Assembly (NCBI GenBank): GCA_021613535.1
Contig: CP075493.1
Span: forward strand, 13,082,001-13,146,000
Reading direction: 5' to 3'
Origin: Adineta vaga
Taxonomy: Eukaryota > Animalia > Rotifera
DNA length: 64,000 nucleotides
In this document: one piece after another, positions 1 through 64,000 of the stretch
Position numbering within the stretch: position 1 is the stretch's first letter
How the letters are laid out: every line of letters starts with the position of its first letter
Translations under genes and position numbers: made by a program
The notes under the pieces: generated by a model
Seen by the model: the letters and a program-made list of their open reading frames with translations, nothing else
Databases searched by the model: none
Told to the model about the DNA's origin: nothing

Positions 1-14045: not shown

Positions 14046-14661
14046 TATCAAATATCAAAAATCATCTATCAAATGACCATGATTTTATATGAATTGATTG
14101 ATGAATCTTAGTAGTTTACAAAAAAAAATATTCAAAGAAAGAAACAATTATTTTTATCTTTTTATTTCTGTGATTTACAGTACATTCTTTCTTCAGATAA
14201 ATAGCGATCCAGTAGAAACATATAGTATAGCTGTCATCTATTTGAGTACACTGTTTACTATGGTTGGTTCGACACAAACATCGATGCCAGCTGGTTTAAT
14301 ATGTAGATAGAATACAAGAATAGTGAAAAGCGAAAATATAAATGAGGAAATAGATGTGCTAATTACTCTCTTTACCGGCATTGTGAATATCTATATATCA
14401 ATACTATTTATTTCAGGTTCCGATCATAGAAAAAGACATGAACAATGAGATTTCATTGCAGCGGATGGGATGATTATGTGCAAAAATTGAGAGTAACTCG
14501 ATTTTATAGTTTATTCGAATGAATTCGAAGAGTTTCTTGAGTAATATTAAAACACACAGAGTAGCGAAAACTATGCGATTTATCAAGAAAAATAAATGAA
14601 GATCATCAAGATAGTCAATATATACGCGATTAAATAAGTTCTATGGTTATTGGCATAATGT

Positions 14662-15910
14662 TTAGCTTGTTGTACAATATCTGTAGCTTGTACTACTTGT
14701 TGGCACTAAATAAAAAATGTAATAACCACTACAATTCATAGCGCTGATTGGTGATACTGAATAACCACAGAAAGCGCCTGTATAAAAGCACGCATTTCCT
14801 GTTGTTAATCCACCAATTGTTGATGGTAATGATCCATTAAAATAGCCAGGATAACTGCTACCACATGTACTGGTAGTATAAATAGGAGTTGTAGCAATTT
14901 GTGTACCACTACTTCCTGAAACACGATACCAACCGGCTACGAGACTTGTATCATAAGGAGAATAACAACAACTATAACTGTTTTGTACATTTCGAGATAC
15001 ATCATTTAAAGTCATATATGAATAGCATTGAATTGGCAATGTATAAGAACCGGCAGTAGTTGATGCTAAAAACATATGAAACCTATTTTTATTGATCAAT
15101 CAAAGTAGATTAATATCGATTTTTCATCATCTATATCAAGACGATAGTGAAATGCTATTTGGGAGTTACATCGTTCTCTAAATAGACTATTGTTTTTTAC
15201 CTGTAACACTACCCACTGTTGTAGTAGCGACATTTTTTGAGCGCTCATTTATCCTGGAAAACAAATTATGTTATAGTAGATCTCGGCAATTACACAGTGT
15301 CTTTCTTACCAAAGTGTCACAAAGACTGCTAGTGGAATAGCTGCTAGAATAAATCCACTCACAAAGAAAAGCATTTTTGACGATGTCATTTTTGCACAAA
15401 ATTTCGAAAGACTAAATAAAATATATTAAACAAGTTAGAAAATATGTTTATATGTGTAGTTTAACACACATCAATATGAATCGCTAATTATGTTTTAGTA
15501 AATCTATACTGTTCTTAAGTATGTGAAAGAAAAGAAATTTTACGTGAAATTCGAATTTTTATTTGCATTTGGATTTGTTTCGAGTTTATTTTGAGCAAAC
15601 GAATCTCCCCAAACATTCGATTGATTTAGTTGAGCTGATGATGACCCATATTGTGGTGATGGAATGTGCGAAATACTTAATGATGACTTTTGTTGAGGTA
15701 CAAGACCGGCATTCCAATCACTACGGCGTGGATTCATCATTTGATTGAACTGAGGATCCATCGAGTGTCTCGACGTAGGAACTAATGGATATTCCGAGTT
15801 GCGAGCGTTCGTACCATATGGATATACTTGATTGTCATTCAGATCCTATATATATATTCGAGAATCATATAGCAAAGCAATAGTATTTTCTTTTTCATGC
15901 TACTTACCAT
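14662..15910 (-). CDS. Type II membrane protein with uromodulin/OIT3-like D8C domain, multi-exon
   Basis: ATG-only first exon (15908-15910, followed by gtaagt), TM exon ~15310-15410, last exon GWYRVSGSSGTQI...CGSSYPGYFNGSLP...ACF...NCSGYYIFYL...RYCT, typical of D8C. Confidence 0.75.
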
Positions 15911-16820
15911 ACAACTGATTTCGACTGTATAACTAATCAAGAGTTATAATAATGTTGTCTCTTTTTATTTCACTCTTATTTCTTTAATTATATATTATTT
16001 TGTATGTGAATTTCATGAGAAATCACTTCTCGGCCGATCATAAATAGTCGTAGTGCTTCTGGATAGAAAGAAAACCTCTCATGTATATTGCATTCATTCC
16101 TTTTGTTTTTTAATTATTTTTATTTTCGCCCGAAATAATTATATCTGGTAGATTAGCTCTATTGTTGTTTGCACAAGGAATTTTTATAAGAAAATCAAAT
16201 ACATCTACACAGATCCAGTTGTGAAGATATGGATGAAGGTGTAAATCTTAGCTGTGCACACTTGATTTTTTTCATTCATTTCCTGAACAATAAAGATAAC
16301 ATCCATTCTTTCTCGTTTCGAGTAGCTTATTGAAATACTAATCAACATACAGATATGAAGTCATATATTATTTATTTTGTGCCAAAAAAAGAAATGCATT
16401 AGCTACATTTTAATTGAATTTTGCATCGCTTTTATTATCTTAAAAACCCTAGTAATAGCATGAGAGCTTCGAAATTGAATTTATAGATTTATACGTCTGC
16501 CACCCATGCAGTGATCACGTTACTTTATTTTATACTGGTATCACAATCTCAGTCGCTACACATGTTAATTATTCGATGCTTTATCACCAATTTCATCTTA
16601 CATAGAAAAGCAACTGAACATATTGTCCTACTCTAGTTCAATATGTACATAGTAAATGAAGAATTCATAATATCAATCATGCGTAGAACATCGCGGTCAA
16701 CAAAGCCTACTAGGTGTGAATATTGATGTAGTTGCCATCGAATTAAAATTAATCAGACTACGAAAGAATATTCTAAGCCAAACTAGCATCTATCGGCTGT
16801 GGGTTAGATTCAAAGAGTAA

Positions 16821-16860
16821 CACCCTCGCCCACACCCACACCCACACCAACCACACCCCC
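16821..16860. repeat. (CCCACA)n telomere-like tract
   Basis: CACCCTCGCCCACACCCACACCCACACCAACCACACCCCC just downstream of the phosphatase gene. Confidence 0.7.
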
Positions 16861-16910
16861 AAAATGAAAAGATCAATACATGAATGAATCGGCAAATATA
16901 AGTTATTTCG

Positions 16911-17537
16911 TCATATTTCGGTCCTATTTTCAACTAAAGCATGTTTATTCACTGTTCTTACATCAGTTGTCGAAATTAATGATTCTAAAAGATATTTCAC
17001 TCTTTCTAATTCACAGTCTTTGATACTTCCACTGTAAGAGATGATTGGAATTGCATTCCCATAGTTTTTTTGATACGTTGTAGGAGTATCATCGAGTATC
17101 AAAGTGTTACGTCTATTATAAGTCTTCGTTGAATTTCTCCATAATTTCTGTAATCGTTTTATTGTAAATGGCACTGCATATATATCTAACGATCGCTCTT
17201 GAGACTTTCTTGTACATCTTATTGATGTCCAAATAAACTTTAGTTTTGATCTTAAGTGATCTGGGATAATACAGGCTAGCACGGAATGAACATATTCTGA
17301 ACTCGACGCCGACCATATACCAATATCATAATGTTCAAAACACCACTCGACAAATTCATCGAGACCTGGCCGTTTCCACACTAAAATCGAGCCATCATCA
17401 ATTTTAAAATGATGATCTTGTTCAACTTGTATATAAGCAAGGTTTGATTTTTGTTCTGCAAAGATCATAGTACCATCAATATCAAGTACGAGTAATTTTC
17501 TTTGATATAGTGTCATGACTTTTCCTTCAATTACCAA
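16911..17537 (-). CDS. FCP1/SCP-like HAD phosphatase (NIF domain), intronless
   Basis: LVLDIDGTMI (DxDxT), KRPGLDEF, IWSASS.EY, TLILDD, NAIPI. Confidence 0.85.
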   Translation of the reverse strand: MVIEGKVMTLYQRKLLVLDIDGTMIFAEQKSNLAYIQVEQDHHFKIDDGSILVWKRPGLDEFVEWCFEHYDIGIWSASSSEYVHSVLACIIPDHLRSKLKFIWTSIRCTRKSQERSLDIYAVPFTIKRLQKLWRNSTKTYNRRNTLILDDTPTTYQKNYGNAIPIISYSGSIKDCELERVKYLLESLISTTDVRTVNKHALVENRTEI

Positions 17538-18722
17538 TTCAAAATAATTGAATAATTACTGAATCTCTAAAAAAAACTGTCTTTGTAGGATAAACCAGTG
17601 GTTGTAAAAGTTCACTGACAATTATTGAGTTATTTCAAACAAGTGACAAAAATCTACGGTTTATAATTCACTATACATATTTTATAATATTGTTGTTGCA
17701 TGATTTTACACTTCTTCAATGTTACTACGTTGTCGTGATGTAATGTCGTGACGTCATCAAATTACATCATCCGAAAATACATAAGAGTATTTACAATAAT
17801 AACAATAGAACATCTGGATTTTTTATTCAAATAAATAAGAATCATTTCAAAATACCATATTAAATATACATATTAGAGATGCTGAAAATCGAACAGAAAA
17901 ATTATTTTAAAAGTTTTGTTTTAGTCGGCAATATATAGAAGAAAAAAAAGAACAAATATCACTAATAGTGACTTGATCCATGCTTGTGAGTCACTACTAC
18001 TATCTCCTCGTCGGTAATATCTATACATTGTTTTGTGTGAACCGGTAAAATGTATTTTATGCTCGATCGATCAACGACGAAAGATGCATCATCATTTGAC
18101 TCATGATAAATATTTATAATAAATTATGTTGGCAAAAAAACATTTATTTTCGTTATTAGAAAATGAGAACATTGTAATATTCGTATAGAAAAACTGAATA
18201 TTCTAAACATATTTTGTTTCGATTAAATCGACGATCTTTTATTCAATACTGTTTCTGCCAGTTCGATTTACATAATTAGATCAAAGAATATTAGCGTACA
18301 CTCAAATTCTTTATTTTAGCGATTTGTATTTAAATGCTTTCGAATTCTCCTTTTTCTTCATGTAGTCAGTAAAATAAGGTTGTAATTATTTGCAATAAAA
18401 ATATGAGTCATTCTGTCACTTCTTATCATTTCGGTGAGTAAACGGATTTTTCACATAACTATTCGTATTCGTCTATTTGTTTCTTTTTTCGTTCGTTATT
18501 TTTGATAAGTCACATGTAAAATGTTTTATAGCAAGCATTTATAAAATTATTTCTTTTTGCATATCGTACCTTGGATTTTTTGAAATGTAATCGCAACACA
18601 CGTACCATTCTCCGTTTATATATATATAACTCGAACTTTATCAATTGAAATACGCCAATCTTTTTTTTTACTGTTTTGGCATACCAAAAAAGTTTAGTTT
18701 TAGATAAATTTACAAGAGAACA

Positions 18723-20501
18723 ATGAGTACAACATATGAGTATATGGATGAAGCATCTATTTGTTCAGAATTGATCTGCAGTATTTGTCAAAGTCCATTT
18801 ATTGATCCACAACAAGCTTTGTGCGATCACACATTTTGTCGTCAATGTATCACCACTTGGCTTCAGACAGGAAATACATGTCCCCTTTGTCAACAACGAT
18901 TGTCTATGAGTAGTTTGAAACCATCTCCACGTATGATTCGCAATATTCTCGATCAACTTAAAGTCAAATGTACAGCTTGTGGTCAGATTAATTTAGAACG
19001 TGGTCGATTCAATCAGCATTTACTCACATATCATAATGGAAGAGATCAACAACGAATTAATTCTGTAAGTAAATAGATAATTTTAAACATTGTAAAATTG
19101 GTATTTAATCAAGATTTAATCTTTATCTGATAGTTCAATATAACTATGTTTTCTTTTCTTTAATAGAACACAACAAGCAATCGTAGACAAAATCCATTAC
19201 CAAATAATCATGCATCAACATCTGGACAAACTAATGCTTCATCGGACACTCCATTTATTATTATTGCATCGTGTATCTTTTTTGGCATTATATTTCATTT
19301 ATTTCGCAAAGATTCTTCACTTGAAGCAGTCGTCAATACAGCAAATAAACTAGATAATGATGCAATAGGTATGCCGATATCATGTACAACTATTGGACAA
19401 TGTCCTTCACGAAATGTACTATTTGAACATTCATATCTTCTAACGCATGAACATCAAACGTATTTAAATTATTTTTACAACGACACTTATTCTCGTGTTG
19501 TAAAATGGAAACTCATTTATAGGTGAGTTTACTCTTGTTGAATAAAGTCTGGGATAGGAAATTCAGGTACTCACATTATTCTCTGATATTTGAAAAGAGT
19601 TATTTAGAATTTACTTAATCCAATCATCATCATCAACACTTGCGAGTCTGATAGCAATGAAATTCCCATAGTTTTTATTTAATATTCAAAAGTGATGTTT
19701 ATAACAATCTATCATTTTCATAGAGGATCAATACATGGTTTAAATGCATCAGCATTCCATACGCATTGTGATAATCAAGGAGAAACATTTATAATTATGT
19801 CAACCATTAAGGGTTATCTATTTGGTGGTTATGTTGATGCAAATTGGACAACATCGTTAGATCATGTGCCAACTTACAATCCAAGTGTGAAAGCATTTCT
19901 TTTCTCATTGATGAATGCAGCGAAAACTCCAGCGAAAAAGTTTTCCATAGATAGACGATATCGAAATTATGCCATTGTTAATGATATTTCGTCTGGACCT
20001 ATCTTCGGCGGTATGAATCAACCAGATATTGGTACTTATGAAATGAATGGACACTTTCGTTGTCAAATTCATTTTCCTTCTGTATACATGAGTGGTATTG
20101 GCATATCTTCCTTTCCATCTTCAAACGATTGTATCATTAATGAAATGGAAGTGTTTATTCCTGTTTTGAAAAAACCGTCGACTTTTTTGTGGTCGATATT
20201 CAAAATTATGATTTGTTTGATAGTAATATTTGTTGGATGGTTTGGTTTTGCTTTAATATTACGATATTATAATTTGAACAAGCCAATCGTAGCACGTGCT
20301 CTATGTTGTCTTTCTTTATTCTTACTTTGGATTAATTATTTATATGGACAATTACTTCTACTTGGACTATTATGTTCAATAATACTTGCCTCACAATGGA
20401 AATTGCCAAATCAACGTTCTCTAATCTCAATTCGTAGTGAAAAACGATTAGTAATGTCATGTTATATTATGTTACTTGTATATATCACCATTTTCTACTA
20501 A
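18723..20501 (+). CDS. RING finger, TM, TLDc domain and C-terminal TM helices (3 exons)
   Basis: C3HC4 RING (CSIC...CDHTFCRQC...CPLC); TLDc WKLIYR|GSIHG...FHTHCDNQG...FGGY...FLFSL...GPIFG...EMEVF. Introns ~19065-19166 and ~19523-19723. Confidence 0.8.
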
Positions 20502-20748
20502 TTCTTTTCACGTCATTGTATTTTAATAGAGATAAAAGAAAACTAAATCTTTAATAAATTGAAAAGAGGATGTAAGTGTAAGAAAAGGTATAGTACAGGT
20601 AGACCGCGATACTACACACTCTCAAGATGGTTAAAAATCATGAATAAAGCATTAATTATACAATAACGATAAGACAACATATGAACAGTATAATCTTAAA
20701 ATGTTCCATAATCTTCATAGAGTAGATGAATCAAAAGCAATGTTAAAT

Positions 20749-23700
20749 TTAATGTGATGAACGCCAACTTTGAATTGATTCTTTAAATTCTTTTTTATAT
20801 AAATCCGATGGTAAAACAAAAATAATAAAAACAAGCATTGATGGAATAAATGATATAAAATAACCCGAAAGAAATAACCATGGATCTCGAGATGATTTTA
20901 TACAACTTGACATCAATGAAATAATCAAACGTGGTGATGATAAAATAATCAGTACAAGTGGACTAATTAGTATATGTTTACATTCAAGAAATTGTTTATA
21001 AAGATGTTGCCAATAACTATATACAGTTTGTGCCGCACTTCGTCGACGAGAAACATTTCTAATAATATATAAAGCTGAACATACATTAATAATAAATGGA
21101 ATTAGAAAATGAATTAAGATAATTGTTGAATTATAAGTTTGTAAAAATTGATTATAATTTGTGACACACCAAATACGTTGTTCCTCTTCATCGTCAAATA
21201 AATCTCTATAGATCGGTTCATGAATAAATGTACATACAATCACTAATGGTAAAAGAATTCTAATTCGTTTGGCGATGTTTTTACTTGTTTGTTTACGAAA
21301 TTGAACTCCTTGAAATACAGATATTGCTCGTTCAATAGCTACACATGCATTAAACCATGTATCAATTGAGAGAAAGATTTTCAATAATGGTTCAATTGAT
21401 ATACAACCAATGAGAAGAATAAGACGATTTGTAATGAGATTCATTTGAGAAAGTATCAGAAACCAAAATTTAGTTGTAAAAATCATCATTGTAAATATCG
21501 AAGTTATTGATGATGATAATAAATATAAACCACAACCAACTTTTTTCGAATTTTCTCTCTGAAAAGTTAAAGAAGAACAAAATCCATTGATTAAACCTAA
21601 TATAAACATAGTTATAGTTAAAATTGCACTGATTTTTATTGAAATTTTTTGTTGAAATAATGTTAATTTTGGACGAATTTCAAAACGTAGAATATCATCG
21701 AGTGTTAAACCAAAACCTTTCGCATAAAATTGACATTGTGTACCAAAATAACAATCGGAACAAATACAAATTGTATTCGATGGACATGTTGGATCGTCTT
21801 GTAAACATAAAGCATTATTTTTACAATAATTATTATATGAACATGTGAATTTCGACTGTTGATGATCGAATTGAAAACAATTCGGATAAAATTCACTTGT
21901 ACATAAACACATATACATTTCATCATAAAAACACCAAGGTTTGTTTACTTTTTGACATGTTAATGGATAATATTTCACTCGTCGAATCATTGGTAATATT
22001 ATCACTGTTGAATTCAATACTTCACTGATAGGATAACATCGTTGTTTTGAACTAATGCATGTTAATAGATTATCTTTAGGATTTTGTTGAACAACAGCTA
22101 GATAAAACGTATTGATTATCTTGATAAAAACCATATGGTATGGTATTGAAAGATAAAATGAAACAAGATTTTGTTCATGAGTTAGTTTTTTAACAAAAAT
22201 TAGATTCGATGGTTGAGATTGATTTGATATTGAACTTATATAAACTTGAATATGCGTTGGAATTTCAATTCTAGTTAAATCAATTGTTAATTTTCTTTTT
22301 CGATGTTGACAATTCAAGCCATAGAATTCATTTGTATTTTCATATTTTAAACTTTGACCACCATTTTGACATGTTAAATAACATGAATGAACAGGTTTTA
22401 TTCTTTCAATAGGTAAAACTAATTGTGCAGCAACTCGATTTACAGGTAAAAAATTGAATGATTTTGGTAAAAACCAACTTGTATAATGAATTAAAGGTTG
22501 TTTTTCATATGCATCAATATGTAAACTGTAATTTTTCAAAGGATCTTTTGGACCAGTGGAATATAAAAGATAAATATTAAATTTAAATTTACAACCCCAA
22601 ATTGGCATAAATGTTAATTGTTCATAAGAATTTATTAAACCATTTTGATCAATTAATTTAATAAGAATTGAATAAATACTATGACGATTAAATGGTAGAA
22701 ATCTCAATGTTAAACTTACACGTTGACTTTGATATTGACATTGTGAACCATAATAATTTGGAGGACAAAAACATCGATAGGTATTATTATCATCATCAGA
22801 TTGGATTTGAGCGTAAATACCACGATTACACAATTGTATCCACGAAGAATCATTCAAATTTGATTTAATATCTTCTATTGGTAATTGTTTAACTTTTGAT
22901 GATTGTTCCATTTGCCATAGAGGATATTCAAATGAAGTTTTTAAAGAAAAATATTTCCTATCCACCTTCTCATTATATCTTTGACAAAGAATTTGTTTAA
23001 TATTGGAACGATTTCCATGATAATTTTCTGAACATATTGATTGATCACTTCTACAAAATTTTTCATCTGCATTTCGAGAACAATCACTTTTTCTATCACA
23101 CAAATATGATGATGGAATACATTTCTGATTACCGAAACAATAAAAAATGCCTTGATTATCTAAAGTCGATTTCTTCTTTAAACAAAATTCAAATTCATCT
23201 GATGCTCCAAGACAATCAATAGTTCCATCATTTATGTGTTCAACAGATAAACAAATGACTGTTAAATTCTCCATCGATATACACGGATGTGAATATGAAG
23301 GACATTTCGAATCAATACAATTCTCTTCATCTTCTCCATTTGAACAAGCTGATCTTTGATCACATCTCGTATAAATATTATTACATGGCCAATAAGAATT
23401 ACATTCTGTTTCATCTGTATAATGTTTTCCATGTATTTCTTGGAAAAAGAAATCATCAATTCCATCACAAAAATCTTGAAAATTGATTTCATTAATATTA
23501 GTTTTAACATGCCTTTTACAAACATCAGAATTGACGAGTGGTGAATAACATTGATTATCGTTTTTATCACATTTAAAACGGAATGAATCATTTAATGAAC
23601 AACTTAAGTTATACGTCTCATCGTCACCCATATGACAATCAAGAATTCCATCGAGTAAACGATGTTTTGAAATACATTTCGATGAATTTTGACAGCAATA

Positions 23701-25377
23701 AAGAGACGAATCTAATTGAAATTGATCATTCGTTGTTGTTAAACAACCACGAAAATAATCTTTTATCGCCAATGTAAATTCTTCATAATTGTCTGTTTTA
23801 GATAGATTCAATTGATGTCGATATAAACAAGTCATATTATCATAGTGAAATGTTGGCGAAATAAAATTCCAAAATGATTGACCATAATAAATAATATCTG
23901 GTAATAAAATATTGAAACATATTACATGCGCTTTCAAGTGTGTGTTCTGTTGAATATCTGATCTTATAAAAGATGAACTAGGGCAAACATTTTTAGAAAA
24001 TATTGCTGACTTTGCAAGTTCTTGGAGCAAATTAAAAGTATCCCAATTTGGTTTTGATATAAATGGTTCCATTATTGATTCTAAATAACTATAGTCATTT
24101 AGTAAATTTTCAATACTAGTATGAGGATGAAACACCCATATTAGATTGGCAAGAGATGAACCTAATTGAATACTACTAATGTCGCCAGATGGTTTTTCAT
24201 TGTCGATAATTGCAACACTAAATGGCACACTCTGATTACTTTGATAGAAAAATCGAATATGACCGAGAAGAGCATAAATTTTTGGAAACTGAAATATTGA
24301 TTGACACATAGATAGTTTCGCATTATTACCATTAAAAGAGTGAATAAGAGAATGACATAATTTGCCATCATAGTTATGTGTGATTAAACTAAAACATGTG
24401 AGATATAACCAACATTCATTTGATAAATCATCTTTTATTAATAATGATTCTTTGAATAGATCATTTCGAGCATTTTTACAAACATCAAATTCTTTGACAC
24501 ATTGTCCATCTCCACAGGAGAAATCTTCATTACCAGGTCGACAGGTATGTTCTTCACAACGAAATGTTGGTGTTTGATAACAGAAATCAAATGATAATGG
24601 AATATTTGATTCATCTGATCGATCAAGACAATCTGGATTATCTTTATCATCCTTCCAAAAATCTTTCGGAATGCATAAACCATTATGACATTGATATTCA
24701 TCTTCTTGACATTCATTAATTTCCATTTGAAAACAATCAGCTTCATCCATACCGTCGTCCACACAATCAATTTTGCCATTACAAATTTCCCGCCAATCAA
24801 GACAAAAGTCGTTTCCACCACGATTACACGGCAAATGATTATAACATGGTAATTTCATTAGTTCAAATCCATCTTCTACTGATGATTTGATTTGATGAAA
24901 TTTATTTTCAACAACAAGAGCAAACGACTCTTTAGTGTCATAGATAAATGAATATTGACATTGAGAACCAAACTACGAATTTGTACAATTATAGAATAAT
25001 TCATTTAATAATGATAGTTCATTGATATATAGAAAATATTTTTCAACAAGATCAATCGAAGCTGACCAAAATAGTAATTGTTCAGTAGTCACATTTAGAA
25101 ATCGAAGTTGATCAAATGTAAAATTGTTATGATAGATTGTTCCAGAATTTGTCCATACTATGTCAATATTATCTGTTGGACGAATACAGTATTTGATCAC
25201 TTGTTTTATTGAAGTATCATATCGAATATCAACATTTTCACCACGTGCATAGTAATGTAGACAATCATATCCCATCATATTCGTAGTAATTATTTGTTCC
25301 GTATCATATAGATTTAATTGTGCATAAACCAGCAATTTACGCACCCAAATCACCAGAAGCAGACTGAATACCATCAT
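20749..25377 (-). CDS. LDL-receptor class A / EGF repeat 7TM GPCR; single frame interrupted by one in-frame TAG at 24973-24975 (possible null allele)
   Basis: ORFs 24973-25377 (signal peptide) and 20749-24858 are in the same frame, with 38 open codons between them (FGSQCQYSF...). Many LDLa motifs (CLDRSDE, DCHMGDDE), EGF motifs, and a 7TM with VAIERA. Confidence 0.85.
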
Positions 25378-26089
25378 TTTATTGACAACGATATACGAAG
25401 ATTACACTATTTTATATATATATATGTTTTTCCTGTCTATTTGATTTAATAACCAGGGGTAATTTTGTCATGCAGATTTACTATCAATAAACGTGTTCAA
25501 CTGACTATAATATTATAATCATTATGAATGATAGTCTTTGTTTGACATTAATACGTGTTATATCTATGATTGAAATCCATTTCTAACAATTTTGCATGAT
25601 TATAATATTTGTTAGTAATTGTATTCACATTCTTCGATCTTATCGAATTTTAAAAAATAAGAGTTAATAAAAGAGTAAAAAGAAAGTGAGTTTCAAGTTT
25701 CAAAATGTGGGAATTTCACACCCTCAAGATTAATTAATAAATATTGATGTTGCTGAAATTATTTCTGAAGAACATCTATGAAAGATTGACGAACTTGAGT
25801 GTTAAATTCTATACACGATTTTCTTGATGATGAGAGTATAATCACTGAAATTAAATTGATCATATATGGTACAAAAAAAAGTGAATGTATACAGGATCAA
25901 GAATTTTAATCCTAGAAAGACTTTTATAAGTATAGTAGTTGTTGAAAACCCCTAGCAAACAAAGACCACAACCAACTTTCCGTACAGGTTTTCTTTTGAA
26001 CGTTATGAATGAAAGGAAATCATTGATTAAACTTATCATAACAAAGATTATGATCAGTGCGAAACTTAGTTGTACACTAGCTGGCTGAT

Positions 26090-26395
26090 GTACAATCCTA
26101 GATTTTCACTAACACTTTCACCTAAACAGTCGAATGCCATATGATGATCGAATTTGAAACAATTTGCCGGATATTTTCCATCACAATCATAATATAAACG
26201 GAAACGAATAAGTATTGGTGTTGTCAACACAATATCTTAGTTGAATGACAGTATCAATTGATTATCTGTGATTTCACAGCAATCATCATTAAAGCATTTT
26301 CTACAAATACATCGGAACTTATGATCAGACATCATGCAATCATCGGTAGGAATACATTGGCTTTCATTTTGACAGTTCAGTAAACGTACATTTCG
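26090..26395 (-). pseudogene. Degenerate fragment of an LDLa/EGF-GPCR family gene
   Basis: Manual translation CQNESQCIPTDD...FRCICRK...CEITDNQLILSFN*...ANCFKFDHHMAFDCLGES resembles the EGF-proximal part of the neighbouring GPCR (PNCFQFDH). Stops and an internal deletion present. Confidence 0.5.
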
Positions 26396-26801
26396 AATAT
26401 TAATCATTTTCTATTACATCAAATTTCGAAGCTAATTCACTCATACAATATGAGATTAATTGATGATAAGGATCTTCGTTTTTATTGGCGGCAACAACAC
26501 GTAAATAGTTCTGTGGTGCCGCATTTCTATCAGATAGTAAAGTTCTCTTTTTTGTTTTTTTCCAGAAAATAAGAACTGTAGGGAGTTCTTTTTCTTGCTG
26601 AAATTCATGATAAAATATAAAGCAACCTGTTGATTCCTGTTTTATTGCGCTGTTGACGTTATTATCAATTAAAATAAACATAATTTTTCTTCAACAAACT
26701 CTTTTTTTAATCATGAAACGTAAATCTTTTTATTCACTTTATTGTATTGAGTCATTCTGGCTCAGAATTGTTTTGCTGACTTTCTCTTGAGAAGATATTC
26801 T

Positions 26802-28593
26802 TTAAAGTGGCGTATAACGGTCACATTTCTTATCAAAATGATGTGCTCCGTTAATAAGTTCAACGCACGAAAAACAATATTGTTTCAAACATCCATTACA
26901 TACAATCCAGTTATCTTCGCCTATTTTAACATTAAGTTTTTCACATGAAGTGTTGGGGCATGGTCTGACTCGTTTGACGACAGCAGCTCCAAGAAATGAT
27001 CGATTATTAATTACGATTTTCGAATCTTGTTCATTTTCGTCTTCATTCAATTGTTCAGATGTTTTTACTGAAAGAGAACAATATTTCGTTTAGTTTTGAA
27101 AATAAAACATTCAAACCTATATCGAACTTCTTAATCAAGTCTTCTTTAATATGTTGAACTGAGTCAGCCGTAGCAGAATGATATAACAGTGAGGTAATCT
27201 GAGGATCTTGAGATCCTTCTGCTCCAGACCAAGTAAAATCGTAATCGCATCGTGAACAATGCATATGTGAACAACCACCATTTTTTTCAATTCTCACATG
27301 ACAATTTGGACATGGCTGAGTATTCAAAGCTTCCAATCGTTCAGCATTCAATATTTTTTCTAATAAAGTATCTTCTTCCAATAAATTAATAACGACTTCA
27401 CGGTATGGTTTTCTCTTGAGATCAATTTTAGCTGCATTTTCTATTTGTTTCTCGATTTTAGCTTGTTCTGCAAGAGCTTTCTCTTGGTGCTTGGCATATT
27501 TCTTCTGATTTTTTTCTTGTTGTTTTCGAAGTTCTTCATCTTTTTCTTCTTGTTGTTTTCGAATTCTTTCACGTTCTTTTTCTTGTTGTAATCTCAGTTG
27601 TACAACTGCATAATCTTTCGGACACATTGCTTGAAAATGAAATAGGTCTTTACATTTTTTACAAAATGTAAAACGACATGAGTCACATATGGCTAAATTA
27701 TCATCCTTATTTCCAAGTAGAACAGCAGATTGACATCTAAATAAACCAAAGCTTTAAACGATTCTTGAGAATGTTTAAGTTTGGAACACTAACCTTGGAC
27801 ACCAAAGAATATCATTCATTAATTCTAAAGCATATTGTAATGTTAATCGTTCATATCTTTCATATAAATGATCATCTTGAAGAATTTGTTTGATTTCATT
27901 TGGAAGTAAAGCTTTTTTACATTGATTTTGTGGACAAAGAACTTGCTCACCAAATCGACCGTTATTAAATGTCATTTGAGTGTAATTATTTAAACATGCT
28001 CGACAATAAAAATGTCCACAACGATATAGACGAATGCAATCACTTCCTGGAATCTCATCTGTACATATTAAACAAGTATGAAGTCGATTTTGAAATTGTT
28101 TTTCTTCTTCTTCTTTATTATAATTTATTAAATGTTGATAAATTTGATCAAGATTCTCAAATAAATAACCATTTAATGCTCGTGGATCATTGATTTGTTC
28201 ATTGATATTAGTGTCAAGTATAAGTTTATTTGTAATTTCATGTTTAATCAATTCAATCCAATCATAAACACAAACTTCACCTTGAGAAAATGAATAATTA
28301 TCAATTTTCTTACAAAGATTTTGTAAAGAAAATTTCGAAAAATAAAAACAAGAAAGAAGAAATGAAGGTGGATAATCACTTGGATATTCATTATGATAAT
28401 GAATAATCAAAGAAAATGGTGGTAAATGATCAATAATAGATGTTCTATTGTTACATTGAAGAACAAATGGTTGCATCAGATCAAAATCAATTAAGATTTC
28501 ATATTGATTATTATCATTAAGAAAACGAAATTTCGTTTCAAATATTGATTGTAATACCAAGATTTCGTCAGCTTGCTTTTCCAAGTTTGTCAT
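26802..28593 (-). CDS. RBR E3 ubiquitin ligase, RNF14-like (RWD, RING1, IBR, Rcat plus an extra Rcat-like domain), 3 exons
   Basis: RWD (QADEILVLQSIF, YPSDYPP), RING1 (CLIC...CGHFYCRAC...CP..C), IBR (WCPR|CQSAV...CDSCRFTFCKKC...H...C), Rcat (CPNC.VRIEKNGGCSHMHC..C). Confidence 0.85.
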
Positions 28594-29069
28594 TGATATT
28601 TGTTTTGTATAATCATGAAAATAAATGAAATATTAAAGAAAAAATGTGCTTTTTTTCTTCAGTCTTATGAAATTACAACGTATTGCACAATAATGTTATT
28701 ACCAAAGTCATAAAAGGAAGAAAGAAAAAAGATATTGACGAAACCGAATAATTCATCAAGTAAATTCTTATGATGGTGTTATATGATCATATAAACGATC
28801 CAAAATAACTATTTAAGATAAAAATAAAACTTGCACTTTTGAAAGGTTCATAATAAAAGTACAAATTGCAAAAATTAATTTTTTTGAGTAGTAGTACTCA
28901 TCTCCAAAATGTATTCTCTCGAGCAATTATATTCTTGTCTTCAGCGATATGATTTGATCAATAATAAGTTAATAACAATTTGATTTCTTTTTATAGATAA
29001 AGTTTAAAAGGAGAATGTATTTTGTAATTGTAAAAGAACGTTTCCAGAGTCTTCAGAGTATTTATCAAC

Positions 29070-30396
29070 ATGTCGTGTATCAACTATATCTCGTTTCATT
29101 TACTAATAATCTCATTTTTATTTCATGGGAATGAAAGTATCTATGAATCTCGAATAGAATTATCGGCAAATAGTTTTCAATTTCAGCCTGGATATTATTC
29201 AGGTCAAATTGTTTCAAAATTTGTTTACGAAAATAATCTCCTTCGATTATATTCAATCTTATGTACTCAAAATATTTTATGTCGAATATTTGATATAAAT
29301 GGTCTTGTGTCAAATGAATGTCGATTATTTCAAAGGTGATATTACTATACATGGAAATATCATCATATCATCTAATAGTAATGCACGAGTTGTTAATTGC
29401 AAAGAATATTTCACTTATTGCACAAAATTGGTCTAGTGAAAATACTTTTGCGATGCCATGGAGTGCAGCTATTCATCCTAATCAAAAAAGTTATATATTA
29501 GTGATAATACGAATCATTATGTCATAAAAATAGTTAATATGCAAGTTATATCTCCATTATCGAGTGTTGTTGCTGGTGTGAAAAGCAGCAGTAGAACGGG
29601 AACCAATAGATTAAATTATCCGGCTGGAATAACAGTTGATAGTAACGACAATATGTGTATTGTTGATTCAAATAATCATCGTATCTAGGGGGCTGCGGGT
29701 CCACATTTTTCTGGACCCGGACCCGGACCCGTACCCGTAAAAAGTAAAAATATTGGACCCGGGTCCAACCCAGACCCGGTGAGGCTCAGACCCGGATTCG
29801 ATCCAGACCCGATGGGATCAGACCCAGACCCGGCCGGGTCTAAACCCGGTTTTTTTTGCACTCTACAGCAGCCTGTGCGTGTAAGTGATGTAAAGCATCG
29901 AAGTCGTAGCTAGTTTTCATTGGTTACCAGGAGAGGAAGATCTGTTCAAAAATCTTGTTGTTCATTCATATTATATCAATAATCATTATCAATCGAGCTG
30001 ACGCTTGAAAAACTAAATTTTTTTTATCAAATTTAAAGAAATCCGCAGGAAGTTGCGGGTCCGTTTTTCTAACTGAGACCCAGACCCGGTCCCAGACCCG
30101 AAGAAAAAGAAATTATTAAACCCGGACCCGGACCCAGACCCGAAAATGAAAAAATTATTAGACCCGGACCCGAGCCCAGACCCGGTCGGGTCCGGGTCCA
30201 CTTGCAGCGCCCTAATCGTATCATATGTTGGCCTCCTAATAGTACTTTTGGAAATGTTATAGGTGGTTTAGGTACATCGAATTTTGATTCGTTTTCACTT
30301 AATAAACCGTATGGATTATTTTTGGATGAAAACAATTCATATATTTATGTGAGTGATACGTATAATCATCGAATTCAACGATTTCAAATTATTTGA
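29070..30396 (+). pseudogene. Secreted PAN/NHL-repeat gene disrupted by frameshifts and a MITE
   Basis: Signal peptide and PAN-like Cys; frameshift near 29335; NHL repeats LNYPAGITVDSNDN..IVDSNNHRI|ICWPPNSTFG...IYVSDTYNHRIQRF rejoin in frame once the insertion is removed. Confidence 0.75.
29686..30214. mobile_element. Non-autonomous hAT-like DNA transposon (MITE), 529 bp
   Basis: 8-bp TSD ATCGTATC at 29678-29685 and 30215-30222; TIR TAGGGGGCTGC versus TAGGGCGCTGC (reverse complement of right end, 10/11); dense subterminal GACCCG/GACCCA hexamers; no coding capacity. Confidence 0.9.
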
Positions 30397-30762
30397 AAAT
30401 GACTTTACTATATTCTCTCATTTGCCTGGATCAAAAATTATTTTAAAAAGAATCAAATAATGTTCTTACAGCTTCAAGATAAAGTATACAAAATTTTTCT
30501 TGCTAACATTGCGATGTTATAACACGAACATTATTTACGTATATTTATAATTTGTTTGTATTTTAATTTTTTTCTATCGAATGAATGGGAAAGAAAAAAA
30601 AAAGATTCCCATCAAATGGGAACAGTTTCAAAAAATATCTCTGTTATTTCATTGACGTCAGATAATATTTAAACGAAAATAACATAATTGAGAAAGAATG
30701 ACGTGAAATGCAAGAAGATAAGACAGATCTAATCCATGTTAGACCTTTAATAGAATGTGGTG

Positions 30763-30769
30763 TATAAAA
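30763..30769 (+). promoter_or_regulatory. Candidate TATA box of the DUF2059-like gene
   Basis: TATAAAA ~60 nt upstream of the ATG and retained in copy 2; weak evidence in AT-rich DNA. Confidence 0.35.
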
Positions 30770-30827
30770 ATCGAATGCATTTTACAAAAGAATATTCATT
30801 TTATTATTCACTTTTAACAAAATCAAA

Positions 30828-31307
30828 ATGTTTATTCGTTTATACTTGATCACGATGGGTATTGCTTTATTTATGGCAACTGATGGCAAACCAATACAAA
30901 ATCAAAGATTGACTCAACGTATCAATACTTTACTTGATTTAATTAAAGTTGAAAAAAGTTTCGAAGAAATTCCAAAAATGATGGCCAAGTATATTCGTTC
31001 AACGGTGACAGAGAAATCTCTAATATTAACGGCGATTGAAGAGTTTTTCTCATTCAAATCATTACGTCCTCAAATTGTTGAGCTCTATCGTGAAGTTTAT
31101 ACACCATCGGAAATAAATGCAATGATCAAATTTTATTCAACACCATTAGGAAAATCAGTGGCTGATAAAGACATAAAACTTGACCAAGGTTATGATCGTA
31201 TTTTAGAAGAACGATTCAAAGAACAGCAGCCACAAATAGAAGCATGGTTCAGTGAACAACGAGATGCGATGGAAACACCAAATATATACGATGAAGATAA
31301 AAATTAA
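30828..31307 (+). CDS. Secreted DUF2059-like protein, copy 1, intronless
   Basis: Signal peptide; IVELYREVYTPSEINAMIKFYSTPLGKSV matches the DUF2059 consensus Y...FT..EL.....FY.SPLG. Confidence 0.85.
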   Translation: MFIRLYLITMGIALFMATDGKPIQNQRLTQRINTLLDLIKVEKSFEEIPKMMAKYIRSTVTEKSLILTAIEEFFSFKSLRPQIVELYREVYTPSEINAMIKFYSTPLGKSVADKDIKLDQGYDRILEERFKEQQPQIEAWFSEQRDAMETPNIYDEDKN

Positions 31308-32119
31308 TACATGGCTCGATTGAAATACTTGAAGCAGATTTTCTCATCTTCCATTTGATCGAATAATCGAGATTTTTCTTTAAAATTTTTGAAATCTTAA
31401 TCCAATAAATTAATCATGAAACATGATAACATCTAAGTTATCTTTTCAAGAAGGAAATTTCATTCTCATTTACATAGACAAAGTTGCATACCTTGAGAAC
31501 GGCAAAGGTAGAATATTGTCAGCTATATTTTATTGACGTCATACAGAAATACAATCAATCTTTACTTAACGACACAATGTCTAATCATTTTTATTTAAAT
31601 TCGTTTTATTAACTCTGGATAGAAAAGGGAAATGATTTACTTGGTATGTACATCTTATCTGTTGTACGCATGTTTACAAAGAAAACGCTAATCTCACGTA
31701 AAATCTATTACATTAACGAACAAATTTTTCTTTTACTAACACAGTTACACATCTGTGATGAGTTTGAAATTGACTTGAACATGAGAAGAAGGAGGAGTAT
31801 TCTCATGATCTATTTCGATAATATTTCTTTCAGCAAAATACATGGATGACACCGAGTTGATATGATAGTTTCTGCTTGATTTTCTCATTCATATTTGTTC
31901 TCAGCTGTTAGAGGATGATACACGTCATCCTCTTTAGTTAGTTACATGACTTTTCTTTCGTTCTTCACATATGTTATATATGCTTTTTTTTCTGTTCTGC
32001 ACATATCATATGTTCCATGTTGTCTGTTCTCTTCACCTATGCTTCTACATTTCATCATCTTTCGTTACCTCGACATATTCAATCATGTTTCATCATCTCG
32101 TTACCTCGATGTATTCACT

Positions 32120-32212
32120 TGATTTCATCATTTAGTTGATTGTTCACTGATATCTTCTCGTGATTTCATCATTTAGTTGATTGTTCACTGATATCTTCTC
32201 GTGATTTCATCA
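32120..32212 (+). repeat. 41-bp tandem duplication present only in duplication copy 1
   Basis: TGATTTCATCATTTAGTTGATTGTTCACTGATATCTTCTCG twice here, once in copy 2. Confidence 0.9.
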
Positions 32213-32664
32213 TCCACTGCATTGTTCTAGTCTTTCCCTCTTTGTGTTATCATCGATCCCTCGATCTCTCGCTCATTGTGTTCACTTGCTATAAATACTG
32301 CGTGATTTTTAGCAATAAACATTCATTCATTCATCTATCAGTCTCATTTGCTCTTCGAGCGACCCGCTCACATCAGCATAAGAGAATGATTCTGATCTTG
32401 AGCATAATACATAGCAAAAAAAGAAGATACACTAAATTGGAAAAGAGAACAAGATAAAAAAAAGATTTTCTCAAACGATAAATACTCAAACATTTCCCTA
32501 GGAATTATACTGAGTGAGGTCATAATCCCATTACCCGCGGTATCCATAAAAAAGCAACCAACTGACCACGTTACCCTATGCGGTATCCACTTCTCATAGT
32601 TCACTATTGCCTCTACAGCAGTAAGAAGCGTACCAACTATACTATGCATATCGTTACCCCAATA

Positions 32665-32895
32665 TCTGACTATATCCTGAAAGCTGAGGAATGTGAGTTG
32701 ACTTGGTGTATCCATCTTGATACTCAGTGTCTGAGTATATCCTGAAAGCAGAGGAATATGAGTTGATTTGGTGTATCCATCTCGATACTCAGTGTCTGAC
32801 TATATCCAAAAAGCTGAGGAATGTGAGTTGATTTGGTGTATCCATCATGGTACCCGGTATCTGACTATACTCTGAAAGTTGAGGAATATGTTTTG
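32665..32895 (+). repeat. 65-bp subterminal tandem repeat (~3.5 copies)
   Basis: Units start at 32665, 32730, 32795 and 32860; core GAGGAATRTGAGTTGAYTTGGTGTATCCATC. Confidence 0.9.
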
Positions 32896-33145
32896 ATTTC
32901 ATTCAAACAACTCTTACGACACTAACTTTTTTCTTTTAGTGACTTTTAATCTGTCCTGATAGTTAGGAGCAACTGTGTGTTGTAAAATGCACTTATGAAT
33001 CAGATAGTAGCGATAAATTTTTTTCCGGGCGTAGTTTCATATGACACTTTAGTGCCTTCGTGTGGGTTGGCGAAGACGAAATGATATTTGTTATTCAGTA
33101 GTCGATTGGTAAAAGATCTGTGTGATTTCAGTGCAGTTTCGGTTA

Positions 33146-33410
33146 CCGAGCACCCTCACTTGTTGCTTTGCCCACCGATCCCGCTTTCCGAGCACCCTCA
33201 CTTGTTGCTTTGCCCACCGATCCCGCTTTCCGAGCACCCTCACTTGTTGCTTTGCCCACCGATCCCGCTTTCCGAGCACCCTCACTTGTTGCTTTGCCCA
33301 CCGATCCCGCTTTCCGAGCACCCTCACTTGTTGCTTTGCCCACCGATCCCGCTTTCCGAGCACCCTCACTTGTTGCTTTGCCCACCGATCCCGCTTTCCG
33401 AGCACCCTCA
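33146..33410 (+). repeat. Perfect 42-bp GC-rich minisatellite (6 copies plus 13 nt)
   Basis: CCGAGCACCCTCACTTGTTGCTTTGCCCACCGATCCCGCTTT repeated without mismatch and without spacers. Confidence 0.95.
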
Positions 33411-33539
33411 AATATTTGCTATTCAGTTAGTTTCTCATGTTTTAGATTAGTTTATATGAATTTTCGGTTAGATGGTAGACATGGAAAAGTTTGATTTATT
33501 GTACAAAAGATATGAGAGAGAAAGGCAGATTGTGAGTAG

Positions 33540-35594
33540 CTATGAGGTTCGATAGTCGTATACAGAAATGTTTTTTTTCTTACAATTCATGAAATTAAAC
33601 AATAAAAGATAAAAGATTTTACTTTTTGGAAAAGAGAAGGATGACAATGCATTTTGGTATTTCTTTAATTTAGAATTTGTTTGTTCACAGACAACAGTGT
33701 TTATTTGATTGATATCGGAATATTTGTATGGATTGGTTTGTGCCTGGCACATTGGTCTTGTATGATTGCAAATGTGAAATTTATCAACCAAGAAAGTCAT
33801 TTTGTTTCTATTAATAGAAGTGCATGGATATACATGGATCGAATAAGTAATATACACTTACAATACATCAGTACGCGTTGTTCGATGTATTTGACCATGT
33901 TCAAGACGATGTCGAAATGTAAGTAGCAAACCACATGCATTATCATATATCAAATACTTAGGTAATGGACTACAGAGAAAGAGTTTTGTGTAGGGCTTAT
34001 ATGAATTCTATATACGCAATTAATACTTACACTGATGATGATACGCAATCGATTGTTGTAAATAAACGATGGAGTACTCGTGTAGGTGATTCAGATCTAT
34101 ATAATTCGTTGAAATTCACAATGATACCACAGTTGTACATAGTATGTACTACCCCATAAGATGTTTGACGAGTATAATAACGATCCGTTCTATTTCAGAA
34201 CAAAAATGATTAATTCATATTTTTTATATTCGTGATTACCTTGAAACATTACAATCCCCAACATTATAATCATCTTTGTCCGTCGAACAACGTACTGATT
34301 GAGTATACTCAAGATCAATGTGTTTGGGGCAATACTTTGTGTTCTTCCAGTAGCCTGGATTTTGTTTATCTGGAATCATTTCAGGACGAAAACCACAACC
34401 CCATTCAATATCACCTAAAATTGGCGTCAGAAAAACTTGATAGTTATTTGAAAAAACTCTCACCTAGCTCTTCCGAATGAATGAGTTCCTGCATAAAACC
34501 GCAAATAAAACGATTAGGTTTTTGGAATCCATCGATAACAATGGCTTTGCAACACTGACTATCACATTCAAATTTTAACATGTGACTTGACCAATATACA
34601 ATAAAATCACGTTCTAATTGAGGCAATTGAGAAGCAAAAAAAAGATTACGTTCATCATGATTGCTTATATGATATGGAATGTCAATTTCTGTACTTGTTG
34701 ACAGGAAGAATTTTAATATTGATGTTGAATAAATTAACCAGATGTTTTCAAATAACCGACGTTCCAAAACTGGTGGATCTTTCATTTTAAGATCATTATC
34801 ACGAGCATGTTGCAATAACACTGACGTTATTGTATCGTTATAAGCCCCACAAAAATTTTCGAAGCCGGCGTACTAAAATAAAGTTCTATAGTAAAAAGAT
34901 TTCGAAAAGATGTCAGGAAGATTTGTTCGAGTTCAGAATGAATATTCATATATGATATACAAAGTTAATTATAATATCTTTAACCTACCATATTGATCAA
35001 GTCTGACACATATCGTAATAGAACATCAATATAAAGAACGCATTTACCACCGAAATAAATATACTTTTGATTGTATAAAGATTGGCGATTAACATAACGT
35101 TTTGAACCTTTGATGTAACTATTTGTATGATATTCAATATGACAGCAACGAGCAATGAAAATAACTCCATTATCGATATGATCCATAAGAAAAACGTTAA
35201 CTTTCTCTTTAAACTGTAATTTCAATGGTAGATGACAATGTAAACACGATAATGTAAATGGTTTTATAGTATGTAATGATGCCATTGTAAGAAAATGATG
35301 ATCTTCGGAGTAATTATTGATGATCTTATCGACGTTGTGTGATGAAAATAGATTTAACGAGGTGTTATCTGATTTTAATAAATTCAAAATAGATTGTATC
35401 ATTATGCCATCATATTTGACACCATACGTCAATTGAACCATATTCGATATATCATCGTATTTCTTTGAAATAAGTTCATCCAATTTACAATCCAGAAAAT
35501 ACATTAGATTTAAATGCTGCAGTGGTATTCGTCAATTTAATGAAATAAGAAACATTTCTTTATCATTGATATTAATATCATTATTAGAATTCAT
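33540..35594 (-). CDS. KDZ-family transposase with CxC5/CxC6-like cysteine clusters, 6 exons, one in-frame TGA at codon 21
   Basis: Spliced reading: CLHC...CCHIEYH; FENFCGAYN; LERRLFENIW; CCKAIVIDGFQK; WGC...YCPKH; YNCGIIVNFNELYRSES; YLIYDNACGL; LVDKFHICNH...C...NP...INTVVCEQTNS. These are the D, D, H and E motifs of KDZ transposases. ATG 35594 is in frame with 35504 across TGA 35532-35534. Confidence 0.85.
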
Positions 35595-36059
35595 CTGAAA
35601 ATAAAAAGAAAAGATAATTAGTGTAACATCTTCAATCCAATGAATAAATGTTGTTGTAACGAACTTGAGATGAGAAGGGCTGTGAGATAATGATAGGCGA
35701 TGTATCTGGTGTCTTTACGTAGCAAGCTGCTTTTCATTTACAAGATGAACGCTTTTATAGAAAACAGTAAACAATGAATATCAGTCAAGTATAGCGGTCA
35801 CGCTAGCATGGACGCGTTACAGGTCAACAGAGAGGCCAAATGATAGGTGATAGTGATATATCCCTTTACACTTGTGACTAGTGGAATTTCTGTGAAAAAA
35901 GCTTGATAAACGAATATTAATTTGTAGCTCTTTTATTGATGAACAATATGCAGTTAACAAATAAAAATCGTTAGACAAAACACACAGATAATCACACAAA
36001 TACAAAACAATCGTCACTTTCTATTGTCAAAACAAATGAGAAAGTAATAGGTAAATCGG

Positions 36060-38545
36060 TCAATGCACTAGTTCGATCTTCGAAAATTGTTAAACATTAT
36101 TCTTTTTCTTTTTTGATTTAGATCGTTCTTCATTATATGTTTTTCCTTTTCCAGTTAATTCACGACGTCGTTTTGGACTAGAAACTTCATGATCAAGGTT
36201 GTGCCCAACATCTGTTGACTCATCGGTAACTTCACATGTCACTAGAAATAAAGATACATCATATTAATGGCTATGGGAAACATGTATGTACTTACTATTC
36301 TCTTTATTACCATCCTGAGTGACAACAGACGCATCTGTTAGTTTACGATATCGTTCTTTTGATGGTTGTACAATGGCATCTTTATTCACAATTATTTTGA
36401 AATCATTGTATGGTTTTTGTTCCAAGATTGACACTCCATAAGGTGATAAATAGGTAGTATTTCTAGTATCAACTAAAAATTAAAATATGATTAATTATAC
36501 GAAATATCGATCGTTTCAGTCGCACTTACTCGTTTTCAAGGTATCGTAATACATGTTTATATCGTAAATTCCAAATTTGGTCAATGTAATAGAAAACTCG
36601 ACTGATGCTGATTTGTTTTGTGGAATGTTTTTCAAATAACATTCATGATACGAAGACTTGTTTGCTAACATTTTGTTTTCTTTGATTAATAATTTATAGT
36701 CGATCAATAATTGACATGCCTTATGGACGTCAACCATATTTGTTTTACATGTTTTATTTAATTTAGTGCTTGATAAAACAATCGAATCGGATAATAAAAT
36801 CTTTTTGCATAATATCTTCATATCTTCTGGAATTAATATATCAGATGATGGTGCACATGTTGTCGAAATTACAGATGAAGAAACTATATGATATATAAAA
36901 GTTATATATATTATGCAATGTTCGTGCGTTTTACTTGTTATATTTTGACATTGAATTGAATCAATTATTTGTTCATCATTTGTATTGGTCGAATCAATTA
37001 CTTGTTCAATAACATCAGATAAACAATTTTCAATTACACTTCGAAGAAGCATATTATCACTGAGTGTGGTTGAGTTATTTTCGATTGAAAATTCTAAACA
37101 CAACTGTAAGATATTAGATGCATAAAATGCTGAATATCTTACCGGCATTATCTTCAATCATTGATGGAATATTGATATCTTGAATGATATCAATCGATTC
37201 ACTTGTTATATTATAATCAATTAAATCAGCAACATCTTGAACAACATCTAAATTGATGCAAATGAAAACAAATAAATCATATACGTTTGAGATGCAATCA
37301 TTACTTGTGCATGATGTTGTTTGTTGAATTTGTGGTTAAATAGAAAATGAATCAGTAGTTGATTCTAAATGGAAAAAAATTGCTTAGTTTCAATAACTTT
37401 TACGTTCTATTTCGAACTATTAATTTAGCGACCCGATGTTTTTCTTAAAAGACAATAAGTGTAGATAAAAAAGTCATCTTCAAAAGCAAAACTTATTCAA
37501 GCTTCGAAATAATTAAGTTCTACATTGATCGAAGTAAAATACTATGGATGAGAAAGACGTATACTTTTCGACATGTATTCTGTAACTTTTATCAAATCTC
37601 GAAAGTAATCGTTGAAGAAGATATCTTACCTAAACTTTTTTTTAGAATAGAAGGACTATGAATTTTTTGTTGTATCTTTTCAATCCATGATCGTTGTGTT
37701 GTTAATATATTGTAACCGGTTTCATTTAATAATGATTTATTATCAACACCATGTTTGTAATAATCAAGATATTTTTGTAAGCTAAGTTGATATTCGGAAT
37801 TTAATTTTTTTCGAAAATCTTCAATTTGTTCGTCAGCTGTTGGCTCAGGTAGAATTTTAATCCAACTCTCAATTAATCGAAAAGAACTTTTGACGAATTT
37901 TCCATGTTTAAGAAAACTTTTTTTTTCCAAATTTGCGAGTAATCGTTTTACATCGATGCGATCACGTTTATGATCTCTGAAAAAAATTCGCAATTTTAAA
38001 TTTAATTGTTAAAAATAATATTCTTACTATGAAAAATGCTTCCATACGTTAAATCGCTGATCGAGAAGCAATTAATCGGATATTGAATAATTTTCAATTC
38101 GTTTAATACGTTTTTTTTTGTTATCAATCGAATCGGTACAAAATAATTGAATTGATTGCGGTAATAACAATTTGTGGAAAAAACTAACAGCAATTTTAGC
38201 AGCCGACAATCCAACTTTCATAGATTGAGATGGTTGTTTGTCCACACTAGATATTTGTACTTCATTTAACTCTTTCAAATCAACACCTTCAGGATAAGAT
38301 AATTTGTTTTCGACTTGATTGCGAATAAGAAAAAGTTCAAAACTATATTTCTGAGCAGAGATTCTGTTTTTCATGAACATAAATGATTGGGATAAAATCT
38401 GGATCTATTTATTGTCCTAGATATGAGATATTTACTCAAATAAAACTCTAAATGTTGCATTTATTGTGAATGTAAAAACATTACGATGCTGAATTTGAAC
38501 TAAATTGTTTTTCTAATAGACAATTAATTTCTGTCTTCGCTTCAT
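36060..38545 (-). CDS. Transposon-internal gene of unknown function with two related helical modules; frameshifted, boundaries uncertain
   Basis: ORFs 38072-38380, 38002-38214, 37592-37993 and 36516-37157 plus small exons with GT-AG signals; basic C-terminal motif SPKRRRE; apparent frameshift at a T-run near 38111-38119. Confidence 0.5.
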
Positions 38546-38684
38546 CATTCAACTCACGAACATATATTCACTCTTTCGCTACTTTTTTGAGTTGATTACG
38601 TATCACTCAACAGCTTATATAAACCACTTATATTTTATACTCCTCTATTATCAATAAGAGAACATACGCATATAATTTTCCTTT

Positions 38685-40230
38685 TTAGATATGAATACTC
38701 CGATGAAATAGATTCAAACAATGAATTAAACTTCGAACAAGGAACTGAAATAAACGTTGACTGTCAAGAAAGAGTATGAAATAAATCTTACATCAATGAT
38801 TAAATAAATATTGCACGTACCTTAACATTTCATTTGGATAAAAATAATTGCCAATATTGAGTTTAATTTCATTCAATGTATCCTTTTTGATACAATGGAA
38901 GTTAATTGATTTAATCGATTCTAATACTTTCAATGTGTCGAACATATTTTGTATGATGACAGTAATACGTTCAATTAAGTCGGCTCCGCGCCGTTCACAT
39001 GACTCTACAATAAAGTGTAATAATAAAAACTTCGATTAAAAAAATGTTTACCGGCACGCTTATTTTCTGGAACATTAAATAATCCATCATATGGCAGACC
39101 ATTGGAACGCATTTTGTACAAAATTGGTCGAAGATAATTACTGGTATCGTGATCATATTCATAAACACGGTTACCGATCAGCATTCGTGTGATAAACAAA
39201 TATTCCAAACATGGTAACTCTTCATTCAACAATGATTCTTCATGGATAAAATTTTTCTTCCAATAACCCAATATAATATTCTTTCATACAATCCTAATAA
39301 AATCAATTTGTAGTAGAGTATATTAGATAGAAATATCGTACCGTTGGTTTTACTTGAATCGTCAAAATATTCCAATAATGAAGACCATCGATCACCAGTA
39401 GTTGGAATTAACATTGTAAGACTTTTATCACGAATATCTTTAGAATATGTCATGGTAAATTTCTGAAGTTTGTATGCACCATTGAACGCCGTAGTTAAGT
39501 ATGGTTGAGATTCCTTTGCCTTCGGTGTGCTTGGTTCGAAAAAAGAAAAATCAGTCAAAGGGTGATCTTCGTCACTTGAAATAAATTTCTAAGATTTACA
39601 ATCAAAATCAAAATCTATTCAATATATTGCAAAAGTTATACTTACGGATGATAATTCGAGTTCAACAAGCGATTTTGCTGGTGTAAGATTTTCAAGACAA
39701 GTTGAAACAAATTTATCATTCGAATCTGTTAATTGAGATCGGAAATATTCTTCGACAAAATCGAACGCTTTTCTGATCGGTTTGATATAACCGGATTTAT
39801 GTGATACTGAATGAAAGAATAAAAACTTTATATTAATTTAAAATTATAAATAGATTTACCCGAGTCCTCTCGAAGAATTCCATAAAGCTTTAAGATGGTA
39901 TAATCGGATTTTTCCTTATCATGCAATTTTGTTTCACAAGACCTTAAATGATACATGAACCTGATAAAGTTATGTCAATAATAGTGTCAAAACTTACCAG
40001 TGCATGAAGCTAATCAAAACACACCAAAACAATGTTAATTCATTAAGCTTTCGGCTTCTATAATTCTTGAATATAGACACCAAGTATGGATGATCTGGAA
40101 AGAATTCTTCCAGCGTATGTGATGATGTTAGTAATTCACAAAAATCAACATTCGACGCATCAATTGCGTTTAATTCCTTGCATCGATCACCTCGATGAGA
40201 CATGAAAATTTTTTTAGAAATTATTGGCCT
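38685..40230 (-). CDS. Transposon-internal DUF3987/YfjI-like P-loop protein, multi-exon, one apparent frameshift (~39255); 5' end unresolved
   Basis: Spliced order LYGILRED(S)..HKSGYIKPIRKAF (degenerate Walker A), LTPAKSLVEL, FISSDE (Walker B), YLTTAFNG, LTMLIPTT, NGLYERILYW (Arg-finger-like), GADLIERITVIIQ parallels the DUF3987 motif order. Stop TAA 38685-38687. Confidence 0.55.
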
Positions 40231-41512
40231 AAAATAAAGATTTTTAATTTAGTAACGTATACGCTTAAACGAAAAAAAATCCAGCAAGCTGTTCGTGAAG
40301 AGACCTTGGGCAAATAAAACTGACAATCAATGCTTTGACTCTTGCAATCATTTATATAATTTCTTCGATGAAATAGAGAATGCAAACGATCCTTTTCCTT
40401 CCATCGTCTACGCAGAAGACGATTATCATATGTATTCCATACTTTTTCCGATGCGCTTCTTCTTGCAAAGTCAATTCCTTCTTTTTCTGCTATTTCTCAA
40501 TTCACACTAGACGCAAATGCAACTGATTGAATGTGATAGACAGGAATGGAGAAACAACGATAGTTTTTCTTCCTTCTTTTTACATAAGACTCAAGATATT
40601 GTCGGAACTGAAACGATGAGATTGATAAGAATCAATTTTTCATGCATTTGATATTGTTTATCTTTCAAAAAATTCAAGCAAATACTTTAAAATGAATTTG
40701 TCTAACTAACTGCGTATTGTGAGAGATCGAAATATTGAATTTTTGATGAATAAACAAGAGAACTAATAGAAACCGCTCAAATTTTAAGTAGATAAACCAG
40801 ATAAAGTAATGTGATGAATAACAAAAGAAAGCTATTTTACAAATAATAACTCAAGATAAAGTTCTGGCATTGAATCACTTACCTTGAACTAATATTATAC
40901 AGTTAGAAGACACAACTGTATAAAAGTACAGTATGCTATATATATAGTGTATTTCCTATGTCATAATAATCATACAATAGTCATTGTCTTATCGGTCAGT
41001 CATTTGTAATCGTATGCATATTAAACTGACGGTCATTATTGTTCTTTGCTAATATGCTATACATTTGCATATCAGTCAACAATCATGACATCCGTCATGC
41101 TAAGATTTCTCCCTGTACAATTCAGATGTCATCGACTATACGATAAATCAGCAGATTTTAAAACATTGACGTAAAATAATAATTGCACATATAGAGATGT
41201 AATGAAAGAATGTTGAGCATTTTCTTTACGCGCTCTGAATATTCCGAACATATGAACAAATATTTTACAATCGATTATTACATTAACGCGACACTACTAT
41301 CATTATCATGCATTATTTTCCATTATAATGTAACGACCAAATACATGAATATAAACATACTTATATTGAGTTTGAATTTGAAAGTATCATGTGTAATTTC
41401 TTGTATAAAAGGTTTCGAATATGAATGTAAACGGAATTGTGAAGTGAAATAGGTAATATTATTGCATTTGAAGAATATATCATTTATTCCCGAGGCAATT
41501 AAATCATTATAC

Positions 41513-41614
41513 AAAATCAACTCATATTCCTCAGGCTTGGGTACATAGTTGGATATTGGGATTGAGGTGGATTGAGATGGATACACCAAATCAACTCATA
41601 TTCCTCAGGCTTGG
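41513..41614 (-). repeat. Right-end subterminal repeats (2 copies), inverted relative to the 65-bp left-end units
   Basis: AAATCAACTCATATTCCTCAGGCTTGGG at ~41514 and ~41588. Confidence 0.85.
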
Positions 41615-41763
41615 GGATGGCTGTATTTTTGCTGGCATATTGAAGTCATTACCCTTGGATCGAATATGGTGATATGAATACCCATGTTCTTCCGTTGATC
41701 AGTTTCAGGGTATTGTGACGTTTGGCTGTCGATACCCAGTGTAATGATATTATGACATCTGTG

Positions 41764-43662
41764 TTCTATCGAATGAATGGGAAAGAAAAAAAAAAGATTC
41801 CCATCAAATGGGAACAGTTTCGAAAAATATCTCTGTTATTTCATTGACGTCAGATAATATTTAAACGAAAATAACATAATTGAGAAAGAATGATGTGAAA
41901 TGCAAGAAGATAAGACAGATCTAATCCATGTCAGACCTTTAATAGAATGTGATGTATAAAAATCGAATGCATTTTACAAAAGAATATTCATTTTATTATT
42001 CACTTTTAACAAAATCAAAATGTTTATTCGTTTATACTTGATCACGATGGGTATTGCTTTATTTATGGCAACTGATGGTAAACCAATACAAAATCAAAGA
42101 TTGACTCAACGTATCAATACTTTACTTGATTTAATTAAAGTTGAAAAAAGTTTCGAAGAAATTCCAAAAATGATGGTCAATTATTTTCCTTCAATGGCGA
42201 CAGAGAAATCTCTAATATTAACGGCGATTGAAAAGTTTTTCTCATTCAAATCATTACGTCCTCAAATTGTTGAGCTCTATCGTGAAGTTTATACACCATC
42301 GGAAATAAATGCAATGATCAAATTTTATTCAACACCATTAGGAAAATCAGTGGCTGATAAAGACATAAAACTTGAGGAAGGTTTTAATCGTATTTTAGAA
42401 AAACGATTCAAAGAACAGCAGCCACAAATAGAAGCATGGTTCAGTGAACAACGAGATTCGATGGAAACACCAAATATATACGATGAAGATAAAAATTAAT
42501 ACATGGCTCGATTGAAATACTTAAAGCAGATTTTCTCCTCTTCCATTTGATCGAATAATCGAGATTTTTCTTTAAAATTATTGAAATCTTAATCCAATAA
42601 ATTAATCATGAAACATGATAACATCTAAGTTATCTTTTCAAGAAGGAAATTTCATTCTCATTTACATAGACAAAGTTGCATACCTTGAGAACGGCAAAGG
42701 TAGAATATTGTCAGCTATATTTTATTGACGTCATACAGAAATACAATCAATCTTTACTTAACGACACAATGTCTAATCATTTTTATTTAAATTCGTTTTA
42801 ATAACTCTGGATAGAAAAGGGAAATGATTTACTTGGTATGTACATCTTATCTGTTGTACGCATGTTTACAAAGAAAACGCTAATCTCACGCAAAATCTAT
42901 TACATTAACGAACAAATTTTTCTTGTACTAACACAGTTACGCACCTGTGACGAGTTTGAAATTGACTTGCACATGAGAAGAAGGAGGAGTATTCTCATGA
43001 TCTGTTTCGATAATATTTCTTTCAGCAAGATACATAGATGACACCGAGTTGATATGATAGTTTCTGCTTGATTTTCTCATTCATATTTGTTCTCAGCTGT
43101 TAGAGGATGATACACGTCATCCTCTTTAGTTAGTTACATGACTTTTCTTTCGTTCTTCACATATGTTATATATGCTTTTTTTTCTCTGTTCTGCACATAT
43201 CATATGTTCCATGTTGTCTGTTCTCTTCACCTATGCTTCTACATTTCATCATCTTTCGTTACCTCGACATATTCAATCATGTTTCATCATCTCGTTACCT
43301 CGATGTATTCACTTGATTTCATCATTTAGTTGATTGTTCACTGATATCTTCTCGTGATTTCATCATCCACTGCATTGTTCTAGTCTTTCCCTCTTTGTGT
43401 TATCATCGATCCCTCGATCTCTCGCTCATTGTGTTCACTTGCTATAAATACTGCGTGATTTTTAGCAATAAACATTCATTCATTCATCTATCAGTCTCAT
43501 TTGCTCTTCGAGCGACCCGCTCACATCAGCATAAGAGAATGATTCTGATCTTGAGCATAATACATAGCAAAAAAAGAAGACACAGTAAATTGGAAAAGAG
43601 AATAAGATAAAAAAAAGATTTTCTCAAACGATAAATACTCAAACATTTCCCTCGGAATTATA
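41764..43662 (+). repeat. Direct segmental duplication, copy 2
   Basis: Starts TTCTATCGAATGAATGGG and ends GGAATTATA, as copy 1 does. Confidence 0.95.
42020..42499 (+). CDS. Secreted DUF2059-like protein, copy 2
   Basis: 159 aa, 146/159 identical to copy 1. Confidence 0.85.
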   Translation: MFIRLYLITMGIALFMATDGKPIQNQRLTQRINTLLDLIKVEKSFEEIPKMMVNYFPSMATEKSLILTAIEKFFSFKSLRPQIVELYREVYTPSEINAMIKFYSTPLGKSVADKDIKLEEGFNRILEKRFKEQQPQIEAWFSEQRDSMETPNIYDEDKN

Positions 43663-43690
43663 TTCATTTCCCTAACTGAACATATTGATA

Positions 43691-44017
43691 ATGATGAAGT
43701 CAACAAGAGTTTCTTTCTTACTTTTCTGTTTGATTATTGCACAAACTGTTGCACAAAATATACGATCAGTGCAAATGTCTATCATGAACGGATGAAAATT
43801 TGGGTGTGCTAATACTACTTGTTTGCCATTCGTTTATCTTACTACACCAAACATTCGAGATTGTCAAGTGGCTTGTTTATATCAAAGTTATTGTAAAGCA
43901 GTTAGTTTTCATCTATCCAGTTTGAATTGTGTATTGTTCAATGATATCTCAAATGCAAATAGAAATATGTTATTGGGCAACGCTTACTTTCGAAATTTTT
44001 CTCTCTTGATAAAGTGA
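43691..44017 (+). pseudogene. Truncated PAN/Apple-domain gene, paralog of 12832-14045 exon 1
   Basis: MMKSTRVSFLLFCLIIAQTVAQNIRSVQMSIMNG*KFGCANTTCLPF aligns with QDTRSFRMSVENGWKLQCANTTCLPF; TGA at 43793-43795 replaces Trp; no downstream exons seen. Confidence 0.75.
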
Positions 44018-44130
44018 GTCATTCATTAAATGTGAGAGAAAGAAATACCATGGACATCATTGTTATACTTTGTTCTTTTACTGTGTCGCGCATACAGTCG
44101 TTCTCTTTTCATATGAGTGAAGCACAAGTT

Positions 44131-45906
44131 ATGACGAAATTCGATTTATTACCAAACGAAATACTTCTTCAATGCTTTGAATATCTCAATGCACCTGATA
44201 TATTCTTTTGTTTTAATAATTTAAATTGTCGTTTGAATCAACTTATTCGACATATTCCACTCTATCTTAATTTTGAATATTTCGACAAATTAATTTTCAA
44301 TCAATTTTATGAAGATATGCTTACAAATTCAGAAATTGAACGACAAATTGTTTTCTTAGAATTATCTAATAGAAAAATATGGTATCAAATACGTACATTT
44401 TTATCATTATTCCCTCTCGATTGTTTTTCTTATCTTCGAACATTAATCTTAGATAAAATCGATGATACTGATGGAAAAGAAATTTTACGTATATTCAATG
44501 TATCCGATATACCTCATCATTATTTTACGAATTGGTTGGAGGAAACGAATACAATACTAACTACATTACCGATGGATACAATTCAAACATTATCTATATC
44601 AACAATACCTTCTAATTTATCAATCATTCCTCAATTGACTTCTGTTATCAATATAACTATGTCGCATTGTTCTCTCAAGGAATTCTGTCGTTTTTTCATT
44701 CATGTGCCCAAGTTAAAATTTCTCAAAATCAATGTAGTCTTCAACGATAATGATGATTCAATTATTTTAGAACAATTTATGATCAATAAATCTATTAGAT
44801 ATTTACAAAAATTAATAATTAATAGTTTCGAAGGTGAATTCGATGATCTGGAAATTGTACTAAAACATACACCAAACTTGAAGAGTTTAACCATATCAGC
44901 TAGAGATAACATAGATATAATTGATGCTAATCGGTGGCAACAGTTAATTCCATCGTTCGATGTTTTCAAGTTTAAATTTATTATCACATATACAAATGAA
45001 AATGATTATATATTTGAAAAATTTCAAGAATTTCAGACTGAATTTTGGCACACACAACATTATTGGAATATTGTATGGGAATTAAATCAACATCAAGCAT
45101 CGATATATTCAGTACCATATGCTTTTAATAAGTATACATTACCACAGATTCCTCAAAGACAATTAAATTTATCGATTCAAAATTCCAATCTGCACAAGAA
45201 AGTCACGGATTTGACAATATATTTGGAGCAAATCATTGAAAACGATGAATATCAGTTTCCAAATGTCAAATCAATAAAATTCGAAAATTATAGTATGGAT
45301 CAAAATGATGAACCTTCATATTTAGAAGTCAAACATATTGTATATGTGAAAAAGATGATTAATATTGAGAATTTAATTCATTTAGACCTTTCATCTTTAT
45401 ATGGAATTAAATCATCACTTGTTTTATTGCAAATATTCAAAGAAACACCACATTTAATATCGGTAAAATTTCATATAGATATATTGGTAACATTGTTTGA
45501 TAACCGTGACTTGAATAAATATTTCAACAAAATGATCAGAAAGTTGAGTATCATTGGTATACATAATCTGCGATCAATCAAACACAATGAGTTAAAGTGT
45601 ATTTGTCGAGCATTTTCGAATATCGAACAATTTCGGTGTGATGTTGTTGATACGCTTAGTTTATTTAAAATATTAAAAGCATTATCAAAATTATCAAATA
45701 TGGAACTATGTTATTGTACATCATTCTCTCCTCGAAATTGGACTTCTTGGCTGGAAATATATGGAGATAAACTCAATCGATACTCATTTTCCATTAGTTT
45801 TTCCAGTAATTATGACTATAATACTGAAATCGATTATCATGGTTCGTACAATGATACTTCCAACGATGATAATTCGAATATCTTTTTCGATGAAGATGAC
45901 AGTTAA
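44131..45906 (+). CDS. F-box domain protein with LRR-like repeats, intronless
   Basis: FDLLPNEILLQCFEYL...F.NLNCRLNQLI (F-box); PKLKFLKI and PNLKSLTI repeats. Start chosen at MTKF inside ORF 44014-45906. Confidence 0.8.
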   Translation: MTKFDLLPNEILLQCFEYLNAPDIFFCFNNLNCRLNQLIRHIPLYLNFEYFDKLIFNQFYEDMLTNSEIERQIVFLELSNRKIWYQIRTFLSLFPLDCFSYLRTLILDKIDDTDGKEILRIFNVSDIPHHYFTNWLEETNTILTTLPMDTIQTLSISTIPSNLSIIPQLTSVINITMSHCSLKEFCRFFIHVPKLKFLKINVVFNDNDDSIILEQFMINKSIRYLQKLIINSFEGEFDDLEIVLKHTPNLKSLTISARDNIDIIDANRWQQLIPSFDVFKFKFIITYTNENDYIFEKFQEFQTEFWHTQHYWNIVWELNQHQASIYSVPYAFNKYTLPQIPQRQLNLSIQNSNLHKKVTDLTIYLEQIIENDEYQFPNVKSIKFENYSMDQNDEPSYLEVKHIVYVKKMINIENLIHLDLSSLYGIKSSLVLLQIFKETPHLISVKFHIDILVTLFDNRDLNKYFNKMIRKLSIIGIHNLRSIKHNELKCICRAFSNIEQFRCDVVDTLSLFKILKALSKLSNMELCYCTSFSPRNWTSWLEIYGDKLNRYSFSISFSSNYDYNTEIDYHGSYNDTSNDDNSNIFFDEDDS

Positions 45907-47205
45907 GTACGAAAGTATTTTTCACATATACTTTCTCAAATACGATGGATTCTTTGTGTCTTCTACAGCTCATGGTTTGTTTTTTTTTAAATAAAAATAA
46001 ACCATATGAGTGCTTGAAGGACATGTATCGAAGTGTGCTACTGTTCGATTGATTTTTGCCAAAGAATGTACACCAGTCGATATTGCATATATATTGCATG
46101 ATGAAAAGAAAGAAAAAAAAAGAATTATTAACGAACCGTAGAGTTTAATGTCACCATCGTTGAGCGCCATCCGCCTATTTTTAATCTGTTCTGTTCTTTA
46201 ACCAATACAATAAACATCACGCTCGTGGAGACGTGTTGTGTCGTAGTAACGTTCGTATCGAGCAGTCAAAAAAAAGGTAAAATGAATCATTCTTTTGCAG
46301 AGTTAGTTGTCATTTTTATTTTACTGTTACCATTTACTAATTGTAATGATATTCTTACAAATTATTAAAAAATATGATTTTTTTAATATCATAAATAACA
46401 AAATTTCATATTTAGCTTCAATGTTATGGTTAAAACGACATCTTTAACAAATTCTATGTCTTTGACTGGCATTTTAGACGATTCTACACGCTGTGTAAGA
46501 TCGTTTCTTTTAGTGAAAAGAAAAATTTTCATAAAAATAATCAAATGAGATTTTTCTTTCAAACAGAAAGCGTTTTTTTTGCGTTAAGGTGTTCATTGTT
46601 ACGTGTCGAAGTCTTCTTTCCTTCGTTCATGAACATTCAACACACAGTATTTTATATCTGAAAATATTGATTTTCTTGCTATTTTTTTAACTGGAATAAA
46701 GCTCTTCATTTCTATGAATTGTCAATGGATCAAGTTTGCGAAATACTTTCATAATAAACCGTTTCAACAGTCAGAATATCTTGATGAACATTAGCTTCAA
46801 TGAATGTTTAACAAACGGTTATAATCGACTGAAATTACTTTTTTTTCTCCTTCTTTTTGATCTGTGAGTGAGACATTTTTCTGAAGAAGTAGGAACAGAA
46901 CTCACACACGACGTCTCCATTTGAAGTTTCTTTTAAACGACAAATGCTATTTTCATTTTAGATCATTGCTGGGTAGATTCTATTTTAACGTATAAAAACA
47001 GCTGAATATAATCATAAACGTGAGAAATTTATACAATTTAGATGATAAACGCTGAGAACATGGTGCTTATATAATTTCTTGTTATTCGATGGTATATGAA
47101 TGAAACGGCCTCCATTTTGCATTGATTGTGGTAAGAACATTAATGAAATTTGAAGTAAAAATTTAAAAGTGTATTTCTCGATAGATTTGTTTTATTTATT
47201 TGAAA

Positions 47206-49194
47206 ATGTCGATTTCTTTATTATTAATTGGAGCAATCTTATTGTTTCAGTGGAAAGATGTTGAAACACAAAATGGAGCTCTTTGTTATTTATCATATCG
47301 ACCAGCACCCGAGTTACTTGAATTTGCTCAAACATTGGCAGAAGATGCTGTAAAATATGGTGTCGATATATTTATAATGGTCGATGATGATAAGTTTAAT
47401 ATTTCCACCGTAAAAGGTTCATCTAATGTTCGATTAATTCAAATTTCAAGAGAGAAATGTCTTCAACATAATTATCACAAAGCCATTAGTTCAGGAGGTT
47501 AGATATTATCGAGCTTCATTTTTTTCAAAGACAGAAACATTTTCATATTGGTATATTTTGATTTATTGTGATTCGATAGTCTTGAAAATATCATTTACAT
47601 TATACTGAAATAGATTAAGCACTATTAATCTTAATTTATACGTACTGTTTTTTAGGTACATGGCGATATATTACATCTTGGGACAAAGCTCTTCTCTATT
47701 TTTGCGTATTCAATCAAAACTATTCATTTGTATGGTTGTTAGAGGAAGATGTATTCATTCCAAATGTACAAGTATTTCGTGCACTACATGAGTTATATTC
47801 AAATACGACTGATTTAATTGTTCCTCATCATGATCTTAATTTAATAGCTTCTGATGGACTATGGCGATGGGTAATGGCATCAGGAAAATTTCTTCCACCT
47901 TGGGCATGTTCAATGGTCAATGCAGTGGGATTCAGTCAACGAATGCTTAAAGCTATGGATCATTTTGTTCAATGGTTGGGTGAAGTACCATTTCATGAAT
48001 ACTTTTTTAATACACTAGCAGCTCAATTAAACTTTACCATTGTTACGCCAACTGAATTGAATACGATTGAATATGCAAAACCATTTTCTTACACAGATGT
48101 ACGTAAACAACCGAATAATATGTGGCATCCAATTAAAGATTTTCCTGCAGGAAAAGTTTGGAGAAACAGGTTTGTATTCTCAAGTTTAGAAGATTCTACA
48201 AAGAGACTTTTATTTCGTTGGATTTCTATTTAGTTTAGTCAATGAATCTTCAACACATAATTATACTTTTGAATTTGCTGATCTAGAAAAGTTATGTCAA
48301 GAAAGTCAAAGTACAACAAATATTGAACAACATCTCGAGGATATATTTTTTCGATTCGAATTCAATAAAGCGAATTTTTCATTAAATACTCGTCGTTTAT
48401 GGCGTCAACGTTTTTCTGAGCTTGCTCAAGAATGTGAAAAACGAAATGTTTCTCAAACAGTCGTATCATTTTTAATCAAACTTACGGATCATGCCTATAA
48501 ATTGCCTGAACGTATGTAATAAATCAATAAAGAAACTATAATAAAACAAATTTCTTCATTGCAGCACCAGTACCGGAATTAGTGAAAATAAAAAGCGCCG
48601 AACATATCAAATTGGAACGTGAGATAAACGAAACAAAACAAGCTATTTATCAATTCACAACAAATTCATCGGCTCTATGGGATCTACGAGCAAAAGCAAT
48701 TGAATTAATCAAAAAATTAACATGGATAATACGCGAAGAAATCTTCGCGGACGAACGACGCAGTAATACAGATTTTTGTTGAATCGCTCGTTCTAGATTT
48801 TTTCTTTTCAGATAATCGGACAACCACACAATTAATACCAGTAACCGTTTCTTCTTCACGTTCAACGGCTAATACTACTAATGCTACTAGAATTGTTCCT
48901 CTTTTAACAACTAGCACTACTACCACTGTTTCTTTGCTATCTCATTCTTCTGCTACTCAAGTGGCTATTGTCTTACGACAGAAACAATCTAACAAAGCAC
49001 AAGAACAAAAAGATCAACAAATGTTTGGTCGAATTAAAACTAGTACAAAAGTATTTTCAATCTTATGTGTTTTATATATTCTATTTATATATTTCAAGTG
49101 GAAAACTATACAACGTAGAAATTCTTTCAAAATTCTCATGGTTTTATTATTGTCATTTGTTGTTGTCATATTCTGTATTACTACATTGATGTAA
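47206..49194 (+). CDS. Signal-peptide protein with putative GT-A-like glycosyltransferase domain, Thr-rich stalk and two C-terminal TM helices (5 exons)
   Basis: Exons ~47206-47497, 47656-48169, 48233-48511, 48564-48761, 48812-49194. Motifs IMVDD, TSWDKALLYF, VWLLEEDVF (DxD-like), HPIKD. Enzyme function is inferred. Confidence 0.6.
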
Positions 49195-49316
49195 CATTTG
49201 AATTGAGCGTAATGATATTTATACATAGTTTTCTATGAAATAAATAATAAATAAATAAAGCAGATACCTCGATATTTTACTCTCAGTCATCAAGTTGGAT
49301 ATTTCTAATATCATAA

Positions 49317-50982
49317 TTATGAGTGCGGTTCTTCCGGATGAATGTTTTGACTTCGAACTCTCCAGAAACGATGGTATTGAGAACGTAAAATTCGATAGAT
49401 CATTTCAGCAACTTCCATTAACGAAAGAAAACCAATACCAATCCAGAGACCTGTTTGTCCACCAATATTAGAAATAACATCTACTGGACTCATTGTTGCT
49501 TGTTGAGAATAGATCTCTGTTCGACTAGTTTCATAGGCAACTTTTAAAGAAACAAAACTCCATTGAATCTCCGAAGCCCATGTTATCGACTAATTTATAG
49601 GTAATGGAATTTGCGAGGATTCAACGGATGTTTTAATATCATTCATAAGAAATTTAGATAGTGCTAAGAGTGAAGTTGATTTAATAATAAACTCGGAATA
49701 TGTACATTCTTGCGTACAATCAGGACAATAAGTGGTCCAAATACTTCGTGTGTTCATAATTTCTGATGCTGCATCAATATAGCATGAATTTTTCAAATCG
49801 CATAGTTGTATATTAATTCTTTGATTAGTATTAGGAATTACAATTGAACGTGTAGTCCAACGAAAAGGTTGTCCACAACCAAATTTTTCGTAACTGAAAT
49901 AAAGATTATCGATACGAAATTATAATAGATGTTATATACTTACGTATATGCTTGTATACAAGCAGTAAAACATGGAAGTTGTGTATATCCATAATCAGTA
50001 TCATGATATTCATTAAACATGGCTTGCATTCCAAGATTAAGTTTATCATTGCATGGTGTATAGGGTGATGATAGAAATAAACTAGTTTTCTTTGCATATC
50101 GTAATCTATGATGTCGTTCAGGTCCGAGTTGCATTGTATTCAATTCGATTTCAGATATCTGCTTATTATCATGGACTAATACTACTAAACCAATACCTAT
50201 GTATGAAAAGAAAAACACAATATTCTACAATAAAATCTGATTATGATGTTTACCATTTGACAAGTATGGTACATATTGATGCTGATGGACATAGAAACGT
50301 AATTCAAGAAGACCATTAGCTCCATTATCAGCATTATACTTTAAACCATCTTGACCAGTTGTTTTCAATAGTGCATTAAATGTATAACAGAGACCATAGA
50401 GTGATGATATAAACCAAGTAAAATTAGCTGTTGTACATGGCATATTATTGTAAATACAGGACATCATCATGGAATCAAGTGAATGGAAAAAATCATTTAA
50501 AGATTCGTTTTGATTAAGTTTATAAAGTAGAAAATCTCGAATATAGAAAGAATGTTCCATAGTAAAATTAGTTTTATTTGTTGTATTGGTTAAATTCAAT
50601 GTATTTGTGTAGTTTAAAAAAGGATCAATAAATCGATCATATCGTAATGGAGAATAATTACAAACAGTTACGGCAGGGAAAGCTTGAGGCCATTCGACAA
50701 TAATTGATACAGACGTTTGTGTTGGATATTGAAAATAGGCAATAATCGCTTCAGTAACAAAGTAAGTCATTATACCAGAGAAAATTACTAATGCTACCGT
50801 CCAAAATATACGATTATAGACATACTTTCACTACGTGCAATGCCGGGTATACCATGTGTTGATGTATTTAAACCGAATTCTTTGATAATTGAACCAATTC
50901 GTCGATGGTTTCGATTTGATCTTAATAGTTCTGGATCTGTTGACCAGGCAGTTCTTATAGGATGACTGGTATCGTTGTTCAT
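49317..50982 (-). pseudogene. DEG/ENaC (amiloride-sensitive) sodium channel, disrupted
   Basis: TSTHGIPGI, FPAVTVCN, YGLCYTFN, CPDCTQEC, VISNIGGQTGLWIGIGFLSLMEV. Frameshift near 50818 and in-frame TAG at 49590-49592. Confidence 0.85.
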
Positions 50983-52001
50983 ATTTAACGAATGTTTGAA
51001 ATAGTTTGATTCTTTTTTTTTTCTTTCACAGGAAAGAAATATTTTTTGTCAAAAAAAATGAGTTGACGCTTGGATGATGCACTTTTCTTTATGATAAAAA
51101 CTAGCAAAATCATGTAATTACATGCTGTGCAAGTTAGCAATCTATATGATTAGAATAAACTACACTAAAACAGAAGAACAGGAAATAAAATATTCACTTC
51201 CTGGAGTTTTTTTTTGTAAAAGAGAGAAACATTAGTTTAAGAATATTTGTTTATTTAATGGTTGCAAGTTCTTCTCTATCGCATTATGTTATGATCTTAC
51301 GACATATTTTTCTCAATTTCTGATAGAAGACAATAGTTGATGCGAGATAGAAAATTTCGATGTTATTTCTACGATCAGAAAAAAATGTTACACTGTCAGC
51401 GCAAAGCAAACTCGAATTTTGTGTTGTGTGACAATTACATGGTCGTTCAAGAACGGTATTGAATAGAATTTCTTGATTAAAATGCTGAGTAACATAATTG
51501 ACTGCTATTTATCAATGGTATAAACAACATAATAAGCGCAAAAATAAGATGCATTACCCTTACGTTGTGAAAATTATTCTTCGTTATTTATTCTCATCAA
51601 AATCGCATAATTAATAGATCGAAATGTTCAATACACTCTCAGATCATCCACTTATTCTGATGATTTCGTTCGATGATTTCTTCTCATCACGCAAATCTTT
51701 CTTGATGCCCGTGAAAAAGTAGCGAATATTTCTACCAACAAGAATAATCTTGAGACCTTTTGAAAATACACTTAAACATTGCTGTATATTGAAAAATGAT
51801 TTCGCATTATCGTTTATCTATTTTGTTCCGTTTCGCTCTGATTGTACATATTAACACATTTTTAAGGATGTATTTCTATTGATTTGCCAAAGGCTAAACA
51901 TTCAATAGTAGTATATTTATGTAGAAAAGACTTAAAGATGTAACATAAATTTTAGTGAGTGTGAGGGTGTGGACAACAAAACGTTTGTAAGAATTCTTTA
52001 G

Positions 52002-53078
52002 TTATTGTTTAGAAATGGTGAGAAAACAATGCACATAATCCATAGCATGATCTCCAGGTGCATTGATCACATCATTCTCCATGGCTTGGTAGAAGCGATC
52101 AATAATGATCTGACGTTCAGCTGAAGTGCGCTTCATATCAAGTGCATTCAGAAAAGTACTTTCGGACCACGAACGTAAAGTTGGTATGTAGGCTTTGGCA
52201 AAAGTTATTGCATCACCATGTTCTCGAAATTGTGCGGCATATGGACATTTTGTCACATGTGTGGTGACATTCTGAAGAACAAGACCTGCACGTCGTATAG
52301 ATGAATTCTCGTCTTGAAATGGTGCTGTAAATTCGTTCACGGTTCTATAGTATTGCTGAAATGTGCCGTTATGATACTCAGATTCAGTGATTTCACCATT
52401 GTTCTTGAGCTTTCGCCAATGTTTAGCAAACCAATCAAACATATTGATCGGACCACCCGTAGCGCCAAGATAATGACCTTGTTCATCTATACAAAAATTA
52501 GCAAATACAAGTACGCCGCCAGCAACGAGTTCTCGAGCTCGTCCTAAGAGAATCGTTTCCCAATCTATAACAGCTTGATGATGAAATAGTTCATATTCTT
52601 CTTTACGAGCACCTGTTGCGTGTACGTGATCAGCAATGAATGATGGTCTTGCGCTAAGCCAGTGCATGGCCGTTGCAGAGAATCCAAACGAGAGAGTGTT
52701 ATCCGGAAATATTTGTCGATAAAATGTAGTTCCACTAGCAAATGTATACACATTTTGTTCACAAGTCAAAGGTCTAGCATGATCGTCATGATGAAGACGT
52801 TGAAATAATGCTGAAAAATCATTCTGCGGTAAATCTGTGTAAGTAATAGTGATAGGCTTCGTCATATTTCCTGCACGAATTGTTTTGATTATAAGTCGCA
52901 TCAGATCGAGTGAAGTGCCACCGTCAGCTGCACCGAAATCAGCAATTGTAAAAGGAGTATCGCTTCGAGATAGATTCTCGTCGAAAAAGCATCAATTACA
53001 AGATGACCTGCTATCGATTACGGCTTTTGCACCAACCGTATTTGTACTATAATAGCCTGCACCACGCATTGCGATCAT
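52002..53078 (-). pseudogene. SAM-dependent carboxyl methyltransferase (SABATH / Methyltransf_7), bacterial-like; in-frame TGA near the 5' end
   Basis: MRGAGYYS, TIADFGAADGGTS, DLPQNDFSALF, GTTFYRQIFP, FSATAMHWLS. ATG 53078 is in frame with 52901 but TGA lies at 52992-52994. Intronless. Confidence 0.8.
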
Positions 53079-54053
53079 GTTCACAATTGATCTACTTGCG
53101 TTATCTAGTAACGAAAATATTTGCGATCATAAGTTATATAAACGTTATAGAGAAAGATAAAAATTTCATTTTTGACTAGGCAGAATTGAACGGAAAGAAA
53201 GAGATAAATAAAATCTTTAAGGTAATACTCGACACTTTTAAATCAATTCTCATTTGCAGAAAAAGATAACATAAAAAAATCTTATATTTACATATAATTC
53301 TGACTGAATATTTAAACTTACATCGTCAGCACAGTAGATAGTTGATAGAAAAAGAACTGAAATTCTAAAAGTCATATAAACATGTGCTATATAGTTACTG
53401 ATAAGGTACGTTCGTATGTTTTTTTTCTTTTCTTCGTTTTGGGTGTGAGTATGAGTGCATCTTCTTCACTCAAACCAATTTGTTAAATAGTTTTGTTTTT
53501 ATTCTGAAGATTTCACCAAATAATCAGGAATACTGATCGCTTGAAAAAGAAAAATCGTCAACCAAAAGATTAGGCACCATTTTGACAAGCTCTTCAAACT
53601 GTAATGAGAATGAGGAACGAAATAACAGCATAAAAATAACAGTAGCTATCACCATGTTTTTTGTTTGATAAAAATACAGAACAGTCGAGTTCTAAAACAA
53701 GAAAGACTTACACAACGCATTGAAAATATTCCACTTTATAGTTTTGAAAAGTTATTTTAGATTGAGAATATTTGAAGAAGTAGAAGATTTTATATAATCT
53801 TTTATTATTAGCTACATGAAAACGCTTAATTTCGAAGACGTGTGGGTGGTTGAGTGTGGATTTGGAAGATGACATCGAAGTGACGCACTCTCGCTCTTTA
53901 TTGTAAAAGTGGAAAAGATTTTGTTTTGTGGTAATATTACGACTCTTCACTTTTAGTTTTTGAAGAAAAAAGAAGCCAAAAGAACATTTATCAATAAAAA
54001 CTAAAGTTTAATACTGAATGAATATTTAGTGTTGATGTCGTAGATCTGGCGAT

Positions 54054-55750
54054 CTAACGTTTCTTGCTTGATGTTGATGGAACAGATGCTACGTTTCCTG
54101 CTATTTTTATTGCTCCATTGTCAGCTTGTTTGGCTCTTCCGCTTGTAGTAGCAATAGAAATCTAAAAATAGAACAGATGCACATTAAAAAATCTTTAATT
54201 AATACATTCATTGGTCTTTTCTCTCTTACGGATTGCCTCGCAGGTTGGTTTTCGACGGACGATTGATTTTGTATATCTTCATCCAAGATTTCTCGAATCG
54301 CTGCCGCAACGTTTGAATGTTGCGATTTCTTCGGCCAGAAACGGTCCACTAATTTTTTTAATCCATCTAACAGGCTTTCTGTGCTGTTGAGACCACGTTT
54401 TGCCTCATCCCTTTGTTGCTCTGCTTCTTGTCGACATCGAGCTTGCTCATTTGCCTCTTCTACTTGACGGTCATATTGTTCATATAATTCTTTTTCCCGC
54501 GCATACCAGTCTTTCTGTTCTCGATTGTGCTTGGCTTCCAATTCACGCCCAGCTTCTTTTTCCTGCTCCAGGTTCTCTTCAACCAGATGGCGAGCCTTCA
54601 TTTCTTGGTGCAGACGGTTTTCAGCCAGAAGGTGAAGTTGCTGTTCCCGTAGCAACTTCTGTTCAGCCAGATGGCGATCTTGATTTTTCCGCTGCAGAGT
54701 TTCTTCGATCTGATGATGTTTTGTTTCTTCAGCTTTCAGAAGCGCTTTGAGTTTTTCTTGTTGATGCTTATCTGTCCTAGATTTTTCTTGCAAAGCTGCA
54801 ATAGTACGTGTATGCGCTTCTACAGTTGACTGTATGTCTTTCAATGCAGTAATTTTCTCTTTTAGTTCATCCCCTGTCTTGTCAAGTAAACTTTGCTTTT
54901 GTTGAAGATCTCTTTGAGCCTGATGAAGTTCGTTTTCCTTTAACGCTCCGTGCTCACGAGCACGTCTTAGCTTACTCATTCCCGTTGCATCGAGTGGAAA
55001 TGGTACGATATCACTGGTAAACATTTCAATGAGCATCGTACGATACTCACTGATCGTAACAAATTGATCGATCAGACTATCATTAGCCGTGTTATAATCA
55101 TCGCGATTAAGTGCACCAGAAAAGAAGATTCCTAACTTGAAGAAGTTGACGATTTCTTTGAAATGTTTATCTTCTGAAAGTTCCGATTTCAGTTTGGCTC
55201 GCTCATCTTCGCTTTTCGATTCGCAGTGGGTAACGATTAAACAAGAATTATTCGATATAGAGTTACCCAAAATGTCGAGCAATAATCGGAGTATTTGAAT
55301 ATCTTGGTCATTAATACCGCATGTAATTGCGATACAGAAGCAAATGACATGACACTTCGTAAATTCACGATTGATACACTCATCGAGGATGTTCAGAATA
55401 TATTCATCGTTACGAGCTTCAAGTTTATCGGTACCACGTTCAACAAAACCCGGCGTATCGATGATGTTGAGCATGACATTCTTCCCGGTAACATGATACG
55501 ACTCGACTATAGGAGATTCTGTACCCGCGAAAAGACTGAAGTCCTCTGGAATAGTCGTTGGATTAACAAGCAACGATTTGATAGTCGACTTCCCAGTACG
55601 TGTTCGTCCCAGGAGTATTATATTCTTCATCGTCGCTTGTGACACTCCATATTCACCATTCTGCTCGTAGTCTTTCTGGATGTCGTCCATCAGCTTTTCT
55701 CTTTTTTCTGCTAGATTGTTGTTCTTACGTACTCGGTCCCGAATCGACAT
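54054..55750 (-). CDS. AIG1/GIMAP-like P-loop GTPase with long coiled-coil tail
   Basis: G1 LLGRTRTGKST, G3 IIDTPG, G4-like VTHCE; E/K/Q-rich heptads. Probable intron ~54162-54229 gives a C-terminus ...SSKKR* at 54054. Confidence 0.85.
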
Positions 55751-56330
55751 CTTCAATTAAGATGAAAAAAATTATTATGAAACATGGATTTTTTTTCTCA
55801 ATGATACGCGCATATTTAAGAAATAATTATTTACCTTAGTTTTATCCAAGTTACTAGAACAACAAGTTTGCTTTATCGTTCGTGTTTCAAATACTAGAAT
55901 GTTGTGACACAATATTGCTCTTTATATGTAAAAGACAACGATGACCGTACCATAAATTTATCATAGTACGTCGGTTCTACCTGTGATAGATAACAAGGCA
56001 GCCTGATAATAACAGGGAAAAAACCATGCCTAGTCATTCATAGATAACTTGTTGGAGCTAGCATGTCCATTCGCAATATGTAAATAGAGATGCATAGAAA
56101 GAACATGACACGTCTTGGAAATCTCGATGTTCTTTCTCTTTACAGGTGTCTCATCGGAATTTTCCTCCTTATCCAACATTTTTGTTACGTTGTGTCATTA
56201 CACTGATAATCAACGTTATCTAAATGCTTTGTCTTCACGGTATATTTATATATATATATATATAGGGTAACATCGTCAAAACTCACTAACACATTTAACT
56301 ATCATACAACGTTCGAATATTGTTTCTATC

Positions 56331-57901
56331 ATGTCTGCATCACAACCAAGGGTAAACATTTATTTCTAAACACTGCATGTTTCTACTCATTTTGCTTTTC
56401 GTACCAGAAATCGCTCAGAGCACAACAAGCTGACAAAGATGTAAACACACAACGAGAAAAGTATATGAACGAAATTAAAACAGACCATGAAGAATTTGGC
56501 GATTTTCAAATGTCGAAATCGGTCCAAAGGAATGTAATGTTAGTAGGACGAACACGTACAGGGAAATCGACTATCAAATCGATGCTTGTTAATTCAATGG
56601 TCGTTGCTGAAGAACAAAAACTAATGGTAGGTACCAAATTCCCACAGTTCGAGACGTTCCATGTTGCTGTAGGAAAGAAGATTTCTACAGATGAATCTTC
56701 TGAAGATGTGCCTAAAGATGATTCTTCTGAAGAAGAAGATGTGTCTACAAATAATTCTTCTGAAAAGGATATATCTACAACGGAATCGCCTGAAGATATT
56801 GTCCTCAATATCATTGATACACCGGGCTTGTTCGAACGTGGTACCGATGAAATTACACCTCGTGACAATGACATTATCATGCAGGCCATCGAAGCTTGTG
56901 TCAATCAAGAAATTACCAAGTTTCATGTCATCTGCTTTTGTGTAGCAATAACAGTTGGCATTAATGAACAGGATATTCAAGCACTCAAATTAATGCTCAA
57001 AATGATGGGTGATAAAATAGCGTCTAATTCTTGTTTGATCATAACTCATTGCGAGTCAAAAGATAAGAAGCAGCGAAAATCTATAATATCGCAACTGAAA
57101 GAAGATAAGGAATTCAAATTGATCCGACCTTTCTTCAAAATGGGTATCTTCTTTTCTGGTGTACTCAACCGAGACGACTACAAATGCGGTAGTGAAAATC
57201 TCATAGGTCAATATCTCACCGTCTCGAAGTATCGTGCCAAACTTATTAAAATGTTTAGTAAGACTGTCAAGCCATTTCCACTGATTGACACGCTGATTAG
57301 TGACTCAAAACGCGCTTGCGACAACCAAAAATCAACAGCATTGGAACTTGAGCAGACGGAGATGAAACTTCGACACGCAAATGAAGATCTTAAGGACATC
57401 AAAAACTGTCTTCAAGAGAAAGAGAAAGAACTTAATGAAACTCAGAACAAGCTTAAAATTACGGATGCCGAGTTTGAAACGACAAAAAAAGAACTTAAAA
57501 AGAAAGAGACTGATCTAGAAGAGATGCAGGCTCAATTAGAAGACACGAAGTCAGCTGAAACCGGGCTGCAATCAATCATCGCAGACCTCCAAGTAAAATG
57601 CAACATGGATGAGCGCCAAAAGAAAGAACTTGAAGCGAAATTGGAATGGGAAGAAAAACAAAGACGTGAAGCAGAAAAGGCTCGAGAAACTGAAGCAAGA
57701 AATCGACTTATCGCTGAAGTTAAACTTGAGGCAGATGCCAAACTGCGCCGTGAGGAAAAAGCAAAAGAACATGAGAAGTATACAAGAGAAGTGGAAGCAC
57801 GCCAAGAAAAAGCTCGACTACAGAAGGAAGCACAACGGGAGCAAGAAATAGCACAGCAACGTCTGAAAGAGGAGCAAAAAGAAAAATGTTCGATTTCGTA
57901 A
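56331..57901 (+). CDS. AIG1/GIMAP-like GTPase paralog with coiled coil and C-terminal CaaX motif
   Basis: Exon 1 56331-56351 (MSASQPR), intron 56352-56407; LVGRTRTGKST, IIDTPG, ITHCE; ends CSIS*. Confidence 0.85.
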
Positions 57902-57997
57902 TTGTTACATTTTATATTATATTTTAAACATGAGTTACAAATAAACTAATGTGACTAATAACAAGTAAATCTATTGTGTATAAGGCTGGTACATCCG

Positions 57998-58078
57998 AGT
58001 GTGAGGATGTGGATGTGGGTGAATGTGTTGATGGAACCACCAAAGGATACTAGTATCCACACACCTACACCCACACCC
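57998..58078. repeat. Short inverted repeat of telomere-like hexamers
   Basis: GTGAGGATGTGGATGTGGGTG ... CACACACCTACACCCACACCC with internal palindrome GGATACTAGTATCC (58045-58058). Confidence 0.6.
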
Positions 58079-58087
58079 TTTTAATGA

Positions 58088-58112
58088 ATATATATATATA
58101 TATATATATATA
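58088..58112. repeat. (TA)n microsatellite
   Basis: About 12 TA units; a similar tract lies at ~56247-56263. Confidence 0.9.
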
Positions 58113-59659
58113 GTTAAACTTTATGATATAGAATGAATTATTCCAATAAACAAGGTGCAGAGAACATAGAAACAGTCTATTTCAATTACGTTTGTTCAGT
58201 AATAAATGGTTTAACACCAACTCAAAACGCTTGGGAATGTATAGATAAAATTTCCAATAATTTTCAGTTGTGACCTTTCACAGCATGAATAAATGTATGT
58301 TCGTGATCATTTATATTAAAAATGTGCATCATCTATTAGTACTATGTGTACTTCCAATAAATATTTGGAATGATCATTTCATAATGAGAAGAAAAGTAAT
58401 ACTTTTAGAGTGAGTAAGTGGTACAAAATAGCAGACGTGAAATATGAATGTTTGAAAAATTCTTTGCTTCATCTTTTCGAGTTACTTTTGAGCGATATGT
58501 TCCAATCGGTATACTTATGAATGCAACAAGAATCCAATTAATGTATATTTTCCGAATTTGTTTAAATTGAGGATTTTGTGAAATGTGTCCTTCCATTTTG
58601 CCTGATTCTGTATGTATACAAACGGACACTGGTTGTAACATCGTCTTTTTTTCGGAAATCGGCAATGTTTTCATGATGCAAATGAAACATGTCTAGAATA
58701 TACAATGAATTTCACATAGGTCAGGGTATAAATAAGATTGTGAATATACATTGAGCAAACTAAAAAAACTGAAATAAAGAAAATTAATAACATTATTTTT
58801 TATTAATACGAAGGACAAAAGTAAAGAGCTATACGTTTGAATCCGTAAGAGAAGCAATGTGTAAACAGAAAAAAGCCGATATTTATAAGAATATTCTATT
58901 CTTTTATGTATGAATGAGTGTAAATTTTCACACTAACATTTTATTCTTCTTTATGATAAATGCCGAGAGATATTCATCGAAAGTTGGAAATTTAACTTTA
59001 TAATGCATTTCATTGCAATTTGATAATTCGTATTTCAACATTAATTTTTAACTGGTTCATTTATCTGTTTTCGTGTATGTTATATTCATGCTCGTACTGT
59101 CAGACTTATCAGATGCATCATTGACAATAGCTATTCTTGTAATCATCATAAACGTCATAATCGTATCATTTCTATCAACTGAACAACTGTTAGAATAATG
59201 AAATGCTATATTTTATTGCGTGAGAAATAGAGAGAAAAAAACGTTATTAAACATGTTTTTTTCTTTTGTTGCTGTTGGTATATTCAAAGTATACTTGGAT
59301 GAAAATATCCAAGATTCTTAAACATCTATACTGCGAAGAATATTTAAATGAGATTTTTTTTCTTATTAAGTTCTCCTTCGATAATTTATTCATTATTCAT
59401 CCACATTATCAAGATCTATTAATAAAGACAAAACAAACAGAAAATGAAGATCAAACAATTCATACACAACAGGATTAATAGACAAATGATTCGAACAAAC
59501 ATAACAAATATTCATTCTTCGACACATTCTTTTTGTGTATCATTTCACACATTACCTACTCGATAGGATTGAACAAAACTAAGAGCAGAGAATCTATGAC
59601 GAACAGTGTATCCCTTGTTAGTGAACGAAATCACCTTGATCTATATTTCTACTCCTGCA

Positions 59660-60075
59660 CAGCTCAGGTCGTGCAGATCGTCCTTATAACGATTCCACAT
59701 GCATCTTTCACACGCATTTTAGTTTTAGCTTGACAATGAACTCCTTGATATGACGGCTTGCACTGACAATAAAATCCATCTATTGATGGAAAATCAAAAT
59801 ATTTCCCATAATTTTGACAGAGTTGTAAAGCACATCGAGATTCAGTTGGTACGATTTTTTTGTTTGCTTCAACAGTAAGAAATCAATTGATATTCAAATT
59901 CAACATTGTTACATGTAGCTTACTAATTTTATTGACACATCTACCAACTTTGAATGATGCAATACTAGCAGGTGGACAGTTGCGAACTATATCTTTCTCT
60001 CTCCGCCTGTACAATACTCGTAGCCAGAAGAATTAGCGAACGATTCAAAGTCGATGCGAGCTTGAACACATAAGC
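59660..60075 (-). pseudogene. Degenerate chitin-binding (CBM14-like) plus EGF-domain gene fragment
   Basis: Manual translation YEYCTGG...VRNCPP...FKVGRCV and RCALQLCQNYGKY...GFYCQCKPSYQGVHCQ, with stops and frameshifts. Confidence 0.45.
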
Positions 60076-60549
60076 CTTTTTCAACTAGAATCAAATACGT
60101 TATTTGTTCATTTGGTAAAGAATAAATCGACAGCATGTGTTAGTTGAATATCGATACTTATGACTCATATTTTGAGTATCATGGAAACGTTTTTGTTTGT
60201 GAGGCATAGCCAATGTTAACAAAGTATATCTCACAATATTCTGATTGGAAAACGTCAACAATTGTGATTGAGAATAACGTCAGATGTTGAGGAACAAAAA
60301 ATAGAGCAACATTTCAACGAAGTGAAATATTCCATTTGTGATTTGTCAATACATAATCATCGACAATGATAACAAAATCTATTCATACTATTAGTAGTAT
60401 CAATGGCAATCTAGTGTAATGTGCAAGAGAACATATTTAGAACATTGAAGCATACTTTTTATTTCTCTTATACGAAATCAACTCACTGCAGATATAAACA
60501 AAGCACATTTATTATTGACAAAAACGAGATACGAATAAATGATGATAAA

Positions 60550-62664
60550 TTAATTATAAGAAAAATTTGTTTTCACATCATTCGATTTCTTCCACATGAT
60601 GAATGCTTTTAAAGGTTGATTTAAAAAGAAATAAAGTAAAGTAATATTATCATAAAGTGTTGCAAGTAATTGAGGAAATCGATGCCATAATGGAGGATGT
60701 TTAATAATAATCTTTTCAGCATTTAATAGACTCGTTAAAGCTTGAGAAAAATCACCTTTTTTCATCAAACATAAACCAATTTGATATAATAAATCAATCG
60801 ATTGAATTTTTGTCGGATTATTTTCATCGTCGAATTTTTCTTCGATAAGCATTTGTCTAGTTTTTACAAAGACTTCATAAGCTTGAAGAAAATCTCCTTT
60901 TCTCATTAATTGTATACCAGTTTCATATAATCTATCAAAAGATTGATCTGTTGTCAGACTATTTTCATTAGTAGAATTTTGATTAGCTAAATCATGAATT
61001 TTCTGATCCAGCTCCGGTTTGGAAATTTTATTTATTTCTGCAATATGTAATGCATGTTGGTAACATGATACAGCATGTTCAATATTATTTATATTATTCC
61101 AAACATCACCAATATGATTGTAAAGTTCAATTGTTAAGAGATTCGTTTCATCTAATAATGACAAAACAATACCATAGAAAAGAAATGCATCTTCATATCT
61201 CGACAAATGATAATACAAATAACCAATAATCATATGAATAACTACTGATTTTGAATTATCGATACTAATATGACTAATACGAAGATAGGTTTTGTATATA
61301 TCAATTGCTTTTTGAAAACATCCTAAATTACTGAATATAAAAGCAATATAAATATACATCATATTTAGACATGAATTATTTGAAATGAATCGTTCGTTGG
61401 TTAATAGATAGTAATATCGTAATATCAGACGAAAATCATCTGTTTTCATAAATAACGAATGATTATTCTTAAAAATAGGCATATGCTTTTGAAAATCATC
61501 GATTAAATTTTCAATATGTTCAACTATTTCACTATCTAATGTAAGTTCAACAATCCATGTTGATGTGTCTTCTTGTTGAATCGAATCAATTCTAAATATA
61601 GTTCCAACAAAAAATAGAATTTCATTTTCATGTGGCATTGAACTAAAACTTGAGATATCAATAAATGGTCGAAATCTTTCATTCGTTATATGTGGAATAT
61701 GAATTTTAAATAAAGCACTCAGCGGAGCTCCAATTATAAACGCACGAGCAGTTTGTTCATGACGCGACGTTGACATAAATGTATTTGTCGAAATAAGAGG
61801 TTCAATATTTGATTGTAATCGTTTTAGATCATTAGGATTAAGAACTTGTCCTCGATACACAGTCAATGGGCCTATTTCTTTTTGTTTTATTGTTAATTCT
61901 TCAAATTTGTTGTATAAACCTATAAATATATAAAGAAATTTACACATATAACTGATATTTCTTGTACGAAATGCTTTATTTAATAGTCGATATAAGAATG
62001 AATCTTTTGTATACCAATTGAGAATAGTATCATTTGAACATGACTTATCAAAACAATGAATTCGAAATAATTCATTGGGAAAATTTTTATATTCTAATCT
62101 ACATTGATTTAACATGATTTGTTTTAATTCATCCATATTCATGTTATTTCTCTGTTCAATTAAATGGGAAATCAAATATCGATAACAAAATATTGTTAAA
62201 CTGTTGCCACTTAGATTTGTTAAGGTTTGATCAATCTTGTTCTCATACAACGAAGATATATTGATTGATAAGTCATTTGTATAAGTTAATAAAATATCTT
62301 TACGTAATCGATTGATTAATTCATAGAGATTTTCGAATGGACCGACTAATTTAGAATAATCTTGTTTATCCAATTGACTAGTTTCATGTTGTTGTGTTAG
62401 AGCATAAATAGAATGAATTTGAGATAAATCTTCAAAATTTGATAGACATTCTAAATTCATCAGCAGTACAAGTAGAATTTTACGTTCACTTTGAACTTCA
62501 TGTATGTAACTGATACAAGCTTCCATGGAACTAAATTTCTCTAAGTAATCAGCAAACTTTATTAGAGATTTTGGCATGTCACTTGATGAAAGCCAAACAA
62601 CACGAAAATCATCATGATTTTGAGTTTCATCCAATTCAGTCAATGATAAATTGTATTCTTCCAT
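60550..62664 (-). CDS. ADP-ribosyltransferase (R-S-E clade) plus TPR repeat protein, intronless
   Basis: WYTKDSFLYRLLNKAFR, TVYRGQ, FMSTS, ENEILF; multiple TPRs (LYNHIGDVW...AVSCYQHAL). Confidence 0.85.
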   Translation of the reverse strand: MEEYNLSLTELDETQNHDDFRVVWLSSSDMPKSLIKFADYLEKFSSMEACISYIHEVQSERKILLVLLMNLECLSNFEDLSQIHSIYALTQQHETSQLDKQDYSKLVGPFENLYELINRLRKDILLTYTNDLSINISSLYENKIDQTLTNLSGNSLTIFCYRYLISHLIEQRNNMNMDELKQIMLNQCRLEYKNFPNELFRIHCFDKSCSNDTILNWYTKDSFLYRLLNKAFRTRNISYMCKFLYIFIGLYNKFEELTIKQKEIGPLTVYRGQVLNPNDLKRLQSNIEPLISTNTFMSTSRHEQTARAFIIGAPLSALFKIHIPHITNERFRPFIDISSFSSMPHENEILFFVGTIFRIDSIQQEDTSTWIVELTLDSEIVEHIENLIDDFQKHMPIFKNNHSLFMKTDDFRLILRYYYLLTNERFISNNSCLNMMYIYIAFIFSNLGCFQKAIDIYKTYLRISHISIDNSKSVVIHMIIGYLYYHLSRYEDAFLFYGIVLSLLDETNLLTIELYNHIGDVWNNINNIEHAVSCYQHALHIAEINKISKPELDQKIHDLANQNSTNENSLTTDQSFDRLYETGIQLMRKGDFLQAYEVFVKTRQMLIEEKFDDENNPTKIQSIDLLYQIGLCLMKKGDFSQALTSLLNAEKIIIKHPPLWHRFPQLLATLYDNITLLYFFLNQPLKAFIMWKKSNDVKTNFSYN

Positions 62665-63086
62665 ATTCTATGTGATGCATCCAACTAAACGAAGTATTTA
62701 TACGCTGATGAATTGTTTTTACAATATGATTTGATATTAACATCGATTTGAATATATCAATCGATGAAATATATGCATGAATAATAACAGAAAACTAGAT
62801 GCTTACCTATATATTAATCATGATCAAAGAGTGTGTGCTCATAGAAGAAAACAAATTTACATGTCTATAACATCTATAAAATCTCATTGTTTATTAGTAA
62901 ATATTTAACATAGTCCAAACAGGAATGGCAGAAAATATGGAGATATATTCTCTATTTTTACGATTATATTAATCTGTATGTAGAAATCATTTTTTTTGCA
63001 AAAAAAAACAACCCAAGTTGAAGATAAGACCTTTTATACATCACGAAGCATGTGTACATCTATCAGTATATACTCTCGATCATTTT

Positions 63087-63171
63087 GAGGGTGGGTGGGT
63101 GTGGGTGTGGGTGGGTGTGGGTGTGGGTGAGAGTGGATCTCCCTTCTATATATCCACACCCACCCACACCC
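63087..63171. repeat. Interstitial (TGTGGG)n-like tract with inverted C-rich arm
   Basis: GAGGGTGGGTGGGTGTGGGTGTGGGTGGGTGTGGGTGTGGGTG ... CCACACCCACCCACACCC. Confidence 0.8.
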
Positions 63172-63210
63172 TATTGATAAACAGACGTGGAAGCTTCGTA
63201 TTGACAGAAT

Positions 63211-63760
63211 TTATGATTTCTTCAATAACATTAAGATCTCGTCGGTAACTCCTAGATGTTTGTAAAATATATTCATAATACCATCAACAGATTGTCTATT
63301 CCATATTTTTGTTGCATCATAATCATCTCTTGCAAAAATAAAATGACGCAAGTTAATATTATCTTGTTTAGAAGGAAAAAAATTAAATTTATTAGACGTA
63401 TTATTGACTTTTAGTTTCATTGTACGGAGTTTCGCATCAAAAAGATATTCGATTTCTTCTTTGATGATTTTCTCTGAATCTTCAATTGTTTGTACAACCA
63501 TTGAATTACGAACAATAATGATATACGAAGGACCAAAGTAAAGAGCTATTCCCCTTGGAATAGCAGTATCAGTACCAGCGGTATCAATGAAAACGATATT
63601 TACAGATAAATTTCAACCAACGGTAATAAATAAATCTTTTGCTGTATTCTGTACAAGTGTCATATCCCAATCCGATGTTGCTAACATACCAAGACTATTA
63701 ATACGAATAATAATATCATACGGGGTAACAAGGGGTGCCGTTAGAATTTCATATTAAAAA
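63211..63760 (-). pseudogene. Degenerate P-loop GTPase-like gene remnant
   Basis: YDIIIRINSLGML..., IVFIDTAG (G3-like), HFIFARD...WN; stop at ~63614 and no G1 motif seen. Confidence 0.35.
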
Positions 63761-64000
63761 AGGAATCGGTATTGGATTTATATATGCATCAGTTGAGAAT
63801 ACCATACTTAACCTGAAACCAAAAGAATTTAAAGATTAAATAAAAAGTTTTTTAACTTGATTTATATTCATATAAGACATTTTTACAAAGGAAGTATCAA
63901 TGTTCGAATATTCATGTTCAAATGATAATCTTCGTTTTTCTTCTTTATTTTCTTTTGATGCAAGTTCGTATAGATATGAATGCTGTAGAATCGACGTTTA

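What the first reader, a model, noticed from the sequence alone, without database searches (positions are those of the whole stretch)
30572..43662. Transposon is bracketed by a 1.9-kb direct duplication instead of a short TSD
Seen: both duplication breakpoints fall within ~10 nt of the TIR cores (32509 and 41764), and no short TSD is visible. Inference: the element caused the host gene duplication, for example by alternative or replicative transposition, or by unequal exchange between two insertions 1.9 kb apart. The copies differ by scattered SNPs and a 41-bp indel, so they are not identical.
Basis: partly seen in the sequence, partly recalled or inferred. Interest (0 to 1): 0.78.

Follow-up and report, generated by a model that had tools for sequence, protein, structure and literature searches.

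The report
Transposon-bounded gene duplication in a rotifer
In a bdelloid rotifer, a 9-kb jumping gene sits exactly between two copies of a 1.9-kb host stretch that carries a bacterial-type gene, likely the scar of one irregular jump of a kind known from flies and maize; sequencing depth suggests the animal holds four copies of the stretch, more than the assembly shows.

Summary
Confirmed and real. Host DNA 30572-32511 is repeated at 41764-43664 (36 substitutions, two indels) around a 9,252-bp KDZ-type DNA transposon of Adineta vaga. Both breakpoints lie within 0-2 bases of the element's ends, defined by other family copies; there is no short TSD. The repeat holds a DUF2059 gene and a solo LTR. 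Contigs of 4 public runs argue against two alleles stitched in tandem: depth gives about four copies of the repeat and two of the element. The window's second copy is the odd one out (about 3:1), so its differences may be allelic. The true layout may be one plain homolog plus a three-copy array, not two copies on each homolog; only long reads decide. Best mechanism (inferred, 0.55): hybrid-end (alternative) transposition, known for P and Ac elements, then unequal exchange or conversion. This scan found the same anatomy before on other DNA with other transposons. I found no report for KDZ elements. Side leads: 13 of 14 coding differences change amino acids, in two clusters; the element's second gene resembles DUF3987 helicases by one method only.

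The parts
30572..32511 (+). Duplicated host block, copy D1 (1940 bp)
   Evidence: a contig starts at exactly 30572 in 4 of 4 runs
30828..31307 (+). Single-ORF DUF2059 gene, copy 1 (159 aa); family described in Pfam as bacterial
   Evidence: Pfam PF09832 E=4.6e-12; model pLDDT 90.6, top fold matches PA0856/DUF2059 at E 1e-3 to 2e-3
31906..32372 (+). Solo LTR in D1 (467 bp, TG...CA, 5-bp TSD TCAGC, TATA and AATAAA motifs)
   Evidence: sequence; other genomic copies leave loose ends at 31906 and 32372
32512..41763 (-). KDZ-type DNA transposon, 9252 bp (left end uncertain by 1 base: 32511 or 32512)
   Evidence: termini from other family copies; transposase homology
32512..32544 (+). Left imperfect TIR (24 of 33 bases match the right TIR)
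41731..41763 (-). Right imperfect TIR
32665..32899 (+). Subterminal repeat, period 65, 3.6 copies; related inverted copies at 41508-41615
33146..33410 (+). Internal array, period 42, 6.3 identical copies, downstream of the transposase; a relative (L001) has two 41-bp arrays at the same place
33540..35594 (-). Spliced CxC5-KDZ transposase gene; in-frame stop at 35534-35532 where homologs have a residue
   Evidence: Pfam KDZ E=5.5e-4 on the last exon, below the cut-off; homolog P0007 passes the KDZ cut-off (30 vs 26.6 bits), CxC5 E=0.002; tblastn
36090..40496 (-). Second spliced gene (annotated product P0167, 786 aa), DUF3987-like by language-model features only; two frame changes at A-runs near 39255 and 38120 relative to homolog P0168
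   Evidence: no Pfam or PHROG support
41764..43664 (+). Duplicated host block, copy D2 (1901 bp); the minority sequence type among about four copies
42020..42499 (+). DUF2059 gene, copy 2 (159 aa; 13 amino-acid and 1 silent difference from copy 1)
43098..43525 (+). Solo LTR in D2 (428 bp; no substitution against the D1 copy, two indels)
43665..43674 (+). 10-bp word at the very start of the right flank that repeats a word 21 bases upstream (9 bp exact in D2, 10 in D1): possible repair scar or older host repeat
   Evidence: background 0.17-0.26% of window positions; noticed post hoc

Best explanation
A KDZ-type transposon sits exactly between two direct copies of a 1.94-kb host block, likely because in one irregular jump its transposase joined the left and right ends to two sites 1.94 kb apart on sister copies of one chromosome (hybrid-element, or alternative, transposition). 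Shown: the repeat, both breakpoints at the termini, no short TSD, about four copies of the block and two of the element. Inferred: the two 7-8 bp target sites are hidden inside the ends of the block, so no TSD is seen. Inferred: a later unequal exchange or gene conversion added a second element-plus-block unit. I favour (about 55:40) one homolog with a single block and one with block-element-block-element-block, the window being a collapsed mosaic whose second copy is the other allele, over two copies on each homolog.
For: Breakpoints 0-2 bases from termini defined by other copies. In haploid units from the left flank: block 2.94-3.34 (4 runs) and its tail 3.40-3.53 (3 runs), against at most 1.6 for two alleles, 2.6 for three copies and 3.1-3.6 for four; element 1.80-1.89; a MITE in the flank 0.69-0.98 as haploid check; junction contigs 1.29-1.86. 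No joint flank-to-element skipping the block in either lay (table 5). The contig path differs from D1 at 4, 10, 8 sites but from D2 at 27, 24, 29 in X1, X2, X5; 9 of 14 SNP clusters show the D1 letter in all three runs, 1.75 expected at 2:2. So three copies are alike, which points to a same-chromosome template. The two element copies differ by about 0.5%, nearby flanks by about 1-3%. Precedent: PMC3744419 and PMC2775673 (passages).
Against: No sequence feature separates this from recombination between two nearby insertions or from one insertion with far-apart cuts. A sister-target reaction should leave a repair scar at one outer junction. Contigs across both outer junctions are ungapped in all runs listed (table 8); the only candidate scar is a 9-10 bp repeat, and it would be shared by a homolog that in the 1+3 layout never held the element. 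The reciprocal deletion is not seen. Lower divergence of the element is weak per run (p 0.01-0.06), and a flank 1 kb away is lower still (0.1%). No substitution in the LTR (0 of 426 vs 35 of 1473, p=3e-4) shows later conversion has blurred the history.
Confidence: 0.55

Rival explanations
1. Two ordinary insertions of the element 1.94 kb apart (for example a local hop to the sister chromatid) recombined unequally, leaving one element between two copies of the block.
For: Gives the same junctions with clean outer borders and no TSD. Interhomolog recombination is documented in A. vaga (PMC8494291 passages).
Against: Needs two insertions plus an exchange in a family with only about two near-identical copies. 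Neither parental join (flank-element, element-flank) is seen. An exchange between homologs would give one block of each allele, which does not by itself explain three alike copies.
Confidence: 0.2
2. One insertion in which the two target strands were cut about 1.94 kb apart, or one end inserted and host or element-encoded synthesis copied the block: a giant target-site duplication, perhaps helped by the element's helicase-like gene.
For: Explains clean outer junctions and alike copies in one step. Second gene scores 0.96 to a rotifer DUF3987 cluster; DUF3987 is described as an MCM-like replicative helicase (PMC4889955 passages). Long target duplications are known for Dualen and R9 retroelements (PMC9977147 passage).
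Against: Described KDZ elements make 7-8 bp TSDs (PMC12730594, PMC11343200 passages). Helicase call rests on one method; Pfam, PHROGs and folding gave nothing usable. No second insertion could be inspected end to end.
Confidence: 0.15
3. Assembly artefact only: two alleles of a single-copy block printed in tandem around a heterozygous insertion.
For: D1-D2 divergence outside the LTR (2.4%) is near the species' mean heterozygosity of 1.7%, and D2 may indeed be the other allele.
Against: Predicts at most 1.6 haploid units over the block; observed 2.9-3.5 in 4 of 4 runs. Contigs hold flank-block, block-element, element-block and block-flank joins, and no element-flank join.
Confidence: 0.03
4. 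Host repair (break and template switch) made the duplication, and the element's ends lie at the breakpoints without transposase action.
For: Bdelloids repair many breaks; a 9-10 bp repeat at the right outer junction could be a templated insertion.
Against: Both breakpoints fall within 2 bases of the termini; about 2.5e-7 if each were free within 5 kb (rough). No microhomology at the element-block joins.
Confidence: 0.05

Closest known systems
P-element hybrid element insertion (Gray, Tanaka & Sved 1996; Preston, Sved & Engels 1996). Not held; seen as reference titles and as described in PMC2775673 and PMC3744419 passages
   Same: Ends from two copies on sister or homologous chromosomes act together and give flanking duplications and deletions with breakpoints at the termini.
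   Different: Other superfamily and host; here inferred from one genome, no reciprocal deletion seen, and copies have since been reshuffled.
Maize Ac/Ds reversed-ends transposition, tandem direct duplications (PMC3744419: introduction and passages read)
   Same: Direct duplication with a DNA transposon exactly at the junction; one B73 example is about 1.26 kb and 96% identical.
   Different: There each repeat begins with an element and one element keeps an 8-bp TSD. Here no element stands at either outer border and no TSD remains.
KDZ transposons: Zisupton, Dileera, Kyakuja; Cryptococcus KDZ1-3 (PMC12730594, PMC11343200 passages)
   Same: KDZ transposase behind a CxC domain, about 9 kb, extra ORFs, terminal repeats.
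   Different: Those have 7-8 bp TSDs; this copy has none. The second gene here is DUF3987-like by one method.
Penelope-mediated copying of a bacterial-origin NRPS gene in A. vaga (PMC3846280 passages)
   Same: A mobile element multiplies a foreign-type host gene in the same species.
   Different: Retroelement acting in trans to a new site with an 8-bp TSD; here a local duplication flanking a DNA transposon.

Membership tests
KDZ DNA transposon | KDZ transposase domain | tested here: met
   Window last exon E=5.5e-4, below cut-off; close homolog P0007 passes the cut-off and aligns along the window's exons, 66% and 55% in the first two. The annotated window protein P0001 alone has no Pfam hit.
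KDZ DNA transposon | N-terminal CxC zinc domain | tested here: inconclusive
   CxC5 at E 3e-4 to 0.03 in 4 of 7 proteins, all below the cut-off.
KDZ DNA transposon | Defined termini shared by dispersed copies | tested here: met
   Loose ends at 32511/32512 and 41763; TIRs 24 of 33 alike.
KDZ DNA transposon | 7-8 bp TSD | tested here: not met
   None at this copy: this is the finding. Not testable at other copies, whose two flanks could not be paired.
Kyakuja, Dileera or Zisupton subgroup | Phylogenetic placement of the transposase | not tested
   No tree built.
Hybrid-element / alternative transposition product | Breakpoints at the element termini | tested here: met
   0-2 bases.
Hybrid-element / alternative transposition product | Reciprocal deletion, or matching target sites in the progenitor | not testable with these tools
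   No progenitor; no flank-element join in 4 and 3 runs.
Hybrid-element / alternative transposition product | Repair footprint at the donor site | tested here: inconclusive
   9-10 bp repeat at the D2-flank junction, but no length difference between alleles there.
Ac-type reversed-ends duplication | An element at the start of each repeat, first one with TSD | tested here: not met
   No terminus-like sequence at the outer borders or elsewhere in the window.
DUF3987 (MCM-like) helicase | Profile or fold match | tested here: inconclusive
   Atlas features 0.96; 0 of 4 proteins hit PF13148; model pLDDT 31.9, not searched.

The most novel reading that the evidence does not exclude
This rotifer KDZ lineage, with a helicase-like second gene, inserts by a replication-coupled route that copies kilobases of flank, and the element-plus-gene unit then amplifies in tandem. 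It has raised a bacterial-type gene to four copies that are diversifying at two protein patches: a route by which an asexual animal multiplies and varies foreign genes.
Probability: 0.1. Interest if true: 0.75.

Novelty: new member of a known kind. Interest (0 to 1): 0.36.

Why it matters
It extends transposon-bounded tandem duplication to the KDZ group (no report found) and shows a concrete way a foreign-type gene gains copies in an asexual animal. It also flags a locus where a collapsed assembly likely misstates copy number or phase. As a mechanism it is known from flies and maize, and this scan has met the anatomy several times.

Tried and rejected
No whole genome was held, so other insertions could not be examined end to end. 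All runs laid were contigs, so no spanning reads; no RNA holder was listed, which says nothing on expression. TSD search of 2-12 bp at three left-end positions: negative. One other copy's right flank is compatible with an 8-bp TSD when set beside a two-contig consensus at the left end, but that consensus mixes two contigs; I do not count it. Hybrid insertion into the homolog would explain the printed window alone (D2 the other allele from its first SNP) but not the other two alike copies; rejected as sole cause. Excess of amino-acid changes in the DUF2059 copies is not significant against neutrality (1 silent of 14, p=0.20; 1 of 17 with three further variants from contigs, p=0.12); only their clustering is (p=3e-4). 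The DUF2059 model gave no coordinates to test whether the two clusters touch. Folding of the second gene failed. Taxonomy of the nearest DUF2059 relatives was mostly unnamed: of the 10 looked up (of 150 listed), 1 was named to species, Adineta steineri; horizontal origin therefore rests on the Pfam description, not on a tree. Search for Kyakuja + CxC5 + rotifer found 0 papers.
Full report
Observation. Self-comparison of the window finds one long direct repeat, 30572-32509 against 41764-43662, 96.0% identical, 35 mismatches and 2 gaps. Alignment shows the gaps as 2 bp and 41 bp; the 41 bp is one unit of a short tandem repeat. Homology continues to 32511/43664 with one more mismatch, so the blocks are 1940 and 1901 bp and the period is 11,192 bp. 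No TSD of 2-12 bp joins the two sides of the intervening element.

Host and contents. Transposase homologs are all bdelloid rotifer proteins (10 of 10 hits), the best 100% identical and named Adineta vaga. The block holds a 159-aa single-ORF DUF2059 gene, whose model matches the DUF2059 protein PA0856 at E about 1e-3, and a solo LTR at 31906-32372 with a 5-bp TSD (its ends match loose ends). Both are in both copies. Foreign origin of the gene rests on the Pfam description; I built no tree.

The element. Between the blocks lie 9,252 bp with imperfect TIRs (24 of 33), subterminal and internal repeat arrays, and two spliced genes on the minus strand. One is a CxC5-KDZ transposase: the window's last exon hits KDZ below the cut-off, and homolog P0007 passes it. 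It has an in-frame stop at 35534-35532 where homologs read through. The other (P0167) resembles a rotifer DUF3987 cluster by language-model features (0.96) but not by Pfam or PHROGs; folding failed. It has two frame changes at A-runs against an A. ricciae homolog, real or assembly errors. Described KDZ elements make 7-8 bp TSDs (PMC12730594 and PMC11343200, passages).

Termini. Contigs from other genomic copies begin to match at 32511 or 32512 (table 7, shown rows only: 24 of 73) and one in X1 stops at exactly 41763 (24 of 67 shown). The breakpoints are thus 0-2 bases from independently defined ends.

Is it real? I laid contigs of 4 of the 24 listed runs on 28500-33100 and 3 of them on 39300-45200. 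A contig starts exactly at the block's first base in every run, the mark of two different predecessors. No join skips the block. Taking half the depth of the left-flank contig as one copy, the block reads 2.94-3.34, its tail 3.40-3.53, the element 1.80-1.89, the right flank 1.62-1.76, a MITE in the flank 0.69-0.98. Given the real SNP positions, two alleles allow at most 1.6, three copies 2.6, four copies 3.1-3.6. Contig depth is a flat mean and the tool warns against reading it as copy number; I used single contigs and the MITE as a check. The plain mis-assembly reading is not supported.

How many copies, where? Four blocks, two elements and each join about twice (1.3-1.9) fit two layouts: two blocks on each homolog, or one block on one homolog and three blocks with two elements on the other. 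The contig path follows D1: 4, 10 and 8 other letters against D1 but 27, 24 and 29 against D2 in X1, X2, X5; 9 of 14 SNP clusters show the D1 letter in all three runs, 1.75 expected at 2:2. So D2 is a minority type. At 31172-31195 four local types occur across the window and the runs. The element copies differ by about 0.5%, adjacent flanks by about 1-3%, D1 and D2 by 2.4% outside the LTR; mean heterozygosity of the species is 1.7% (PMC8494291 passages). The 1+3 layout explains this with allelic divergence for D2 and a younger array for the rest, provided the assembly collapsed the array; a published haploid reference of the species was purged and polished in a way that could do so, though I did not establish the window's source. 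The 2+2 layout needs conversions, one starting within about 70 bases of the block's start. I put them at about 55:40. Against over-reading: heterozygosity is patchy (0.1% 1 kb to the left), per-run tests are weak (p 0.01-0.06), and the LTR has no substitution between D1 and D2 (p=3e-4), so conversion has acted here in any case.

Mechanism. Breakpoints at both termini point to the transposase (inferred). Three alike copies point to a template on the same chromosome (inferred). The known route is hybrid-element or alternative transposition, in which ends from two copies act together (PMC2775673, PMC3744419; passages and introduction; the 1996 P-element papers were not held). The two short target sites would lie inside the ends of the block, so no TSD shows. 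Recombination between two nearby insertions, or one insertion with far-apart cuts, would give the same junctions, and nothing here excludes them. A 9-10 bp repeat begins exactly at the right outer junction (background 0.2-0.3%); it may be a repair scar, but it was noticed after the fact and the alleles show no length difference there.

The duplicated gene. D1 and D2 differ by 13 amino-acid and 1 silent change; three more variants in contigs also change residues. The ratio is not significant (p 0.12-0.20), the clustering at residues 53-60 and 119-128 is (p=3e-4). This is a lead for diversifying selection, not a result.

Comparison and novelty. Transposon-bounded tandem duplications are known for P and hAT elements. 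Searches for KDZ or Zisupton with such terms or with this species (listings only, 15-20 rows shown where more matched) showed no report, and a bdelloid TE survey has no occurrence of either name in its main text (PMC7943196; supplements not read and may list them). This scan has noted the same anatomy in other genomes and another KDZ element with a helicase-like gene in this genome; these are unchecked notes. Verdict: a real, new member of a known kind, interest 0.36.

Noticed in passing
window 29686-30214: GC-rich MITE with TIRs and an 8-bp TSD (ATCGTATC, hAT-like) inside an NHL-repeat gene; haploid depth in 4 of 4 runs, so heterozygous.
   Followed up: partly
window 31906-32372 and 43098-43525: Solo LTR with no substitution between copies while the block around it differs by 2.4%; about 5-5.5 haploid units of depth, so about two more near-identical copies elsewhere.
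   Followed up: partly
window 30828-31307 and 42020-42499: DUF2059 copies differ almost only by amino-acid changes, in two clusters; four local types at codons 115-123.
   Followed up: partly
window 36090-40496: Second gene of the element, DUF3987-like by one method; conserved in Adineta and Rotaria.
   Followed up: partly
window 43691-44020: PAN/apple-like gene starting 27 bases right of the block has an in-frame stop where its paralog near 12.9 kb reads TGG; an 82-base skip at 43886-43969 at about haploid depth in 3 of 3 runs.
   Followed up: no
window 41721-41763 and 39627: Other contigs share only the last 43 bases of the right end, or leave the element at 39627: further, shorter or diverged relatives exist in the genome.
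   Followed up: no
window 7052-9575 and 54107-57901: Two pairs of diverged inverted gene duplicates (69-71% identical); the second pair are AIG1-type GTPases.
   Followed up: no
window 52002-52991: Single-ORF SAM-dependent carboxyl methyltransferase (Methyltransf_7) at higher GC (0.41), a possible further foreign gene.
   Followed up: no
window 60550-62667: TPR-repeat protein with a weak ADP-ribosyltransferase domain hit.
   Followed up: no
L001 2780-3090: A related transposase in a metagenome contig is followed by two 41-bp tandem arrays, like the 42-bp array here.
   Followed up: partly

Follow-up and report, generated by a model that had tools for sequence, protein, structure and literature searches.

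The question raised by this locus is whether a run of intron-split open reading frames on one strand of the genome of the bdelloid rotifer Adineta vaga forms a mobile element, and what the genes beside its transposase might do. The window that we analysed is a stretch of 64,000 nucleotides (contig CP075493.1, positions 13,082,001 to 13,146,000), in which the original prediction, made from the letters alone, had placed a three-gene KDZ-type transposon of about 9.25 kb with recoverable ends. Both ends could indeed be defined and proved to be multi-copy, and we consider it highly likely that the segment at 32512-41763 of the window (9,252 bp) is a cut-and-paste DNA transposon of the KDZ (Kyakuja-Dileera-Zisupton) superfamily with a conserved accessory module, for which we propose the role of a transposition cofactor. 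This module lies upstream of the transposase on the same strand, and comprises a DUF3987-type protein, two winged-helix modules and a basic tail. The features of the locus are listed in Table 1.

Table 1. Features of the element and its flanks, in window coordinates.
Feature	Position	Strand	Remarks
Flank duplicate A	30572..32511		1,940 bp; ends exactly at the left terminus
DUF2059 ORF in A	30828-31307	+	intact, 159 aa; Pfam DUF2059 E=3.5e-12
Left TIR	32512..32546	+	opens GAGTG, then GTCATAAT..CATTAC core; 25/35 against the reverse-complemented right end
Left subterminal array	32658..32899	+	about four 65-bp repeats; also in related contig L063
Minisatellite	33098..33475		42-bp unit, about 9 units; between left subterminal repeats and 3' end of the transposase gene
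KDZ transposase gene	33540..35504	-	six exons; probable N-terminal CxC cysteine cluster
Transposase exons (approximate)	35504-34989, 34872-34464, 34414-34240, 34189-34031, 33969-33862, 33807-33540	-
Gene 2b	36090..37335	-	low-complexity N-terminal part, winged-helix module, basic NLS-like C-terminal tail; start undefined
Gene 2a	37592..38380	-	conserved ATG, first winged-helix-like module, conserved stop
Gene 3, DUF3987-like (SF6/MCM-like helicase family)	38793..40203	-	six exons
Gene 3 exons (approximate)	40203-39998, 39942-39860, 39806-39646, 39588-39342, 39293-39052, 39004-38793	-
Right subterminal repeats	41508..41618	-	two units, in the opposite orientation to the left array
Right TIR	41729..41763	-	ends ...ATTATGACATCTGTG; at least 12 genomic copies finish exactly here
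Flank duplicate A'	41764..43664		starts exactly at the right terminus
DUF2059 ORF in A'	42020-42499	+	second intact copy

Two independent lines of evidence set both the left and the right bound: the limits of a flanking duplication, and further copies in the genome that stop at identical bases. The right end coincided with the predicted one, while the true start was found 4 bp away from the predicted 32508. The terminal inverted repeats (TIRs), predicted at 21/26, are imperfect; aligned in register from the termini they match at 18/26 positions, and at 21/30 and 25/35 over longer stretches. Random 35-mers drawn from the window reached 25/35 at a frequency of 2.5e-5. The left terminus is shared with eight other loci (L002, L003, L004, L013, L015, L017, L018 and L021). 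Far from being single-copy, both termini recur in short, MITE-like deletion derivatives elsewhere in the A. vaga genome, and comparison of the ends with the genome, as the original prediction had proposed, gave copies that fix the termini and a target site duplication (TSD) of 8 bp. The TSD is perfect at L003 and L015 and matches at 7/8 positions at L017; it is clear in three of the seven paired copies and unclear in the other four, and the window copy is without one. The family thereby combines TIRs (25/35 here) with 8-bp TSDs in the manner of Zisupton and Dileera, for which TSDs of this length are described (PMC12730594). A further MITE search of the genome matched additional places.

Inside the termini, the mirrored subterminal repeats that had been predicted were recovered: a 31-nt core occurs three times in direct orientation at 32686-32846, with a period of 65 bp, and once as an exact inverted copy at 41576-41606 (chance expectation 0), alongside degenerate additional units. 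These arrays are likely the transposase-binding sites of the element. Sister elements bear TIRs or inverted repeat arrays of their own. The TIR core motif was not found in the related contigs L062-L064 (one from Rotaria sp. Silwood1, L064, and two from metagenomes), which stop short of recognisable termini.

The transposase could be read from minus-strand open pieces linked by short GT-AG introns (49-116 nt), the exon lengths totalling 1,635 nt, in frame, for about 544 amino acids. The pieces contain IDG, CG..EL..SE, YDNAC, DKFH..NH and CEQ, so that the intron-split KDZ transposase proposed originally was borne out; the core motifs IDG, YDNAC, DKFH..NH and CEQ stand in this order and are conserved in L062 and L064, to which the exons are 40-82% identical in amino acid sequence, with a dN/dS of 0.13-0.15. 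Searched exon by exon with Pfam KDZ (PF18758), the best match was that of the last exon (20.1 bits, E=5.5e-4, against a cut-off of 26.6), and a six-frame scan of the genome with the KDZ profile did not list the window locus. The exons are, however, collinear by tblastn (E 6e-13 and 1e-14) with paralogs that pass the same profile at 39.6-41.3 bits. Exon 1 gave a sub-threshold, single-exon match to CxC5 (E=0.058) and aligned (E=2.3e-9) with a C2 paralog, the ORF of which scores above the CxC5 cut-off with 30.1 bits. The Pfam check suggested for KDZ and CxC5 thus gave sub-threshold matches for the single exons of the window, and because the direct matches are weak, the family assignments rest on transitive and profile evidence. 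On these sequence grounds, the transposase is a KDZ/Zisupton-type DDE enzyme, probably with an N-terminal CxC cluster.

The identity of gene 3 was likewise approached through profiles. With Pfam DUF3987 (PF13148), searched exon by exon, no match in the window was obtained at E<=1, and the locus was absent from the results of a six-frame DUF3987 scan of the genome; paralogous elements, in turn, scored 92.2 bits, which passes, and 21.6-25.5 bits, just under the 27-bit cut-off. When the core exon and two orthologs were compared by hhalign with the profile of DUF3987-type paralogs, they matched at E=7.7e-6 (probability 84%), in an alignment that takes in the AF[DN]G and TG..W/F blocks; a single gene 3 exon reached E=1.9e-4, and the G-LYERILY block that follows matches DG..RFLY. 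The DUF3987-like gene of the original prediction is therefore upheld by profile-profile homology as a family member. The Walker A region, read by eye, is deviant (..SHKSG.., with ..HKS.. in place of GK[ST]; the paralog has GANKSSG, and there is also an SSDED stretch), which leaves the NTPase activity of the product uncertain. Annotated proteins of the sister family start at about position 165 of the DUF3987 profile, and the nearest language-model clusters are bacterial and phage DUF3987 proteins. A PDB sequence search with a DUF3987 paralog returned nothing useful. Members of the DUF3987 family are SF6 helicases that carry a winged helix-turn-helix (wHTH) at the C-terminus, and one of them is a demonstrated 5'-3' helicase (PMC4889955, PMC11724360). 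Gene 3 has a dN/dS of 0.13, and its exons total 1,151 nt, one short of frame; compared with both L063 and L062, one nucleotide is missing near 39262. The frame could be restored by a cryptic 50-nt GT-AG interval (39267-39218), at the cost of conserved residues.

Between gene 3 and the transposase lie two winged-helix coding regions, for which Pfam scans of the separate exons returned nothing. A 53-nt intron (38027-37975) interrupts the module of gene 2a, which aligns with residues 300-400 of P0007, a 600-aa A. vaga protein annotated at a sister locus. The exon lengths of gene 2a total 736 nt, one above a multiple of three, with a +1 frameshift in the A9 run (38107-38115) relative to L063; over 37993-38143, a read-contig from sequencing run X15 agrees with the window letter for letter. 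An AF2 model of the second exon alone was poor (pLDDT 53) and was discarded, the module being split by the intron. In gene 2b, the conserved module spans about 100 aa (36519-36860), has homologs in Rotaria, Didymodactylos and metagenomes (P0001-P0006) and a dN/dS of 0.25-0.35. Its AF2 model (pLDDT 80.7) has an H-b-H-H-hairpin topology, and every top Foldseek match was a winged-helix domain, with a best E of 0.016 and none at E<=0.001. As modelled, this fold would be the C-terminal winged helix of the DUF3987 family, placed in downstream ORFs in the window element and inside one protein in P0007. What had been called a repeated helical protein does co-occur with the transposase, and is better described as a set of winged-helix modules; in the sister family, these make up the C-terminal part of the DUF3987 protein.

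To what extent is this combination a property of the family? Identical gene order and strand were found at two diverged loci of the A. vaga genome (C2:16.21M and C3:15.25M) and again in L062, L063 and L064, and across all element genes dN/dS is 0.13-0.35, indicative of purifying selection. KDZ adjoins DUF3987 in two further bdelloid lineages, and in A. steineri, R. socialis and R. magnacalcarata. Transposase, DUF3987-like gene and winged-helix coding hence recur together, with their order preserved, in further copies and in further bdelloid species, and the pairing has persisted across three or more diverged KDZ lineages and in three bdelloid genera. No publication linking KDZ with DUF3987 was found among the papers searched. 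As far as this search reached, the combination of KDZ, DUF3987-like and winged-helix genes is new, in line with the undescribed multi-gene family that had been suggested, while the KDZ transposon type was already known.

The closest relatives of the element are Zisupton and Dileera of the KDZ superfamily, reportedly described by Bohne et al. in 2012 and Iyer et al. in 2014, with which it shares a KDZ DDE transposase with a probable CxC cluster, TIRs, 8-bp TSDs, several genes and a length of several kb. The partners of KDZ transposases described so far include SWIM/SAP, HMG and Ulp1 proteins. TET/JBP dioxygenases are a further group (PMC12730594). Here the partner is instead a DUF3987 (SF6 helicase-family) protein with winged helices, and the host is a bdelloid rotifer. 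According to the citation of Kojima 2020 in PMC10045372, AcademH is an Academ DDE transposon that encodes a helicase and has TSDs of 9-10 bp. It resembles our element in being a eukaryotic cut-and-paste DDE element with a helicase-type gene of its own beside the transposase, and differs in its transposase superfamily and in the length of its TSDs. The AcademH helicase belongs to another helicase superfamily. In bacteria, a DDE transposase works with a separately encoded, DNA-binding AAA+-type NTPase in Mu (MuA/MuB), Tn7 (TnsB/TnsC) and IS21 (IstA/IstB), and this pairing, by analogy, would be the functional model for our element; these systems are prokaryotic. By profile, and via the Pfam-passing paralogs, gene 3 belongs to the same family as AgaPH (PriCT-DUF3987) and the phage DUF3987 replicative helicases (PMC11724360, PMC4889955), which share the layout of a helicase core followed by a winged helix; those proteins are partnered by primases in replicating elements, whereas here there are introns, a deviant Walker A and no primase or polymerase.

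We propose that the transposase would bind the subterminal repeats, excise the element and reinsert it with an 8-bp stagger, assisted by the DUF3987-like/winged-helix module as an element-encoded DNA-binding NTPase. The module could serve target capture or transpososome remodelling, as do the AAA+ partners of Mu, Tn7 and IS21, or alternatively could unwind DNA, as in AcademH; its origin would most probably be a prokaryotic mobile element or phage.

How many genes the module comprises depends on how its parts are joined. Further co-oriented coding, as predicted, lies on the minus strand at 36090-38380 and 38793-40203 and is conserved in other species. The three genes may in fact be two to four, because the sister family annotates the DUF3987 domain and both winged helices as one protein. 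An element of two genes, in which genes 3, 2a and 2b are exons of one long gene beside the transposase gene, is a possibility to be taken seriously, if not the one we favour: P0007 unites DUF3987, two winged helices and basic tail in parts collinear with genes 3, 2a and 2b, and a C-terminal wHTH is also found on prokaryotic DUF3987 helicases (PMC4889955). Yet the stop codons of genes 3 and 2a and the ATG of gene 2a are conserved in L063, the spacers (260-390 nt, of differing length in L062) far exceed the 47-116-nt introns, and the Rotaria annotation P0004 opens a separate gene at 2b. That the accessory genes are captured passengers, transduplicated from the host or acquired horizontally and without a role in transposition, seems to us quite improbable. 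DNA transposons do capture genes, as with TET/JBP in fungal KDZ elements (PMC12730594), and bdelloids contain many foreign genes, but passengers would hardly be kept in order and under purifying selection across the KDZ lineages and genera named above, and the winged-helix family was found in these bdelloid proteins only among 1.84 billion representatives, with no free-standing host gene family as its counterpart. Hardly credible is a domesticated, immobile KDZ gene cluster: the full window element occurs once in this genome, and purifying selection acts on its genes, but the TIRs, the subterminal repeats, the frameshifts of this copy and the MITE-like derivatives with TSDs speak against such a cluster, no counterpart was found elsewhere in the degenerate tetraploid A. 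vaga genome, and cluster sizes indicate multi-copy relatives in Rotaria.

A KDZ transposon with an accessory module being the preferred reading, the window copy itself is probably decaying and no longer autonomous, given its two 1-nt frameshifts relative to relatives and the lack of RNA support; the transposase exons alone sum in frame. In RNA-labelled A. vaga runs hardly any of the element's words were present, and spliced transcripts were not seen. Contigs of four runs over 34400-40399 were scattered, unspliced 151-nt pieces of low depth, genome-identical and without joints, which are neutral on expression.

In place of an 8-bp TSD, the window copy is bracketed by a direct 1.94-kb duplication with exact boundaries. 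Its halves, A and A', differ by 36 mismatches and 2 indels (1.9% divergence), including one 41-bp repeat unit and 13 amino acids of the intact ORF. The idea that A is an LTR-like portion of the element was dismissed, as A occurs at these two places only and the MITEs end at the bounds of the 9.25-kb element and not of A. Kb-long duplications were likewise dismissed as a family trait, none being found flanking the other family members examined. The bracket is unlikely to be an assembly artefact, made from stitched haplotypes or a circular form and hiding a true insertion with an 8-bp TSD; the divergence of A from A' would fall within the allelic range, but neither junction (end of A to left terminus, right terminus to start of A') can be derived from a simple heterozygous insertion, and both need a real molecule. 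The repeat-unit and amino acid differences in an otherwise intact ORF also speak against it, as does the presence of the element in DNA runs from several independent studies. We suppose that either an atypical insertion or some rearrangement after it would have doubled the host segment. A bolder reading, to which we give little credence, joins the two peculiarities of the locus: the DUF3987/winged-helix protein would be an obligatory cofactor derived from a phage or a prokaryotic mobile element, and the 1.94-kb duplication the footprint of helicase-assisted, widely staggered strand transfer. Were the obligatory-cofactor reading true, this would be the first class of eukaryotic DDE transposons with an AAA+-type partner, as in Mu, Tn7 and IS21.

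Few eukaryotic DNA transposons have been studied as little as the KDZ/Zisupton elements, whose known accessory genes mostly encode epigenetic modifiers. The retention of a phage-type, MCM-like helicase-family gene together with winged helices suggests another mode of eukaryotic DDE transposition, in which the reaction or its targeting would depend on ATP, and the defined ends, MITE partners and compact genes make the element amenable to a reconstituted assay. The flanking duplication is a small example of transposon-associated gene duplication, with a fast-diverging duplicated DUF2059 gene, and the element as a whole illustrates how a gene, most probably from a prokaryotic mobile element or phage, can be taken into the service of a eukaryotic transposon, in animals noted for acquiring foreign genes.

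Alignment of the direct repeat that brackets the element set its bounds: its left copy (A) ends at 32511 and its right copy (A') begins at 41764, and therefore the inserted DNA spans 32512-41763 (9,252 bp) of the window, which has a G+C content of ~30% and corresponds to C1:13082001-13146000 of the 100.8-Mb, six-contig A. vaga genome. The original prediction had the right end exactly, and placed the left end 4 bp too far out, at 32508. The terminal inverted repeats that it described were found, with 25 of 35 positions matching when counted from the element termini, a score equalled or beaten by only 2.5e-5 of random window 35-mers. So were the mirrored subterminal repeats, a 31-nt core of which occurs three times on the left at a 65-bp period and has one exactly inverted copy on the right (chance expectation, none).

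Features of the element and of its flanking duplicates, in window coordinates
Feature	Coordinates	Strand or orientation	Basis
Flank duplicate A	30572-32511	direct repeat	alignment
DUF2059 ORF in A (159 aa, intact)	30828-31307	plus	Pfam, E ~1e-11 to 1e-12
42-bp minisatellite	33098-33475	-	repeat analysis
KDZ transposase gene	35504-33540	minus	open pieces with KDZ motifs
Gene 2b	~37335-36090	minus	conserved open pieces upstream of transposase
Gene 2a	38380-37592	minus	conserved open pieces upstream of transposase
Gene 3	40203-38793	minus	conserved open pieces upstream of transposase
Flank duplicate A'	41764-43664	direct repeat	alignment
DUF2059 ORF in A' (159 aa, intact)	42020-42499	plus	Pfam, E ~1e-11 to 1e-12

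When the element ends were searched against the genome, matches at other places began or ended at identical bases, and several of these places proved to be short, internally deleted copies with both termini, measuring 326 bp (L003), ~430 bp (L013 and L021), 575 bp (L015), 694 bp (L018), 926 bp (L004) and 983 bp (L017). Perfect 8-bp duplications flank L003 (CTTAAAAT) and L015 (TAAATTTT); the flanks of L017 match at 7 of 8 positions, and no clear target-site duplication (TSD) was seen at L004, L013, L018 and L021. Zisupton and Dileera elements produce TSDs of 8 bp, and Kyakuja elements of 7 bp (PMC12730594). The 3-kb internal region searched (33450-36500) was single-copy at the DNA level, and only weak paralogs of the gene 2 and gene 3 coding exons turned up in the genome.

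The layout of left flank, A, element, A' and right flank is formally that of a 1,940-bp target duplication. Between the two copies of the repeat are 36 substitutions (1.9%), an indel of 2 bp and a difference of one 41-bp repeat unit. A search for a comparable long bracket around other family members found none, and because these do without one and the MITE relatives carry 8-bp TSDs, the 1.94-kb bracket is a one-off. It could stem from an insertion with a wide stagger, a transposition that was aberrant or involved sister chromatids, a circle of A plus the element that integrated via homologous recombination, or an assembly error. The whole of segment A did not occur in the genome beyond A and A'; its 3' part (31906-32372) is 79-87% identical to sequences at C5:482149, C5:514203 and C4:9571598, and is an unrelated dispersed repeat or a small gene family. 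Fourteen substitutions, clustered in two patches, separate the two DUF2059 ORFs and alter 13 residues, with non-synonymous change far exceeding silent change; the ORF products are signal-peptide-like, and the DUF2059 family is described as bacterial.

The transposase had been predicted to be intron-split, and its IDG, CG..EL..SE, YDNAC, DKFH..NH and CEQ motifs were indeed recovered on minus-strand open pieces forming six exons, whose summed length (1,635 nt) is in frame, separated by GT-AG introns of 49-116 nt with mostly GTAAGT-like donors. Scored on single exons, Pfam gave KDZ at E=5.5e-4 (20.1 bits, cut-off 26.6) and CxC5 at E=0.058. The A. vaga genome has KDZ genes above the Pfam cut-offs for both domains, and the window exons align collinearly with these (tblastn E down to 6e-13 and 1e-14), so that the putative KDZ assignment rests on transitive evidence.

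A six-frame Pfam scan of the genome for DUF3987 did not list the window locus; its matches adjoin KDZ genes at five other A. vaga loci, one scoring 92 bits and three others 23-26 bits. In gene 3, blocks that match AF[DN]G, ..TG..W/F.. and G-LYERILY (DG..RFLY in the paralogs) were recognised in the core exon, and a profile of this exon with two orthologs matched the paralog alignment at E=7.7e-6 and a probability of 84%, bearing out the DUF3987-like assignment; judged by this profile-profile match, the accessory module is a predicted member of the DUF3987 helicase family. Read by eye, the window gene has a deviant Walker A stretch, ..HKSG.., and a Walker B-like SSDED. Helicases of the DUF3987 type belong to SF6, are related to MCM, occur in phages and in mobile elements of prokaryotes, and carry a winged helix at the C terminus (PMC4889955); 5'-3' helicase activity was shown for one PriCT-DUF3987 protein (PMC11724360). 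For the strongest paralog, the closest ESM-Atlas clusters consist of DUF3987 proteins from bacteria and phages.

Gene 2b encodes a conserved module of ~100 aa, modelled by AlphaFold2 (pLDDT 80.7) with a helix-strand-helix-helix-hairpin topology and two further helices, for which the top Foldseek matches were all winged-helix (cullin WH-B, TFIIE, MarR/SarA, ArsR and ORC), none at E<=0.001. A paralogous module lies in gene 2a, where a 53-nt intron interrupts it; this accounts for the "repeated helical protein" noticed earlier. Only 40 members of the module were present among 1.84 billion representatives searched exhaustively by profile, and the named members checked were all bdelloid (Adineta, Rotaria and Didymodactylos).

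The number of accessory genes can be read in two ways. In P0007, an annotated A. vaga protein (600 aa) from the sister locus at C2:16.21M, a DUF3987 domain, two winged helices and a basic tail form one protein, collinear with genes 3, 2a and 2b. Separate genes are indicated by the stops of genes 3 and 2a, kept in the related metagenome contig L063, by the conserved gene 2a ATG, by the long and variable spacers, and by a Rotaria annotation that opens a separate gene at 2b. The accessory coding is accordingly given here as a single module of one to three transcription units; the co-oriented transposase and accessory coding of the original prediction stand, and its count of three genes becomes a range of two to four.

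The gene set recurs elsewhere. At C2:16.21M, which has its own 32-bp inverted repeats, and at C3:15.25M, a DUF3987-like gene, a 2b-like winged helix and KDZ follow in the same order and strand as in the window. Homologs of gene 2b outside the A. vaga genome led to L062, a 13.9-kb metagenome contig with genes 3, 2a, 2b and KDZ collinear and split into corresponding exon pieces; to L063 (6.9 kb, 79% nucleotide identity), with the subterminal repeats and genes 3, 2a and 2b; and to L064 from Rotaria sp. Silwood1, with the end of 2a, 2b and KDZ. Nei-Gojobori dN/dS was 0.13 for gene 3, 0.25-0.35 for gene 2 and 0.13-0.15 for KDZ, on HSP-aligned codons only and hence biased to conserved parts. Downstream of the element in L062, an ORF with a weak RVT_1 match (10031-11894, E=5e-6) is probably a neighbouring retroelement.

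Other species pair DUF3987 with two more KDZ lineages, one having the two genes head-to-head (A. steineri and R. socialis) and the other in tandem (R. magnacalcarata); in Rotaria, clusters reach 27 members, which suggests multiple copies there. The head-to-head arrangement was also observed in a different KDZ element with two subtelomeric A. vaga copies (C1:17425001-17445000 and C5:768001-788000), 98-99.97% identical over >13 kb, in which a DUF3987 gene (Pfam 92 bits) faces a KDZ gene with CxC5 and ~52-bp tandem arrays flank. A third KDZ+DUF3987 lineage, at C3:18345001-18365000 (~2874-13874 of the joined region), is an ~11-kb element with inverted tandem-repeat arrays at both ends and DUF3987-like and KDZ genes on one strand.

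The window copy itself is probably no longer autonomous. Gene 3 lacks 1 nt near 39262 relative to both L063 and L062, and gene 2a has one extra A relative to L063 in an A9 run (38107-38115), over which an independent 151-nt read-contig (37993-38143) is identical to the window; the exon sums agree with these frameshifts, gene 3 falling 1 nt short at 1,151 nt and gene 2a running 1 nt over at 736 nt. A cryptic 50-nt GT-AG interval could, as a prediction, restore the gene 3 frame with loss of conserved residues. DNA runs from several studies contain the element. RNA-labelled A. vaga runs contained next to no element words, and spliced contigs were not recovered; this does not in itself show silence. 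Two runs that carry the labels of other organisms and are presumably RNA (X13 and X15) gave low-depth 151-nt contigs over 34400-40399, identical to the element, unspliced and dispersed across exons and introns; these could come from strains very close to this one, carried-over DNA or reads that crossed between samples.

In motifs, ends, the 8-bp TSD of its family and, presumably, mode of working, the element resembles Zisupton/Dileera-type KDZ transposons, and by the first three it is provisionally placed with them, Pfam having been scored on single exons only. Elsewhere, the family of its accessory module is known from phages and from the mobile elements of prokaryotes. The literature searched included no paper with both KDZ and DUF3987, and bdelloid KDZ elements were unreported there beyond a passing mention in one review; KDZ elements that carry a DUF3987/winged-helix module appear undescribed so far, as the original prediction had suspected. 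Mu, Tn7 and IS21 are classic bacterial examples of elements with AAA+ partners. Among eukaryotic DDE transposons, AcademH is cited in PMC10045372 as carrying a helicase. We infer that the accessory module may have a role in transposition.

Follow-up and report, generated by a model that had tools for sequence, protein, structure and literature searches.

Duplicated DUF2059 genes on either side of a transposon

We analyzed a 64,000-nucleotide stretch of the Adineta vaga genome, C1:13,082,001-13,146,000 (hereafter, the window), in which two copies of a small gene, A and B, each lie within a 1.9-kb block, with the two blocks flanking a DNA transposon as a direct duplication (Table 1). The initial annotation described the genes as 'DUF2059-like'; at 43.7 bits (A) and 46.6 bits (B) against a Pfam cut-off of 23.6 they are full members of the family. 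An NCBIfam search returned no match for the gene.

Table 1. Coordinates of the duplicated genes, their variable and invariant segments, and the surrounding elements, in window positions.
Feature	Position	Strand	Basis or details
Copy A, 159-aa DUF2059 gene	30828..31307	+	92% protein identity to B
Copy B, intronless 159-aa DUF2059 gene	42020..42499	+	ORF; Pfam PF09832, E=2.8e-11; in NCBI protein set
Variable patch 1, codons 53-60	42176..42199	+	7 non-synonymous changes, none silent, over four variants
Invariant core, codons 73-114	42236..42361	+	Mostly the Pfam DUF2059 motif
Variable patch 2, codons 115-147	42362..42460	+	17 non-synonymous changes, none silent, over four variants
First 1.9-kb duplicated block, with copy A	30572..32509	.	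Self-BLAST, alignment
Second 1.9-kb duplicated block, with copy B	41764..43662	.	Self-BLAST, alignment
KDZ-type DNA transposon between the blocks	32510..41763	.	Weak KDZ match, E=5.5e-4, below cut-off; other copies exist
428-bp solo-LTR-like element	43098..43525, also 31906-32372	.	TG...CA ends; 5-bp target duplication TCAGC

The non-coding parts of the two blocks differ at 21 of 1417 bases (1.5%) and by indels of 2 bp and 41 bp. Because this divergence is close to the 1.7% that separates homologous A. vaga chromosomes (PMC8494291), the pair may have arisen from two alleles that an unequal exchange between copies of the transposon brought together, or through alternative transposition. The transposon has short imperfect inverted ends, and no 8-bp target duplication was found at its junctions with the blocks. 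A contig of DNA run X2 spans the junction of the second block with the transposon end; the other junction is uncovered. Both blocks carry the solo-LTR-like element, which is thus older than their split. Its internal repeats measure ~36-41 bp, its window copies differ by indels only, with no substitutions, and further copies are found on C5 (two, 95% identical) and on C4 (one, 87%, with a 5-bp duplication of its own). Nine of the 21 non-coding differences fall within 146 bp (31699-31844 vs 42891-43036) and are followed by ~580 bp free of substitutions, which suggests conversion tracts or a mutation cluster.

Several other features of the window were recorded. The left part of the transposon contains tandem repeats of 84 bp (33140-33410) and about 65 bp (32643-32899). 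Older inverted gene duplications, at about 69-71% DNA identity, pair 7202-8026 with 8585-9407, for which there is no Pfam match, and 54993-55471 with 56804-57282. Possible defense genes encode an NHL-repeat/TPR protein (990-2993) and an ADP-ribosyltransferase-TPR protein (60550-62664), and a pentapeptide-repeat gene lies at 4989-5900.

Differences between copies A and B

Compared codon by codon, A and B show 14 single-base differences in 14 codons. Thirteen are non-synonymous (codons 53, 54, 56, 57, 59, 60, 72, 119, 120, 122, 123, 128, and 147), and the sole silent difference is GGC/GGT at codon 20. These counts are the same as those of the initial annotation, as is the number of differences in the 256 bp upstream (four), and the two patches that it delimited (AKYIRSTV to VNYFPSMA and DQGYDRILEE to EEGFNRILEK) are correct. 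They contain 11 of the 14 changes; E72K and A147S, which went unmentioned, lie outside them. The sequence has 382 non-synonymous and 95 synonymous sites, which puts pN at 0.034 and pS at 0.0105. Taken alone, the ratio of 13:1 does not depart significantly from neutrality (Fisher P=0.196; P=0.11 when conditioned on mutation types). The coding changes are clustered, 11 of the 14 lying within two 30-nt windows (P=0.0003), but the flanks are uneven too (9/21 differences inside one 150-bp window, P=0.01), so that clustering by itself is weak evidence for selection, and we dropped it as proof.

Two further variants of the gene

Contigs from public reads (assembler contigs, not raw reads), aligned to copy B, yielded two extra variants, A2 and C. 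A2, from DNA run X2, matches A except for proline instead of arginine at codon 57 and three differences in the flanks. It could be an allele of A, or the arginine of A may reflect a recent mutation or an assembly error. Variant C is identical in two libraries, X15 (2024) and X19 (2013), both RNA by guess; it was seen only in RNA-guessed runs, and X19, which is labelled as another organism, has it at depth 2. It differs from B at 20 bases, every one of them non-synonymous (pS 0, pN 0.067). Twelve changes are private to C, again all non-synonymous, at codons 58, 115, 119, 123, 130, 131, 133, 134 (two), 137, 138, and 145. A single X19 contig bears all 20 differences from B; assembler contigs can be mosaics between patches, and the count of variable sites is independent of whether this one is. 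A contig of X15 also matches the second patch of B without difference. We considered RNA editing as the origin of C and rejected it, given the many change types and their identity in two libraries.

All four variants keep an open reading frame across the covered stretch, with no stops or frameshifts. The B- and C-type contigs from the RNA-guessed runs are confined to the gene and its 3' end, and from them the locus is apparently transcribed. Neither B nor C is present among the contigs of DNA run X2; since B is missing from them as well as C, the contigs drop variants, and the absence of C from DNA is uninformative. The depth of X2 is compatible with four copies if single-copy depth is ~15, as in neighboring contigs, and a single variant tree, ((A,A2),(B,C)), accommodates every informative site. 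This rough depth and the tree together suggest two loci, with A and A2 as the alleles of one and B and C as those of the other. If so, the alleles at the second locus would be separated by 20 amino-acid-changing bases and by no silent change, where the typical Ks between A. vaga alleles is 0.05 (PMC5916493). An artefact in which two alleles were assembled in tandem is unlikely, because three to four variants in a diploid need at least two loci; moreover, independent DNA contigs span the transposon-to-block junction. As a separate matter, a hydrothermal-vent metatranscriptome (X20) holds a 155-bp contig that matches window positions 42566-42720 with one difference at a depth of 549, probably through laboratory contamination with A. 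vaga.

Tests of selection over the four variants

Across A, A2, B, and C, 26 coding bases vary, 25 of them non-synonymous and one synonymous. Likelihood tests on these four variants in our own implementation, with C masked beyond its read coverage, gave an M0 omega of 5.1 (likelihood ratio test against omega=1, P=0.041) and preferred the positive-selection class of M2a to M1a (P=0.020); the locus had been picked from ~1,600 windows for its ratio, and the P values for selection are to be read with that. The initial annotation had named a dN/dS not above 1 in more sequences as the outcome that would speak against selection, and with the added sequences the ratio stays above 1. The probability of seeing at most one silent change is 0.003-0.017 in binomial tests, depending on transition bias, and 0.018 with the observed mutation types kept. 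Within the patches, whose limits were set after the data had been seen, none of the 24 changes is silent against 4.7 expected (P=0.004). Seven of the eight third-position changes alter the amino acid. The core, residues 73-114, has no changes at all (P about 1e-4, with limits likewise drawn after the data had been seen).

The changes private to C are the part of the data that is independent of how the locus was chosen. Their ratio of 12:0 has P=0.02-0.11, the higher value applying once the transversion-rich spectrum is allowed for. They lie nearer to the A/B sites than chance would place them (P=0.007), and codons 119 and 123 have changed twice. The locus also contrasts clearly with an A. ricciae control (Fisher P=1e-4), so ordinary purifying selection does not hold for it. 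For the parent-type gene, a metagenomic cluster gives a pN/pS of 0.6-1.75 from few changes, so over short distances a low pS can arise as noise. The family is not significantly less conserved at the variable sites than elsewhere (P=0.14), and a protein word search and a metagenome scan found no wild-isolate copies of the gene. Overall, the evidence against strict neutrality is moderate and the statistics are modest (P 0.004-0.04).

Diversifying selection on a ligand-binding surface had been proposed from the A/B pair. The selection part of that proposal is strengthened by C, which adds 12 non-synonymous and no silent changes near the same segments, while the surface stays a putative one; the accompanying analogy with host-pathogen effectors is the wrong way round, the rotifer being a free-living host and not a pathogen.

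Paralogs and origin of the gene

The chromosome-level haploid A. vaga assembly (100.8 Mb, six contigs; PMC8494291) contains five DUF2059 genes, namely A and B, a gene on chromosome 3 with 40% identity, and a pair of remoter genes on chromosomes 1 and 4. The named A. vaga paralogs are I4U23_015082, which is the chromosome 3 gene, I4U23_020612, and I4U23_001042. Protein, family, and DNA searches of this assembly revealed no third close copy of A/B; a family match on C6 proved spurious, lying inside another spliced gene. The chromosome 3 paralog matches none of the patch versions at the codon or DNA level. A protein word search with B returned only B itself, and a metagenome scan only a 42% relative. 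The donor paralog with linked silent changes that the initial annotation had named as evidence against selection is thus absent from the haploid assembly.

Identity between the window copies and the chromosome 3 protein is 64% within residues 73-114 and about 30% in the stretches before and after them. In a quick protein tree, with the ends of variant C filled in from B, they group with the chromosome 3 subfamily (SH-aLRT 96) on a long stem of 1.06 changes per site. The chromosome 3 gene is syntenic, by shared neighbors, with an A. ricciae gene, and the A. ricciae copies of this type have a pN/pS of 0.10-0.22, indicating purifying selection. All named relatives are bdelloid (Adineta and Rotaria) and the nearest Atlas clusters are 79-100% bacterial, a distribution that would fit an old horizontal transfer.

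Two metagenome proteins, P0039 and P0091, belong to a further long branch within this subfamily, which may represent another rotifer copy that evolves fast. At L003 2626-3351 and L027 989-3360, the chromosome 3 gene adjoins ORFs that, by eye, resemble the ADP-ribosyltransferase and ADP-ribosylglycohydrolase types; no such ORFs are called at the corresponding place in A. ricciae.

Predicted protein and its variable segments

The N-terminus has a basic residue, a hydrophobic helix (residues 3-17), small residues at 18 and 20, and K21, which is invariant in the alignment; residues 1-20 are likely a signal peptide, cleaved before K21, and the protein is likely secreted. The predicted model is all-helical (pLDDT 72), and its best fold match is 2X3O (Z 9.4, rmsd 2.6, 87 residues aligned), followed by 6F03 (Z 6.9). 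Because the long helix takes a different position, TM-scores reach no more than 0.4-0.5. In this model patch 1 corresponds to the end of helix 41-53 plus the loop to residue 59, and patch 2 runs along the long C-terminal helix 106-148. Along the long helix, the variable sites favor one side, turned ~60-85 degrees away from the hydrophobic face, with weak periodicity (P=0.03-0.10). The two variable segments may together make up a binding surface.

Explanations of the pattern

We regard diversifying selection as probably the best explanation of these observations. A DUF2059 gene of bacterial type would have been acquired anciently by bdelloids, and in the lineage of A. vaga a derived copy on chromosome 1 would have become the two loci that now flank the KDZ transposon. 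The product would be a small, all-helical, secreted protein whose core, residues 73-114, has been held constant while helix 41-53 with its loop and the long C-terminal helix were driven to change on several branches independently. On this account the variable segments would be the binding surface for a changing partner, with each variant recognizing, or escaping, a different version of it.

Among the alternatives, relaxed constraint on a redundant duplicate is unlikely. Under it, the core would be needed for folding or would have escaped change by chance, the rest would drift, and the lack of silent changes would be an accident of small numbers that the scan picked up. In its favor, neutrality (omega=1) suffices for the A/B pair on its own (P=0.11-0.2), the M1a model, which collapses to omega=1, is rejected no more strongly than P=0.02, a conserved paralog is present on chromosome 3, and the case, of only four sequences, was chosen by a scan for its ratio. 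Drift would predict about 4.7 silent changes in the patches and about 20 over the whole gene, the latter figure being the patch rate, 24 changes over about 98 sites, applied to 95 silent sites; the observed numbers are 0 and 1. The intact frames and apparent transcription of the gene also argue against it.

Clustered mutagenesis during error-prone break repair, which could mimic selection by laying down transversion-rich clusters while gene conversion smooths the rest, seems improbable. Bdelloids often suffer DNA breaks, and transversions are mostly non-synonymous. C-G transversions make up 8/26 coding changes against 1/21 flank changes (P=0.03), an excess that is unusual for a genome of 30% GC, and transversions of all kinds number 17 in the coding sequence and 7 in the flanks (P=0.04); the clumped flank differences and the 580-bp stretch without substitution are in keeping with such a process as well. 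Yet the deficit of silent changes persists when the observed mutation types are taken as given (P=0.018 for the gene, 0.004 for the patches), independent branches have changed in the same segments, and those segments are also the most diverged from the distant paralog. Selection for amino-acid change would, moreover, itself yield an excess of transversions.

The alternative raised by the initial annotation, that gene conversion copied the patches from a third and remoter paralog, is very improbable. It would explain the density of the patches (6 changes in 22 nt) and the residues that C has in common with both A and B, and a donor could lie on the other haplotype, which is outside the assembly, the searches having covered one haplotype. 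Against it stand the lack of a close paralog in protein, family, DNA, and protein word searches, the failure of the nearest (40%) to match any patch version, the fit of all informative sites to one tree, and the silent changes that a constrained donor would have brought, of which the patches hold 0/24. We also rejected the gene as target of a diversity-generating retroelement, since 8 C-G, 5 C-T, and 3 G-T differences involve no coding-strand adenine; no template repeat of such an element was found in the window or the genome.

Returning to diversifying selection, the partner is possibly a variable microbial molecule of fungal, oomycete, or bacterial origin, as the pattern of change and the enrichment of foreign genes in the rotifer response to a fungus would suggest, but we put this at somewhat less than an even chance. 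More tentative still, and rather doubtful, is the proposal that an envelope-protein gene of bacteria has been recast as a rotifer recognition or defense protein, which would give this asexual animal an arms-race locus comparable to the MHC. Its variants would then have been kept, as alleles and as transposon-made tandem copies, through coevolution with a microbe.

Comparison with known systems

To our knowledge, neither a function nor a ligand has been established for the DUF2059 family. Its solved members are PA0856 of Pseudomonas aeruginosa (2X3O, 3OAO) and the secreted antigen BPSL2520 of Burkholderia pseudomallei (6F03). The rotifer gene resembles them in scoring above the Pfam cut-off and in its helical fold, and the profile of the A. 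vaga paralogs matches all three structures; unlike them, it resides in an animal genome, and identity is only 14-18%. In Sinorhizobium, the member RgsH is essential and resides in the periplasm (10.1101/2020.02.13.948760); it is likewise small, helical, and exported, the export of the rotifer protein being predicted from its N-terminus. The available portions of the literature that names the family report no diversifying selection in it, and we found no earlier paper on this DUF2059 gene in rotifers.

The bdelloid paralogs, on A. vaga chromosome 3 and elsewhere as well as in Adineta ricciae, A. steineri, and Rotaria, belong to the same family and are also intronless. In A. ricciae the chromosome 3-type gene is found in synteny and evolves under purifying selection; the window copies, by contrast, occupy a long branch, and searches elsewhere turned up no close relative. 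If the arms race is real, their variable sites would mark the binding surface, and they offer a first hint as to which parts of the DUF2059 fold meet a partner.

Foreign genes are enriched 2-3 fold among the A. vaga genes induced by the fungus Rotiferophthora (10.1101/2021.09.04.458992). The gene described here is similar to the anti-pathogen genes of Nowell et al. in being of foreign type, in occurring in A. vaga, and in its likely (predicted) secretion; their case is based on expression rather than dN/dS, and is absent from the literature matching the term DUF2059.

Among host defense families, positive selection is known from MHC, plant NLRs, immune lectins, and inhibitor-enzyme arms races. 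The present locus is like these systems in having recent duplicates and alleles, a dN well above dS, and changes that fall outside a conserved scaffold; it differs in lacking any sequence or fold relation to them, in comprising four variants only, and in being a bacterial-type gene of an asexual animal. How bdelloids keep pace with parasites without regular sex is an old question, on which the published evidence is mostly expression-based or genome-wide. Here, a signature of selection for variety is visible directly in the sequence of a single small locus, a bacterial-type gene in a laboratory species with a known fungal pathogen, and its four natural variants could be expressed and compared. 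Positively selected duplicates are a well-known phenomenon; what is new is the protein family and its setting.
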